NCBI GenBank assembly: GCA_964607745.1
Contig: CAZSLG010000001.1
Location: forward strand, 1 to 32,555
DNA: 32,555 nucleotides
Direction of reading: 5' to 3'
From: an uncultured Gammaproteobacteria bacterium
GTDB taxonomy: Bacteria > Patescibacteriota > Microgenomatia > UBA12405
In this document: piece by piece, positions 1 to 32,555 of the stretch
How positions within the stretch are numbered: position 1 is the first letter of the stretch
How the letters are laid out: the number at the start of each line of letters is the position of its first letter
Position numbers and translations under genes: made by a program
The notes under the pieces: model-generated
The model's database searches: none
What the model saw: the letters and a program-made list of their open reading frames with translations, nothing else
What the model was told of the DNA's origin: nothing

Positions 1-66
1 AACTGTTTAATATTTAAGTTTTAATAGTTTTTTTAACTGTTTAAGTTTTAACTGTTTAACTGTTTG
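1..66 (+). repeat. Four direct copies of AACTGTTT (1-8, 35-42, 50-57, 58-65) upstream of the first CDS, with one more copy at 14812-14819
   Basis: Read directly from the sequence. Function is unknown; it could be iteron- or operator-like, or simple AT-rich slippage. Confidence 0.5.
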
Positions 67-91
67 ATGATATGTTATTATTTTATTAACC

Positions 92-1225
92 ATGGAAAAC
101 TTCACTCCCTTAAAACCAGCGGAAAAAAAGAAAAGGAAATTCAGTAAGTTCTTTATCTTTGGAAATCTTTTTTTAGTCGTTCTTGTGGCAGTGATAGGAA
201 TACTATATTACAACAAAACTTTAATAACAACAAAACAAAAAGCAGCAGGGGCACCTATTTGTAAAGCTAGCGATTATCCTAATTGTACTGAATGGACTGA
301 TGTTCAAGAAAGTAAAGGTGGTTGTTGTTCAAACGGAAAATTTTGTGATGGAGGAACATGTATTGATTGTAATAAAGGAGCTAAATGCATGTCGGTTAGG
401 CAGGAAATAAAATGTACTGCAGGAAGTCCACTTGGGCAACATTGTCTAGTTGGTACACCTCAATTATCTTGCAGGGATGATGTTGTATGTGAAGAGGGTG
501 GTGGAGATGATTTATGTCCAAATGGTCAACCACCAATCTGTGATACTAATCAAATAAATTGTGTTAGTCCTGGGCAATGTATATTCCCTAATCATCCTGT
601 AAAACCTATTGAATCATGTGGTGACCCGGGCGACTTAAGGTTTAGATGTTATACGAACTGTACGTGTGAGGCAACTACCCCCACCCCAACCCCTCCAGAT
701 GTCACCAATTCTCCAACGCCAACAAGCGTCATTACCAATACTCCGACCCCGACGCCAACGGGAGTAATTACAAATACCCCAACTTCAACAAGAACGCCAA
801 CGCCAACAAGAACTCCCACCCCAACTGCAACCCCGACCGGAACGATCGTTCCCTCAAATACACCAACCGCAACGCCAACCGCAACCCCAGGGCCTTCGGC
901 AACCCCGATCCCGGTCCTTTGCGGAACCAAAAGCTGTGACAATGCCACTAATCCATGCCGAGACAACTATATTTGCGTTCAAGCCAATGACGGGTCAAAC
1001 TATTGTACATCGCCTGACTTCCAGACTGCCTGCAAAGCCAACCCAACCTATGACAATTGTTGTACGGCTCCGGGAGCACCAACGGCAACTCCAACCGAGA
1101 TTATTTTAGCTCAAGTTTCTCAGTCTCCACCAACTGCGGTTGCTAAATTATTACAAACAGGTGTGATACAATCATTTGTATATTTGATTCCGGCGCTTAT
1201 TATGCTAGTCGGATTAATATTATAA
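92..1225 (+). CDS. Cys-rich, Pro/Thr-linker surface protein with an N-terminal TM anchor and a C-terminal hydrophobic segment
   Basis: 377-aa ORF. It has an N-terminal KKKRK stretch plus a hydrophobic helix, many Cys, and long PT(P)T linkers. The C-terminus LLQTG plus 20 hydrophobic residues only loosely resembles an LPXTG sorting signal and lacks a basic tail. The antisense ORF 649-966 is a shadow. Confidence 0.6.
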
Positions 1226-1240
1226 ATTTATAAAATTATT

Positions 1241-1729
1241 ATGGCAAAAACAGCCACAGAAGGGACTGATTTCAAGGGAACGTTCGGAAAATTAGAAGTT
1301 ATTTTGGAAGAATATTTGGTAGAAAAAGTACCGTTTCAGCTGCCAAAAAACGTTAAGGAGATCATCGTCAAGTTTGCCCCATATTTAGCGATCATTGGAG
1401 TTGTCATGGGTATTCCGGGGGTTTTAGCTCTACTTGGAGCCGGAACAATCTTAGCGCCTTTAGGATTAGTTGGAGGAATGATGACAGGAAGACCATTTTT
1501 GGGATTTGGATATATCGTCAGCGTTGTATTTTTAGGAGTAATGATATTACTTGAGGGTCTGGCCATTCCTGGATTATTTTCCCGATCAAAAAAAGGTTGG
1601 ACTTATCTATATTGGAGCGCCCTTGTTGGAGTACTCCAGAATATAATCAGCTTTAACGTCGGAGGACTGGTCATTGGAGGGTTGATCTCAATGTATTTCC
1701 TTTTCCAGGTAAAAGAGTATTATAAATAA
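1241..1729 (+). CDS. Small polytopic membrane protein, function unknown
   Basis: 162-aa ORF starting 15 nt after the previous stop. It has 3-4 Gly-rich hydrophobic segments. Confidence 0.6.
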   Translation: MAKTATEGTDFKGTFGKLEVILEEYLVEKVPFQLPKNVKEIIVKFAPYLAIIGVVMGIPGVLALLGAGTILAPLGLVGGMMTGRPFLGFGYIVSVVFLGVMILLEGLAIPGLFSRSKKGWTYLYWSALVGVLQNIISFNVGGLVIGGLISMYFLFQVKEYYK

Positions 1730-1741
1730 GTTTTTTTATAG

Positions 1742-1819
1742 AGACTCGGTAACGAAATTTTTTATCACAGCGGGGACCCCTACACCCCGAAAGTGAAAAA
1801 AATTCCGGTTACCTCGTCT
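1742..1819 (+). repeat. Long-palindrome element, family A, copy A1 (intergenic)
   Basis: Core is TTTTTTATCACAG-CGGGG-ACCCCTACA-CCCCG-AAAGTGAAAAAAA. Outer arms CGGTAACGAAATTTT / AAAATTCCGGTTACC pair. Near-identical cores occur at 3658-3702, 4004-4047 and 6635-6678. Confidence 0.8.
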
Positions 1820-1833
1820 GCCAAATAACAGCA

Positions 1834-1921
1834 AAAGCGAGACGCTTAATTTTTTGCGACTTTTGGACCTCGCGACTGCGAAGAGGCTCCAACGGAGCAA
1901 TAAAATTTAGTGTCTCGCTTT
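1834..1921 (+). repeat. Long-palindrome element, family C, copy C1 (intergenic), MITE-like with about 20-bp terminal inverted repeats
   Basis: The ends AAAGCGAGACGCTTAATTTT and AAAATTTAGTGTCTCGCTTT are reverse complements at 18 of 20 positions. An inverted near-identical copy lies at 17650-17736. Confidence 0.8.
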
Positions 1922-1956
1922 AACTTTTTAAATCTTCTTCATGTTATTATATTAAG

Positions 1957-3095
1957 ATGAATTTAGATAACTACGATTATTTTTTGCCCGAAAAAAACTT
2001 AGCTTTGAGCCCGGCTGTACCTCGTGATTCTTCAAAACTTCTTATTTATAATTCTGTATCCGGAGAAATTATTTTTGATCGTTTTTATAATCTTGATAAG
2101 TATCTTCCCAATAATTCGTTTATGGTGATGAATAACACTAGGGTATTACCGGCCAGGGTTACCCTCCTACGCCAAGGCTTCGGAGGGCAGGCAAAAGGAA
2201 AAGTGGTAATTCTATTTCTAGTAAATGAAATTATTGATAACATTATTCCTGTAATGGTTGATCGTAAAATTAATGTTGGGGAAAAAGTATTTCTCGACTC
2301 AAAAAATTATTTAAAAGTAATTACTCAAAAAGAAAACATCTTTAATTTGGAGTTTAATTTTTCTCGGAACAATTTGTTTGATCTGTTAAGAAAATATGGA
2401 ACAATGCCGATTCCTCCTTATTTAAAAAAATCTCCGCTGAAAAGGGATGAGCTTTTAGAAAAATATCAGACAATTTTTGCCAAGACCGATGGTTCAGCGG
2501 CCGCTCCGACCGCATCGTTGCACTTTACTGACAGCGTTTTTAATAAATTAAAAAAAAAGGAATTGAAAAATATTTCATCACTCTTCACGTAGGGATGGGG
2601 ACATTCGCGCCGATCGATGAAAATAATATTAAACAAAAAAAGCTTCACGAAGAATATTATGAAATTGATAAAGAAACACTTCAATGTATTGATACATTGA
2701 AGAGCCAAGGAAAGAAGTTGGTGGCGGTGGGAACAACGGTTGTTAGAACGATTGAATCAATCGCTCGACAACATGTTTTTTCGTCCGCCACACCCCCACG
2801 GGGGCCCCTGGCGATTCCTCAAAAACAGTTGTCTTCGCTTTTAAAATCAAGGACCCAAAATCTAAAATCTAATATCTATAGCAAAACCGATCTTTTTATT
2901 TTTCCACCATATGATTTCAAATTAGTAGACATTATGATCACTAATTTTCATCTGCCGAAATCATCGCTGATGATGTTGGTTGAGGCGTTTTTACAATTTA
3001 AAGGAGCAAAAAATAGTTTGGTCGAACTGTATGAAATTGCTATTAAAAATAACTTTAGGTTTTATTCGTTTGGAGACGCCATGCTCATTTTATAA
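1957..3095 (+). pseudogene. queA: S-adenosylmethionine:tRNA ribosyltransferase-isomerase (QueA), reading frame broken in an A9 run
   Basis: ORFs 1957-2592 and 2595-3095 together give a QueA-like protein: N-terminal YDYFLPEKNLA..P..PRDSSKLL, then APTASLHFT, then ITLHVGMGTFAPI. The downstream frame is open back to 2547. The two frames join within A9 at 2550-2558, and a -1 shift restores ..NKLKKKGIEKYFITLHVGMGTF.. Confidence 0.85.
2759..2841 (+). repeat. Family A-like palindromic element with a variant core, inside queA
   Basis: Shares the arms GCTCGACAACATGTTTTTT ... AAAAACAGTTGTCTTCGCTTT with A3/A4. The core differs: CGCCA-CACCCCCACGGGGGCCCC-TGGCG. It translates as SSATPPRGPLAIPQKQLSSL. Confidence 0.55.
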
Positions 3096-3098
3096 AAC

Positions 3099-3236
3099 CT
3101 ACATGTTTGATATAGCCCGGAAAAGAAACAACACAAAGACAACTACCGCAGTAAGGACAGCCAAAGCAACATAATTTGTTTGATATGCTTCTTTTTTAAT
3201 AGTTCTCCTGACAGTTTTTTTAGATTTTCTTGCCAT
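3099..3236 (-). CDS. Possible 45-aa tail-anchored small membrane protein (below the ORF-track cutoff)
   Basis: ATG at 3236 and TAG at 3099-3101. Translates as MARKSKKTVRRTIKKEAYQTNYVALAVLTAVVVFVLFLFRAISNM, a basic N-terminus plus one TM helix. A consensus-like promoter sits directly upstream. Confidence 0.35.
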   Translation of the reverse strand: MARKSKKTVRRTIKKEAYQTNYVALAVLTAVVVFVLFLFRAISNM

Positions 3237-3242
3237 GTACAA

Positions 3243-3271
3243 AATATAACTGTCTAAATTTTATTTGTCAA
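3243..3271 (-). promoter_or_regulatory. Sigma70-like promoter TTGACA-N17-TATATT on the minus strand, 6 nt before the ATG at 3236 (leaderless geometry)
   Basis: The reverse complement of 3243-3271 reads TTGACAAATAAAATTTAGACAGTTATATT. Confidence 0.45.
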
Positions 3272-3325
3272 GATGGCGAATTTTGTCTGGTAGAATAATA
3301 AAGCATTGACAATAAAAAATGATTT

Positions 3326-4636
3326 ATGAATAAATTTTTTAAGGTTTTCCATAATTCCAAAAAATCCAAGTCGCGGTTAGGAGAAATTATGACGGATCAT
3401 GGGGCGATCAAGACCCCGGCATTTGTGCCGGCGGCAACGAAGGGAACAATTAAATCTTTATCACCTCAATTAATTAAGGAAATTGGGATACAGGCGGGTT
3501 GTGTTAATACATATCATTTAGTTACTCATCCGGGAGCGAAGATCATCGAAAAGGCCGGAGGAATTCATAAATATTCGCAATTAAATATGCCATTGATGAG
3601 TGACTCAGGGGGGTTTCAGGTATTTTCATTGGCCAGAGATAAGACTCGGCGTGAGTCTTTTTTATCACAGCGGGGACCCCTGCACCCCGAAAGTGAAAAA
3701 AATCCTCCCGCCTCATCTTCAATGGATCAAAGAAAAGCCGATATTCGCGGTGAAGAACAGCCTTTGTTAGTAAAGATTTCCGAAGATGGGGTGAAGTTTC
3801 GGTCGACATTTGATGGGGCATTAATTGAATTTACTCCGGAGAAATCGATGGAATATCAAAGGCAGATCGCGGCGGATATTAATATGGCGTTTGACGAGTG
3901 TACTTATTATCCGGCGACGCATGAGTATGCGGAAAAAGCGATGCAAAGAACCCATGAATGGTTACTTCGTTGTATTAAATATAAAAAAAGCTCGATACCG
4001 AAATTTTTTGACACAGTGGGGACCCCTAACCCCAAAAGTGCAAAAAATTTAGTATCTTCGCTTTCTAAACAATATTTATATGGTGTGATTCAGGGAGCAA
4101 CTTATGAAGATTTGCGTAAAAAATCAGCCGAGTTTGTGGTTTCACAGGGAACACCGGGTGTTGCCATTGGGGGAGTATCGGTCGGGGAGACTAAGAAAGA
4201 GATGAGGGATCAGGTCCGATGGGTGTCCGATTATTTGCCAAAGGATCGGCCGGTTCATTTACTTGGAGTGGGGCAGATAGACGATATAATTGACCTTGTA
4301 AAATACGGGATTGATACTTTTGATTGTGTAGAGCCGACGAGATTGGCGAGAATGGGAACACTATATGAAATTTTCAATAAAAATGAAAAATTCAAAATGA
4401 AAAATGAAAAATCTGGTGAAATCGATATTAACAAATCGATTTATAAGAATGATTTGAATCCAGTTGTAAGCAATTGTCAGTGCTACACTTGTCTCAATTT
4501 CACCAGGTCTTATCTCCATCATTTATTTAAACAACGGGAAATCCTCGGCTACACTCTGGCAACCTTTCATAATTTATGGGTGATGGAGAAATTGTTTGAG
4601 GGGATTCGCGATTTAATAATCAAAGATAAAATATAA
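3326..4636 (+). CDS. tgt: Queuine tRNA-ribosyltransferase carrying three extra in-frame segments
   Basis: Motifs TPAFVPAATKG, NTYHL, SDSGGFQVFSL, FDEC, GVIQG, GGVSVGE, LLGVG, FDCVEPTR and the zinc motif CQCYTC..HHL are present. The protein is longer than classical Tgt at 3641-3719, 3987-4064 and about 4366-4412. Confidence 0.92.
   Translation: MNKFFKVFHNSKKSKSRLGEIMTDHGAIKTPAFVPAATKGTIKSLSPQLIKEIGIQAGCVNTYHLVTHPGAKIIEKAGGIHKYSQLNMPLMSDSGGFQVFSLARDKTRRESFLSQRGPLHPESEKNPPASSSMDQRKADIRGEEQPLLVKISEDGVKFRSTFDGALIEFTPEKSMEYQRQIAADINMAFDECTYYPATHEYAEKAMQRTHEWLLRCIKYKKSSIPKFFDTVGTPNPKSAKNLVSSLSKQYLYGVIQGATYEDLRKKSAEFVVSQGTPGVAIGGVSVGETKKEMRDQVRWVSDYLPKDRPVHLLGVGQIDDIIDLVKYGIDTFDCVEPTRLARMGTLYEIFNKNEKFKMKNEKSGEIDINKSIYKNDLNPVVSNCQCYTCLNFTRSYLHHLFKQREILGYTLATFHNLWVMEKLFEGIRDLIIKDKI
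3641..3719 (+). repeat. Family A element, copy A2, in frame inside tgt
   Basis: Core at 3658-3702 differs from A1 at one base. Translated as ..SFLSQRGPLHPESEKNPP.. Confidence 0.8.
3987..4064 (+). repeat. Family A element, copy A3, in frame inside tgt (78 bp = 26 codons by my boundaries)
   Basis: Arms AAAGCTCGATACCGAAATTTTTT ... AAAAAATTTAGTATCTTCGCTTT flank the core GACACAGTGGGGACCCCTAACCCCAAAAGTGC. Translated as KSSIPKFFDTVGTPNPKSAKNLVSSL. Confidence 0.75.
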
Positions 4637-4674
4637 TTAAATGACTAAATACTATTTATTAAAATAACTAAGTC

Positions 4675-4683
4675 TGCTATAAT
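4675..4683 (+). promoter_or_regulatory. Extended -10 element TGCTATAAT upstream of the 4710 CDS
   Basis: Exact TGnTATAAT match 27 nt before the ATG. Confidence 0.4.
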
Positions 4684-4709
4684 ATATACTATAAGATAAA
4701 TATAATCAT

Positions 4710-5900
4710 ATGTCAGCAGAAACATTTTCTAAACCGATTTTAAGAGATGAAATATTAAGCGAAACCCAAAGACGTCATGGTTTGCTTCCAATTCTTGCAG
4801 CTTCAGCTTTTTCAAAAGAAGCTCATTTTAGGGTTGAAGATTTTGAAATTGCCAAAAGGAGGAGTCAAGTTGTAATAAAAGACCGGTGTCCCGACGCCAG
4901 AACAGATTCAATCTTTGATTTAGCTACTTTTACAACTTCTTCCATCGCTTCAGCAGGTGATCCAAACTATTACACAAAATTGTATAATCACCCGTCTTCA
5001 AAAATTATTGTTTCCTATACTCATTTTGATGCGGAGGAAACCAAAAGAAATCGAAAATCAACAGGATGTGGTGGACAGGGAGCAAAGGAAATGGAAGAAG
5101 AAGATAATCCTGCCCTACATAAACTTTCGGCTGGAATAAAAGAATATGTTCATAATGATATATCAACAAGCGACCCAATCATTCTGGCTTTTGAAAAAGC
5201 TAGAAGAATTTCAAGATTAGCGCCAAATAAAATCGTACTTGCAGCCGTGCTTGACCATCTAAGTCTAAAATTAAATATTTTTGCCGCTATGACCAAAGGC
5301 GGGAAAATAAGTTTTACAAAAATTAATCCATTTGCACCAGTGGAAGATAGATATTTTTTTGAAGGAAGAGAGGACGAAATCATAAGCGAAATACAGAGGG
5401 CAGATATAAATGACGACAGATTAGCTGATGCTGTTTTTCTTTTAAGAGAACACAATAATCGACAAAGAAATTATATTCTTGATCAAAACGAACTTAGACA
5501 AAGCCAAAAAATTCAAAATCCTTTTATACTGCATATTGGAACAGGTGTTTCTTCTATAAAATATCGTTTACCTGGTTTGTTTGAAGGACCAAACTGCCAT
5601 TTTTCTTTGAGAGTACCAATGGTAGGCAGGCAAAAGAAAATGCTTCTACAAAAAGCACTCAATCAGGCAGAATACCCTCTAACTCACGCCGTGGAAAGTA
5701 TAAAAAAAGGATCAGGACAATTTTTTGATATGAGAACCATACTAATTGAAGCACCTGATGAACCGTCACTAAGAGAGATTACAGAGGATTTATCAACAGT
5801 TTTTGGATTAGAAGAATGGTTGGACTTGGGGGGAAGAATTATCATCTCAGAATTTGAAGAAGGCAAAATAATCAAATCCATTAATCATTTTGAATATTAA
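4710..5900 (+). CDS. Hypothetical soluble protein, 396 aa, no family recognised
   Basis: Long ORF filling the gap between tgt and fmt, with no TM segments. I cannot assign a domain from memory. Confidence 0.6.
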   Translation: MSAETFSKPILRDEILSETQRRHGLLPILAASAFSKEAHFRVEDFEIAKRRSQVVIKDRCPDARTDSIFDLATFTTSSIASAGDPNYYTKLYNHPSSKIIVSYTHFDAEETKRNRKSTGCGGQGAKEMEEEDNPALHKLSAGIKEYVHNDISTSDPIILAFEKARRISRLAPNKIVLAAVLDHLSLKLNIFAAMTKGGKISFTKINPFAPVEDRYFFEGREDEIISEIQRADINDDRLADAVFLLREHNNRQRNYILDQNELRQSQKIQNPFILHIGTGVSSIKYRLPGLFEGPNCHFSLRVPMVGRQKKMLLQKALNQAEYPLTHAVESIKKGSGQFFDMRTILIEAPDEPSLREITEDLSTVFGLEEWLDLGGRIIISEFEEGKIIKSINHFEY

Positions 5901-5901
5901 T

Positions 5902-6888
5902 TTAAAATATTTTGTAAGCTTTATTAAAAGTTTTAAAGTCAACTTCGGTTTTTCCTTCAAGTTGAACAGCGTCAATTGTTAAATTGTTAAATTGTTTCAT
6001 TGTTATCTTGGTGATTTTCAGTCTCTTGCCGTTGGGGAGGATAGTCCAAATTCCAGGCCAGGGATAAAGCCCCCGAAAAAGATTAAATAATTTTTCGGGG
6101 GAATTTTCAATTTTCAATTTTAAATTTTCAAAGGAAATAAAGCCGCCGGATTTTTCCAATTTTTTTGTATAAGTTGCCTCCTTATGATTTTGTTCTGTTA
6201 ATTTAAAAATGGGGCCTGTCTCGTGTCTTTTCCCGTCGGTGCTCGCTTCGGACAAAATCCCTCGACTGCGTGCCGTCGGGATCCCTAGACCCTCGACACC
6301 CATTTTTATTATTATCTTAAACATTTCAAAGGCTAAATTAGTTAATTTTGTTTCCAAATCCGGCCTATAATCGGAGCTTTTGATCGTATAAGTTTCTTGT
6401 GCAATAATCGGCCCGTGGTCTATCTCTTCATCCATTTTGATTATGGTGACTCCAGTGGTTTTGTCTCCATTGATTAAAGGAGTGGCGATCGGGGAGGGTC
6501 CGCGATATTTTGGCAGTAAAGATGGATGAATATTCCAAAAACCGTACTTCGGCAAGCTCAATATTTTTTTTGGAATAAGAGCGCCGTAAGCATAAACCAA
6601 AACTAAATCGATGTCTTTGAGCTCGATATATAAATTTTTTATCACAGCGGGAACTCCTAACCCCGAAAGTGAAAAAAATTTAATGTCTTTGCTCATAAGA
6701 TATTTTTTTGCAACTAATTTTACCGGAGTAGGAGTTAGAATTTGTTTTCGACCAACTTTTTGATCGGGTTGGGTCACTACAAGTTTCACTTCAATTAATT
6801 TATTAATTGTAGTATCTGTAATCAGTTTTTCCAGAAAATCGGCAGCAAAGTCGGGAGAACCGAAATAGACAATTTTGAATTTATCCAT
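5902..6888 (-). CDS. fmt: Methionyl-tRNA formyltransferase with in-frame inserted segments
   Basis: Matches to Fmt: KIVYFGSPDFA, VVTQPDQKVGRKQ..TPTPVK, the SLLP motif region WNIHPSLLPKYRGPSPI, GDKTTGVTIIKMDEEIDHGPI, and C-terminal YPWPG. Extra segments lie at 6618-6695 and 6205-6307. Confidence 0.92.
   Translation of the reverse strand: MDKFKIVYFGSPDFAADFLEKLITDTTINKLIEVKLVVTQPDQKVGRKQILTPTPVKLVAKKYLMSKDIKFFSLSGLGVPAVIKNLYIELKDIDLVLVYAYGALIPKKILSLPKYGFWNIHPSLLPKYRGPSPIATPLINGDKTTGVTIIKMDEEIDHGPIIAQETYTIKSSDYRPDLETKLTNLAFEMFKIIIKMGVEGLGIPTARSRGILSEASTDGKRHETGPIFKLTEQNHKEATYTKKLEKSGGFISFENLKLKIENSPEKLFNLFRGLYPWPGIWTILPNGKRLKITKITMKQFNNLTIDAVQLEGKTEVDFKTFNKAYKIF
6205..6307. repeat. GC-rich inserted block with inverted ends (family D), in frame inside fmt
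   Basis: The ends AAAAATGGGG and ACCCATTTTT are reverse complements at 9 of 10 positions. They bracket a GC-rich block in an AT-rich gene. On the gene strand it translates as GVEGLGIPTARSRGILSEASTDGKRHETGPI. Confidence 0.5.
6618..6695 (+). repeat. Family A element, copy A4, inside fmt, plus-oriented although fmt is on the minus strand (78 bp)
   Basis: Arms TGAGCTCGATATATAAATTTTTT ... AAAAAAATTTAATGTCTTTGCTCA flank the core ATCACAGCGGGAACTCCTAACCCCGAAAGTG. Read antisense it gives KFFSLSGLGVPAVIKNLY. Confidence 0.75.
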
Positions 6889-6950
6889 GGACTTATTATA
6901 TCAATTACAATATTATTGTTAATTTTACTGGTGAATGATAGAGTTATATT

Positions 6951-8825
6951 ATGAAAAAAACTTTATTGATCTTGCTTTTAGTTTTTCTAATAAACTTTTT
7001 TTCGGGTTCATTATTTGCTATCACTCCAACTCCAACGCCCGATCCAGACGTCCAATCTTCATATACAATGGAATGTCTTTTACCCCCGGATAATGCAGGA
7101 ATAGCGACCAGGGAGATCCATGGTTCTGAATCACAACTAATTGCCGCAAAGCCGCCTCCATCGATCACGATGACCTTGAGTGGACAATGTTCGTCGGCTG
7201 AAGGATGTGATCTGGTCTTATGTACAACACCAAACAAAAGAGATCTGGCACTTAATCCATTAGCCGGTGGGCAAGGAGTTCCCAGATCGGGAGTGGATCA
7301 TTCAAGCGAACAATGCACAACAGGAAACTCGGAAAAAGACATTTATTATTTTGGCCAAGATTATACTCGGATAACGACTGCAACTTTAACAGCCCCAAGT
7401 TTGGTTGACAATCATATGAATCCCGGACCGGTTACCGATTTGGAAGTAATTTTAAATCACCCTGAACCGCATTCTTTTTACAGCTTTTATGCAGTTGGTA
7501 AAGCCGGTGGGATATTGCTTCCAACCGTCACAGGCGGAGTGGTCCCGTCAATTGCTGAAAATCGCACTCAACAACTTGGTACGATCAGCTCGGTATCGGC
7601 GCCACAGACAGGTCTAGCCACAGGTGAAGAGGGTAAATGCCAAACAATTTTTTGGGACCCGTATGGCCGGGTATTTGACGGAATATCCCTTGAACCGTTG
7701 AATAAAAATGAAGCAATGGTGACTTTATTAAATAAAGATACGACTGTAGTGGCAATTCCCGGCAATAATGTTAATCTTGATGTCTTGGGAAAATATAACA
7801 TTTTAATTGACAAGGATGGAGAATATAGGTTAAATGTTGTTCCGGCAACATCTCACCAATTTGCTGATTTTATTCCCGACTTACGATACAAAGATCTTTA
7901 CGAATCAATCTTTATGCCAAGCGATCCTGCCTTTTTCGAATCAATAAGCAAGCCAATAAGAATGGATGTGGCCTTGAAACCCGTCTCAACTCCGTATAGT
8001 CGGCAGATCGATGTTGTCCAAACCGATTATAAACAGGTTTGGGCCGGTGGGAAAAAATATATAAAGATTGAAATAAGAACGACACATCCGAGATCGATAT
8101 TCAAATTAATCATTAATGATATTATCGTCAAAGATAACGGGGAAGGGACGGCCCTCCCAACCACTGCCGATAAAAACGGCTATTGGAAAATAATGGTTCG
8201 TGATTATAAAGTTCTTTCCCAGAAAGGTTTTAGGGTTGAAATTTCAAAGAACCCTCAATATTATATGTTTGCCGGGAGCACAGGAAACAAGTTGATCATT
8301 GATTTTGATCCGATTCTCTCATATATCGAGGGATACACATATGATGACAACGGATTATTGCTTCCGAACACAAAAATCGAGGTCAGGTTGAAAATGAATG
8401 ACAGCGTGTTTTATGAAACCCGATCTGATGATCAGGGATTTTTTACGATCGACTCAGCCAATTTACATCCGATGGATTATTACCTTGTGTTCGTTGGTCC
8501 ATCAAATAGTCAATCTATTAAAAAAACAACGGCAAAATTTGTTATTGAGAATGCCACTTATTTAGATAAGGAAAAAATAAATCTATTTAAAGGGGAAAAA
8601 AATGGAAAACCGATAGTTAAAAATATTGAAAAAGTGCGAGATTATCCATCTACAAGTAGTATTCAACAAAGTGATTTAGAAAAAAAAATAGCCAATGCAA
8701 AAAAAACAAGATCAAAATTTAGCAGTTCTTTATTAATAGGTCTTTTCGGTTTAACAATGCTTATTCTCATAGTCGGAGCTATAATTGTATCCTTATTTTT
8801 CAGAAAACCTAAAACTACTTTTTGA
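6951..8825 (+). CDS. Secreted, C-terminally anchored surface protein, paralog 1 of 3, with beta-sandwich (CarboxypepD_reg / Cna-B-like) motifs
   Basis: Signal peptide MKKTLLILLLVFLINFFSGSLFA and a PT linker. Shared family motifs are QQLGT, C.T..WDPYGRVFD..SLEP, YNIL, and IEGYTYDDNG..LPN.K.EV......FYET.SDD.GFFTI. It ends in a C-terminal TM helix plus a basic tail. Confidence 0.75.
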   Translation: MKKTLLILLLVFLINFFSGSLFAITPTPTPDPDVQSSYTMECLLPPDNAGIATREIHGSESQLIAAKPPPSITMTLSGQCSSAEGCDLVLCTTPNKRDLALNPLAGGQGVPRSGVDHSSEQCTTGNSEKDIYYFGQDYTRITTATLTAPSLVDNHMNPGPVTDLEVILNHPEPHSFYSFYAVGKAGGILLPTVTGGVVPSIAENRTQQLGTISSVSAPQTGLATGEEGKCQTIFWDPYGRVFDGISLEPLNKNEAMVTLLNKDTTVVAIPGNNVNLDVLGKYNILIDKDGEYRLNVVPATSHQFADFIPDLRYKDLYESIFMPSDPAFFESISKPIRMDVALKPVSTPYSRQIDVVQTDYKQVWAGGKKYIKIEIRTTHPRSIFKLIINDIIVKDNGEGTALPTTADKNGYWKIMVRDYKVLSQKGFRVEISKNPQYYMFAGSTGNKLIIDFDPILSYIEGYTYDDNGLLLPNTKIEVRLKMNDSVFYETRSDDQGFFTIDSANLHPMDYYLVFVGPSNSQSIKKTTAKFVIENATYLDKEKINLFKGEKNGKPIVKNIEKVRDYPSTSSIQQSDLEKKIANAKKTRSKFSSSLLIGLFGLTMLILIVGAIIVSLFFRKPKTTF

Positions 8826-9087
8826 TCTCAAATAAAATAGAGGGAGCATCCGAAGACTCTTTTATTTCCAAATTTGAAGGATAGGTGAACTTCAGTCCCC
8901 ATTTTTTGCTTTTATAATCAAGATATTTAACTGGTGTTGGTGTGGGGGGGATTGGAGTTGGAGTAATACTTAATACATAATCAACAATCTTATTATTTTT
9001 TTCCACCTTTTGTCCGTACCTGACGCCAAGAATAAAAATCAGTACAAAAATGAGAAAAAAAATAAAAAAATAAGAAGTTTTTTTCAT
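8815..9087 (-). CDS. Small secreted or membrane-anchored protein with a PT linker
   Basis: 90-aa ORF with an ATG start. It has an N-terminal hydrophobic helix and TPTPIPPTPTP. It is convergent with the previous gene and overlaps it by 11 nt. Confidence 0.45.
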   Translation of the reverse strand: MKKTSYFFIFFLIFVLIFILGVRYGQKVEKNNKIVDYVLSITPTPIPPTPTPVKYLDYKSKKWGLKFTYPSNLEIKESSDAPSILFEIKK

Positions 9088-9104
9088 TATAAAATTATAC
9101 TATA

Positions 9105-11102
9105 ATGGAATCGACACTACTTATGAAGAAAATATTTTTTTCAATTGCCGTTTTTTTCTCTTTGTTATTTATTACCTATTATCTAGGATCTAAGATCTCT
9201 CTTGCCCAAACTCCACCTGAATCAGAAAATTTTTCCGACCGGGAATATGATCAAACCTGGAGCTGTGTCCATATGGAACAGAATGGGCAAGTTCAGTTAG
9301 AAAAAGCCGGTAGGTCAATACCTAAATCACCAATCAAGATGTCCGGGGTTTGTAATGATCCAATTAGCTGTGAAGTAGTCATATGTGCTTTGCCAACCGG
9401 CCCAAGAAGAAAGGAAGGAGAAGGAAGAAACAGAGAACCATGTCTTAGCGTTGGTATGGGAGGGGTCGGCATAAACGGAGAAAGACCTTAAGAAGACATT
9501 CCTTCATACTGTTATGATAAATGCTGGGTAAATAAAGATGAAAATATTTCCCCTGAACTAAAGCAATTTTTTGCCGGTGCAGTCAGTGCCCAAGCGGGAC
9601 CAGGGAGCAATATAAATACAAATAATGTTCTTGGTTATATGCCTTATATAACTTTTAACAGCGATCCAAATCTTAATTCTTTTCCATCAGGATCTTTTAG
9701 CAACATAGAAGGGGTTTTGCACAATGTTCACGGACACGCGGTTTATATGGTCTATGCGGCCCCAACAAACGGTATTGCTCCAACTATTACCTTATTATCA
9801 CCACTTCCAACGATAAAAAACGAAACAAATAATACTCAACAATTAGGGACACTTTCTTTTTCTTCAACGACCGTGCAGATCAGTGAAGGAGAGCCTCAAA
9901 TGTGCACGATTGTTTTATGGGATCCGTACGGAAGGGTTTTTGACGCCCAATCGCTTGAACCACTAGGCGAAAATGATGCAATTGTGACACTTCTTGATAA
10001 AAATGGTAATAGAGTAGAACTACCAACAAATGATGACATTTTGGATATTTTTGGACTCTATAATATCTTGGTTGTTAAAGATGACAGTTACAAATTAAAA
10101 GTAACACCAAAAACCAACCATCTTTTCGAATCGGTGAATGTTAATCCCTTGTATAAAGATTTATACGAATTTATTTACAAAGCCGGTGATCCGCCATTTT
10201 ACGAAAAGGCAAGTGACCCTAAACGGGTAGATATTCCCCTTAAACCGATTGGGACACCATATTCGCGACCGATCGAAATCGGCAGAATGGTTCAAAAAGA
10301 TATTAACACCGGGACTCAATTTATTATCAAAGTGACACACCCTTTGTCAAAGATAAAATTTATTAGCAACGGAAAAGTCCTCAAAGAAGATGGCTTTGGT
10401 AAAAAAATACCGGATGAAACTGATAAAAGCGGACTTTGGCAGGCGGTTATTAAAAAAAATTTACTGTCCCAATACGGTTACAGCATCGAAGTTTCAAAAA
10501 ATCCAAAATACTTTAAATCAGATACTTATATCAAAATAATTAGTCCGGATCCAAACCATATAACCATCGATGACACAGCAACTACGAGTGCAAATTCTTC
10601 TGTCGTGACAGGATATTTTAATCCATTACTCGAATATATTGAAGGCTATGCTTATAGCGATAGCCAAAAAATAATTCCCAATGCCAAGGTCAGTATAATC
10701 TTGAAGGCGGATAAAAGTATCTATTATCAAACAACAACCGACAGTAGCGGATTTTTTACCATCTATTCAAAGGACCTGCCATTCATGGATTATTATCTGA
10801 AATTTGAAGATCCCTTAACACAGGTAAAAATTACCCAAACGACCACACAGTTCATCAGAAGTAATAGTTCGTATCTCAAGTCTGAGGATTTAGACCTTAT
10901 GAGATCAACAAAAAATAACCAACCGATCATTAATCCGGCAACCGGCCAACTAAACGAAATAAGAAAGGAAAGAAATAATGTAACACCAACCGTTTCTACT
11001 AAAAAGGCCGTTAATTATTGGTCGTATATCATAATATTTTTTATTTTTTTCCTGATTTTAGGATCTATTGCAACGATTTTTTATATAAGAAAAACTCGGT
11101 AG
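9105..11102 (+). pseudogene. Surface protein paralog 2 of 3, interrupted by a single in-frame TAA at 9489-9491
   Basis: ORFs 9105-9491 and 9639-11102 are in the same frame. My translation of 9492-9638 (EDIPSYCYDKCWVNKDENISPELKQFFAGAVSAQAGPGSNINTNNVLGY) has no stop. The joined length of about 665 aa matches the paralogs. The likely real start is the MKKIFF signal peptide at 9123. Confidence 0.7.
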
Positions 11103-11131
11103 TTGACAGAAGTTTTATTTATTGTCATAAT
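11103..11131 (+). promoter_or_regulatory. Sigma70-like promoter TTGACA-N17-CATAAT, 12 nt before the ATG at 11144
   Basis: Read directly: TTGACAGAAGTTTTATTTATTGTCATAAT. Confidence 0.5.
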
Positions 11132-11143
11132 GATTTTATTATC

Positions 11144-13060
11144 ATGAAAAATATTTTTTTACGATCCTTTTGGTTGTTGTTGATTTTCTTAATTCTGGTT
11201 GGATCATCGATTGCCCAAGGTCGTGGAGGAGCTCCCCCTATCATGGATCAAGGGTCGACCCGGACCTGTCTTCACGGAAAACCAACCGGGCCTTTAAATC
11301 AACCAAATCGAGAAAAGATGATTTTGTCCGCCACCCTTAATCTAGACGGTCAATGCATCTCTTCCACGGGTTGTGAGGTATGGTTGCATAATAGCGGCAA
11401 TACAAATATAGATGTTAATGAACAAATTTTGGCGGACTGTAGAAATGGTAGTGATAGAAATTATTGTGACGATACTTCCCACGAAGAGGAAGAATTGGCG
11501 AGGGATGTCGATGTAAAGCCAGGGTGGACTCAGGTAACCGATTTCACCATATTATCGTCAAAACCAGGTAAAACAGAAATCGCTTTGAATAATAATAAAA
11601 ATGTTTTGGGGGAAGGAACGGCAACAACCGTTCCCAACGGCCAGGTAAACATCCAGGTTTCCGGCAGATATGCTGCTCACGTAAACTGGAGCTATTATGC
11701 AATCGGCGATGGTCAAGCTTTACCCGTTGCAATGGGGGCAGGAGAGGGAACTCCGATCGATGAGCAAAATCCTTCCCAGCAGTTGGGAACCATCGACGAT
11801 CCGGCGCCAACAATTAATGTTAATCAGGAAGGATTAAAAGAAGATTGCGTCACTTTTTATTGGGATCCGTATGGCCGGGTATTTGATACCCTATCACTTG
11901 AACCGATGTCAGGAGTTAGAGTAACCCTTCTTGATGGTCTAGGAAAACCAGCGGTGGTTGACGGTCCTTTCAATAATTATGATATTACTAAAGTTGACAA
12001 CGGAATTTATAATATTTTGGTTTCTAAAGAAGCCGATTATCAGCTAACGGTCGATTCGCCCATTACTCACTTATTCACAAGAAATACAAATCTTCATCCT
12101 AATTATTCAGCTATTTATTCCGATATCTATCTGCCCGGTGATATTTTTCATGAAGTACCGATTCCAAAAAATCCGCCAAAAGACTTTGACTATTCCAAAT
12201 ATCATCATGACATTCCGCTAGTTGCCAAAGGAAATCCCTACATTATGCCGGTCGAAGACGTTTTTATTCTTAAATCCTCGGTTATATCAACCGATATGGG
12301 GAGCTTTGTGGATTTCAAGGGAAGGGTGACTTTCCCGAGAGCCAAAATATGCCTGGTTGGGAAAGAAACGAAAAAGGTTTACGGAAACTGCGTCAATGCT
12401 GATAAATATGGCAGCTTTGTCATCAATATCGACAAAAATAAATTAACTCAGGAATATTTATTTATCGTTCCGGAAAAAATCGACCTGACTCAGCCGATCA
12501 TCAAATCAAATAATATTGATATTTCAAAAATTGATTTTAAGGATGATAAGCTCGTCGGCTATGAACCGATATTGAATTATGTTGAAGGATACGCATATGA
12601 TGATGAAGGCAAATCGATGCCAAAAGCAAAGATCACGGTCAAACTAAAGGACGGCAATGCTATTTTTTATACAACCACGGCTGATGATGCAGGCTTCTTC
12701 ACGATCTATGGAAAAAATCTTCCTTTCCCCGAGTATTATTTTGAAATTAGTTCCAACGAAGGTGGTCAACCAAAAATTATGACGACATCGGAATTCGTTA
12801 AAGTGAATAAATCATATCTTGATAATGAAGATCTTGATCTTATAAATTCAACAAAAAATAACCAGCCGATCATCAATCCAACCACCGGTCAGTTAAATAA
12901 AATTGACAAAAATATCAGTAATATTAATCAGAAAGGAAGCCCTTCAAATGCTATAAAAAACATAATTAACAGCAAATTCGTTCTTATATTGCTCATGCTT
13001 GCTTTACTTATTCCGATTACGGTAGGAATGTTTTTGCATATTAAAAACTCATCTAAGTAA
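11144..13060 (+). CDS. Surface protein paralog 3 of 3
   Basis: The start is moved from the track's 11018 to the ATG at 11144. That start gives the signal peptide MKNIFLRSFWLLLIFLILVGSSIAQG and removes the overlap with paralog 2. It has the same motifs (SQQLGT, CVTFYWDPYGRVFDTLSLEP, VEGYAYDDEG, GFFTIYGKNLPF, STKNNQPIINPTTGQLN) and a C-terminal TM helix. Confidence 0.78.
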   Translation: MKNIFLRSFWLLLIFLILVGSSIAQGRGGAPPIMDQGSTRTCLHGKPTGPLNQPNREKMILSATLNLDGQCISSTGCEVWLHNSGNTNIDVNEQILADCRNGSDRNYCDDTSHEEEELARDVDVKPGWTQVTDFTILSSKPGKTEIALNNNKNVLGEGTATTVPNGQVNIQVSGRYAAHVNWSYYAIGDGQALPVAMGAGEGTPIDEQNPSQQLGTIDDPAPTINVNQEGLKEDCVTFYWDPYGRVFDTLSLEPMSGVRVTLLDGLGKPAVVDGPFNNYDITKVDNGIYNILVSKEADYQLTVDSPITHLFTRNTNLHPNYSAIYSDIYLPGDIFHEVPIPKNPPKDFDYSKYHHDIPLVAKGNPYIMPVEDVFILKSSVISTDMGSFVDFKGRVTFPRAKICLVGKETKKVYGNCVNADKYGSFVINIDKNKLTQEYLFIVPEKIDLTQPIIKSNNIDISKIDFKDDKLVGYEPILNYVEGYAYDDEGKSMPKAKITVKLKDGNAIFYTTTADDAGFFTIYGKNLPFPEYYFEISSNEGGQPKIMTTSEFVKVNKSYLDNEDLDLINSTKNNQPIINPTTGQLNKIDKNISNINQKGSPSNAIKNIINSKFVLILLMLALLIPITVGMFLHIKNSSK

Positions 13061-13073
13061 TATTATATCTCCC

Positions 13074-13101
13074 TTGACAAACGGATTTACTTTTGTATAC
13101 T
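13074..13101 (+). promoter_or_regulatory. Near-consensus promoter TTGACA-N16-TATACT
   Basis: Read directly. It predicts a transcription start near 13108, about 240 nt upstream of the rho ATG. Confidence 0.55.
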
Positions 13102-13107
13102 GAATAC

Positions 13108-13285
13108 GGATCCTCCAAATAGGGAGATGAATTGAAATCTTTTTCTTTACGCAATTCATATCAAGGGATCCCGACTGAGTCGGGAAGAAATGATTTTCTT
13201 GATGAGAATACTCATCGGGAGGCATTTAACCCTTTTCTCACATAGGGAAAAAGACTAAAACACCCTTTTTACGGAGGATCTCTGG
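13108..13285 (+). ncRNA. Structured rho leader, or an independent small RNA of about 175 nt (unclassified)
   Basis: Closing helix: GATCCTCC (13109-13116) pairs with GGAGGATC (13273-13280), extended by AAATAGGG / CCCTTTTT. Internal hairpins are GATGAATTG/CAATTCAT (13126-13159), CCCGAC-TGA-GTCGGG (13170-13184) and GATGAG-AATA-CTCATC (13201-13216). I see no match to RNase P, SRP, tmRNA or a known riboswitch consensus. Confidence 0.3.
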
Positions 13286-13347
13286 TTCCTCAAGGAAGTT
13301 AAATTTATTTATTCTTAAATTACTTACAGAACGAACATTTTTGGTCT

Positions 13348-14682
13348 ATGGTAGCATTAAAAAAATCCCCTGCTAAGAGCAAGGTAGAAAACTTAAACGT
13401 CGATTCACCTCTTGATATGTCAAAATTGATCGCGGGAGTTGAATCCAAACCAATTATTCCAGTTGAAGAAAAGCCCTTAACAACCGTTAAACCGAACTTA
13501 CCAGTACAATCTGCTCAGCAAAGATATGATGTCCCGGTTGAAGAACGACTAAAAGAAGATTTGAAAATCAGCTATCAAGCCAAGGGAATTTTGGATATTA
13601 CCTTTGGTGGTTATGGGTTTTTAAGGCAGAACTATGTTCTTAGCCCGGACCAGGATATCTACGTTTCCACTTCCCAGATCCGGAGATTTTGGCTGAGACG
13701 GGGGGATGAGGTTGAGGGTTTAGCCCGTCCACCCAAAGCTGGAGAGCGGTTTCATTCCCTGCTTTTGATCAAAAAAATCAATGGCAAAGAAATGACCGAG
13801 GAACAAAGTGCTAAACGAAAAGATTTTGAAAAGCTAACTGCCCTACATCCGAATAAACAGATGAAGATGGAGACGACAAAGGATGTTTTATCAACAAGAA
13901 TAATTGATTTAATTGCACCGGTCGGTTTTGGTCAAAGAGCTTTAATTGTCTCCCAGCCAAAAGCCGGTAAAACTACCTTCTTAAAGGAAATTGCCGAAGC
14001 AATCGGAACAAACTATCCAAAAGCTTATTTAATGGCCATTTTAATCGGAGAGAGACCAGAGGAGGTCAATGAGATCAAACGATTTATCAAAGGAGAGGTA
14101 GCTGCCTCAAACTTCGATGAGTCGCCTCGCCAACAGATAAAGGTGGCCAATTTAGCCTTAGATCGGGCACGAAGATTAGTTGAAGTTGGATATGATGTAA
14201 TAATTTTATTGGATTCGGTTACCAGATTGGCTAGAGCCCTTAATTTGTCAGTAACTAACAGCGGACGCAGTCTTTCCGGCGGATTTGATCCATCGGCCTT
14301 GTATCCGGCTAAAAAATTTTTGGGAGCGGCCCGCAACTGTGAAGAAGGCGGGAGTTTGACAATCGTCGGGACGGCTTTGGTTGGAACGGAATCACGGATG
14401 GACGATTTGATCTATGAGGAATTAAAGGGTACCGGGAACATGGAGATCCATTTGGACCGCAAGTTTGCCGATCGAAGGATCTTTCCGGCCATCGATGCGG
14501 AAAAGTCCGGCACCCGTCACGAAGAGCTTTTATTTGATAAAGAAACGATGAACAAAGTCAATACACTAAGACGGATGCTCAATCTTCTAAATGGTGAAGA
14601 AAGATTGACGGCTTTGACGGAAAAGCTAACCAAAACAAAAAATAATCAGGAATTTTTGGACTCCTTAAGCAAAGGTGCGTAG
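13348..14682 (+). CDS. rho: Transcription termination factor Rho
   Basis: Matches to Rho: GYGFLR, YVS.SQIRRF.LR.GD.V.G, Walker A GQRALIVSQPKAGKTT, ILIGERPEEV, ASNFDESP, ILLDSVTRLARA, GGSLTI.GTALV.T.S.MDD.IYEE.KGTGNME, and RIFPAID...SGTR.EELL. Confidence 0.95.
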   Translation: MVALKKSPAKSKVENLNVDSPLDMSKLIAGVESKPIIPVEEKPLTTVKPNLPVQSAQQRYDVPVEERLKEDLKISYQAKGILDITFGGYGFLRQNYVLSPDQDIYVSTSQIRRFWLRRGDEVEGLARPPKAGERFHSLLLIKKINGKEMTEEQSAKRKDFEKLTALHPNKQMKMETTKDVLSTRIIDLIAPVGFGQRALIVSQPKAGKTTFLKEIAEAIGTNYPKAYLMAILIGERPEEVNEIKRFIKGEVAASNFDESPRQQIKVANLALDRARRLVEVGYDVIILLDSVTRLARALNLSVTNSGRSLSGGFDPSALYPAKKFLGAARNCEEGGSLTIVGTALVGTESRMDDLIYEELKGTGNMEIHLDRKFADRRIFPAIDAEKSGTRHEELLFDKETMNKVNTLRRMLNLLNGEERLTALTEKLTKTKNNQEFLDSLSKGA

Positions 14683-14832
14683 ATGATCTACTAATAATCT
14701 ACTTTGATATGGTATTTTTGGGAACTACAGGATTAAATAAAATCTTAAAGATTAAATATTAAAGGTTAAAGAAATATTAAACTTTTAAATATTAAAAACG
14801 TTTTTATGTTTAACTGTTTACTTTTCCTCTTG

Positions 14833-14898
14833 ACCACAGTATAACTCTTACCTCCTCCCGAGGGCTACGTCCTCGCGTTGGAGGGGCGAGTATACGTG
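14833..14898. repeat. Long imperfect palindrome in the rho/csoR-like intergenic region
   Basis: CCACAGTATAACTCTTACCTCC-TCC-CGAGG-GCTACGT-CCTCG-CGTT-GGAGGGGCGAGTATACGTGG forms nested stems. It is a GC-rich island in AT-rich spacer. It could act as a terminator for rho or be another element family. Confidence 0.5.
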
Positions 14899-14944
14899 GT
14901 CTTCGGGCAATTTAAGATAAAAATTGTATATTTTGAAATTGTCC

Positions 14945-14974
14945 TTGACATTCTAATCTCGCATACTCTATACT
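14945..14974 (+). promoter_or_regulatory. Promoter TTGACA-N18-TATACT, 10 nt before the ATG at 14985, overlapping the inverted repeat CATACT..N14..AGTATG
   Basis: Read directly. The inverted repeat at 14962-14987 is a candidate autoregulatory operator. Confidence 0.45.
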
Positions 14975-14984
14975 ACTACCTAGT

Positions 14985-15215
14985 ATGGAAGACACAAAGA
15001 AAAGGGTTAACAGAATTATTGGCCAGCTTCGGGGGATAGAGAAGATGTTAGGTAATAAACGAGAGTGCTCTGATGTTCTTCAACAGATCTCGGCCGTCAA
15101 AAAAGCTATTGACGGACTGTCCAAAGAAATAGTAATATCTGATATCTGTAAACTGATACCGAATGAGGATGCCAGTAAAATAGGGAAGATGGTGGAGAGA
15201 GCAATTAACTTGTGA
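14985..15215 (+). CDS. CsoR/RcnR/FrmR-family (DUF156) metal- or stress-sensing transcriptional repressor
   Basis: 76 aa. RVNRIIGQLRGIEKML....C.DVLQQISAVKKAIDGLSKEIV is the typical family helix pattern. The ligand is not assignable. Confidence 0.8.
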   Translation: MEDTKKRVNRIIGQLRGIEKMLGNKRECSDVLQQISAVKKAIDGLSKEIVISDICKLIPNEDASKIGKMVERAINL

Positions 15216-15252
15216 AAATAGCAATTAGACTTATTTGACCAATTAGTCCAAT

Positions 15253-16296
15253 ATGACTGAGAATGTAACTATTATTGGTGGTGGGCCGGCAGGACTATCT
15301 GCAGCGATTTATTTAGCCCGGGCCGACCTAAAACCTTTGGTATTTGCCGGATCACCTCCTGGCGGTCAATTAACCCTTACTTCAGAGGTGGAAAATTATC
15401 CGGGATTTGAATCAATTTTAGGTGCTGAACTGATCGAAAAAATGAGAAATCAAGCAAAGAAATTTGGAGCAAGGATAGTAGATGAGAATGTAATTAAAAT
15501 TGATTTTTCAAATAAGTCTAATGGGTCTCATAAGACTTATTTGACTAATAAGACATATAATTCAAAATCGGTCATCATCGCCACGGGCGCCAAAGCTTTA
15601 TGGTTAGGTCTTCCTTCTGAAACCCGATTACGCGGGAAAGGAGTGTCAGCATGTGCAACTTGTGACGGATTTTTTTTCCGTGAAAAAACGGTGGCTGTAA
15701 TTGGCGGAGGCGATACGGCCTTGGAAGAGGCTTTGACCTTGACAAAGTTCGCTAAGAAAGTATATATTATTCACCGACGGGATTTTTTTCGCGCGTCAAA
15801 GATAATGCAGGAACGGGTGGGGGTCGGTCACGCCCGACCCGTACAAAAAAATCCAAAAATTGAAATTATTTGGAATTCGGCAGTTGAGGAGATAATAGGG
15901 GAAAAACATGTTGAAGGAATTAAAATTAAAAACGTAGGGGTCGACCGTGGTCGACCCGAACAAGAAATCAAATTAGATGGCGTTTTCGTCGCGATTGGCC
16001 ACAAACCGGACACGAATTTATTTAAAGATAAGATAGAGCTTGATAGTAAGGGCTATATTTTAAATACAAAATATGTTGGAATTGAAAATTTGAACATTAA
16101 AAATTCAACGAAAATTGAAAATTTAAAATTAAAAATTCCGAAGTTTAATATTAATTACGGATCACAAACTTCGGTCCCCGGGGTTTTTGTTGCCGGTGAT
16201 TGTGCCGACCCATATTATCGCCAGGCAGTGACGGCGGCGGGGACGGGAGTTGAGGCAGCGCTGGAGGTAGAGAGATATTTGGAAAATGTAAAATGA
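15253..16296 (+). CDS. trxB: Thioredoxin-disulfide reductase carrying several in-frame palindromic or AT-rich insertions
   Basis: Matches to TrxB: IIGGGPAGLSAAIYLARA, GGQL..T.EVENYPGF, redox-active CATCDG, the second Rossmann motif VIGGGDTALEEA, HRRD.FRAS, FVAIGH.P.T, GVFVAGD and YRQAVTAAG.G. Extra segments are VGVGHARPVQ, VGVDRGRPEQ and KYVGIENLNIKNSTKIENLKLKIPKFNINYG. Confidence 0.93.
   Translation: MTENVTIIGGGPAGLSAAIYLARADLKPLVFAGSPPGGQLTLTSEVENYPGFESILGAELIEKMRNQAKKFGARIVDENVIKIDFSNKSNGSHKTYLTNKTYNSKSVIIATGAKALWLGLPSETRLRGKGVSACATCDGFFFREKTVAVIGGGDTALEEALTLTKFAKKVYIIHRRDFFRASKIMQERVGVGHARPVQKNPKIEIIWNSAVEEIIGEKHVEGIKIKNVGVDRGRPEQEIKLDGVFVAIGHKPDTNLFKDKIELDSKGYILNTKYVGIENLNIKNSTKIENLKLKIPKFNINYGSQTSVPGVFVAGDCADPYYRQAVTAAGTGVEAALEVERYLENVK
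15508..15544. repeat. Perfect 12-bp inverted repeat (family H) inside trxB
   Basis: TCAAATAAGTCT-N13-AGACTTATTTGA. It is related to the hairpin at 18848-18871 and a half-copy at 15227-15239. Translated as ..SNKSNGSHKTYLT.. Confidence 0.6.
15821..15844 (-). repeat. REP hairpin (GGGTCGG stem) in frame in trxB, with a degenerate head
   Basis: GGGTCGG-TCACGC-CCGACCC-GTAC. It is the same hairpin as 22200-22223 and 27356-27379 except that CTAC is replaced by GTAC. Confidence 0.8.
15934..15957 (+). repeat. REP hairpin, in frame in trxB
   Basis: GTAG-GGGTCGACC-GT-GGTCGACCC. Confidence 0.8.
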
Positions 16297-16297
16297 T

Positions 16298-16372
16298 GTA
16301 GGGGTTTCATTCATGAAACCCAAAAATGGCAAATAAATAACCATCGGTGGGTTTGATAAATCAAACCCCTAC
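16298..16372. repeat. Inverted REP doublet (REPIN-like) 2 nt after the trxB stop, a possible terminator
   Basis: GTAG-GGGTTTCAT-TC-ATGAAACCC (16298-16321) and GGGTTTGAT-AAA-TCAAACCC-CTAC (16349-16372) face each other. The linker contains CATCGGT, which is also seen next to REPs at 19803-19811 and 22050-22058. Confidence 0.75.
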
Positions 16373-16411
16373 GTTGGTATTAATTAATTATAAATTTGTT
16401 TTTTTCAAAAT

Positions 16412-17638
16412 ATGGATAGTCCAGGAAAGAAGATGCTTGAATCGGCACAAGCACTTATTACTAAAACCGCCGAAAAAATGCAGTTAGACCGCGAGATGAT
16501 CAAGCGCCTCATCGAGCCGGAATTTGCTCATGAATTTGCCCTCACAATTACCATGGATAGTGGCAAAAAAAAGGTCTTTAAGGGTTGGAGAATTCAACAT
16601 AATGGTGCCCTTGGACCTTATAAAGGTGGGATAAGATTTCATTTTGAAACCGTCCGTGAAGAAGTTCAAGCACTGGCAACTTTAATGTCAATTAAATGTG
16701 CCGTAGCCGGTCTTCCGTATGGTGGAGGAAAAGGTGGGATTGTGGTTGACCCAAAAAAACTATCAAAAACAGAATTAGAAAGGCTGTCAAGAGCTTTTGC
16801 CAACAGGATTGCTCATGTAATCGGAGAAGACGTTGATGTCCCGGCTCCCGACGTTAATACAACCCCGGAAATAATGGGCTGGATGCTTGATGAATATCAA
16901 AGAATAATTGGCCACAAAAGTCCGGCCACCTTTACTGGAAAACCAATTGCAATGGGCGGGAGTTTAGGAAGAACTGAGGCGACTGGTCGGGGTGGACTGT
17001 TTGGCCTATTATCTTTACTTGCTAAGATGAAGAAAAAGGCAAAAGGGACAACAGTGGCCGTCCAAGGATTTGGCAATGTTGGTTATTATTTTGCCAAACT
17101 GGCGACCGAGGTTGGTTTTAAAGTGGTGGCAATTTCCGATTCCAGATCAGGAGTTTATGATAAAAACGGAATTGATTTGGACCGCGCTTTAAAGAATAAA
17201 AAGGAAAAAGGAACCGTTTCATACGGTAAAACTATTTCCAATGAAGAATTATTAGAGCTCGATGTTGATGTATTAGTACCGGCTGCTCTTGAAAATATGG
17301 TCAATGAAAAGAATATGGCCAAAATCAAAGCGCCTATCATTGTTGAAATGGCTAATGGCCCATTAACTCAAGAAGCTTACGAATATTTAGCCAAAAAAGG
17401 CAAAGTAATCGTTCCTGATGTTTTTGCCAATTCCGGAGGAGTAATCGTTTCTTACCTTGAATGGGTTCAGGGTAAAGCCGGATTTTGGTGGAGCGAAAAA
17501 GAAGTTAATGATAAGCTGAAAGTTATGATGGAGAGGGCTTTTGAGGCGATCTGGAAAAAGTCTGTTGAAAAAAAGATGCCTTTGAAACAAGCAGCCTTTG
17601 AAGTCGCTCTTGAAAGAATCACATCGGCAATGGTTTGA
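16412..17638 (+). CDS. gdhA: Glutamate dehydrogenase (Glu/Leu/Phe/Val dehydrogenase family)
   Basis: Matches: GPYKGGIRFH, the catalytic-Lys region GLPYGGGKGGIVVDPK, DVPAPDVNT, the Rossmann motif VQGFGNVG, and a VPDV.ANSGGV..SY.EW.Q C-terminal domain. Confidence 0.9.
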   Translation: MDSPGKKMLESAQALITKTAEKMQLDREMIKRLIEPEFAHEFALTITMDSGKKKVFKGWRIQHNGALGPYKGGIRFHFETVREEVQALATLMSIKCAVAGLPYGGGKGGIVVDPKKLSKTELERLSRAFANRIAHVIGEDVDVPAPDVNTTPEIMGWMLDEYQRIIGHKSPATFTGKPIAMGGSLGRTEATGRGGLFGLLSLLAKMKKKAKGTTVAVQGFGNVGYYFAKLATEVGFKVVAISDSRSGVYDKNGIDLDRALKNKKEKGTVSYGKTISNEELLELDVDVLVPAALENMVNEKNMAKIKAPIIVEMANGPLTQEAYEYLAKKGKVIVPDVFANSGGVIVSYLEWVQGKAGFWWSEKEVNDKLKVMMERAFEAIWKKSVEKKMPLKQAAFEVALERITSAMV

Positions 17639-17649
17639 TTACTAATATT

Positions 17650-17736
17650 AAAGCGCGCCACTAAATTTTATTGCTCTGTTGGAGCCGCCTCGCAGTCGCG
17701 AGGTCCAAAGTCGCAAAAAATTAAGCGTCGCGCTTT
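17650..17736 (-). repeat. Family C long-palindrome element, copy C2 (inverted relative to C1), just after the gdh stop
   Basis: Its reverse complement aligns with 1834-1921 along the full length with only a few substitutions, judged by eye. Confidence 0.8.
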
Positions 17737-17751
17737 TGCGTATCTTTCCCA

Positions 17752-17760
17752 TGGTATAAT
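17752..17760 (+). promoter_or_regulatory. Extended -10 element TGGTATAAT upstream of the M23 peptidase gene
   Basis: Exact TGnTATAAT. GGAG at 17787-17790 is one of the few visible SD-like sites in the window. Confidence 0.45.
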
Positions 17761-17797
17761 GTAAGCCTGTTTTACTTGTATTGAGCGGAGTCGAAAT

Positions 17798-18853
17798 ATG
17801 AATGAAATAGGCGAGTTCATTATTTTTTTAAGAAACTATCTACTATCCCGACTTTTAAGCGCGGGGCATGTATTTGAAGGCATAAAAGACATTGTTGTTG
17901 CTTTCCTAATAGTTAAGAGAGGTAAGTATTCTTCGTCTTTTTTAAATACTTCCTTCTTGATGATCGTGGCTGCGGCTATAGTTGGCGGCCCGATCATTGC
18001 CGAAAACACTCCTTTTTTTCAATCGCTTGATGATCAAAATAATAATTACCAAGCTTTAGTAGTTTCTTACAATCCTTATGGCGGTTCCCTTTCAACCGTT
18101 TTTTCGGTTAAGCCGCGTGATAAAGTGGAAAACTATACGGTTCATGGCGGAGAAACACTAGCATCGATCTCAAAAAAATTTGACATATCTGTTGACACTA
18201 TTAGGTGGGCTAACAATTTGAAAGGGGATTTGATTAAACCGGATCAGGTTTTAAAAATTCCACCCGTGACCGGGATTGTCCACAAGGTGGCCTCGGGGGA
18301 AAATATCTATACGATTGCCAAAAAATATCATACTAACGCCCAAAACATATTAAATTTTCCGTTCAACAGTTTTGAAGATCTGGATACTTTTTCTCTTATG
18401 GCCGGACAAACTTTATATGTTCCAGACGGGACAATTGAACCGGAAAAACCCGCTTACCAGTTTGTTGCTTCGATCCAAGCGGGGACACAAGGATCCTCTA
18501 ATTTTATTTGGCCAACCTCAGGATCAATCACTCAGTCTCCAATTTGGTACCATATGGCTTTAGATATTGCCAACCCTTCGCTACCCCCAGTTCTGGCGGC
18601 TGATTCGGGAACGGTCGTCTATGCCGGTTGTCTTAACTGGGGTTATGGTTGCCACGTTATTATTGACCATGGTAATGGTTATCAAAGCCTTTATGCTCAT
18701 CTTTCTTCATATTCCCCCAACGTCGGAGACTCTGTTTCTCAAGGGTCACAGATTGGACTGATGGGGTCAACCGGAAGGTCAACCGGTACCCATTTGCATT
18801 TTGAGATCCGTTCGGGAGGGCAGATACTCAACCCATTGGGATTTCTTAAATAA
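17798..18853 (+). CDS. LysM-domain M23 family metallopeptidase (murein DD-endopeptidase-like)
   Basis: An N-terminal TM helix and two LysM repeats (YTVHGGETLASISKKF..., HKVASGENIYTIAKKY...). M23 motifs HMALDIA, IDHGNGYQSLYAHLS and GSTGRSTGTHLHFEIR are present. Confidence 0.9.
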   Translation: MNEIGEFIIFLRNYLLSRLLSAGHVFEGIKDIVVAFLIVKRGKYSSSFLNTSFLMIVAAAIVGGPIIAENTPFFQSLDDQNNNYQALVVSYNPYGGSLSTVFSVKPRDKVENYTVHGGETLASISKKFDISVDTIRWANNLKGDLIKPDQVLKIPPVTGIVHKVASGENIYTIAKKYHTNAQNILNFPFNSFEDLDTFSLMAGQTLYVPDGTIEPEKPAYQFVASIQAGTQGSSNFIWPTSGSITQSPIWYHMALDIANPSLPPVLAADSGTVVYAGCLNWGYGCHVIIDHGNGYQSLYAHLSSYSPNVGDSVSQGSQIGLMGSTGRSTGTHLHFEIRSGGQILNPLGFLK

Positions 18854-18871
18854 GACTAATGAGTCTTATTT
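18848..18871. terminator. Family H hairpin between convergent genes, a candidate bidirectional terminator
   Basis: AAATAAGACT-AATG-AGTCTTATTT is a perfect 10-bp stem. It overlaps the TAA of the M23 gene and lies 16 nt from the stop of the minus-strand gene. The stem is AT-rich, so terminator strength is uncertain. Confidence 0.4.
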
Positions 18872-18886
18872 GACTTATTTGGAAAC

Positions 18887-20917
18887 TTATTTCGCTTCCG
18901 GACTGGCATCTTTTGGCAACTCCAGCTTTGGGTTGATCTGAGCTGCTGGAGGCGTTGGCAGAATTAGATCGCTCTCAGTTTGTTTGTTAGTTTTATTCAC
19001 AGACCCATCTTCTTCCGGAAGCATTTTTTTAAACTCTTCCAATTCTTTCATCACTTTATCATAATCGGCTTTATTTAGTTTCGGGTCGATCAGTTTTATG
19101 GTTGCCTGCAAAGCGTTGACGGCCTGGGGATAATTTTTTTTCTGAAAATTAGCCCAGGCGTAGTTGTAGCTGGCATTAGGCCAATCAGGTTTCAAGGAGA
19201 TCGCCTGTTCAAAAAATCTTAAAGCATCGTCATATTTATTTTGAGAATAGTAGACCCCACCCAAACTGACTCGATATACCGGGTTTTGCGGGTCAGCTAA
19301 AATTGCCCGTTGGTAAGCCGAAATAGTCCAGACATCAGCGCCCTGGGCGGCATTAATGATATTAAGATAGATTTGAGCAAGACCGTTCCAGTTATCCGCT
19401 TTTTGCGGGTTCAAAGAAATGACCGCTTTTGCTTCGGTGATGGACGCCTGAACGGCTTGAGTTATAGTTTGACGGTCCTGTTCGGAAATTTTTTTTGTCT
19501 GGTCTTTTTTGACAATTCCATTGGCGATCAGAAGATTGGTTTGGGCAAAATTACTTCTAAACCTTTCAACGTACGGATTTAAAATAATCGCCTGTCTTTG
19601 GTTGTCATAAACTAGTTTGGCATTGTTTAAAGCTATACCGTCAATTGATTTTTTGAAAAAATATTCAGAAGCATAGGCGCGGCCGAGAAAATAACCGGAT
19701 ACACCGATCAGACCTAGGGAAATAATAATAACACCAAGATAAATAGGCAACAAGTCAGTTAAATCAAAATCTGTAGGGGTTTTGCGCGAAAAACACGTAT
19801 GATCATCGGTCGTAGGGGTTTGATTTATCAAACCCAATATCACAAAAAACAGAAACCAGACGATCAGGGAAGGAGAAAAGACGAAAAAACAAACAATCAA
19901 ATAAATAAATAAAATAAAATGTAGGGGTCGGGCGTGACCGACCCGCAATATTTGTTTGATTGCATAAACAACCAACAAACCAAACGCCAGTAATCCAAAA
20001 ATACCCGTTTCGGTGAAGATTTGCAAAATTGCCGAACGGGAAACATTAAAACTATTGATCTGCCACAATGGGGATTGGTTATACGCAAAGTCTTTTACCC
20101 GGGTAAAAATAGCGGAAAAATTATCCGGACCAATGCCGATTATTGCCGTCTGAGGGTTTTTCAGAATTTCCAGGGCAGCAAACCAGGAAAGCCGGAAGGG
20201 AGGTAATATTGTAGAGACGCCCAAATTGGGCGTCTGTACCGGTTTCATTATCGAATAAACAGTGAATAATAGGGCGGTCAGAGACAAGATAATAGATCCT
20301 AGATGATAAATGATAGACTGTTGGGGAGAGGTCTCTTCGCCTTTTTTCAAAAGATTAACAATAGCAATAATCGTAAAAAATCCCAGTAGAATTGCCAGAT
20401 CTAATTGTGCACCGACTGGGGTAAAACCTGGATTTTTGAGAAAGGCAAGATTTTGTGGAAGAGCAACGTTTTTGAAAGGTTGAAAATAGAAAATTATTGT
20501 GACCAACGATAGAATGATTGACATCAATTGTAGGGGTCGGGCGTGACCGACCCGTATTTCCGATTGAATTCGCGAAATATAAAAATACAAAACCGCCAAC
20601 GAAATCAACATCACCAACCCGAAATTTGGATTTAATAATGCCTGAATCTTGTTGGGTGAAGAAAGCAAAGTTGATACAGCAACAGACGTTAAAAAAAGAA
20701 GGATCAGCTTGTCAAAGGGTCGTTTTTCCCAAGATATTTTTTTGGAAACAATAATCTGGACGGTAGAGATCAAGACGAGCAATAAAACTCCAAAACCCAA
20801 AAGGTATAACTTGTTAGTGACAAAATATTCCTGGGTAAAATTAAGGAAGAAAAATGGAAATAAAAAGACCAAAGAATAAAGGAAAGTAGTCAAAATTTTT
20901 TGAAAAAAATTATTCAT
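18887..20917 (-). CDS. Wzy_C / O-antigen-ligase-like polytopic membrane protein with a C-terminal TPR domain and multiple in-frame REP insertions
   Basis: It has 10 or more TM segments and a loop ending ..FTETGIFGLLAFGLL typical of the family. The C-terminal TPR repeats read AYQRAILADPQNP...ALRFFEQAISLKPDWPNASYNYAW. REP-derived peptides are RVGHARPLQ, RVGHARPLH, VQTPNLGVST and TPTTDDHTCFSRKTPTD. Confidence 0.8.
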   Translation of the reverse strand: MNNFFQKILTTFLYSLVFLFPFFFLNFTQEYFVTNKLYLLGFGVLLLVLISTVQIIVSKKISWEKRPFDKLILLFLTSVAVSTLLSSPNKIQALLNPNFGLVMLISLAVLYFYISRIQSEIRVGHARPLQLMSIILSLVTIIFYFQPFKNVALPQNLAFLKNPGFTPVGAQLDLAILLGFFTIIAIVNLLKKGEETSPQQSIIYHLGSIILSLTALLFTVYSIMKPVQTPNLGVSTILPPFRLSWFAALEILKNPQTAIIGIGPDNFSAIFTRVKDFAYNQSPLWQINSFNVSRSAILQIFTETGIFGLLAFGLLVVYAIKQILRVGHARPLHFILFIYLIVCFFVFSPSLIVWFLFFVILGLINQTPTTDDHTCFSRKTPTDFDLTDLLPIYLGVIIISLGLIGVSGYFLGRAYASEYFFKKSIDGIALNNAKLVYDNQRQAIILNPYVERFRSNFAQTNLLIANGIVKKDQTKKISEQDRQTITQAVQASITEAKAVISLNPQKADNWNGLAQIYLNIINAAQGADVWTISAYQRAILADPQNPVYRVSLGGVYYSQNKYDDALRFFEQAISLKPDWPNASYNYAWANFQKKNYPQAVNALQATIKLIDPKLNKADYDKVMKELEEFKKMLPEEDGSVNKTNKQTESDLILPTPPAAQINPKLELPKDASPEAK
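19773..19835 (+). repeat. Two tandem REP-like units joined by the ATCATCGGTC linker, in frame in the Wzy_C gene
   Basis: GTAGGGGTTTTGCGCGAAAAAC (weak stem), then GATCATCGGTC, then GTAG-GGGTTTGAT-TT-ATCAAACCC. The second stem is nearly the same as at 16349-16368. Confidence 0.7.
19921..19944 (+). repeat. REP hairpin in frame in the Wzy_C gene
   Basis: GTAG-GGGTCGG-GCGTGA-CCGACCC. Confidence 0.85.
20211..20239. repeat. GTAG-headed perfect palindrome in frame in the Wzy_C gene
   Basis: GTAG-AGACGCCCAA-A-TTGGGCGTCT-GTAC. Confidence 0.65.
20530..20553 (+). repeat. REP hairpin in frame in the Wzy_C gene, identical to 19921-19944
   Basis: GTAG-GGGTCGG-GCGTGA-CCGACCC. Confidence 0.85.
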
Positions 20918-20936
20918 ATCTACATAATAATACAGA

Positions 20937-21761
20937 TCAATCTGGGAAACAAGCCTTTACACAAGTAGTGACATCGGTGTAATAAGTTTCACCCGGGTGG
21001 ATCGCTTTACATGCAGCATAATCGCCACAAGCATTACAGTTCGGATTGACAAATAGGGTAGCAAAGGTTGAACAGTTACCAACATAGACAATGGTTGGAT
21101 TCGGGCTGGGAGCAATTCCGGTCGGGGTGGGAGTAGGAGTGGGAGTTGAAGAGATACTTGGAGTGGCGGTAGGAGTTAATGGATTCGGGGTTGAAGTTGG
21201 ATTAGGAACTGACGTAGCCGTTGGATTTGGAGGATTGGTAGTTGGACCAATTCCTTCTTCAAGGATAATATTGGAACTTGAAAGAAAATAATTATAGTTT
21301 ATGTTTCCTGGTGGTCCACAGCCGTTTTGGCAGCCAACCTCAGAGATCACAGGGTCACTGTTATTTGATAGTGAGGTATATGTGATATACCAACCGGGAC
21401 AACTGCTTCCATCAGTTTGGTAAAGATATTTTTTGTTTGGCTGTCTCGGATCACAGGGAAGGCTGGAAAGATAAGGAGAAAATGACGGCGACTGTGGTTC
21501 CGTGCCGCAAATATGACAGGAGTTATTAGAGTCGACCGTGTCATAGCAAATATCTTGGGCTTTTGGATAGCAGTTTTTATCGTTGTACCAATCTTCAAGG
21601 ACTTTTCCTAACGATGATAATTCACTCTTTCTTTTGCTGTCCTGGCTTTTGTTGATCTGTCCGAAGGGATTTAAGGAAACTAAAAGGGCCGTGGCTAAAA
21701 TAACCAGTAGAACGATAACGATCAACAATTCCATCAGGGTGAAACCTCTTTTCATTTTCAT
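20937..21761 (-). CDS. Type IV pilin / pseudopilin with a PT-rich linker and a Cys-rich C-terminal module
   Basis: The class III signal MKMKRGFTLMELLIVIVLLVILA has G before F and E at +5. It is followed by [35 protein letters not shown] and a C-terminal Cys cluster. Confidence 0.88.
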   Translation of the reverse strand: MKMKRGFTLMELLIVIVLLVILATALLVSLNPFGQINKSQDSKRKSELSSLGKVLEDWYNDKNCYPKAQDICYDTVDSNNSCHICGTEPQSPSFSPYLSSLPCDPRQPNKKYLYQTDGSSCPGWYITYTSLSNNSDPVISEVGCQNGCGPPGNINYNYFLSSSNIILEEGIGPTTNPPNPTATSVPNPTSTPNPLTPTATPSISSTPTPTPTPTGIAPSPNPTIVYVGNCSTFATLFVNPNCNACGDYAACKAIHPGETYYTDVTTCVKACFPD

Positions 21762-21776
21762 AATTTTATTTTACAC

Positions 21777-22337
21777 CTATTTTTTATTTGCATTCACCGG
21801 ATTATTTCGATCCCGATCCCACATCAATGGGTTGTTAATAATATATTCACGGATTTTATTTAGATCGGATTCATTATGGATGATGTGTTCGTAATAATTG
21901 CGTTGGAATATTTTTTTGCCAGGTGTATTTCGTAATTTATTAATTTGTTTTGAACATTCCGTTTTAAACATCCCAACGATAAAACCCAACGTGCCTGTAG
22001 GGGCGCGGCGTGACGCGCCCGTATCAAATAATTGTGACGCGCCCGTAATCATCGGTCGTGCGCCCGAAACAATATGTAAAATAAAATGTACGTGATTTGG
22101 CATTATTTGAAATGCATCCAATTCAACCGGATGATGTTTGGGTAATGATTCCCATACATTTTCAATGATTTTTCCGTATTGATTTAAATTCATTGAAACG
22201 GGTCGGTCACGCCCGACCCCTACAACAATATCCCCAAACAAACATTCCCGGTTTTCTGTACAAATTGTGACAAAATACAACCCCGATTTTGAATAATCAT
22301 AATTTTGTAACCTGATTGATTGTCTATTTTTGACCAT
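21777..22337 (-). CDS. REP-associated tyrosine transposase (RAYT; IS200/IS605-type Y1 HUH enzyme), copy 1
   Basis: Matches: RLQNYDYS..GLYFVTICT..R...FG, the HUH motif MPNHVHFILH, the catalytic Tyr region FQRNYYEHIIHNE..L..IREYIINNP..W. It has an ATG start. Confidence 0.88.
   Translation of the reverse strand: MVKNRQSIRLQNYDYSKSGLYFVTICTENRECLFGDIVVGVGRDRPVSMNLNQYGKIIENVWESLPKHHPVELDAFQIMPNHVHFILHIVSGARPMITGASQLFDTGASRRAPTGTLGFIVGMFKTECSKQINKLRNTPGKKIFQRNYYEHIIHNESDLNKIREYIINNPLMWDRDRNNPVNANKK
21997..22047 (+). repeat. REP hairpin inside RAYT copy 1, plus a 24-bp extra segment repeating its 3' half
   Basis: GTAG-GGGCGCG-GCGTGA-CGCGCCC at 21997-22020. GTGACGCGCCCGTA occurs at both 22010-22023 and 22034-22047. 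RAYT copy 2 lacks the extra 24 bp (8 aa, SQLFDTGA). Confidence 0.8.
22200..22223 (-). repeat. REP hairpin inside RAYT copy 1
   Basis: GGGTCGG-TCACGC-CCGACCC-CTAC, read in the gene as VGVGRDRP. Confidence 0.85.
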
Positions 22338-22367
22338 ATTTTTATGGTGTTTACCCCGTAAACTTGT

Positions 22368-25300
22368 TTACGGGGATCCCGTTGCCGGACCGAATCTAAT
22401 TGAACTATTTTCGTTATATAAGGTCTTGATTTGTAACGGGGTCAGGGCGTAATTGAAAACCCGGACATCGTCTATCTGGCCGTTGAAATAGCGGTTAACA
22501 GCTTCTGTATCATTTCCAATTATGAGTGACTGTCCTGATGTTGTTATTCCGCCAGAATAATTAACACTATTTTCCTGTTTTCCATTGACAAACACTTTTG
22601 CAGTTGTGCCGTCATATGTTGCGGTAACAAAAAACCAATCACCAGTTTCTATATTTGTTGTTCCGGTTAGAGTCTGGTATGGAGAACCACCAATGTCAAA
22701 TCTTAAACGACTAGAGTTGTCAATGTTAATTTGATAACCAGTGTTAACAAATTTATCTATTATTCCTGAATAATTGTTTGTTCCTGATGTTTTAATCCAT
22801 GCGGCAACAGTAATGGAATTTGAATTTAGTGCAGAATTATCAGTAATTGAAACATAATCATCCGTTCCGTCGAATTCCAGACTGGAGTTATATTTTCCGG
22901 TTACCCCGTCTTTCCAGGCCTCGCCGGCACTACCCGTACAAGTCCCCGCTGAAGTATTTGTTCCCGTTGCTCCAATTGTGATTGTCCCGCTATTTCCATT
23001 ACCGGATGAGTCGTTAGCAGTATTTCCTTGACACTCATCCATCTTCCAATGTCCCACCGGCCCGCCGCGATTGTAGTCCCAGGCGATTTGAGCCGGCGTT
23101 CGGGCGTAGTTGTAGATACGGACGTGGTCAATAGTGCCTTGAAATTCTTCCCATGCCGAAGCAGAACAACAAGCATTTCCTAAGATATCATTTTGAGCAT
23201 TGGTAATATCAATTATTGTGGACATTGATTGTGTAGTTCCAACATTAATTGATCCGTCAATATATAGAACAGCGTTACCGTCTCGGTCTCCAACCAAGGT
23301 GGCATTATGCCAATTGTTATCTATGTAGGTTGAGGTAGTTGCGCTATTAATGAAATGGCCGCCATTGTCCCTAATATAATATGAAACTTCTCCTGTTCCA
23401 GCAACGAAAAGTCCAATACCAGCCCAATCAATACCTCCATCTCTGCTGTCGAAGATTGTTTGAGTATAACTGGATCCTGTGCTTTTAAACCAAGCTGAAA
23501 TAGTAATGTCTTTATTAGTGCTAAAAGTAGTAGCGGAATTATATGGAACACTAATTAGATCGGACCAATCATTGCCCCCGTCGAAATTAATACCTGAACC
23601 AAATTTTCCTGAACGCCACCTAGGGCTACCAGTAAATGTTCCGGTTAGTCCATTCCCACTCGTATCATACGCGTTCGTGCCGGTTTTTTCGTCAAACTTC
23701 CATTCGCCAACCGGAGCAGAGCAGGAAGTCGTATCTCCTGGAACGCAATATCCACGGGCGGAAGAATTATCCGCTACAGCGCCTGTCGAATCGGTTGACA
23801 CAGAGCCTAAAACCATCGCTGATCCATGATTATAGTCCAATTTTATTTCGTCTGACGTGAGAGCAGAGTTATAAATTTTCACTTCGTCAATTAACCCATT
23901 AAAATAAAATCCGGAAGCATTAAAAGTACCAATAAGAAGATCAATACTGGAAGTTGTCAAAGAAAAAGTACGAGCGGTCGAAAATTTATTAATTCCATCT
24001 AAATATCCTGCCCACGTAGTTCCATCATAACTGTAGATAATCTGATGCCAATTAGTATCGGAAATAGTAATACCCGAACCAGTTCGAGGATTAGAGCCGG
24101 TATAACTACCGGAATAAAATTCAACTTGGTTATCAACATATTCCCAAATAATAGAATAAGAATTATCAGTTCCAGCATCATTTCTTTTGCTAATCAAGTA
24201 GCGATTAGTTTGAGTGAGATCAGAGGGTTTCAACCATAATGAAATGGTAAAACTATTAGTTAAATCAACACTGTTATTATCAGGGATATCTACATAATCA
24301 CCATTACCGTCAAAATTAATTGCTTTGCCAAATTTCCCGTTCATTGACCAGGTGGCATTGGTTTTTGTTCCATCCAATGCGGAACCTACGTTACCGGAAT
24401 TACACACGTCGTTTACTCCGCTGGAGCAGGTGTTGTCCGCGCCTTCGTCAAATTTCCAATATCCAAGTTGCGAACCAACCGGACTTCCACCCACGGGGTG
24501 GCCGGCGTTCATATCCTCGACGATTTGCTTGGAGTTACGGACGTAGTTATAGAGTTTTACTTCATCAAGCTTCCCGGCTAAATAGTTAGTGGAAATTTTT
24601 CCGAAATTAAGGGCGGAAGCATTTAGATTAGTTGCGGTCGTGACAGTTATATATTGCCACTGGTTAGCAGCCAAAGTTAAAGAAACAACACCGTTGACGT
24701 AAATAGTTGGAGAAGTAAATCCGGTCGCAGATAATGTTCCGGAGGTGGCAGAAATATAAGCTGAACCGTTTAAGTCAACAAAATAATTGGTTGTTGAAGT
24801 CGGATACGTCCAAAAGGAAACAGAGTTAACGATCGTTGGACCGGTGCCTTGAGAAATATAATCATCGGTACCGTTAAAATTTCCGGCCGAACCAAATTTA
24901 CCGGTCGTCCAATGGCTTGCACCTGTCCCATTCCAGGTGCCGGTGTATCCGTTGCCACTGATATCATTGATCGACGCACCGGTTTTTTCATCAAAGTTCC
25001 AAGATCCAACCGGACCAGGAGCCCAGTAGTATAGGTCTCGAACTTCTTTTCCGGAAAGGGCACGGTTGTATATACGGGCTTCGTCGATTTTGCCGTTAAA
25101 TTCATATGATGATAAACCAGCCTGTCTTGAACCAAATATTAAAGAGTTATCATTTGTAGAAGGTGTATTTGTAATGGTAGTATCTTTTTCTTTTAGTTCA
25201 CCGTTTTGATATATATACAAAGTATTATTTATATCATCAAAAACTCCAATAATATGAACCCATTGTCCTGTGGGAATAGCGGTTTGAGTATCAACTTCTG

Positions 25301-26885
25301 ATTGAACAGAGTTAGTTCCATAAAAACCGAATCTTACAATAGTACCACCAGAATCGTAAAAGAAACCATAATTCCCCATATTACTAGATTGATCTTTGGC
25401 AACAATGCCAGCGTAAGCAATTTGAGTACCGTTGGAATAAACCCAAGTTGATAAGGTAAAAGATGAAGAAAACTCCCAGGCAGAGTTTTCTGTCACCGAA
25501 GTGTAATCATCAATTCCATCGTAAGTGGTAGAATTTCCAAATTTTCCAGCGGCAGAAGTAGTATTACCATTCCAAGCGCCGTTGCTGGCGTTACCGGAAG
25601 AGTCGCAAGAATCATTAACTCCACCTGTACATGTATTAACAGCTGACTCATCCATCTTCCAATATCCCACTAATCCATCGGAAAAAGATGATAGATTTTT
25701 GATGTTGGATCCTAAACTAGCAGCTGTGCCTTTTACCGATCCAGAGCCTTTTGAAGCAAAGTCAGATTTAATTTGAGCCGCCGAGCGGGCATATTGGTAA
25801 ATTTTAACATCATCAACAAATCCATTAAAACGATAAGCGCTATTATTGGTAATGCCACCTATTCTAAGAGGATTACTTTGTGTGCTATTTCCGGCGGTGC
25901 CAGTCCATGAAGCTTGGGTAACCAGCTGTCCATCTCGATACAATTTTAATCCTGAGGTTTCTACAACAGCAACTAAATGGGTCCAATTATTTGTAGCGGT
26001 GCCAAAAGAGTATCCATAACCACTTGAATATAACTTATTATTTGCATCTACAAAATAATAAAAATAATAACTTCCGCTGGAAGAATCAATATTCCATCCA
26101 TTGCTTGCAGCTGCGGGATATTTACTAACAATTGCCTTCCAGTCTCCTTGATTAATAGTAGTTGACTTGACCCAAGTTTCAATTGTTAAAGGCAAATTTA
26201 CTTGATTAGTTTTATGAGGAATATCGACGTAATCTCCAGCATCAAAATATAGACATTTTCCGGACACGCATTGATCTTCAGATTTCCAAGTAGGGGCCGC
26301 AGTTGATGTTCCAAACACGCCGGTATTAGAATTTTTAGTAGAATCATTTGTGTTCGTCCCATATCCCTCATCAAACTTCCAGTAAGAGATCGGGGCGGCG
26401 CCGTTTTCTTCGGAGGCGGCGGTCGGGCCGGAAGTCGGGGAGAAAGTCGCTTGGGAAAATTGGGCGGAAACTGTGCCATTTTGTACCGATGGATTTCCGT
26501 AATAGTGGTATAAATTTGTGTTTCCGGTATTGATAGTTGGAACTAACACATAATAATCAGTTGAGTTTGTATTGCATGCGCCGCCTTCCGTGTCAATAAA
26601 ATATTGAAGCACACGTCCGTTAATATTTGTGAATCTAGAATCACCGCAGTCGGTCTGCAACTTTCCGGCGGTAATAAGAGTTGCCGTATCAACATCAAAC
26701 TTTACTTTTTTATCACTGTCTGCACTTCCGGTATTGCCGATCGTTAATCCAGTTCGATAAAGCCAGCTATCATTCATCCATGCCGCCTGAACCTTTGACT
26801 GATATTTGGTTACGAGATAAAAAATCGGCAGGGTAATGATCAAAAAAATCACCGAAAAAAGCATTATTTTCCGTTTTAAAACCAT
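22368..26885 (-). CDS. Giant surface protein: N-terminal TM anchor, DUF2341-like domain, then about six LamG / concanavalin-A-like lectin repeats
   Basis: MVLKRKIMLFSVIFLIITLPIFYLV is the TM anchor. WMNDSWLYRTGLTI...DCGDSRFTN.NG..L.Y.ID resembles DUF2341. Each LamG repeat ends [ILV]D[ED][VA][KR][ILV][YF]N.A[LR][ST]..[EQ]I...Y, six times. The track start at 26966 would add 27 aa that include a REP, so I prefer the ATG at 26885. Confidence 0.82.
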   Translation of the reverse strand: MVLKRKIMLFSVIFLIITLPIFYLVTKYQSKVQAAWMNDSWLYRTGLTIGNTGSADSDKKVKFDVDTATLITAGKLQTDCGDSRFTNINGRVLQYFIDTEGGACNTNSTDYYVLVPTINTGNTNLYHYYGNPSVQNGTVSAQFSQATFSPTSGPTAASEENGAAPISYWKFDEGYGTNTNDSTKNSNTGVFGTSTAAPTWKSEDQCVSGKCLYFDAGDYVDIPHKTNQVNLPLTIETWVKSTTINQGDWKAIVSKYPAAASNGWNIDSSSGSYYFYYFVDANNKLYSSGYGYSFGTATNNWTHLVAVVETSGLKLYRDGQLVTQASWTGTAGNSTQSNPLRIGGITNNSAYRFNGFVDDVKIYQYARSAAQIKSDFASKGSGSVKGTAASLGSNIKNLSSFSDGLVGYWKMDESAVNTCTGGVNDSCDSSGNASNGAWNGNTTSAAGKFGNSTTYDGIDDYTSVTENSAWEFSSSFTLSTWVYSNGTQIAYAGIVAKDQSSNMGNYGFFYDSGGTIVRFGFYGTNSVQSEVDTQTAIPTGQWVHIIGVFDDINNTLYIYQNGELKEKDTTITNTPSTNDNSLIFGSRQAGLSSYEFNGKIDEARIYNRALSGKEVRDLYYWAPGPVGSWNFDEKTGASINDISGNGYTGTWNGTGASHWTTGKFGSAGNFNGTDDYISQGTGPTIVNSVSFWTYPTSTTNYFVDLNGSAYISATSGTLSATGFTSPTIYVNGVVSLTLAANQWQYITVTTATNLNASALNFGKISTNYLAGKLDEVKLYNYVRNSKQIVEDMNAGHPVGGSPVGSQLGYWKFDEGADNTCSSGVNDVCNSGNVGSALDGTKTNATWSMNGKFGKAINFDGNGDYVDIPDNNSVDLTNSFTISLWLKPSDLTQTNRYLISKRNDAGTDNSYSIIWEYVDNQVEFYSGSYTGSNPRTGSGITISDTNWHQIIYSYDGTTWAGYLDGINKFSTARTFSLTTSSIDLLIGTFNASGFYFNGLIDEVKIYNSALTSDEIKLDYNHGSAMVLGSVSTDSTGAVADNSSARGYCVPGDTTSCSAPVGEWKFDEKTGTNAYDTSGNGLTGTFTGSPRWRSGKFGSGINFDGGNDWSDLISVPYNSATTFSTNKDITISAWFKSTGSSYTQTIFDSRDGGIDWAGIGLFVAGTGEVSYYIRDNGGHFINSATTSTYIDNNWHNATLVGDRDGNAVLYIDGSINVGTTQSMSTIIDITNAQNDILGNACCSASAWEEFQGTIDHVRIYNYARTPAQIAWDYNRGGPVGHWKMDECQGNTANDSSGNGNSGTITIGATGTNTSAGTCTGSAGEAWKDGVTGKYNSSLEFDGTDDYVSITDNSALNSNSITVAAWIKTSGTNNYSGIIDKFVNTGYQINIDNSSRLRFDIGGSPYQTLTGTTNIETGDWFFVTATYDGTTAKVFVNGKQENSVNYSGGITTSGQSLIIGNDTEAVNRYFNGQIDDVRVFNYALTPLQIKTLYNENSSIRFGPATGSP

Positions 26886-26914
26886 ATTAAAAATATTTAT
26901 TTTTTGATTATCAT

Positions 26915-26938
26915 GGGCGAGTCGCGCCTCGCCCCTAC
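26915..26938 (-). repeat. REP hairpin between RAYT copy 2 and the preferred LamG gene start
   Basis: GGGCGAG-TCGCGC-CTCGCCC-CTAC. Confidence 0.8.
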
Positions 26939-26962
26939 ATTTTATGTATCGATATGTTTTTT

Positions 26963-27493
26963 TCATATTGTATTTTTTGGATTATTTCTATCCCGATCCC
27001 ACATTGTTGGGTTGTTGATAATATATTCACGGATTTTATTTAAATCATTTTCCGTACGAATAATATGTTCGTAATAATTGCGTTGAAATATTTTTTGACC
27101 AGGCGTATTTTGTAATTTATTGATTTGTTTTGTGCATTCCGTTTTGAACATTCCAACGACGAAACCCAACGCGCCTGTAGGGGCGCGGCGTGACGCGCCC
27201 GTAATCATCGGTTGTGCACCCGAAACAATATGTAAAATAAAATGTACGTGATTTGGCATTATTTGAAACGCGTCCAATTCGACCGGATGATGATCGGGTA
27301 ATGATTTCCATATATTTTCAATGATTTTTCCGTATTGATTTAAATTCATTGAAACGGGTCGGTCACGCCCGACCCCTACAACAATATCACCCAATAAACA
27401 TTCCCTGTTTTGGGTACAAATCGTTATAAAATACAATCCCGATTGGGAATAATCATAATTTTTTAATCTGATTGATTGACGGTTTTTATTCAT
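26963..27493 (-). CDS. REP-associated tyrosine transposase (RAYT), copy 2
   Basis: By eye, close to nine-tenths identical to copy 1 at protein level, with the same HUH and Tyr motifs. The ATG at 27493 (MNKNRQSIRL) is preferred over the track's TTG at 27505. Its stop overlaps the track ATG at 26966 in an ATGA arrangement. Confidence 0.88.
   Translation of the reverse strand: MNKNRQSIRLKNYDYSQSGLYFITICTQNRECLLGDIVVGVGRDRPVSMNLNQYGKIIENIWKSLPDHHPVELDAFQIMPNHVHFILHIVSGAQPMITGASRRAPTGALGFVVGMFKTECTKQINKLQNTPGQKIFQRNYYEHIIRTENDLNKIREYIINNPTMWDRDRNNPKNTI
27177..27200 (+). repeat. REP hairpin inside RAYT copy 2
   Basis: GTAG-GGGCGCG-GCGTGA-CGCGCCC. Confidence 0.85.
27356..27379 (-). repeat. REP hairpin inside RAYT copy 2
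   Basis: GGGTCGG-TCACGC-CCGACCC-CTAC. Confidence 0.85.
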
Positions 27494-27494
27494 A

Positions 27495-32555
<5,061 letters not shown>

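Follow-up and report, generated by a model that had tools for sequence, protein, structure and literature searches.

Palindromic repeats in frame within unrelated housekeeping genes of Candidatus Roizmanbacteria

We describe a family of palindromic repeats, family A, which in our judgment is probably a non-autonomous selfish palindrome of the RPE/REP/MITE-like kind, translated through by its host genes and tolerated in protein loops, in a clade of Candidatus Roizmanbacteria (CPR/Patescibacteria). An initial annotation had proposed palindromic selfish DNA tolerated inside essential genes, as with the RPEs of Rickettsia, and this proposal is supported by our finding the same repeat in frame in 9–10 unrelated proteins with variable occupancy. 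A literature search returned no description of such elements in CPR/Patescibacteria.

Family-A copies in the window and in public data

The window, the whole 32,555-nucleotide stretch analyzed here, contains four family-A copies (A1–A4; Table 1) at the places and with the architecture first annotated: outer arm, T6, ATCACAG-CGGGG-loop-CCCCG-AAAGTG, A7 and outer arm. Within the window, the core pattern CACAGYGGGRNYYCCN{2,5}CCCCRAAAGTG matches these four places only (expected 0.00), and the generic 5′ end, CTCG-arm-T5, has five matches (expected 1.16), the four copies and position 2764 in queA, all on the plus strand. The uniform plus orientation annotated for the four copies and the queA variant is borne out. 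A repeat search of the window assigns the copies to families D5 and D6 and lists the family-B palindrome under I1/I3. A1 also occurs in L008, but the syntenic spacers of L014, L035 and L036 lack both A1 and the family-B palindrome next to it. This palindrome folds as DNA with z −6.2 and matches the covariance model only weakly (23.4 bits, minus strand). A B-like neighbor lies beside about two-thirds of the copies of the GGTAACG subtype.

Table 1. Coordinates of host genes and palindromic elements in the window
Feature	Position	Strand	Description
copy A1	1742..1819	+	intergenic, between ORF 1241..1729 and queA; GGTAACG/CCGGTTACC arm subtype; covariance model 92.7 bits
family-B long palindrome	1828..1934	-	abuts A1, composite ~195 nt; inverted copy at 17637-17739
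queA	1957..3095	+	two ORFs (1957..2592, 2595..3095); PF02547 on both halves
variant-core copy	2759..2841	+	queA, in frame, sense (ARQHVFSSATPPRGPLAIPQKQLSSL); GC-rich core unlike family A
tgt (tRNA-guanine transglycosylase)	ORF 3326/3386..4636	+	catalytic and zinc motifs intact
copy A2	3641..3719	+	tgt site 1, after FQVFSLA; sense frame 1 (KTRRESFLSQRGPLHPESEKNPPASSS)
copy A3	3987..4064	+	tgt site 2, before QYLYGVIQG; sense frame 2 to frame 1 (KSSIPKFFDTVGTPNPKSAKNLVSSLS)
fmt (methionyl-tRNA formyltransferase)	5902..6888	-	reads through A4 in antisense
copy A4	6618..6695	+	read antisense by fmt (MSKDIKFFSLSGLGVPAVIKNLYIELK); replaces native strand-helix segment between AKKY and IDLVLVYAYG

The wider nhmmer search that the initial annotation had proposed recovered ~39 distinct copies, held by at least four Roizmanbacteria/Patescibacteria MAGs and 20 metagenome contigs; the core pattern served to retrieve most of these loci. 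In 23 of the 39 cases the copy lies wholly inside a long ORF, which reads it in sense in 18 cases and in antisense in the other 5 (all five being fmt orthologues), and 16 copies occupy short intergenic spacers. None of the ~39 breaks or splits a gene. The genic copies fall at 11 distinct sites in 9–10 proteins, with three sites in Tgt. By Pfam, the nine hosts are Tgt, QueA, Fmt, an E1-E2 (CopA-type) ATPase, glutamate dehydrogenase (GDH), TatD, LeuRS, an M16 peptidase and one protein without a Pfam match, and NAD synthase carries a longer-core relative. Every one of the 23 genic copies preserves its host's frame without a stop codon. Between them they use three of the six frames, and the consensus is open in four. 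We regard both the repeat family and its in-frame residence in many unrelated genes as established.

Occupancy of the host sites

The tgt product is identified at E 7e-75 to solved Tgt, with invariant DSGGFQ, FDEC and CxCxxC...H motifs. Both A2 and A3 are translated in sense by this ORF without loss of frame, as annotated; the 5′ halves of the two copies are read in different frames and a one-base difference in loop length restores register. The extra residues relative to E. coli Tgt also lie where they had been placed, after FQVFSLA and before (L)YG(V)IQG. Site 1 has 45 of them, ~29 derived from the element, and we assign the other 16 to a native Roizmanbacteria extension because orthologues show the empty state REQRKANVRGEEQPLV.

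Among 120 Tgt orthologues (373–490 aa), three hypervariable sites hold many palindromic families or nothing, with short or empty sequences in 29/120 at site 1, 17/120 at site 2 and 7/120 at site 3. Site 1 is empty in L035 and L036, and at site 2 these two loci and L014 retain only joined termini, with the inner 66 nt missing. The site 2 footprints (AAAGC-TCG-ATTTC, AAAGC-CCG-CTTTC and AAGAC-TCG-TCTTC) are 12 nt long and in frame, and share with the element termini a covarying AGC/GCT versus GAC/GTC signature. The window and L009 use different reading frames at the same site, so the peptide is not conserved. Conservation at the protein level without the palindrome would have refuted the initial proposal; we observe the opposite, with lineage-specific Tgt sites that are empty or filled by other families. 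In the AlphaFold model of Tgt, the regions with pLDDT below 50 coincide with the three sites (residues 101–145 for A2 and 226–246 for A3), and the remainder has a TM of 0.89–0.90 to the solved Tgt of Z. mobilis.

In fmt, the antisense A4 is in frame and open as annotated, but it is not a pure insertion, since a native segment of ~18 residues has been replaced. The element adds just 6–11 residues over solved Fmt structures, and orthologous family-A copies occur in L011, L013, L023 and L028. This site (F1) is hypervariable among orthologues, at 11–49 aa. The Fmt catalytic motifs are invariant and the model includes an element-coded helix at residues 79–90 with pLDDT 52–76. The predicted structures of both enzymes have intact host folds, which we count as established, and the inserts appear as low-confidence excursions, in line with the surface excursions envisaged in the initial annotation. 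The GDH gene of the window has no copy and that of L004 does; where present in GDH, the element takes the place of native residues, as it does in Fmt.

The copy annotated as probable in queA has the termini, arms and T/A runs of family A and scores 25.9 bits with the covariance model (E 0.0013); its core differs, as had been recognized. In L009, L014, L016 and L035 the orthologous site is occupied by a genuine family-A copy, whereas L036 has no copy there. The split of the queA ORF is a frameshift in an A9 run just upstream of 2592.

Across 13 kb the syntenic locus L036 is free of family A, and the 21 kb of L014 contain a single copy. The GACAC...GTGC variant is common to Tgt site 2 and GDH, which are non-homologous genes, GACAAC arms are common to the peptidase, Tgt and CopA, and chimeric copies with mismatched arms occur (L001); these observations speak for mobility. 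The presence, absence and footprint states in orthologues are observed directly. Empty sites, terminus-only footprints and different core families in one loop show gain, loss and turnover.

Hairpin structure, conservation and alternative explanations

Each family-A copy, ~78–90 nt long, forms a single imperfect hairpin. Folded as RNA, each of the five window copies gives one long hairpin of −24 to −27 kcal/mol (z −3.8 to −6.4), and folded as DNA, A1 and A3 give z −4.7 to −6.3 on both strands. The termini are conserved (RGMC-TCG ... YTCG-KCYY), the inner arms of 9–10 bp vary in sequence among copies with complementarity kept, and a T6/A6-7 clamp separates these arms from a GC-rich, nearly invariant apex (A-TCAC-AG-CGGGG / CCCCG-AAA-GTGA). 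Standard pairs occupy 90.4% of cells in the covariation test, and at 12 pairs both partners have changed, in 80 cells versus 32 in shuffles, with 0/500 shuffles reaching 80. Sliding the 3′ partner by 1–3 columns leaves pairing in just 40–55% of cells, and a copy's own arms pair with −7.3 kcal/mol versus −2.7 kcal/mol for arms from different copies. The family-A arms covary with complementarity maintained, and we consider this compensatory covariation demonstrated. Arm identity is 0.77–0.82 in orthologous pairs versus 0.64–0.65 in non-orthologous pairs; because the arms carry this orthology signal, orthologous copies look vertically inherited.

A much less likely reading is that the hairpin is a host-functional nucleic-acid motif under selection at each locus, either a protein site on DNA or an mRNA structure for stability, processing or translation speed, and is used rather than merely tolerated. 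Core stems and T/A runs that are 0.91–0.96 identical even between non-orthologous copies, and arms that keep pairing and not sequence, speak for such a function, as do synonymous third-codon positions that are 85% identical inside elements versus 53% in flanks, orthologous cores that are 0.84–1.00 identical versus 0.70–0.85 for flanking genes, and a sense bias across the 11 independent coding sites (10 sense, 1 antisense; binomial p ~0.01). A neutral passenger alone should have decayed, and this conservation counts against a purely neutral reading. The estimates are, however, inflated by a partial ascertainment effect of fetching loci by the core pattern; in the three pairs that include a copy retrieved other than through its own core, third-codon identity is 35/47 = 0.74 versus ~0.56 in flanks. 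The better synonymous conservation inside elements is partly ascertainment and remains unresolved. Against a host function, occupancy varies freely in close relatives (empty, footprint or other family), and truncated and decayed copies occur in a protein sample not chosen by the core pattern. Upkeep is equal in fmt antisense and in spacers of varied gene orientation, G-U pairs favor the strand that is antisense relative to the majority of host mRNAs (29 versus 7), and an Rfam search with family A gave no match.

We find very little room for intron- or intein-like excision after transcription or translation, which would leave mature enzymes without the extra residues. A long stable hairpin could in principle mark a processing site, and excised insertions are known from CPR rRNA genes (PMC11270868), but all 23 genic copies are in frame and stop-free in three frames, the L009 copies in queA, tgt site 1 and tgt site 2 each have a loop exactly 3 nt shorter, and the 12-nt footprints stay in frame. 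The 78 nt show no catalytic RNA or intein features and have no Rfam counterpart, and an RNase III-type cut that is not followed by ligation would leave an essential mRNA destroyed. Least credible are ordinary lineage-specific loops with incidental palindromy, or an assembly artifact: the sites do also vary in length via non-palindromic low-complexity inserts, but this reading is refuted by the same 46-nt core in 9–10 unrelated proteins and spacers, by the use of three frames, by covariation far above controls and by identical insertions in independent NCBI, JGI, ENA and Logan assemblies.

A proposed mechanism and its relation to known repeats

On the preferred reading of a selfish palindrome tolerated in loops, family-A copies would insert into spacers and protein-coding genes alike, and survival would be limited to copies that are in frame, free of stops and located in loops or in surface segments that can be replaced. 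Surviving genic copies would be transcribed and translated with the host enzyme into floppy peptides of 22–30 residues, although translation through the element is inferred and was not observed. The hairpin and its conserved unpaired bases would most likely be recognized by a trans-acting enzyme on folded single strands; mobility as DNA and the nature of this enzyme are likewise inferences without direct observation. Loss could proceed by deletion between the two TCG repeats, leaving a footprint of ~12 nt, and turnover may also involve replacement from, or recombination with, other-core relatives. As the mobilizing enzyme, a RAYT/IS200-type Y1 transposase is no more than a tentative candidate. 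The window has two RAYT-like Y1 transposase ORFs, which are flanked by and contain canonical GTAG REPs, a separate family.

The Rickettsia elements RPE-1 to RPE-10 (Ogata et al. 2000, 2002; summarized in PMC10969869 and PMC3733652) resemble family A in that a small genome is strewn with palindromic repeats that are non-coding-capable, with many in-frame copies in unrelated housekeeping genes (tRNA-modifying enzymes included), several open frames and surface sites compatible with the host fold. RPEs are ~100–150 nt long, compared with 78–90 nt for family A, and their mobilizing enzyme, like that of family A, is unknown. The likeness is one of behavior, without evidence of homology in sequence. 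Family A occurs in CPR and RPEs in Alphaproteobacteria. Unlike RPEs, family A replaces native sequence in Fmt and GDH, shares its loops with many core families amid frequent turnover and terminus footprints, and is better conserved than flanking synonymous sites. Amiri et al. 2002 reportedly describe RPEs as ancient and deteriorating.

Intragenic GTAG- and CGTC-tagged REPs are known (Di Nocera et al. 2013, PMC3733652). REP/BIME elements, like family A, are hairpins with subfamilies that differ via complementary stem changes and with unpaired conserved bases at the hairpin foot; both have in-frame intragenic copies coding 20–30 residues, occasional in REPs and frequent in family A. The GAC subtype of family A ends in ...CCTCGTCT, which contains CGTC, and the window that carries family A also encodes a RAYT-like Y1 transposase. 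However, REPs are 20–40 nt with a 5′ GTAG or CGTC tag, whereas family A is a ~78-nt composite hairpin with a T6/A7 clamp and no GTAG foot, and the RAYT-like genes of the window go with the GTAG family and not with family A.

Bacterial MITEs (such as Correia, ERIC, BOX and Nezha) are likewise short, non-autonomous and multi-copy with terminal inverted repeats, and as in family A some copies lie within genes and form in-frame fusions (PMC10969869). Family A differs in being one hairpin throughout rather than two TIRs around unrelated DNA, and in its very high in-frame fraction (23/39). No target-site duplication or target motif was definable at the sites compared, and neither an autonomous partner with family-A termini nor a parent IS with matching ones was found. 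Integron attC sites and IS200/IS605 (PATE) ends are recombination substrates folded from single strands; like family A, they combine conserved termini with a variable but complementary center and conserved extrahelical bases, so that structure is conserved over sequence. Family A has no cassettes, integrase or array context, and the analogy is of mechanism only, with strand specificity unresolved. Family A appears to be a second and very active instance of "coding palindromes," hitherto known mainly from Rickettsia.

Architecture and distribution of the family-A hairpins

Family A is a repeat of ~78 nt composed of an outer arm, T6, A-TCAC-AG-CGGGG, an 8–9-nt loop, CCCCG-AAA-GTGA, A6–7 and a second outer arm. 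The four copies with this architecture located by the initial annotation (A1 to A4) were borne out at their coordinates by our reading of the sequence, by a repeat search that sorts them into two repeat groups (D5 and D6) and by a pattern spanning the core, which matches exactly these four sites in the window against 0.00 expected. A generic 5′ end (CTCG, arm, at least five T) has five matches in the window against 1.16 expected, the fifth of which, at 2764, is the queA copy. All five lie on the plus strand, as had been claimed, and the proposed sense reading in tgt and antisense reading in fmt also held. Scans for a terminator or promoter role of family A gave signals no higher than background.

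Positions and strands of features in the window
Feature	Position	Strand	Description
A1	1742-1819	+	Near-identical family-A unit, by reading of 1500-7200
A2	3641-3719	+	Family-A unit in tgt, read in sense by the ORF
A3	3987-4064	+	Family-A unit in tgt, read in sense by the ORF
A4	6618-6695	+	Family-A unit in fmt, read in antisense by the ORF
queA copy	2759-2841	+	Family-A termini and arms, variant core
A2 5′ arm	3641-3664		8-bp hairpin, then T6
Family B	1828-1934, 17637-17739		Long palindrome; second copy inverted
queA ORFs	1957..2592, 2595..3095		Broken reading frame
queA mini-hairpin	about 2163-2190		GC-rich 15-nt insert
AT-rich stretches	2846-2880 (queA), 4373-4415 (tgt site 3)		Low complexity
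Second fmt insert	6209-6300		Residues about 197–226
RAYT-like Y1/HUH transposase ORF	21777..22337	−	186 aa; PF01797 29.3 bits, NF047646 (REP_Tyr_transpos) 65 bits
RAYT-like Y1/HUH transposase ORF	26963..27505	−	180 aa; PF01797 26.8 bits, NF047646 (REP_Tyr_transpos) 64 bits
Giant ORFs	22368..26966, 27495..32405		Second ORF 1636 aa
Tandem-repeat array	31183-32100		9-nt and 27-nt repeats in second giant ORF
GTAG REP family	15934-15957, 16298-16372, 19812-19944, 20530-20553, 21997-22223, 26915-26938, 27177-27379		GTAGGGG, covarying stem-loop, CCC

Each window copy folds as a single long imperfect hairpin (RNA −24 to −27 kcal/mol, z −3.8 to −6.4; A1 and A3 as DNA, both strands, z −4.7 to −6.3). There are 23 different 5′ arms among 36 aligned copies, and a copy's own arms pair with −7.3 kcal/mol, compared with −2.7 kcal/mol for arms of different copies. 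Under an explicit structure, standard pairs account for 90.4% of cells, and double-sided changes at 12 pairs fill 80 cells versus 32 in shuffles (0 of 500 shuffles as high); in a control with the 3′ partner shifted by 1–3 columns, pairing falls to 40–55%. The alignment places one subfamily out of register, which makes these figures conservative. The covariation includes an apical C–G to T–A change in seven copies as well as GC to AU changes in the outer arms. Several unpaired positions are conserved: TC against YTC at the foot, a bulged G, a bulged A, and AG against AAA.

The 5′ arm of A2 alone is terminator-like and lies in sense orientation inside tgt. Abutting A1 is a copy of family B, another palindrome of ~100 nt (DNA fold z −6.2); its two copies are 86–97% complementary. 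B-like neighbours occur at about two thirds of the intergenic family-A copies with the GGTAACG arm subtype in other loci.

The core pattern was found in four of 185,579 species-representative genomes: Candidatus Roizmanbacteria NC_groundwater_1828, two MAGs named "Patescibacteria/bacterium" and a bin, syntenic with the window (about 82%), whose Gammaproteobacteria label is probably wrong. The pattern is also present in 20 metagenome contigs, with 0 matches in viral contigs. The nearest Tgt and Fmt homologues likewise carry the names Roizmanbacteria or Patescibacteria. An nhmmer search of the window and 34 loci (290 kb), of the type proposed at the outset, recovered the family in related loci, with 50 distinct matches, about 39 of them family-A copies. 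A protein search with a doubled element peptide gave no candidates for further hosts, and phmmer with a 30-aa window peptide returned 0 matches among 1.84 billion representatives (E up to 0.001), a query too short to have power.

Coding residence and turnover of the elements

Of the 39 distinct copies, 23 lie wholly within long ORFs, 18 in sense and five in antisense, and all five of the latter are in fmt orthologues. We count 11 family-A coding sites in 10 proteins. The hosts are Tgt (three sites), QueA, Fmt, a CopA-type P-type ATPase, glutamate dehydrogenase (GDH), TatD, leucyl-tRNA synthetase, an M16 peptidase and one unknown protein; NAD synthase carries a longer-core relative. Three adjacent housekeeping genes hold at least seven inserts. 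Three frames are in use, NFLSQRGPLHPESEKNLLSS, KFFDTVGTPNPKSAKNL and the antisense DIKFFSLSGLGVPAVIKNL, and by inspection four of six are open in the consensus with either loop-length variant. Ten of the 11 independent coding sites are in sense orientation, a bias that may reflect peptide tolerance per frame or a strand-specific insertion process. The 16 non-genic copies occupy short intergenic spacers in varied contexts and split no recognisable gene. Element length modulo three, tried as a signal distinguishing genic from intergenic copies, was uninformative because the true insertion boundaries differ among copies; genic copies include anchor-to-anchor lengths of 68, 70 and 71 nt alike.

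The host folds are intact in the predicted structures, in keeping with the idea that palindromes resembling Rickettsia palindromic elements (RPEs) are tolerated in frame within essential genes. The AlphaFold model of Tgt, based on the orthologue alignment (pTM 0.81), drops below a pLDDT of 50 solely at residues 101–145, 226–246 and 354–363, the three variable sites, and the remainder superposes on the solved Z. mobilis and T. maritima Tgt with a target-normalised TM of 0.89–0.90; the catalytic and zinc motifs are invariant. Relative to solved structures, the extra length does fall after FQVFSLA and before YGVIQG, essentially where it had been anticipated, but it is not all element: ~29 of the 45 extra residues at site 1 are element-derived, and the remaining 16 are a native Roizmanbacteria extension. 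In Fmt (pTM 0.85), the in-frame copy stands, but not as pure added length; the protein gains merely 6–11 residues over solved Fmt structures because the element replaces a native segment of ~18 residues. The element region is modelled with a pLDDT of 52–76 and includes a helix at 79–90, formed from AVIKNLYIEL, that runs into a native strand. Fmt also has a second, unrelated in-frame insert (GVEGLGIPTARSRGILSEASTDGKRHETGP; at 202–226 in the model, with a pLDDT of about 40), which is GC-rich with no significant hairpin (z −0.9); the linker is 42 aa in the window versus 14 aa in many orthologues.

Among orthologues, the extra segments are variable, empty or swapped, as seen in the Tgt and Fmt alignments that the initial annotation had recommended. 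Length variation across 120 Tgt orthologues (59–88% identity, 373–490 aa) is concentrated at three sites. When empty, site 1 reads REQRKANVRGEEQPLV, site 2 has 7–11 residues and site 3 has 9; by a rough classification, 29, 17 and 7 sequences, respectively, are short or empty. A filled site carries either family A or a member of another family with like termini, of which there are at least eight, and the fillers include a canonical GTAG-REP doublet (VGAQFIAPKNKGVINHAPT) in frame at site 2 in 10 of the 120. The variable site in Fmt (F1) is between 11 and 49 residues long. A stretch of ~18 residues (for example, KIQMIDSSLTNPSSIFQD) is probably the native state; the window retains none of it and has 29 element-coded residues instead.

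A similar picture emerges when the DNA is aligned with that of syntenic loci. The A1 and family-B composite (about 195 nt) is missing in three relatives. At tgt site 1, the related loci L035 and L036 are empty, L013 and L014 contain other cores, and L009 and L011 contain family A; at the queA site, L009, L014, L016 and L035 have true family A where the window has the variant core. The window GDH is without the copy found in the GDH of L004, and L036 has no family-A copy over 13 kb of synteny. At tgt site 2, only AAAGC-TCG-ATTTC, AAAGC-CCG-CTTTC and AAGAC-TCG-TCTTC are left in L014, L035 and L036, that is, two termini joined via a single TCG with the inner 66 nt gone. These footprints show the same complementary alternatives, AGC/GCT versus GAC/GTC, as the element termini and are therefore element remnants rather than the ancestral target.

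Several further irregularities were observed in the same region. A strain variant (L022 3470–3560 and L024 2734–2824) has unrelated sequence to the left of the A1 T-run, which is a rearrangement breakpoint within the element. Low-complexity AT-rich stretches occur in queA and at tgt site 3, the latter encoding FNKNEKFKMKNEKSGE; this third hypervariable Tgt loop hosts palindromic elements in other orthologues, including family A in L034. The mini-hairpin insert in queA (peptide LLRQGFGGQA) is missing in the L014, L035 and L036 orthologues, and a similar peptide is found in another Tgt protein, P0109. In addition, a frameshift at a run of nine A (A9), located immediately upstream of 2592, breaks queA into two ORFs. 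A separate assembly with 99.93% identity (L024) has the run as well, and QueA is intact in L014, L035 and L036; the frameshift could mark a pseudogene, reflect slippage or be a homopolymer error common to both assemblies.

Conservation and inferred mobility of the elements

The core of orthologous copies is 0.84–1.00 identical, compared with mostly 0.70–0.85 for the flanking gene (200 nt per side). At identical amino acids, third codon positions match at 194 of 228 sites in the elements (0.85) versus 1455 of 2753 in the flanks (0.53), and this better-than-synonymous conservation calls for explanation. Identities in orthologous and non-orthologous pairs are 0.82 and 0.65 for the outer arms, 0.77 and 0.64 for the inner arms, 1.00 and 0.96 for the T/A runs, 0.96 and 0.91 for the core stems and 0.75 and 0.73 for the apical loop; the arms thus record vertical descent, and the core is constrained family-wide. 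Core identity is inflated because most loci were retrieved by the core-spanning pattern. In three pairs that include a copy not retrieved by its own core (L009, three copies, and L014), third positions match at 35 of 47 (0.74) versus about 0.56, and the protein sample, which was not pattern-selected, includes decayed, truncated and nested copies. Gene conversion is suggested by the chimeric arms of L001 and by a 3-nt loop deletion that three adjacent L009 copies have in common. We cannot separate per-copy selection, inter-copy gene conversion and re-insertion as causes of the conservation.

These conservation data favor the possibility that the hairpin is a motif with a function for the host. 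However, occupancy varies freely, antisense and spacer copies exist, and Rfam has no match to the element at the gathering threshold or at E up to 1. Removal of the elements after transcription is disfavored, as all 23 genic copies, which between them use three frames, keep the frame intact and length changes are multiples of 3 nt. The evidence that the insert is kept in mRNA and protein is indirect only, resting on these in-frame, stop-free copies and on length changes of 3 and 66 nt. Incidental loops or an assembly artefact are excluded as the source of the repeats.

The most economical reading is that family A is a non-autonomous selfish palindrome. A trans-acting enzyme would require the hairpin and its conserved unpaired bases to recognise the element, host selection would filter the copies such that in-frame, stop-free insertions in tolerant loops remain, and loss may occur via deletion between TCG repeats. 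A TCG lies within the conserved termini at both element ends, and the footprints retain one. At tgt site 1 the outer arms are inserted DNA, and no clean, high-identity pair of empty and filled sites was found. Comparisons of filled and empty states at tgt sites 1 and 2, queA, the A1 spacer and GDH gave no consistent target-site duplication or target motif because the flanks are too diverged (about 75%). No parent autonomous IS with family-A termini is present in the window or in ~290 kb of loci, which are not whole genomes. Evidence for the active single strand conflicts: G–U counts favor the minus strand by 29 to 7, but with only about 7 versus 2 independent events, whereas in 32 of 39 copies the G-rich strand carries the plus strand of the element, a pattern confounded by gene orientation.

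The window contains two ORFs resembling REP-associated Y1 (HUH) transposases (RAYTs), whose HUH and Tyr motifs are visible. Their PF01797 scores exceed its cutoff, and their NF047646 scores are below its equivalog cutoff of 80. No family-A-like element was found beside them. A separate GTAG REP family (11 copies versus 0.32 expected) is associated with these genes. The RAYT-like ORFs sit within a ~0.55-kb direct repeat (D3/D4), each just upstream of a giant ORF, the second of which contains a long tandem array (108 overlapping copies reported). GTAG REPs lie inside several ORFs: a TrxB-like protein, a TPR protein and, in frame, the RAYT-like genes themselves (VVGVGRDRPVS).

A bolder idea, which we consider improbable, is cassette exchange, in which hairpin modules with common recombination termini and swappable GC-rich cores are excised and re-inserted at fixed docking footprints (RGMC-TCG-KCYY). 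The footprints would be located in loops of essential enzymes, and the agent would be a RAYT-like or unknown recombinase that works on folded single strands. This would explain the locus-specific outer arms, the inner parts common to different loci, the many core families per site and cores far more alike than flanking synonymous sites. If true, the loops of Tgt, QueA and Fmt are hypervariable by mobile-DNA design rather than by drift.

Relation to known palindromic elements

In behaviour, family A is most like the RPEs, meeting their feature of multi-copy, in-frame residence in unrelated genes without disruption. For one RPE, in the guanylate kinase of R. conorii, a comparison of the enzyme with and without the insert is reported to have been made. 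The likeness is not one of demonstrated homology, and membership by descent is unlikely given that the organism belongs to Candidatus Roizmanbacteria/Patescibacteria. Its behaviour also overlaps with that of intragenic REPs, but at ~78 nt with an RGMC-TCG foot it does not fit their size and tag (20–40 nt, unpaired GTAG or CGTC at one end). GTAG occurs just in the minus-strand apical loop of 9-nt-loop variants, and CGTC just in the GAC arm subtype; the loop GTAG was rejected as a hidden REP, as the 8-nt-loop and TGCA variants are without it. Similar to MITEs, family A has terminal inverted repeats, small size, multiple copies and no coding capacity of its own, but it is without a demonstrable target-site duplication or parent IS. 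RPEs and CGTC-tagged REPs likewise have no dedicated transposase (Di Nocera et al., PMC3733652), and a 2024 MITE review merely speculates on similar elements in other prokaryotes (PMC10969869). A self-splicing intron or intein does not apply, given the Rfam result and a 26-residue insert too short for an intein. What is unusual relative to these known kinds is the re-use of sites by many core families, the footprints, the replacement of native segments and the above-synonymous conservation.

To our knowledge, in-frame coding palindromes have so far been treated as a near-unique Rickettsia oddity, and we know of no account of how RPEs move. Our literature searches found no coding palindromes, MITEs or RPE-like elements described for CPR, Patescibacteria or Roizmanbacteria, consistent with the earlier belief that none had been reported in such genomes. 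Family A represents a second case, in an unrelated ultra-small-genome lineage (CPR Roizmanbacteria) and at higher local density. Natural variation at these sites, which are seen filled, empty, reduced to a footprint or swapped, could help resolve palindrome movement, and the RAYT-like candidate enzyme class on the same contig could aid the mobility question too. Insertion of repeats into loops appears to be a general way in which protein length evolves in reduced genomes, and it can consequently confound gene annotation, orthology calls, alignments and trees in CPR.

Follow-up and report, generated by a model that had tools for sequence, protein, structure and literature searches.

The window, i.e., the whole stretch of 32,555 nucleotides that was analysed, carries a family of short GTAG-headed hairpins together with two RAYT genes, and most of these hairpins lie in frame inside genes. 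They are most probably REPs of the GTAG class, part of a REPtron of the TnpAREP subclass 2.4/RAYT group 4 type; the host is a Roizmanbacteria-like groundwater bacterium of the CPR (Microgenomates). A sequence-only reading of this DNA had already proposed a GTAG-class REP family with RAYT genes, inserted in frame in conserved genes. This proposal is supported by stem covariation, the motifs of the RAYT proteins, empty sites and the multiple frames in which the element is read. From the "complete REP/RAYT system" of that reading, the hairpins and two intact RAYT genes are present, whereas active transposition is what we infer.

Anatomy of the hairpin family

An unconstrained hairpin scan (stem of at least 7 bp, loop of 2-8 nt) and a separate scan for GTAG followed by a hairpin identified 13 clean elements and one degenerate copy between 15.8 and 27.4 kb (Table 1). 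This is in agreement with the previous count of at least 14, and all seven stems listed at that time were recovered. The unit is 24 nt long: a 20-nt GGG…CCC hairpin, the stem of which opens with three G-C pairs, is preceded by a GT[AG]G head; the GGG...CCC stem is found in all elements except one. The scan for GTAG and a hairpin returned 12 sites, a strong enrichment over the mean of 0.34 (maximum of 3) in 200 dinucleotide shuffles, and zero such elements in the remaining 21 kb of the window. Beside these 12, the same scan gave one AT-rich, chance-like site.

Structure is conserved over sequence, as had been suspected from the differing stems. In the stem alignment, 98.2% of the cells are paired, compared to 73% in shuffles (none of 500 shuffles reached 98.2%), and compensatory double changes occur at four of the seven stem pairs.

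Table 1. Coordinates of the REP elements and of the genes that host them (window positions).
Feature	Position	Strand	Description
trxB (thioredoxin-disulfide reductase)	15253..16296	+	Hosts two in-frame REPs; TIGR01292 366 bits (cutoff 343)
REP, trxB site 1	15817..15844	.	Hairpin 15821-15840, GGGTCGG/tcacgc/CCGACCC
REP, trxB site 2	15934..15957	+	GTAG+GGGTCGACC/gt/GGTCGACCC; VGVDRGRP (aa 228-235)
Intergenic REP	16298..16321	+	GGGTTTCAT stem; 2 nt past trxB stop
Intergenic REP	16349..16372	-	GGGTTTGAT stem; inverted partner of 16298-16321
Membrane/TPR gene	18887..20917	-	Polytopic membrane protein, C-terminal TPR domain; TPR Pfam matches
Degenerate REP, membrane/TPR gene	19773..19796	+	5-bp stem; antisense to gene; TCFSRKTPT
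REP, membrane/TPR gene	19812..19835	+	GGGTTTGAT stem; LGLINQTPT
REP, membrane/TPR gene	19921..19944	+	GGGTCGG stem; RVGHARPLH
REP, membrane/TPR gene	20211..20235	+	25 nt; GTAG+AGACGCCCA/aat/TGGGCGTCT; QTPNLGVST
REP, membrane/TPR gene	20530..20553	+	GGGTCGG stem; RVGHARPLQ
RAYT1	21777..22337	-	186 aa; Y1 HUH tyrosine transposase-like
RAYT1 site B array	21997..22068	+	Full REP 21997-22020 (GGGCGCG stem, GASRRAPT) and two 24-nt 3'-half units
RAYT1 site A REP	22200..22223	-	GGGTCGG stem; VGVGRDRP
REP near RAYT2	26915..26938	-	GGGCGAG stem; 25 nt downstream of RAYT2 stop; LamG ORF codons 10-18
RAYT2	26963..27505	-	180-aa ORF; likely ATG at 27493, giving 176 aa
RAYT2 site B	27177..27224	+	Full REP 27177-27200 (GASRRAPT) and one degenerate 3'-half unit
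RAYT2 site A REP	27356..27379	-	GGGTCGG stem; VGVGRDRP

The unit corresponds to exactly eight codons and is stop-free in five of the six frames, a stop arising only in the frame G-TAG. Ten or eleven of the 14 copies are located in frame inside trxB, the membrane/TPR gene and the two intact RAYT genes, and a frame check found no stop codon inside the in-frame elements of these genes, as previously stated. That most copies are not intergenic therefore holds for these, but the copies at 16298 and 16349 are intergenic, and the one at 26915 is ambiguous: its coding status is uncertain because it lies within the first 18 codons of a LamG ORF. In L149, the REP at this place is of another type and points the opposite way. 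A GT[AG]G foot with a G+C-rich hairpin in many copies, which characterizes REPs of the GTAG class, is thus present in the window, but most copies, in the window and in related loci, lack the extragenic location usual for REPs.

Elements in trxB and in the membrane/TPR gene

The identity of trxB is confirmed by a TIGR01292 score above the cutoff, and both elements attributed to it are in frame. The head of site 1 is either GTGG (15817-20) on the plus strand or GTAC (15841-44) on the minus strand, and its loop is a flipped form of the canonical one. The encoded peptide is VGVGHARP (aa 189-196); at this site, L154 carries the unflipped version, VGVGRDRP. Against the empty-site locus L006, the insertion at site 1 measures exactly 24 nt, and the orthologue alignment shows an exact 8-aa gap in most relatives. 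The peptide is modelled as coil with a pLDDT below 50 (AF2). Site 2 falls in a hypervariable loop of the alignment, at the turn joining strands 222-227 and 237-240 of the model. Downstream, the trxB-gdh spacer contains a REPIN-like inverted doublet, 16298-16321 (+) and 16349-16372 (-), with 27 nt between the copies. All other copies in the window are singlets or head-to-tail arrays.

The second host gene had been described as a Wzy_C/TPR gene with five copies. Four clean and one degenerate REP were found in its inter-helix loops and the TPR assignment stands, but the window's own protein reached no Pfam match to Wzy_C; it is O-antigen-ligase-like through homologues only, some of which carry PF04932 (precomputed match). 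In its orthologues, the corresponding loops are empty or filled by other hairpin families. The site at 19921 is empty in P0312 and P0325 and encodes GVGRDRPV in L175/P0330, and the one at 20211 is empty in P0275 and P0294 and encodes GLINQTPT in other orthologues. The REP type of 19812-19835 also fills RAYT site B in L171/P0087. Empty sites are therefore found for both trxB and the membrane/TPR gene. Throughout the AF2 models, the encoded peptides lie in coil or turns, mostly at low pLDDT, in agreement with the loop location that had been anticipated.

RAYT genes and their internal elements

Both proposed RAYT genes match the Y1_Tnp family (PF01797), with 29.3 bits for RAYT1 and 26.8 for RAYT2 at a cutoff of 23. 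The NCBIfam model NF047646 (REP_Tyr_transpos) gives 65 and 64 bits, below its cutoff of 80. The two proteins share 88% identity; RAYTs are usually single-copy, although this is typical rather than strictly defining. The counterpart of RAYT2 in L001 is a gene call of 176 aa.

The family profile matches the TnpAREP structure 4ER8 (weakly, E = 5e-5) and 2F4F, and the HUH motif of the window RAYTs aligns with that of both. This motif lies in NHVHFI, and H86 and H88 (180-aa ORF numbering) are invariant in 26 homologues. So are Y161 and N165 of the Y-x3-N motif in REYIINNP, which aligns with DYIYINP of 4ER8; they correspond to Y115 and N119 of E. coli in the alignment. Among the GTAG-contact residues, IWQPRFWEHAIRN aligned to IFQRNYYEHIIRN, and this distant alignment retains equivalents of Q95, E100, H101 and R104. 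At the position of W94 (E. coli TnpAREP), the window RAYTs have F and several homologues have W. Both RAYTs are predicted HUH/Y1 single-strand DNA nucleases.

The REPs expected near the gene in a REPtron (within ~1 kb) are found: each RAYT contains two in frame, which accounts for the four copies reported before, and another lies just past RAYT2. In the AF2 model of RAYT2 (mean pLDDT of 79.5), site A forms a beta-hairpin turn between strands 39-43 and 51-55; this site is absent in P0068, P0071, P0094 and P0117. Site B is a disordered loop (residues 98-110, pLDDT below 50) leading from the HUH strand to the next helix. It is occupied in 26 of 26 aligned homologues, by GASRRAPT, GGSRPAPT, GAGFKPAPT or MGLINQTPT, with 8-aa tandem expansions. 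In RAYT1, the 3'-half units of site B are GTGACGCGCCC followed by a degenerate unit; the RAYT2 site is one unit shorter, which is the 8-aa difference between the two.

Spread across related metagenome contigs

In 52 related metagenome loci (327 kb), 135 elements with 27 stem variants were found, none of which uses the frame G-TAG. ORFs of at least 150 aa contain 123 of the 135, 60 being in RAYT ORFs and 63 in others. In comparison, 84.7% of the positions of the related contigs lie in such ORFs. These proportions are approximate, because one exact REP sequence served as the seed of the sample, which includes redundant contigs. Among non-seed, non-RAYT, non-redundant elements, 23 of 31 are within ORFs of this minimum length. 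The in-frame occupancy that had been regarded as systematic is real, but the intragenic share is roughly what coding density by itself predicts. Hosts verified by Pfam include transketolase, L1, RecF, a P-type ATPase, ADP-forming acetyl-CoA synthetase, ComEA and a metallo-beta-lactamase.

Comparison with known systems

Among the closest known systems are the REPtrons of TnpAREP subclass 2.4 (Quentin et al. 2018, PMC6006769), a subclass which equals RAYT group 4 of Bertels et al. 2017 and has REPs inside the RAYT gene as a hallmark. The window system shares with it the HUH/Y1 core, the absence of a long C-terminal domain, GT[AG]G-headed REPs with stems opening with three G-C pairs, and REPs between HuH and Y of the RAYT gene (here site B). 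"Double-foot" GT[AG]G...C[TC]AC variants are also shared, here in L129, L138 and L172 among others. Published members are mainly from Cyanobacteria and Bacteroidetes and have "long" REPs, whereas the present host belongs to the CPR/Microgenomates and its unit is short, with a fixed length of 24 nt. Further differences are the second insertion site, between beta1 and alphaA, and the two RAYT copies 4.6 kb apart.

Intragenic, in-frame GTAG REPs have already been described in other phyla by Di Nocera et al. 2013 (PMC3733652), and REPs within a RAYT gene in PMC6006769, so the novelty implied earlier was overstated. In the GTAG/CGTC REPs of Di Nocera et al. (e.g., in Opitutus terrae), palindromes also occur in frame in genes of known function, often as dimers or arrays, and add short peptide segments in presumed permissive loops. 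Those REPs are mostly intergenic in each genome, with an intragenic minority enriched in replication/repair genes. Here, by contrast, the share of elements found in long ORFs, whose functions are unrelated to one another, is about three quarters to nine tenths and thereby near the coding fraction of the DNA.

Rickettsia palindromic elements (RPEs) are longer (roughly 100-150 bp) and AT-richer, and are not known to have a GTAG head or an associated RAYT. As far as the work of Ogata et al. is cited in PMC3733652, they too are in-frame palindromes, found in many protein-coding genes that stay functional. The likeness is a functional analogy alone, as size and GTAG head differ.

With the REP/BIME elements and TnpAREP of E. 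coli (4ER8; PMC3479197, PMC8266576), the window system has in common the GTAG at the foot of the hairpin and a Y1 HUH enzyme. The E. coli REPs are ~35 nt long, imperfect with a bulge and strictly extragenic, whereas those described here are 24 nt long and mostly intragenic. The E. coli enzyme belongs to group 2 and contacts GTAG by its C-terminal tail, unlike the probable subclass 2.4 type of the window RAYTs.

Turnover of the units and alternative explanations

Gain and loss of units is visible among close relatives. Five contigs (L001-L005) with 98-99.6% identity to the window differ from it by a single 24-nt unit; L001 (99.6%) carries an additional unit at RAYT1 site A. Arrays contain 2, 3 or 5 copies among near-identical contigs, a difference resembling replication slippage. 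The polymorphic units are often partial, consisting of the 3' half of a REP and 13 unrelated bases, which simple cut-and-paste of GTAG and hairpin does not predict. Orphan 3' halves (22 and 22) are more frequent than orphan 5' halves (2 and 6) and follow a full REP at a distance of exactly 24, 48 or 72 nt. Together with the loop flips at one fixed site and with RAYT activity in vivo, still unproven in the literature (PMC6006769, PMC8266576), these data would fit hairpins spread by slippage, hairpin-primed template switching or gene conversion, the RAYT being a permissive host or domesticated. This explanation is considered unlikely. Slippage alone cannot achieve the dispersal, because the 24-nt units recur, precisely bounded and with their GTAG heads conserved, in many loci and genes that are unrelated. 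Moreover, the elements are closely grouped around two RAYT genes that are intact and conserved, and several of the GTAG-contact residues of 4ER8 are conserved in these.

A selected role of the hairpins in host DNA or RNA, such as pausing of translation while membrane proteins fold, stabilisation of the mRNA, or sites for gyrase or nucleoid proteins, seems quite improbable. The same loops of the membrane/TPR gene, trxB and RAYT are filled by some hairpin family in species at 55-80% identity, RAYT site B even in all 26 homologues, and host roles are documented for classical REPs (PMC3733652). However, close orthologues of trxB and the membrane gene have empty sites, the host genes have unrelated functions, and occupancy follows coding density instead of gene class. 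Across relatives, orientation and frame change at fixed sites.

Similar peptides do occur in many proteins, but GVGRDRP/GVGHARP as a selected protein motif with incidental palindromy, or the ORFs as artefacts or pseudogenes with non-coding hairpins, is extremely improbable. The same DNA yields unrelated peptides from at least four combinations of frame and orientation and occurs intergenically too, and compensatory stem changes keep the pairing rather than the peptide. The host ORFs have their full length, curated family models match them across the insert, and their conservation extends over many independent metagenomes.

Proposed mechanism and significance

The REPtron explanation suggests the following pathway. 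The E. coli TnpAREP recognises GTAG and hairpin as folded single-stranded DNA (biochemistry, PMC8266576). By analogy with this enzyme and those of Stenotrophomonas and Marinomonas, the window RAYTs would bind the folded hairpin and GTAG head on one strand. They would cut and rejoin beside the hairpin, by which units may be spread, excised or rearranged, probably on single-stranded DNA at replication forks. Given the eight-codon length and the five stop-free frames out of six, a unit inserted in a surface or inter-helix loop would add ~8 residues (VGVGRDRP, RVGHARPLQ or GASRRAPT, by frame and orientation) and leave the protein working. In a compact genome, ~85-93% coding, such insertions would not be purged, and the elements would consequently be distributed approximately by coding density, the two loops of the RAYT gene included.

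In the literature searched, no paper was found that links CPR/Microgenomates to a RAYT or REP. The system is thus a new member of a known phenomenon and the first CPR case found in that literature. To the known picture it adds near-neutral coding occupancy, a 24-nt unit and arrays in which units keep just the 3' half.

Hairpin Elements and Their Covariation

A hairpin scan free of any sequence prior (stem of at least 7 bp, loop of 2-8 nt) returned 13 hairpins rich in G+C, spanning 15821-27375. All except one share a length of 20 nt and the form GGG…CCC, with GTAG adjoining; one hairpin adjoins GTGG/GTAC instead, and one of 21 nt has the stem AGACGCCCA. A scan for GTAG plus hairpin gave 12 elements and one AT-rich, chance-like site, compared with 0.34 such sites on average, and never more than 3, in 200 dinucleotide-preserving shuffles of the window. 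Neither scan found copies outside 15.8-27.4 kb of the window. Besides a degenerate copy at 19773, there are partial units after the REP of RAYT1.

In the aligned 24-nt units, 98.2% of the stem cells are paired, versus 73% in column shuffles (0 of 500 as high). Both-sided changes occur in four of the seven stem pairs, and slid registers pair at 22-57%. The sequence-only reading, which had assigned these hairpins to the REP family and described their structure as conserved and their sequence as varying, was therefore correct on the second point, and the family assignment is supported. Readings as a protein motif or an annotation artefact were considered and rejected, and a sequencing or assembly artefact is excluded because dozens of independent metagenomes contain matching structures.

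A 10-bp G+C-rich hairpin at 22354-22375, between RAYT1 and the end of the LamG gene (CCCCGTAAAC/tt/GTTTACGGGG), carries no GTAG head; it is outside the REP family and may be a terminator. An Rfam search of the window at the gathering threshold gave no match.

Gene Layout and the RAYT Genes

The window, a complete 32,555-bp contig of a CPR/Microgenomates bacterium, has a G+C content of ~40%. Among named organisms, Candidatus Roizmanbacteria GW2011_GWC1_37 and GWC2_37 have the proteins closest to those encoded here. The polytopic membrane protein with a TPR tail had been labeled Wzy_C. This identity is not supported by Pfam, which gave no Wzy_C match in the window protein, either intact or with the REP peptides cut out; only some homologues have a precomputed PF04932 match. 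The 1636-aa protein has a collagen-like GPTGATGVT array as its N-terminal ~350 residues (window 31324-32555), with a 27-nt period, about 45 copies and a local G+C of 56%. Its ORF starts with a GTG at 32405, 150 nt from the contig end, to which the tandem-repeat DNA runs on.

Genes of the REP region, REP-encoded peptides and half-unit arrays
Feature	Position	Strand	Remark
trxB	15253-16296	+	TIGR01292 above cutoff
Glutamate dehydrogenase (gdh)	16412-17638	+	
LysM/M23 peptidase	17798-18853	+	
Polytopic membrane protein with TPR tail	18887-20917	-	
Pilin-like protein	20937-21761	-	
RAYT1	21777-22337	-	PF01797 above cutoff
LamG-repeat protein	22368-26966	-	1532 aa
RAYT2	26963-27505	-	PF01797 above cutoff
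Collagen-like protein	27495-32405	-	1636 aa
trxB REP 1	aa 189-196		VGVGHARP
trxB REP 2	aa 228-235		VGVDRGRP
Membrane/TPR gene REPs			RVGHARPLQ, QTPNLGVST, RVGHARPLH, LGLINQTPT; degenerate TCFSRKTPT
REPs of each RAYT			VGVGRDRP (site A); GASRRAPT (site B)
Half-unit arrays, window	21997-22068; 27177-27224		
Half-unit array, related contig L001	6900-6970		also in L132, L141, L152, L127, L131

Both RAYT ORFs are intact, with 88% amino acid identity. They score 64-65 bits with NF047646, below its cutoff of 80. H86/H88 (HUH), Y161 and N165 are invariant in the family alignment, the profile of which matches the structures 4ER8 (E. coli TnpAREP) and 2F4F (Sulfolobus IS200-type transposase). Y161/N165 align with Y115/N119 of 4ER8, and the GTAG-contact strand IWQPRFWEHAIRN with IFQRNYYEHIIRN. 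The presence of two RAYT genes, as first read from the sequence, is upheld. The motif QRNYYEH was rejected as the catalytic Tyr site, as the 4ER8 alignment puts the Tyr/Asn pair in REYIINNP and QRNYYEH in the GTAG-contact strand. Biochemistry on three other TnpAREPs has revealed that the folded single strand is recognized by its GTAG motif and hairpin, with cleavage at a flanking CT or CA (PMC8266576). By analogy, the RAYTs of the window would recognize and cleave likewise.

The two paralogues share their orientation, each is located directly downstream of a giant surface-protein gene (collagen-like or LamG), and the pair flanks the 4.6-kb LamG gene on both sides. Their DNA similarity is confined to the ORFs. 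RAYTs are usually single-copy. At site B (21997-22003 and 27177-27183), CCCCTAC, the reverse complement of the GTAG head, encodes a Pro-Thr that opens the helix next to the HUH strand on its C-terminal side. All 26 RAYT homologues have this Pro, and a Pro of 2F4F (PPRYAP) aligns with it, so that the REP head and a conserved codon overlap. The RAYT-internal REP could possibly be an ancestral or master copy.

REP Elements Lie Mostly in Frame

Ten clean copies and the degenerate one lie in long ORFs without stops, as had been claimed for the copies within genes. The claim does not extend to the remaining three: the trxB-gdh spacer holds two as an inverted doublet, and one is found 25 nt past the RAYT2 stop, within codons 1-18 of the LamG ORF, whose ATG overlaps that stop and whose true start is uncertain.

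The unit of 24 nt equals eight codons, and all indels that could be measured are multiples of 24 nt. Of the six frames, one contains a stop (G/TAG) and five are stop-free. The G/TAG frame is used at none of 67 non-redundant intragenic sites, where three frames dominate (V-G…P, …P-L-Q and …P-T). As anticipated by the sequence-only reading, the AlphaFold models place the trxB and RAYT peptides in coil, loops or turns. In the trxB model (mean pLDDT 72), insert 1 is a low-confidence coil, and insert 2 a turn joining two strands. In the RAYT model (mean pLDDT 79.5), site A is a beta-hairpin turn and site B a disordered loop (residues 98-110, pLDDT <50) leading from the HUH strand to the next helix.

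Empty Sites, Flipped Loops and Turnover

Empty sites expected among orthologues were found in both trxB and the membrane/TPR gene. Across 19 trxB orthologues, site 1 holds either VGVGHARP or an exact 8-residue gap. The empty DNA allele reads GAACGGGT/A, and the window carries 24 additional bases there. Since this is the single clean empty/filled pair (GAACGGGT/24 nt/A, with a 2-nt GT ambiguity), it does not yield a target-site consensus at the DNA level. Four inter-helix loops encoded by the membrane/TPR gene are hypervariable. Some species have the elements of the window there, and some have hairpins of other families (GLINQTPT, RAIHESLLQ, GDHKGSPLQ); the loops can also contain an element in reverse orientation (GVGRDRPV), be expanded in tandem ((VGHAQLMG)n) or lack any insert. 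The homologous proteins P0275 and P0294 have no insert at site 2, nor do P0312 and P0325 at site 3. Among 26 RAYT homologues, site A is absent in four, and site B is filled in all, with lineage-specific palindromes.

At trxB site 1, the related contig L154 (726-749) carries the canonical GTAGGGGTCGGGCGTGACCGACCC, read as VGVGRDRP; the window copy is therefore this hairpin with a flipped loop and GTG in place of GTA. Across strains or species, the 6-nt loop stands in opposite orientations at one protein site, as VGVGHARP or VGVGRDRP, both here (window 15817-15844 versus L154) and at window 19921-19944 compared with L175/P0330. These flips suggest that a palindrome was inverted in place rather than newly inserted.

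Contigs L001-L005, which are 98-99.6% identical to the window, differ by one 24-nt unit in RAYT1 site A, and one array has two, three or five units in near-identical contigs. These differences indicate a recent turnover.

Other repeats also seem to be read in frame. A third trxB insertion of about 36 aa (…IENLNIKNSTKIENLKLKIPKFNI…; aa ~270-305, 16060-16170) is missing in many orthologues. It looks like a different repeat family likewise read in frame, because it is composed of direct and palindromic repeats rich in A+T (AATTGAAAATTT). The length of CPR trxB orthologues varies between 295 and 402 aa owing to four hypervariable sites of this insertion type. A peptide …MKQWNN(E/L)TI… or NNETMKQCNN recurs in frame at membrane/TPR loop sites of some species (site 3 in L139/L155; site 1 in L175/P0250/P0312/P0330) and in the transketolase of L143, which points to a further, non-GTAG repeat family.

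Arrays of 3′ Half-Units

In head-to-tail 24-nt arrays, only the first unit is a complete, foldable REP. Later units retain the 3′ part of the loop (GTGA) and the 3′ arm exactly, with the head and 5′ arm replaced by 13 unrelated nt. Orphan 3′ halves (22 and 22) are much more frequent than orphan 5′ halves (2 and 6), and each follows a complete REP at a distance of exactly 24, 48 or 72 nt. Copy number varies among near-identical contigs. Such arrays could arise by slippage between 3′ arms, by a RAYT cut in the loop, or by selection against tandem foldable or cleavable units. They are the main evidence against a simple cut-and-paste of whole units, and the most promising lead.

Distribution in Related Contigs

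The degenerate pattern GTAGGGGNNNNGCGYGANNNNCCC was too loose for genome contigs, the matches listed being chance ones in high-GC genomes. With the exact 24-mer GTAGGGGTCGGGCGTGACCGACCC as seed, 52 metagenome contigs (327 kb) were obtained, on which 135 elements share this architecture and their stems are of 27 kinds. RAYT ORFs hold 60 of these, other frames of at least 150 aa 63, frames of 80-149 aa three, and short or no frames nine. As this sample is biased by the seed and includes redundant contigs, the proportions are estimates. Without the seed, RAYT copies and redundant contigs, 23 of 31 elements are located in ORFs no shorter than 150 aa, and five in frames below 80 aa, against a background of 84.7% of positions (52 contigs) within frames of at least 150 aa. 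The enrichment in non-coding DNA is therefore no more than about two-fold, and the elements do not avoid coding DNA. Among the hosts verified with Pfam are transketolase, ribosomal protein L1, RecF, a P-type ATPase, ADP-forming acetyl-CoA synthetase, ComEA and a ComEC-like metallo-beta-lactamase.

Relation to Known REP/RAYT Systems

GTAG and CGTC REPs in frame within genes have been described in several species, Opitutus terrae foremost, and were argued to occupy permissive loops (Di Nocera et al. 2013, PMC3733652). The occurrence of in-frame REPs, which had been called unusual, is confirmed here; its novelty is modest. Subclass 2.4 of Quentin et al. 2018 (Bertels group 4) has stems opening with three G-C pairs, "double-foot" variants and, as a "remarkable and unique feature", predominant in-frame REPs in tnpAREP between HuH and Y (PMC6006769). 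All three traits are present here; together with the published intragenic REPs, they indicate that this is no new kind of system. The fixed 24-nt unit, a second conserved RAYT insertion site (beta1-alphaA), the near-neutral occupancy of coding DNA and the 3′-half pattern go beyond the published description. A full-text literature search found no paper linking CPR/Patescibacteria to RAYT or REP.

We are confident of the REP identity and in-frame tolerance of these elements. The most likely mechanism is a RAYT-associated spread of REPs, with presumed RAYT catalysis and in-frame copies persisting near-neutrally. It is rather unlikely, though conceivable, that the REP family of this CPR lineage is an element adapted to coding sequence. 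This is proposed because of the fixed 8-codon unit, the five stop-free frames, the recurrence at the same protein loops, and the exchange of loop units for other hairpin families, their flipping and their expansion into 3′-half arrays. If true, turnover of "loop cassettes" driven by RAYTs would generate protein-loop variation throughout the lineage and provide a direct read-out of the RAYT reaction in vivo, the 3′-half arrays could be a footprint of that reaction, and the RAYT-internal copy could be a master or autoregulatory one.

Under the near-neutral spread of REPs, odd insertions of eight residues or multiples thereof (VGVGRDRP, RVGHARPLQ, GASRRAPT, GLINQTPT) are explained. They can mislead annotation, alignment and HMM scoring; the trxB match is broken into two stretches, and the RAYTs fall below the NCBIfam cutoff. 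Sites with and without an insert, 24-nt indels between strains, flipped loops and the asymmetry of the half-unit arrays constitute a natural data set for RAYT action in vivo, and the insertions a natural experiment on the tolerance of proteins to loop insertions. The picture of REP/RAYT subclass 2.4 is extended to the candidate phyla radiation, where REP-encoded insertions enlarge and diversify otherwise conserved Microgenomates proteins.

Follow-up and report, generated by a model that had tools for sequence, protein, structure and literature searches.

Paired RAYT genes with internal REP elements in a surface-protein gene cluster of a groundwater Candidatus Roizmanbacteria genome

The stretch of DNA analyzed here (32,555 nt, referred to as the window) belongs to a Candidatus Roizmanbacteria genome, a groundwater bacterium of the candidate phyla radiation (CPR). 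Two Y1/HUH genes, RAYT1 and RAYT2, are located on the minus strand with a LamG gene between them, within a same-strand surface-protein cluster. The ORF list and Pfam matches gave a minus-strand order of collagen-like giant, RAYT2, LamG giant, RAYT1, N-methyl pilin, and TPR protein, which agrees with a preliminary description of this DNA. No Rfam match could be found anywhere in the window. The genes considered were as follows:

15253–16296, plus strand: thioredoxin reductase gene trxB, with two in-frame REPs
18887–20917, minus strand: polytopic membrane protein of 676 aa, TPR region at the C-terminus (Pfam)
20937–21761, minus strand: type IV pilin-like protein bearing an N-terminal methylation motif, encoded 15 nt downstream of RAYT1
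21777–22337, minus strand: RAYT1, 186 aa (ORF, translation, Pfam Y1_Tnp)
22368–26966, minus strand: LamG giant, 1532 aa with the long start, six Laminin_G_3 stretches (Pfam)
26963–27493, minus strand: RAYT2, 176 aa from the ATG at 27493; a longer ORF covers 26963–27505
27495–32555, minus strand: collagen-repeat and LamG giant, its frame open up to the right-hand end of the window

The tight junctions reported earlier could be observed in the sequence as TAG-T-ATG at 27497–27491, where the ATG of RAYT2 lies one base past the TAG stop of the collagen-like giant, and as ATGA at 26966–26963; the 4-nt overlap of LamG depends, however, on the long LamG start. With it, a REP hairpin (26915–26938) would be translated, and one gene call in the related strain L002 sets the LamG start 29 codons later, which leaves an intergenic gap of approximately 84 nt containing the REP. 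The Wzy_C domain earlier proposed for the 676-aa protein was not confirmed, since Pfam matches only TPR at E ≤ 0.01.

Pfam, conserved motifs, and alignment confirmed both genes as intact, paralogous RAYT-type Y1 HUH enzymes. Pfam Y1_Tnp (PF01797) scored 29.3 bits for RAYT1 and 27.7 bits for RAYT2 (gathering score 23), and NCBIfam NF047646 (REP_Tyr_transpos) scored 65 and 64.5 bits, respectively, which is below the equivalog cut-off of 80. The HUH motif of RAYT1 is H82-V-H84 (22086–22094), within PNHVHFIL and on strand 82–89 of an AlphaFold2 model, and the equivalent of the catalytic tyrosine is Y165 (21843–21845), followed by N169. The columns of H82, H84, Y165, and N169 were invariant in an alignment of 41 homologs, which also contained two hypervariable hot spots, with columns 160–260 being hypervariable. 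The model had a pLDDT of 79.5, with residues 96–114 below 50. Its top Foldseek match was 4er8_A (E = 3e-7), followed by the IS200, IS608, and ISDra2 transposases. The 4ER8 structure, TnpA_REP of E. coli bound to a REP hairpin, carries Y115 and N119 in alignment with Y165 and N169 of RAYT1. At the position equivalent to the GTAG-contacting R104, which is usually Arg in the homolog alignment, RAYT1 has a His.

The preliminary description had missed 13 GTAG-hairpin REPs in the window, 12 of them canonical and each of these exactly 24 nt long. GTAGGGG occurred 14 times compared to 2.2 expected (0/100 shuffles reached 14), and a strict scan for GTAG with a perfect hairpin gave 15 strand matches, representing the 13 elements, compared to 0.33 in shuffles. 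All of these fell in the interval 15.8–27.4 kb, a stretch of under 12 kb that includes the RAYT genes. The same scan of the window found no REP in the LamG interior or in the collagen giant. The elements form families whose stems differ through compensatory changes, and the majority are intragenic (10–11 of 13 in the window, and 26/27 in four related loci). REPs and related features were located as follows:

15821–15844, minus strand, and 15934–15957, plus strand: in-frame REPs of trxB, at positions of surface loops in solved TrxB structures
16298–16372: inverted intergenic REP pair in a REPIN-like arrangement, 16298–16321 on the plus strand and 16349–16372 on the minus strand
19773–19800 (degenerate), 19812–19835, 19921–19944, 20211–20239 (double-foot type), and 20530–20553, plus strand: five in-frame REPs of the TPR gene
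21997–22020, plus strand: REP-B in RAYT1, antisense to the gene, GTAGGGGCGCGGCGTGACGCGCCC, encoding GASRRAPT in a disordered loop past the HUH strand
22024–22047, minus strand: 24-nt insertion in RAYT1 only, a duplication of the REP-B 3' half plus a 10-nt AT-rich spacer (TACGGGCGCGTCAC+AATTATTTGA)
22200–22223, minus strand: REP-A in RAYT1, sense, GTAGGGGTCGGGCGTGACCGACCC, encoding VGVGRDRP at a beta-hairpin tip
26915–26938, minus strand: REP just past the RAYT2 stop, GTAGGGGCGAGGCGCGACTCGCCC, either intergenic or inside codons 1–18 of the long LamG ORF
27177–27200, plus strand: REP-B in RAYT2, 24 nt identical to REP-B of RAYT1
27356–27379, minus strand: REP-A in RAYT2, 24 nt identical to REP-A of RAYT1

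REP-B corresponds to residues 107–114 of RAYT1 and 99–106 of RAYT2, between the HUH and Tyr motifs. A 24-nt duplication analogous to that in RAYT1 could be seen at REP-A in strains L007–L010 and L003. REP-A of the RAYT genes shares a 28-nt exact match with the copy at 20528–20555, and another REP type takes the place of the REP at 20530 in the 99%-identical strain L002. At the site orthologous to 26915–26938, L003 and L005 carry a REP with a different stem. The internal REPs of this sister species retain the GGGTCGG and GGGCGCG stems, whereas most of its external REPs have other stems, which indicates that the picture of one RAYT with one cognate REP is incomplete.

According to Quentin et al. 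2018 (PMC6006769), what sets apart TnpA_REP subclass 2.4, which equals RAYT Group 4 of Bertels et al. 2017, is the presence of REPs in frame inside the gene, as a rule between HuH and Tyr. The REPs within each RAYT gene place RAYT1 and RAYT2 in this described subclass, an assignment based on shared features. REPs inside RAYT genes, considered as a novelty, were rejected as such because they are already described (PMC6006769). Further features in common are the HUH/Tyr core, the conserved N-terminal motif, the lack of a C-terminal extension, nearby GTAG REPs including double-foot forms, a scattered distribution across phyla, and an insertion of highly variable length between beta3 and alphaC, derived from in-frame REPs and disordered in the model of RAYT1. 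In contrast, the host here is a CPR/Patescibacteria lineage that those surveys (Quentin 2018, Bertels 2017) do not name, and nearly all of the Roizmanbacteria clade has a second in-frame REP hot spot before HUH. Copies of the same subclass in a single genome are reported as distantly related (PMC6006769), whereas the window copies are 84% identical in amino acids and 5 kb apart; the window genes also differ in being wedged into operons with small gaps, mostly 1–2 nt. A contig profile search with the RAYT alignment listed matches of 39–50% identity, in other phyla and none in Roizmanbacteria; among these listed matches, approximately 30 of 74 RAYT loci in many phyla had the internal-REP trait, and the internal REP recurs in the flanks.

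TnpA_REP of E. coli (RAYT Group 2, with REP/BIME; 4ER8) is the best structural match, with Tyr and Asn in alignment, and in its REPs a 5' GTAG likewise adjoins the foot of a GC-rich hairpin. However, its sequence identity to the window RAYT is approximately 21%, it is single-copy, and it is flanked by extragenic REPs with none inside the gene; almost all E. coli REPs are extragenic, unlike those of the window. Short in-frame palindromes in housekeeping genes, tolerated in loops and sometimes two per gene, are also represented by the GTAG REPs reported as intragenic by Di Nocera et al. 2013 (PMC3733652) and by the Rickettsia palindromic elements. In the published cases, intragenic copies were given as "a variable number" per species, whereas here the intragenic elements are the majority and the unit is a uniform 24 nt.

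Alignment of RAYT1 and RAYT2 revealed 84% protein identity (154/183) and 86–91% DNA identity over two ungapped blocks, so that the earlier estimate of close to 90% was slightly too high. The similarity starts at the ATG and stops at the stop codon, and the pairwise alignment found no terminal structures or hairpins common to both copies outside the CDS. The dS value was 0.39 between RAYT1 and RAYT2 compared to 0.22 between RAYT2 and its ortholog in the sister species, with dN/dS of 0.18 between the paralogs and 0.13 between the orthologs. The RAYT paralogs are under purifying selection, and their duplication predates the split from the sister species; the tree placed (RAYT2,P0001) as sister to (RAYT1,P0003). 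Paralog-specific substitutions were depleted between REP-A and REP-B (4/203 sites, compared to 40/328 elsewhere; Fisher p = 0.025 when tested against lineage-specific sites). This depletion suggests that the copies may interact by recombination, and the two internal REPs possibly mark the bounds of a gene-conversion tract.

The sister species (L003–L006) and a third species (L103) share the RAYT2 slot immediately behind the giant gene, and this slot is kept across species with the neighboring giant protein only 57% identical. In five other Roizmanbacteria lineages, a RAYT only 53–76% identical to RAYT2 separates the two comEC ORFs, one with the Competence domain and the other with the MBL domain, and in four of these lineages the gaps measure 1–2 nt. 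The premise of stand-alone RAYT genes does not fit this lineage, in which small gaps routinely separate RAYTs from the same-strand genes on either side. Junction sequences compared between the slots contained no conserved target site and no element end.

The locus was also found to be structurally variable between related genomes, as previously supposed. In the 99%-identical strain L002, RAYT2 alone is missing; the absent segment of approximately 605 nt (26885–27489, minus strand) comprises the RAYT2 CDS, the downstream REP, and an AT-rich tail, and it is replaced by 78 nt of unrelated sequence with no match among the other sequences compared; deletion, replacement, or mobility may each underlie this absence. 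In the L003–L006 lineage, a bAvd/23S_rRNA_IVP gene occupies the RAYT1 slot, and RAYT1 alone is missing in L003. A diversity-generating retroelement (DGR) reading of the L003 bAvd-like gene was dropped because no reverse transcriptase lies nearby. RAYT1 is upstream of the pilin gene in every contig that covers the latter with sufficient upstream sequence.

The locus is probably best explained by vertically maintained subclass 2.4 RAYT paralogs, with the bracketing of LamG being incidental. Each RAYT would encode an HUH/Tyr single-strand DNA nuclease which, by homology to E. coli TnpA_REP, may bind GTAG-tagged REP hairpins on single-stranded DNA, cut, and rejoin them, and this activity could maintain and spread the local REP families. 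REP-A is carried at a beta-hairpin tip before HUH, and REP-B in the variable loop that connects the HUH strand to the following helix. Intergenic space is scarce in this genome, and the REPs, 24 nt or 8 codons long, would therefore persist mostly as in-frame insertions in tolerant loops, such as those of trxB, the TPR protein, and the RAYTs. No dedicated promoter or Shine-Dalgarno sequence is evident for the RAYT genes, which lie 1–30 nt behind same-strand genes, so their expression is probably low and dependent on read-through and termination-reinitiation; promoter and terminator scans at the locus performed no better than shuffles. RAYT2 would represent the old conserved slot behind the collagen-like giant, and RAYT1 an older duplicate in a variable slot behind LamG.

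The independent presence or absence of each copy between close relatives could instead reflect recent transposition, if the RAYTs were autonomous IS200-like selfish single-gene cassettes that insert into operons. The at least three different slots occupied within Roizmanbacteria, the small and probably mobile gene in the RAYT1 slot of the sister species, and a relationship between RAYT1 and RAYT2 closer than usual for same-subclass copies of a genome (PMC6006769) would be consistent with such behavior. This account is nevertheless unlikely. The junctions carry neither left-end/right-end hairpins nor a conserved target sequence, the paralogs differ by 13% in their DNA and evolve under purifying selection, L002 has replacement sequence and not a clean empty site, and the conservation of the RAYT2 and comEC slots across divergent species indicates vertical inheritance.

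The preliminary description had treated the RAYT copies as the arms of a composite element in which recombination or the Y1 enzymes delete, amplify, or vary the LamG cassette. The copies are direct repeats 5.2 kb apart with identical tracts of up to approximately 80 nt, and they share the Y1 HUH fold of the IS200/IS605 family and the arrangement of composite transposons, with transposase direct repeats around a cargo gene. The depletion of paralog-specific substitutions between REP-A and REP-B, suggestive of gene conversion, would also be compatible with such exchange. LamG is a mosaic between species, diversified by replacement of whole LamG domains (three between the window species and L003). 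The preliminary description had asked whether REPs occur at the cassette borders, and one is present at the RAYT2/LamG border; however, no terminal hairpins lie outside the RAYT genes, and the interiors of LamG and the giant are without REPs.

Variants lacking or duplicating the LamG segment were searched for in contigs encoding RAYT1, P0001, P0003, and the pilin, and in JGI metagenomes with a 52-mer common to both copies. None could be found in approximately eight contigs of the window species, a sample so small that rare events could escape it, and the 52-mer scan gave parental arrangements only, in just two hits, both from the sister species. The synteny variants that do exist each alter one RAYT, and LamG is kept in every contig covering that region. 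Furthermore, the similarity of the copies is confined to the CDS at a dS of 0.39. Unlike IS200/IS605 elements, the window genes have no left-end/right-end subterminal hairpins and no tnpB, and unlike composite transposons, the copies have diverged by 13%, their slots are kept from species to species, and no variant without the "cargo" was seen. A composite element is accordingly a quite improbable account, and the bracketing of LamG appears as a by-product of two RAYT slots; the idea of a Y1-transposase composite element driving surface-antigen variation was removed as unsupported.

The RAYT duplication is not a metagenome assembly artefact (misresolved repeat or chimeric join), a reading of negligible probability: L007 (coverage 2.7x) diverges from the window upstream of 27725 into a methyltransferase-like fragment and could be a chimera, but the copies differ at approximately 13% of bases and by two indels, hence they are no collapsed or duplicated repeat, and L001, an independent assembly of another sample, matches the window at 99.98% across both copies, which L007, likewise from another sample, also has.

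Beyond the vertical maintenance of the two paralogs, a more tentative extension can be proposed for Roizmanbacteria and perhaps the wider CPR, in which REPs might be mainly intragenic 24-nt modules and the RAYT-internal pair long-lived master copies that seed nearby genes. The master-copy reading draws on the 28-nt match of REP-A to the TPR gene and on the REP allele swap at that site in the 99%-identical strain. The two internal REPs may also bound a segment carrying the HUH core that the paralogs exchange through gene conversion. ComEC is a single-strand DNA import channel, and the comEC placement could conceivably link RAYT to imported single-stranded DNA.

The new points are modest, namely the mostly intragenic REPs, the strain-level turnover of REPs and RAYTs, and the possible gene-conversion tract. 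RAYT subclass 2.4 is extended to the candidate phyla radiation. In this compact genome, the "extragenic" palindromes lie mostly within genes as in-frame 8-codon units, which affects the annotation of CPR proteins because odd loops such as VGVGRDRP and GASRRAPT are repeat-encoded. The strain-level presence or absence of RAYTs, together with the REP replacement at one site, offers natural material for studies of REP/RAYT turnover.

Both RAYT1 and RAYT2, the REP-associated tyrosine transposase (Y1 HUH) paralogs that bracket the LamG giant gene, matched the Pfam Y1_Tnp model above its gathering score. The two copies shared 84% protein identity and 86–91% DNA identity across two ungapped blocks. 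The gene between them encoded a 1532-amino-acid protein in which six stretches matched Laminin_G_3. On the coding strand, this trio was preceded by a collagen-repeat giant, the open frame of which reached the window end, and followed by an N-methyl pilin gene and the gene of a 676-amino-acid membrane protein with TPR repeats.

Principal genes of the locus
21777–22337, minus strand, RAYT1 ORF, 186 amino acids
22368–26966, minus strand, LamG giant
26963–27505, minus strand, RAYT2 ORF, 176 amino acids counted from the ATG at 27493
27495 to the window end, minus strand, collagen-repeat giant

The RAYT pair and its TAG-T-ATG and ATGA junctions, as reported in the preliminary description, were borne out by the window sequence, while the REPs had been overlooked. 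The ATGA overlap exists only if LamG begins at its long start, in which case a REP hairpin would be translated; a start further downstream is equally plausible and leaves a gap of approximately 84 nt that holds the REP. The genes of the locus are presumably co-transcribed and translationally coupled. A perfect 10-bp hairpin (CCCCGTAAAC-AA-GTTTACGGGG; 22349–22370), carrying neither a GTAG tag nor a T-run, spanned the stop codon of LamG, shortly before RAYT1. Both RAYT copies recurred in independent assemblies of other samples, and the best matches, from groundwater metagenomes, assign the organism to Candidatus Roizmanbacteria.

The motif GTAGGGG occurred 14 times in the window against 2.2 expected. 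A strict REP search (a perfect GC-rich hairpin preceded by GT[AGC][GC]) revealed 13 elements compared to 0.33 in shuffled sequences, all located between 15.8 and 27.4 kb. The stems differed through compensatory changes, giving families such as GGGTCGG/CCGACCC, GGGCGCG/CGCGCCC, GGGCGAG/CTCGCCC, and GGGTTTGA/TCAAACCC, among others, and all families folded as predicted. Every canonical copy was exactly 24 nt long, equal to eight codons. The same search found no REP in the LamG interior or the collagen giant.

REPs of the window
REP-A, sense, in frame in RAYT1 and RAYT2, encoding VGVGRDRP
REP-B, antisense, in frame in RAYT1 and RAYT2, encoding GASRRAPT
One REP directly 3' of RAYT2
Two REPs within trxB, at loop positions relative to solved TrxB structures
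Five REPs within the TPR membrane-protein gene
Two intergenic REPs, forming an inverted pair

The trxB gene also carried a third insertion of approximately 22 residues (16060–16135), an AT-rich tandem repeat (AATTGAAAATTT...) absent from the solved TrxB structures. A second repeat family, a long imperfect hairpin of approximately 66 nt whose outer stem shows compensatory changes, was represented by one intergenic copy (1745–1815), two copies in frame in the tRNA-guanine transglycosylase gene (3645–3715 and 3991–4060; gene 3326–4636), and one in frame in the methionyl-tRNA formyltransferase gene (6622–6690; gene 5902–6888, minus strand), an arrangement resembling that of Rickettsia palindromic elements. 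An intergenic element of approximately 100 nt occurred twice in inverted orientation (1831–1934, plus; 17637–17739, minus) with approximately 90% identity and paired outer-stem changes (GAGAC/GTCTC vs GCGAC/GCGCG), and an Rfam search gave no match to it. The queA gene (Queuosine_synth) consisted of two adjacent ORFs (1957–2592 and 2595–3095) matching profile positions 2–183 and 193–322; a stop codon or an inserted element could account for the split.

RAYT1 and RAYT2 are both intact and, as paralogs, probably belong to a RAYT subclass already described, one that carries REPs in frame. The HUH motif (H82-V-H84), Tyr165, and Asn169 were invariant among 41 homologs and aligned with the catalytic region of E. 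coli TnpA_REP. The AlphaFold2 model (pLDDT 79.5) had its best PDB match in 4ER8, a complex of TnpA_REP with a REP hairpin. In this model, REP-A formed the tip of a beta hairpin, and REP-B fell in a disordered loop that connects the HUH strand with the following helix. Both positions were hypervariable hot spots in the homolog alignment, where the peptides (e.g., VGATRGSP, VGARRDSP, GGSRPAPT, GLINQTPT, and ATTRVAPT) were in tandem in some homologs and occasionally missing. The score against the NCBIfam equivalog model was 65 bits, short of the 80 needed. TnpA_REP subclass 2.4, equivalent to RAYT Group 4, has as its published hallmark REPs that are inserted in frame into the gene itself, usually between HuH and Tyr, and it also has 'double-foot' REPs (Quentin et al. 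2018; PMC6006769). RAYT1 and RAYT2 share this hallmark. RAYT-internal REPs are therefore not new, and intragenic GTAG REPs are likewise known in other genes (PMC3733652).

The similarity between RAYT1 and RAYT2 extended from ATG to stop codon, with unrelated flanks. The dN/dS value of 0.18 between the paralogs indicates purifying selection on both. The dS between them (0.39) exceeded that between RAYT2 and its sister-species ortholog (0.22), and a neighbour-joining tree placed RAYT2 with homolog P0001 as the sister clade to RAYT1 with homolog P0003; therefore, the duplication is older than the species split. Paralog-specific substitutions were scarcer between REP-A and REP-B (4/203 sites) than elsewhere (40/328), with no such depletion of lineage-specific substitutions (Fisher p = 0.025). 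This moderate signal from a single test suggests that gene conversion has acted on the HUH core, with the two REPs as its bounds.

Small-scale turnover of the REPs could also be observed. In strains L007–L010, RAYT1 carried an additional 24 nt at REP-A, consisting of a duplicated REP 3' half and a 13-nt spacer, which was also found in the sister-species RAYT; in the window RAYT1, a comparable 24-nt duplication was present at REP-B. Within the TPR gene, the REP at 20530 was an exact 28-nt match to the RAYT-internal REP-A, and another REP type occupied this site in a 99%-identical strain (L002). The sister species had different stems at orthologous REP sites and wholly lacked two REPs. We infer both REP cleavage by the RAYT1 and RAYT2 enzymes and the direction of REP copying.

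Among related contigs, L001 had an arrangement identical to that of the window. In L002, a segment of approximately 605 nt carrying RAYT2 and its downstream REP was absent and 78 nt of unrelated sequence stood in its position, with LamG and RAYT1 retained. The sister species (L003–L006) kept the giant-RAYT-LamG order, but their RAYT1 slot held a bAvd/23S_rRNA_IVP gene, and a third species (L103) kept the giant-RAYT junction though its giant protein was just 57% identical. RAYT1 was upstream of the pilin gene in every pilin contig with sufficient upstream sequence. A JGI scan with a 52-mer common to both RAYT copies returned only two contigs, both of the sister species. Contig L007 (2.7x coverage) was 99.6% identical to the window from 27725 onward; upstream of the join, its positions 1–1403 held a DNA-methyltransferase-like fragment and a PEGA gene and no collagen giant, reflecting either a genuine rearrangement or an assembly chimera.

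The RAYT pair had been proposed to act as a composite element varying the LamG cassette, with loss or duplication of LamG as the check; neither was seen in any of the related contigs examined. The LamG giant was a mosaic relative to its sister-species counterpart (L003 5758–10365), in which blocks of 95–100% identity alternated with three whole LamG domains only approximately 30% identical (residues about 240–393, 850–1040, and 1380–1532). The sequence comparison indicates that sister species differ by replacement of whole LamG domains, and the window's copy of this gene held no REP. Neither a composite element nor cassette variation by the RAYT pair is supported. RAYT1 and RAYT2 occupy two insertion-tolerant slots of the surface-protein cluster.

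Embedding of the RAYTs had also been considered unusual. In five other Roizmanbacteria lineages, a RAYT 53–76% identical to RAYT2 lay in a conserved slot between the Competence-domain and metallo-beta-lactamase (MBL)-domain ORFs of comEC, with gaps of 1–2 nt in four of the five; thus, tight same-strand operon placement is the rule in the lineage. In these lineages (L091–L097 and L104–L106), the RAYT apparently splits comEC, with comEA upstream. Across four related loci, called genes harboured 26 of the 27 strict REPs, among them the genes of ComEA, the MBL-domain protein, and, in three genomes, ribosomal protein L1 (L091 2218; L094 1940 and 2126; L096 1819). Small 23S_rRNA_IVP/bAvd four-helix-bundle genes filled variable slots (L003 10448–10828; L096 8703–9110; L104 2091–2462), namely the RAYT1 slot behind LamG in the sister species and the comEA-comEC gap in others; such slots seem to gather small, possibly selfish genes. 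PDDEXK_3 and GIY-YIG genes were directly upstream of a LamG giant in L096.

The locus adds modestly to what is described for this RAYT subclass: its host belongs to the CPR, the 24-nt REPs are predominantly intragenic, a hot spot precedes the HUH motif, and both REPs and RAYTs turn over at strain level.

Follow-up and report, generated by a model that had tools for sequence, protein, structure and literature searches.

The window analyzed here, i.e., the whole stretch of 32,555 nt of contig CAZSLG010000001.1, harbors two RAYT (TnpA-REP) genes, each of which carries a pair of REP-type hairpins inside its own reading frame, on either side of the codons for the catalytic HUH motif (His-Val-His). 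The locus raises the question of whether such hairpins regulate the gene that contains them, delimit a segment that moves or converts as a unit, coincide with conserved parts of the enzyme, or are REPs that have entered the gene and are tolerated there. If the in-gene copies were source or regulatory copies, they would explain RAYT-REP matching through long vertical descent and horizontal transfer.

Two RAYT Genes in the Window

Both genes are listed ORFs on the minus strand. Copy 1 is positioned at 21777..22337 and encodes 186 amino acids, and copy 2 is positioned at 26963..27493 and encodes 176 amino acids from its ATG, a TTG start at 27505 giving an alternative of 180 amino acids. The two proteins scored 29.3 and 26.8 bits with Pfam PF01797 (Y1_Tnp), above the curated cut-off of 23 bits, and alignment of 46 sequences revealed that HVH (H82 and H84) and Y157 of the YIINNP motif are invariant. 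The AlphaFold model of copy 2 showed a mean pLDDT of 79.6 and a pTM of 0.76, and the best 30 Foldseek matches of the RAYT model were all Y1 transposases, among them IS608/ISDra2 TnpA and the TnpA-REP 4ER8. The Pfam assignment, the HUH and tyrosine residues, and the Foldseek matches support the identification of both ORFs as RAYT genes. With the NCBIfam equivalog model NF047646, the proteins reached 65 and 64.5 bits, and the name of the equivalog was dropped for them because these scores are below its cut-off of 80. We suspect that this model is centered on a subclass other than that of the window proteins.

RAYTs usually occur as a single copy per genome. The window has two, paralogues present 5 kb apart that share on average 87% identical alignment columns. 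The G+C content of the window is 40%, its nearest database relatives are Candidatus Roizmanbacteria, and its RAYTs share 40-56% identity with cyanobacterial and other homologues.

An Inverted Pair of REP Hairpins Within Each Gene

In copy 1, the hairpin upstream of the HUH codons (REP1, site 1; GTAGGGGTCGGGCGTGACCGACCC) lies at 22200..22223 on the minus strand, in gene sense, and is read as VGVGRDRP. The hairpin downstream (REP2, site 2; GTAGGGGCGCGGCGTGACGCGCCC) lies at 21997..22020 on the plus strand, antisense to the gene, which reads GASRRAPT at this place. The same two sequences are found in copy 2 at 27356..27379 (REP1, minus strand) and at 27177..27200 (REP2, plus strand). The HUH codons, located from the sequence and its translation, are placed between REP1 and REP2 on the minus strand, at 22086..22094 in copy 1 and at 27242..27250 in copy 2. 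Along the sense strand of the gene, GTAG-hairpin is followed by the HUH codons and then by hairpin-CTAC, and REP1 and REP2 are separated by 179 nt (copy 1) or 155 nt (copy 2).

All four in-gene hairpins are 24 nt long, with a perfect 7-bp stem and a 6-nt loop, GCGTGA. REP1 consists of the tag GTAG and the stem halves GGGTCGG and CCGACCC around this loop, and REP2 of the same tag with GGGCGCG and CGCGCCC; the tag and the loop are common to both, whereas the inner four stem pairs differ (TCGG/CCGA vs. CGCG/CGCG). The predicted ssDNA energies of the REP units range from -7.1 to -10 kcal/mol. The four hairpins, inverted around the HUH codons in both copies, had been described in the earlier note and were confirmed from the sequence, as was their translation (VGVGRDRPV and GASRRAPTG). 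The nucleotide identity claimed around REP1 was also borne out, the longest run identical between the copies being one of 75 nt around this hairpin (P = 0.002, permutation).

The 24-nt unit corresponds to eight codons. Only one of the three frames on the GTAG strand, that beginning at GTA, is stop-free, and the complementary strand is open in all three frames. The AlphaFold model places both sites in surface loops, site 1 at the end of a beta-hairpin that precedes the first helix, and site 2 in a disordered loop (pLDDT < 50) that leads from the HUH strand to the next helix.

REP Units Across the Window

A scan of the window for GTAG followed by a perfect 7-bp G+C-rich hairpin identified nine such hairpins, as compared with a mean of 0.005 and a maximum of 1 in 200 dinucleotide shuffles. 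Two copies identical to REP1 are present at 19921..19944 and 20530..20553 (both plus strand), in frame within a membrane/TPR gene (18887..20917). A variant, GTAGGGGTCGACCGTGGTCGACCC, is in frame within the thioredoxin-reductase gene at 15934..15957 (plus strand), and a REP1-type hairpin with a mutated tag (GTAC instead of CTAC on the plus strand) forms an 8-residue insertion in the same enzyme at 15821..15844 (minus strand). A further variant, GTAGGGGCGAGGCGCGACTCGCCC, flanks RAYT copy 2 at 26915..26938 (minus strand), 25 nt past its stop codon. With identical or variant copies at 19921, 20530, 15934, 26938, and 15821, the in-gene hairpins belong to the genome's own REP family, as had been proposed.

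All ten REP-like units of the window are inside ORFs, and the classical extragenic location was not observed. Bracketing of the REPtron kind was also not seen, copy 2 having one REP downstream and copy 1 none outside its ORF. For annotation, this means that the REPs here are intragenic and add 8-residue loops to housekeeping proteins.

The two in-frame REP units of the thioredoxin-reductase gene (trxB; 15253..16296, plus strand) read VGVGHARPV and VGVDRGRP. Alignment to solved TrxB structures showed an exact 8-residue gap at the 15821 unit ('gvgharpv') and a smaller gap at the 15934 unit. The protein also contains an extra Asn/Lys-rich insertion of 20-odd residues near residues 270-291. The membrane/TPR gene, on the minus strand, encodes a 676-aa membrane protein with C-terminal TPR repeats, in which both REP1 copies read RVGHARPL; a different GTAG-tagged hairpin, GTAGAGACGCCCAAATTGGGCGTCT, is located within this gene at 20211-20235.

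The Hairpins as Insertions in Two Variable Loops

A survey of 160 related loci, 80 from genomes of many phyla and 80 from metagenomes, provided 120 distinct full-length genes. The site 1 linker has 8 residues (type DIVDGEMR) in 100 of the 120 genes and 15 residues in the window, and the homologue alignment thereby agrees with the earlier suggestion that the GGGTCGG unit is an insertion. Expansions of site 1 were found in the CPR (Candidate Phyla Radiation) clade and, independently, in one proteobacterial and one Calothrix gene. Throughout the Roizmanbacteria-like clade site 1 is occupied, with stems that vary by lineage (VGVGRDRP, VGARRDAP, VGAHHDAP, VGAIHESP, and others). The site 2 linker varies from 12 to 80 residues among the 120 genes, with a median of 35.5, and the shortest linkers are without REP-like sequence.

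The density of GTRG-tagged hairpins was 13.3 per kb at site 2 (102/120 genes), 4.2 per kb at site 1 (14/120 genes), and 0.24 per kb elsewhere in the gene (13 hairpins over 54 kb). Outside the genes, it was 3.4 per kb within 100 bp and about 0.15-0.2 per kb beyond 1 kb. In the remaining 18 of the 120 genes, site 2 lacks a tagged hairpin. All three frames are used to translate the CYAC foot of this site, giving A-P-T (72 cases), x-P-L (25), or P-Y (4), and for this reason the recurring element is DNA and not peptide. Universal conservation of the two peptides among RAYTs, named in the earlier note as the sign of structural rather than inserted segments, was not found, since site lengths and frames vary. 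Both in-gene REP segments are located in variable loops and, on this evidence, do not appear to be structural peptides. When scored by its tag and first 8 stem bases, the in-gene REP recurred in the flanks of its own gene in 39 of 104 genes, as against 1 to 9 with permuted loci.

Several distinct REP families built on a GTAGGGG...CCC frame, with differing stems, are present in the flanks on related CPR contigs (L083, L088, L081, and L103). Each RAYT lineage seems to keep its own REP type in its gene, for example GTAGGGGCATTGCGCGCAATGCCC in L092 and L094. At empty site 1, GT[AG]G is more frequent (0.40 vs. 0.13 per 30 nt) and is present in 30 of 100 linkers. A GTRG already encoded there by Val-Asp was considered as an insertion target and set aside, as it follows from the residues themselves and decides nothing.

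Frozen Silent Sites and Gain or Loss of 24-nt Units

Codon usage was compared among W, L083, L087, L096, and L104 at same-residue codons, in families with ≥4 codons. The codons were identical in 52/52 comparisons within REP1, 73/80 within REP2, and 165/333 in the rest of the gene, a test that is indicative since the compared pairs are not independent. The sole variable position of REP2 is the base just past CTAC, and silent positions are frozen exactly to the REP boundary. In L096 and L104, site 1 bears a REP2-type stem, a compensatory change with three amino acids altered. The in-gene REPs have evidently been kept nucleotide-identical among RAYT lineages that are saturated at their other silent sites.

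In one homologue (P0029/L161; L161:1037-1498), exactly the 24 nt of REP1 are missing, with CATCCC|GTTTCA in place of the CATCCT-REP-GTTTCG of L087, which suggests that the unit was lost precisely. This gene retains the His-Pro and Val-Ser codons that adjoin REP1 in its REP-bearing relatives (L087 and L083). L102 and L108 had also been considered as a filled and empty pair; their junctions are not clean, and P0029/L161 is the clean case.

Two partial REP units adjoin REP2 in copy 1, at 22021..22065 on the plus strand: GTATCAAATAATT+GTGACGCGCCC, followed by GTAATCATCGGTC+GTGCGCCC. The former unit is 24 nt long and absent from copy 2 (gap at alignment columns 358-381); these extra 24 nt of copy 1 consist of a 13-nt spacer together with the loop and the 3' stem half of REP2. 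The P0029/L161 variant and the unit particular to copy 1 show that, to judge from the sequences, in-gene REPs are acquired and lost in discrete steps of 24 nt. Units repeated in tandem every 24 nt are also found beside the in-gene REPs of L081 (site 1) and of L087/L088 and L096 (site 2). They are built of a spacer of ∼13 nt, the loop, and the 3' half-stem, and encode 8-residue repeats such as SGASRYIV and NNNQGALE. The make-up of the tandem units suggests that they may have arisen by slippage or aborted processing at the hairpin.

Uneven Divergence Between the Two Copies

A tract of low divergence between copy 1 and copy 2 extends over 21993..22232, with its counterpart in copy 2 at 27173-27388. 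It contains 9 differences in 216 aligned columns, as against 54 in 312 in the rest of the CDS, and 7 of these 9 differences cluster in the middle of the tract. Between REP1 and REP2, silent divergence was 0.086, as against 0.54 and 0.45 in the N-terminal and C-terminal flanks, respectively (Fisher p = 8e-6). The core is young in comparison with L081 and L083/84 as well, and yet saturated in comparison with L087/88/91, which argues for a mosaic history and not for constraint. Silent-site constraint as the cause of the low divergence was rejected, as the protein is equally conserved in L087/88/91, where the core is saturated. The low silent divergence from REP to REP points to a later homogenization of the two copies.

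The left boundary of the tract was at REP1 in every pair compared. The right boundary was at REP2 only for copy 1 vs. copy 2 and L081; between copy 1 and L083 the low-divergence tract extends ∼130 nt past REP2. From the identical sequence around the GGGTCGG unit, the earlier note had concluded that the insertion is older than the duplication. This age holds for the REPs, as the same two REPs are present at the same sites in L083 and L087, but the identity of the flanks is not simple inheritance, in view of a silent divergence of 0.086 against ∼0.5.

A further homologue (L081:1122-1673) is a mosaic. Its N-terminal part has a silent divergence of ∼0.46-0.49 from both copies, the core resembles both, and the C-terminal part resembles copy 2 (0.22). 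Such a pattern indicates recombination among RAYT alleles or paralogues in the lineage.

Relation to Known Systems

In-frame REP insertions between HUH and Y were reported by Quentin, Siguier, Chandler & Fichant (2018, BMC Genomics 19:475; PMC6006769), who called them "a unique feature of subclass 2.4". This TnpA-REP subclass, with the consensus NH[IFV]H, WQ, and YIxNNP and a median length of 194 aa, is known from Cyanobacteria, Bacteroidetes, and various phyla (PMC6006769), and it is the RAYT group 4 of Bertels et al. (2017; PMC5581495). The idea of REP hairpins in the RAYT's own gene is thus not new, having been published for subclass 2.4 (PMC6006769), and the finding in the window is therefore a rediscovery in a new host. 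The window RAYTs have NHVH and YIINNP in common with the subclass, along with an enlarged and variable HUH-to-Tyr distance, in a loop made variable by short repeats and predicted to be peripheral. In-frame REPs in the loop after the HUH strand are likewise shared (REP2 in both window copies), as are the GT[AG]G foot and three G-C pairs at the base of the stem (GTAG and GGG....CCC in the window unit).

However, the WQ of the subclass is replaced in the window RAYTs and their nearest relatives, which have FQRNYYEH; the distant homologues (40-56% identity) have WQRNYYEH, and the aromatic change is conservative. The window also deviates in its Roizmanbacteria-like CPR host and in REPs that are short single-foot units of 24 nt. 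Unlike the subclass, it has a second insertion upstream of HUH, resulting in an inverted pair around the catalytic motif, as well as two paralogues 5 kb apart, and external flanking REPs are nearly absent. A search for literature linking RAYT or TnpA-REP to CPR or Patescibacteria found no relevant paper. What is new here is the CPR host, the second site, the frozen REP codons, the 24-nt presence/absence variant, and the tract starting at REP1. The main contribution of the window is to add the Candidate Phyla Radiation, as well as a second insertion site, to the published phenomenon.

The fold of the window RAYT is similar to that of the E. coli TnpA-REP (4ER8; Messing et al., 2012; PMC3479197), with a Foldseek TM of 0.55 and an rmsd of 4.1 A. 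The substrate of the E. coli enzyme is likewise a G+C-rich hairpin with 5' GTAG, and HUH/Tyr chemistry is presumed to be common to both. The E. coli protein belongs to subclass 2.2, and its gene, unlike those of the window, is flanked by REPs and has none inside. REPs and Rickettsia palindromic elements have been reported within protein-coding genes (Di Nocera et al., 2013; PMC3733652). Similar to these, the palindromes in trxB, the membrane protein, and the RAYTs are in frame and translated as loop extensions. The window differs from those elements in that its REP-like units are all within ORFs and one of their hosts is the transposase itself. REPINs, attributed to work by Bertels and Rainey in 2011, are reportedly REP doublets that form hairpins. 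The window pair is comparable in being inverted, with REP1 and REP2 predicted to pair in single-stranded nucleic acid, but its spacer of 155-179 nt is coding, its stems differ, and within the window the doublet is present only in the two RAYT genes.

Possible Roles of the In-Gene REPs

It is very improbable that the two peptides are structural elements conserved in the enzyme, with the hairpin potential being incidental. G..R.AP(T) hardly varies within the closest clade (G99, A104, and P105), and an IS200 transposase structure aligns 'RYAP' at that place. However, members devoid of REPs lack the motif (L053, L018, and L012, whose linkers span 12 to 21 residues), three different frames are used for the foot, stems change in a compensatory way while amino acids change, and disorder is predicted for the segment. 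Frame usage, length variation, and silent sites frozen to the REP boundary led to the rejection of this reading. A dedicated autoregulatory device appears unlikely. RAYT would, in that case, bind the hairpins on its own gene (on the non-template strand for REP1) or on its mRNA and lower expression, or the hairpins would modulate translation or mRNA decay. Such a device would agree with nucleotide conservation of the REPs against a saturated silent background, with occupancy of site 2 in 85% of the family, and with the stable mRNA structure predicted over the region (z = -3.5 and -2.2). The presence of the same REPs in frame in unrelated genes, trxB and the membrane-protein gene, weakens any role specific to the RAYT gene. 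Within site 2, REPs differ freely in position and copy number, the linker being 12 to 80 residues long, and 18 of 120 genes do without a tagged hairpin there, which also speaks against regulation. On the strand of the gene, no T-run comes after either REP, and the hairpins are hence not intrinsic terminators, a reading that was dropped.

A REPIN-like cassette, i.e., a REP-HUH-REP segment that moves or converts as a unit between paralogues, or whose excision switches the transposase off, is also improbable. In RNA and ssDNA folds, both minimum-energy and centroid, REP1 is predicted to pair with REP2 in a stem of ∼25 bp enclosing the HUH segment. The low silent divergence from REP to REP and the same young core in L081 and L083/84 (not in L087) are in agreement with such a unit. 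On the other hand, the right end of the tract coincides with REP2 in some pairs and lies beyond it in the comparison with L083, the differences cluster mid-tract, and no copy of the segment is present outside the RAYT genes of the window. The stems of REP1 and REP2 differ, favoring local hairpins, and as it is the inner stems that differ, it can be argued that selection acts on the local hairpins. A REP-to-REP deletion was sought among the short homologue matches and none was found, P0040 having a different internal deletion and the others being truncated.

The genes are probably two paralogous genes of the TnpA-REP subclass 2.4 type, with live cognate REPs inside two permissive loops, where they are tolerated and unstable. 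RAYT would act on single-stranded GTAG hairpins, mostly near its own gene; the fall in REP density from ∼13 per kb at site 2 to 3.4 within 100 bp and ∼0.2 further away would fit such near-gene action. Entry of REPs into the RAYT loops would be favored by this preference of the enzyme, and only in-frame copies in the two permissive loops would survive, tolerated because the unit amounts to eight stop-free codons. The in-gene REPs would remain live and cause local instability, seen as tandem half-REP units and as the boundary of a gene-conversion tract between the paralogues. Action in cis, gain and loss mediated by RAYT, and recombination stimulated by REPs are steps that we infer, and a separate regulatory role for the in-gene REPs need not be assumed. 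Neither the autoregulation nor the excised 200-bp products raised in the earlier note are called for by the data.

Some observations do not sit well with tolerated REPs. Merely tolerated passengers should drift at silent sites, and the in-gene REPs do not, which implies either selection at the DNA or RNA level or continual renewal. An occupancy of 85% at site 2 across many phyla is higher than expected of an accidental process. Departures from the subclass 2.4 pattern, namely FQ in place of WQ, 65 bits with NF047646 against a cut-off of 80, the want of external REP bracketing, and the presence of two copies, also count against this explanation. It may tentatively be proposed, though we regard it as doubtful, that the cognate REP has been internalized, kept identical by selection on DNA or RNA, and necessarily co-inherited as a source copy of dispersed REPs and/or an autoregulatory site, the CPR pair being a REPIN-like stem around the HUH segment and REP1 a recurrent recombination boundary between paralogues. 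The frozen silent REP sites in an otherwise saturated gene argue for more than tolerated passengers, and the in-gene REPs coincide with gain or loss of 24 nt and with one recombination-tract boundary.

Surroundings of the RAYT Genes

Two giant ORFs are present on the same (minus) strand as the RAYT genes, at 22368..26966 (1532 aa) and 27495..32405 (1636 aa), and one RAYT gene is located immediately downstream of each. The second giant ORF (27495..32405) opens with ∼40 collagen-like GPTGATGVT repeats. A perfect 10-bp palindrome, CCCCGTAAAC..GTTTACGGGG, at 22354-22375 lies a short way upstream of RAYT copy 1, where it overlaps the end of the first giant ORF. This palindrome is unrelated to the REP family and could be a terminator-like hairpin.
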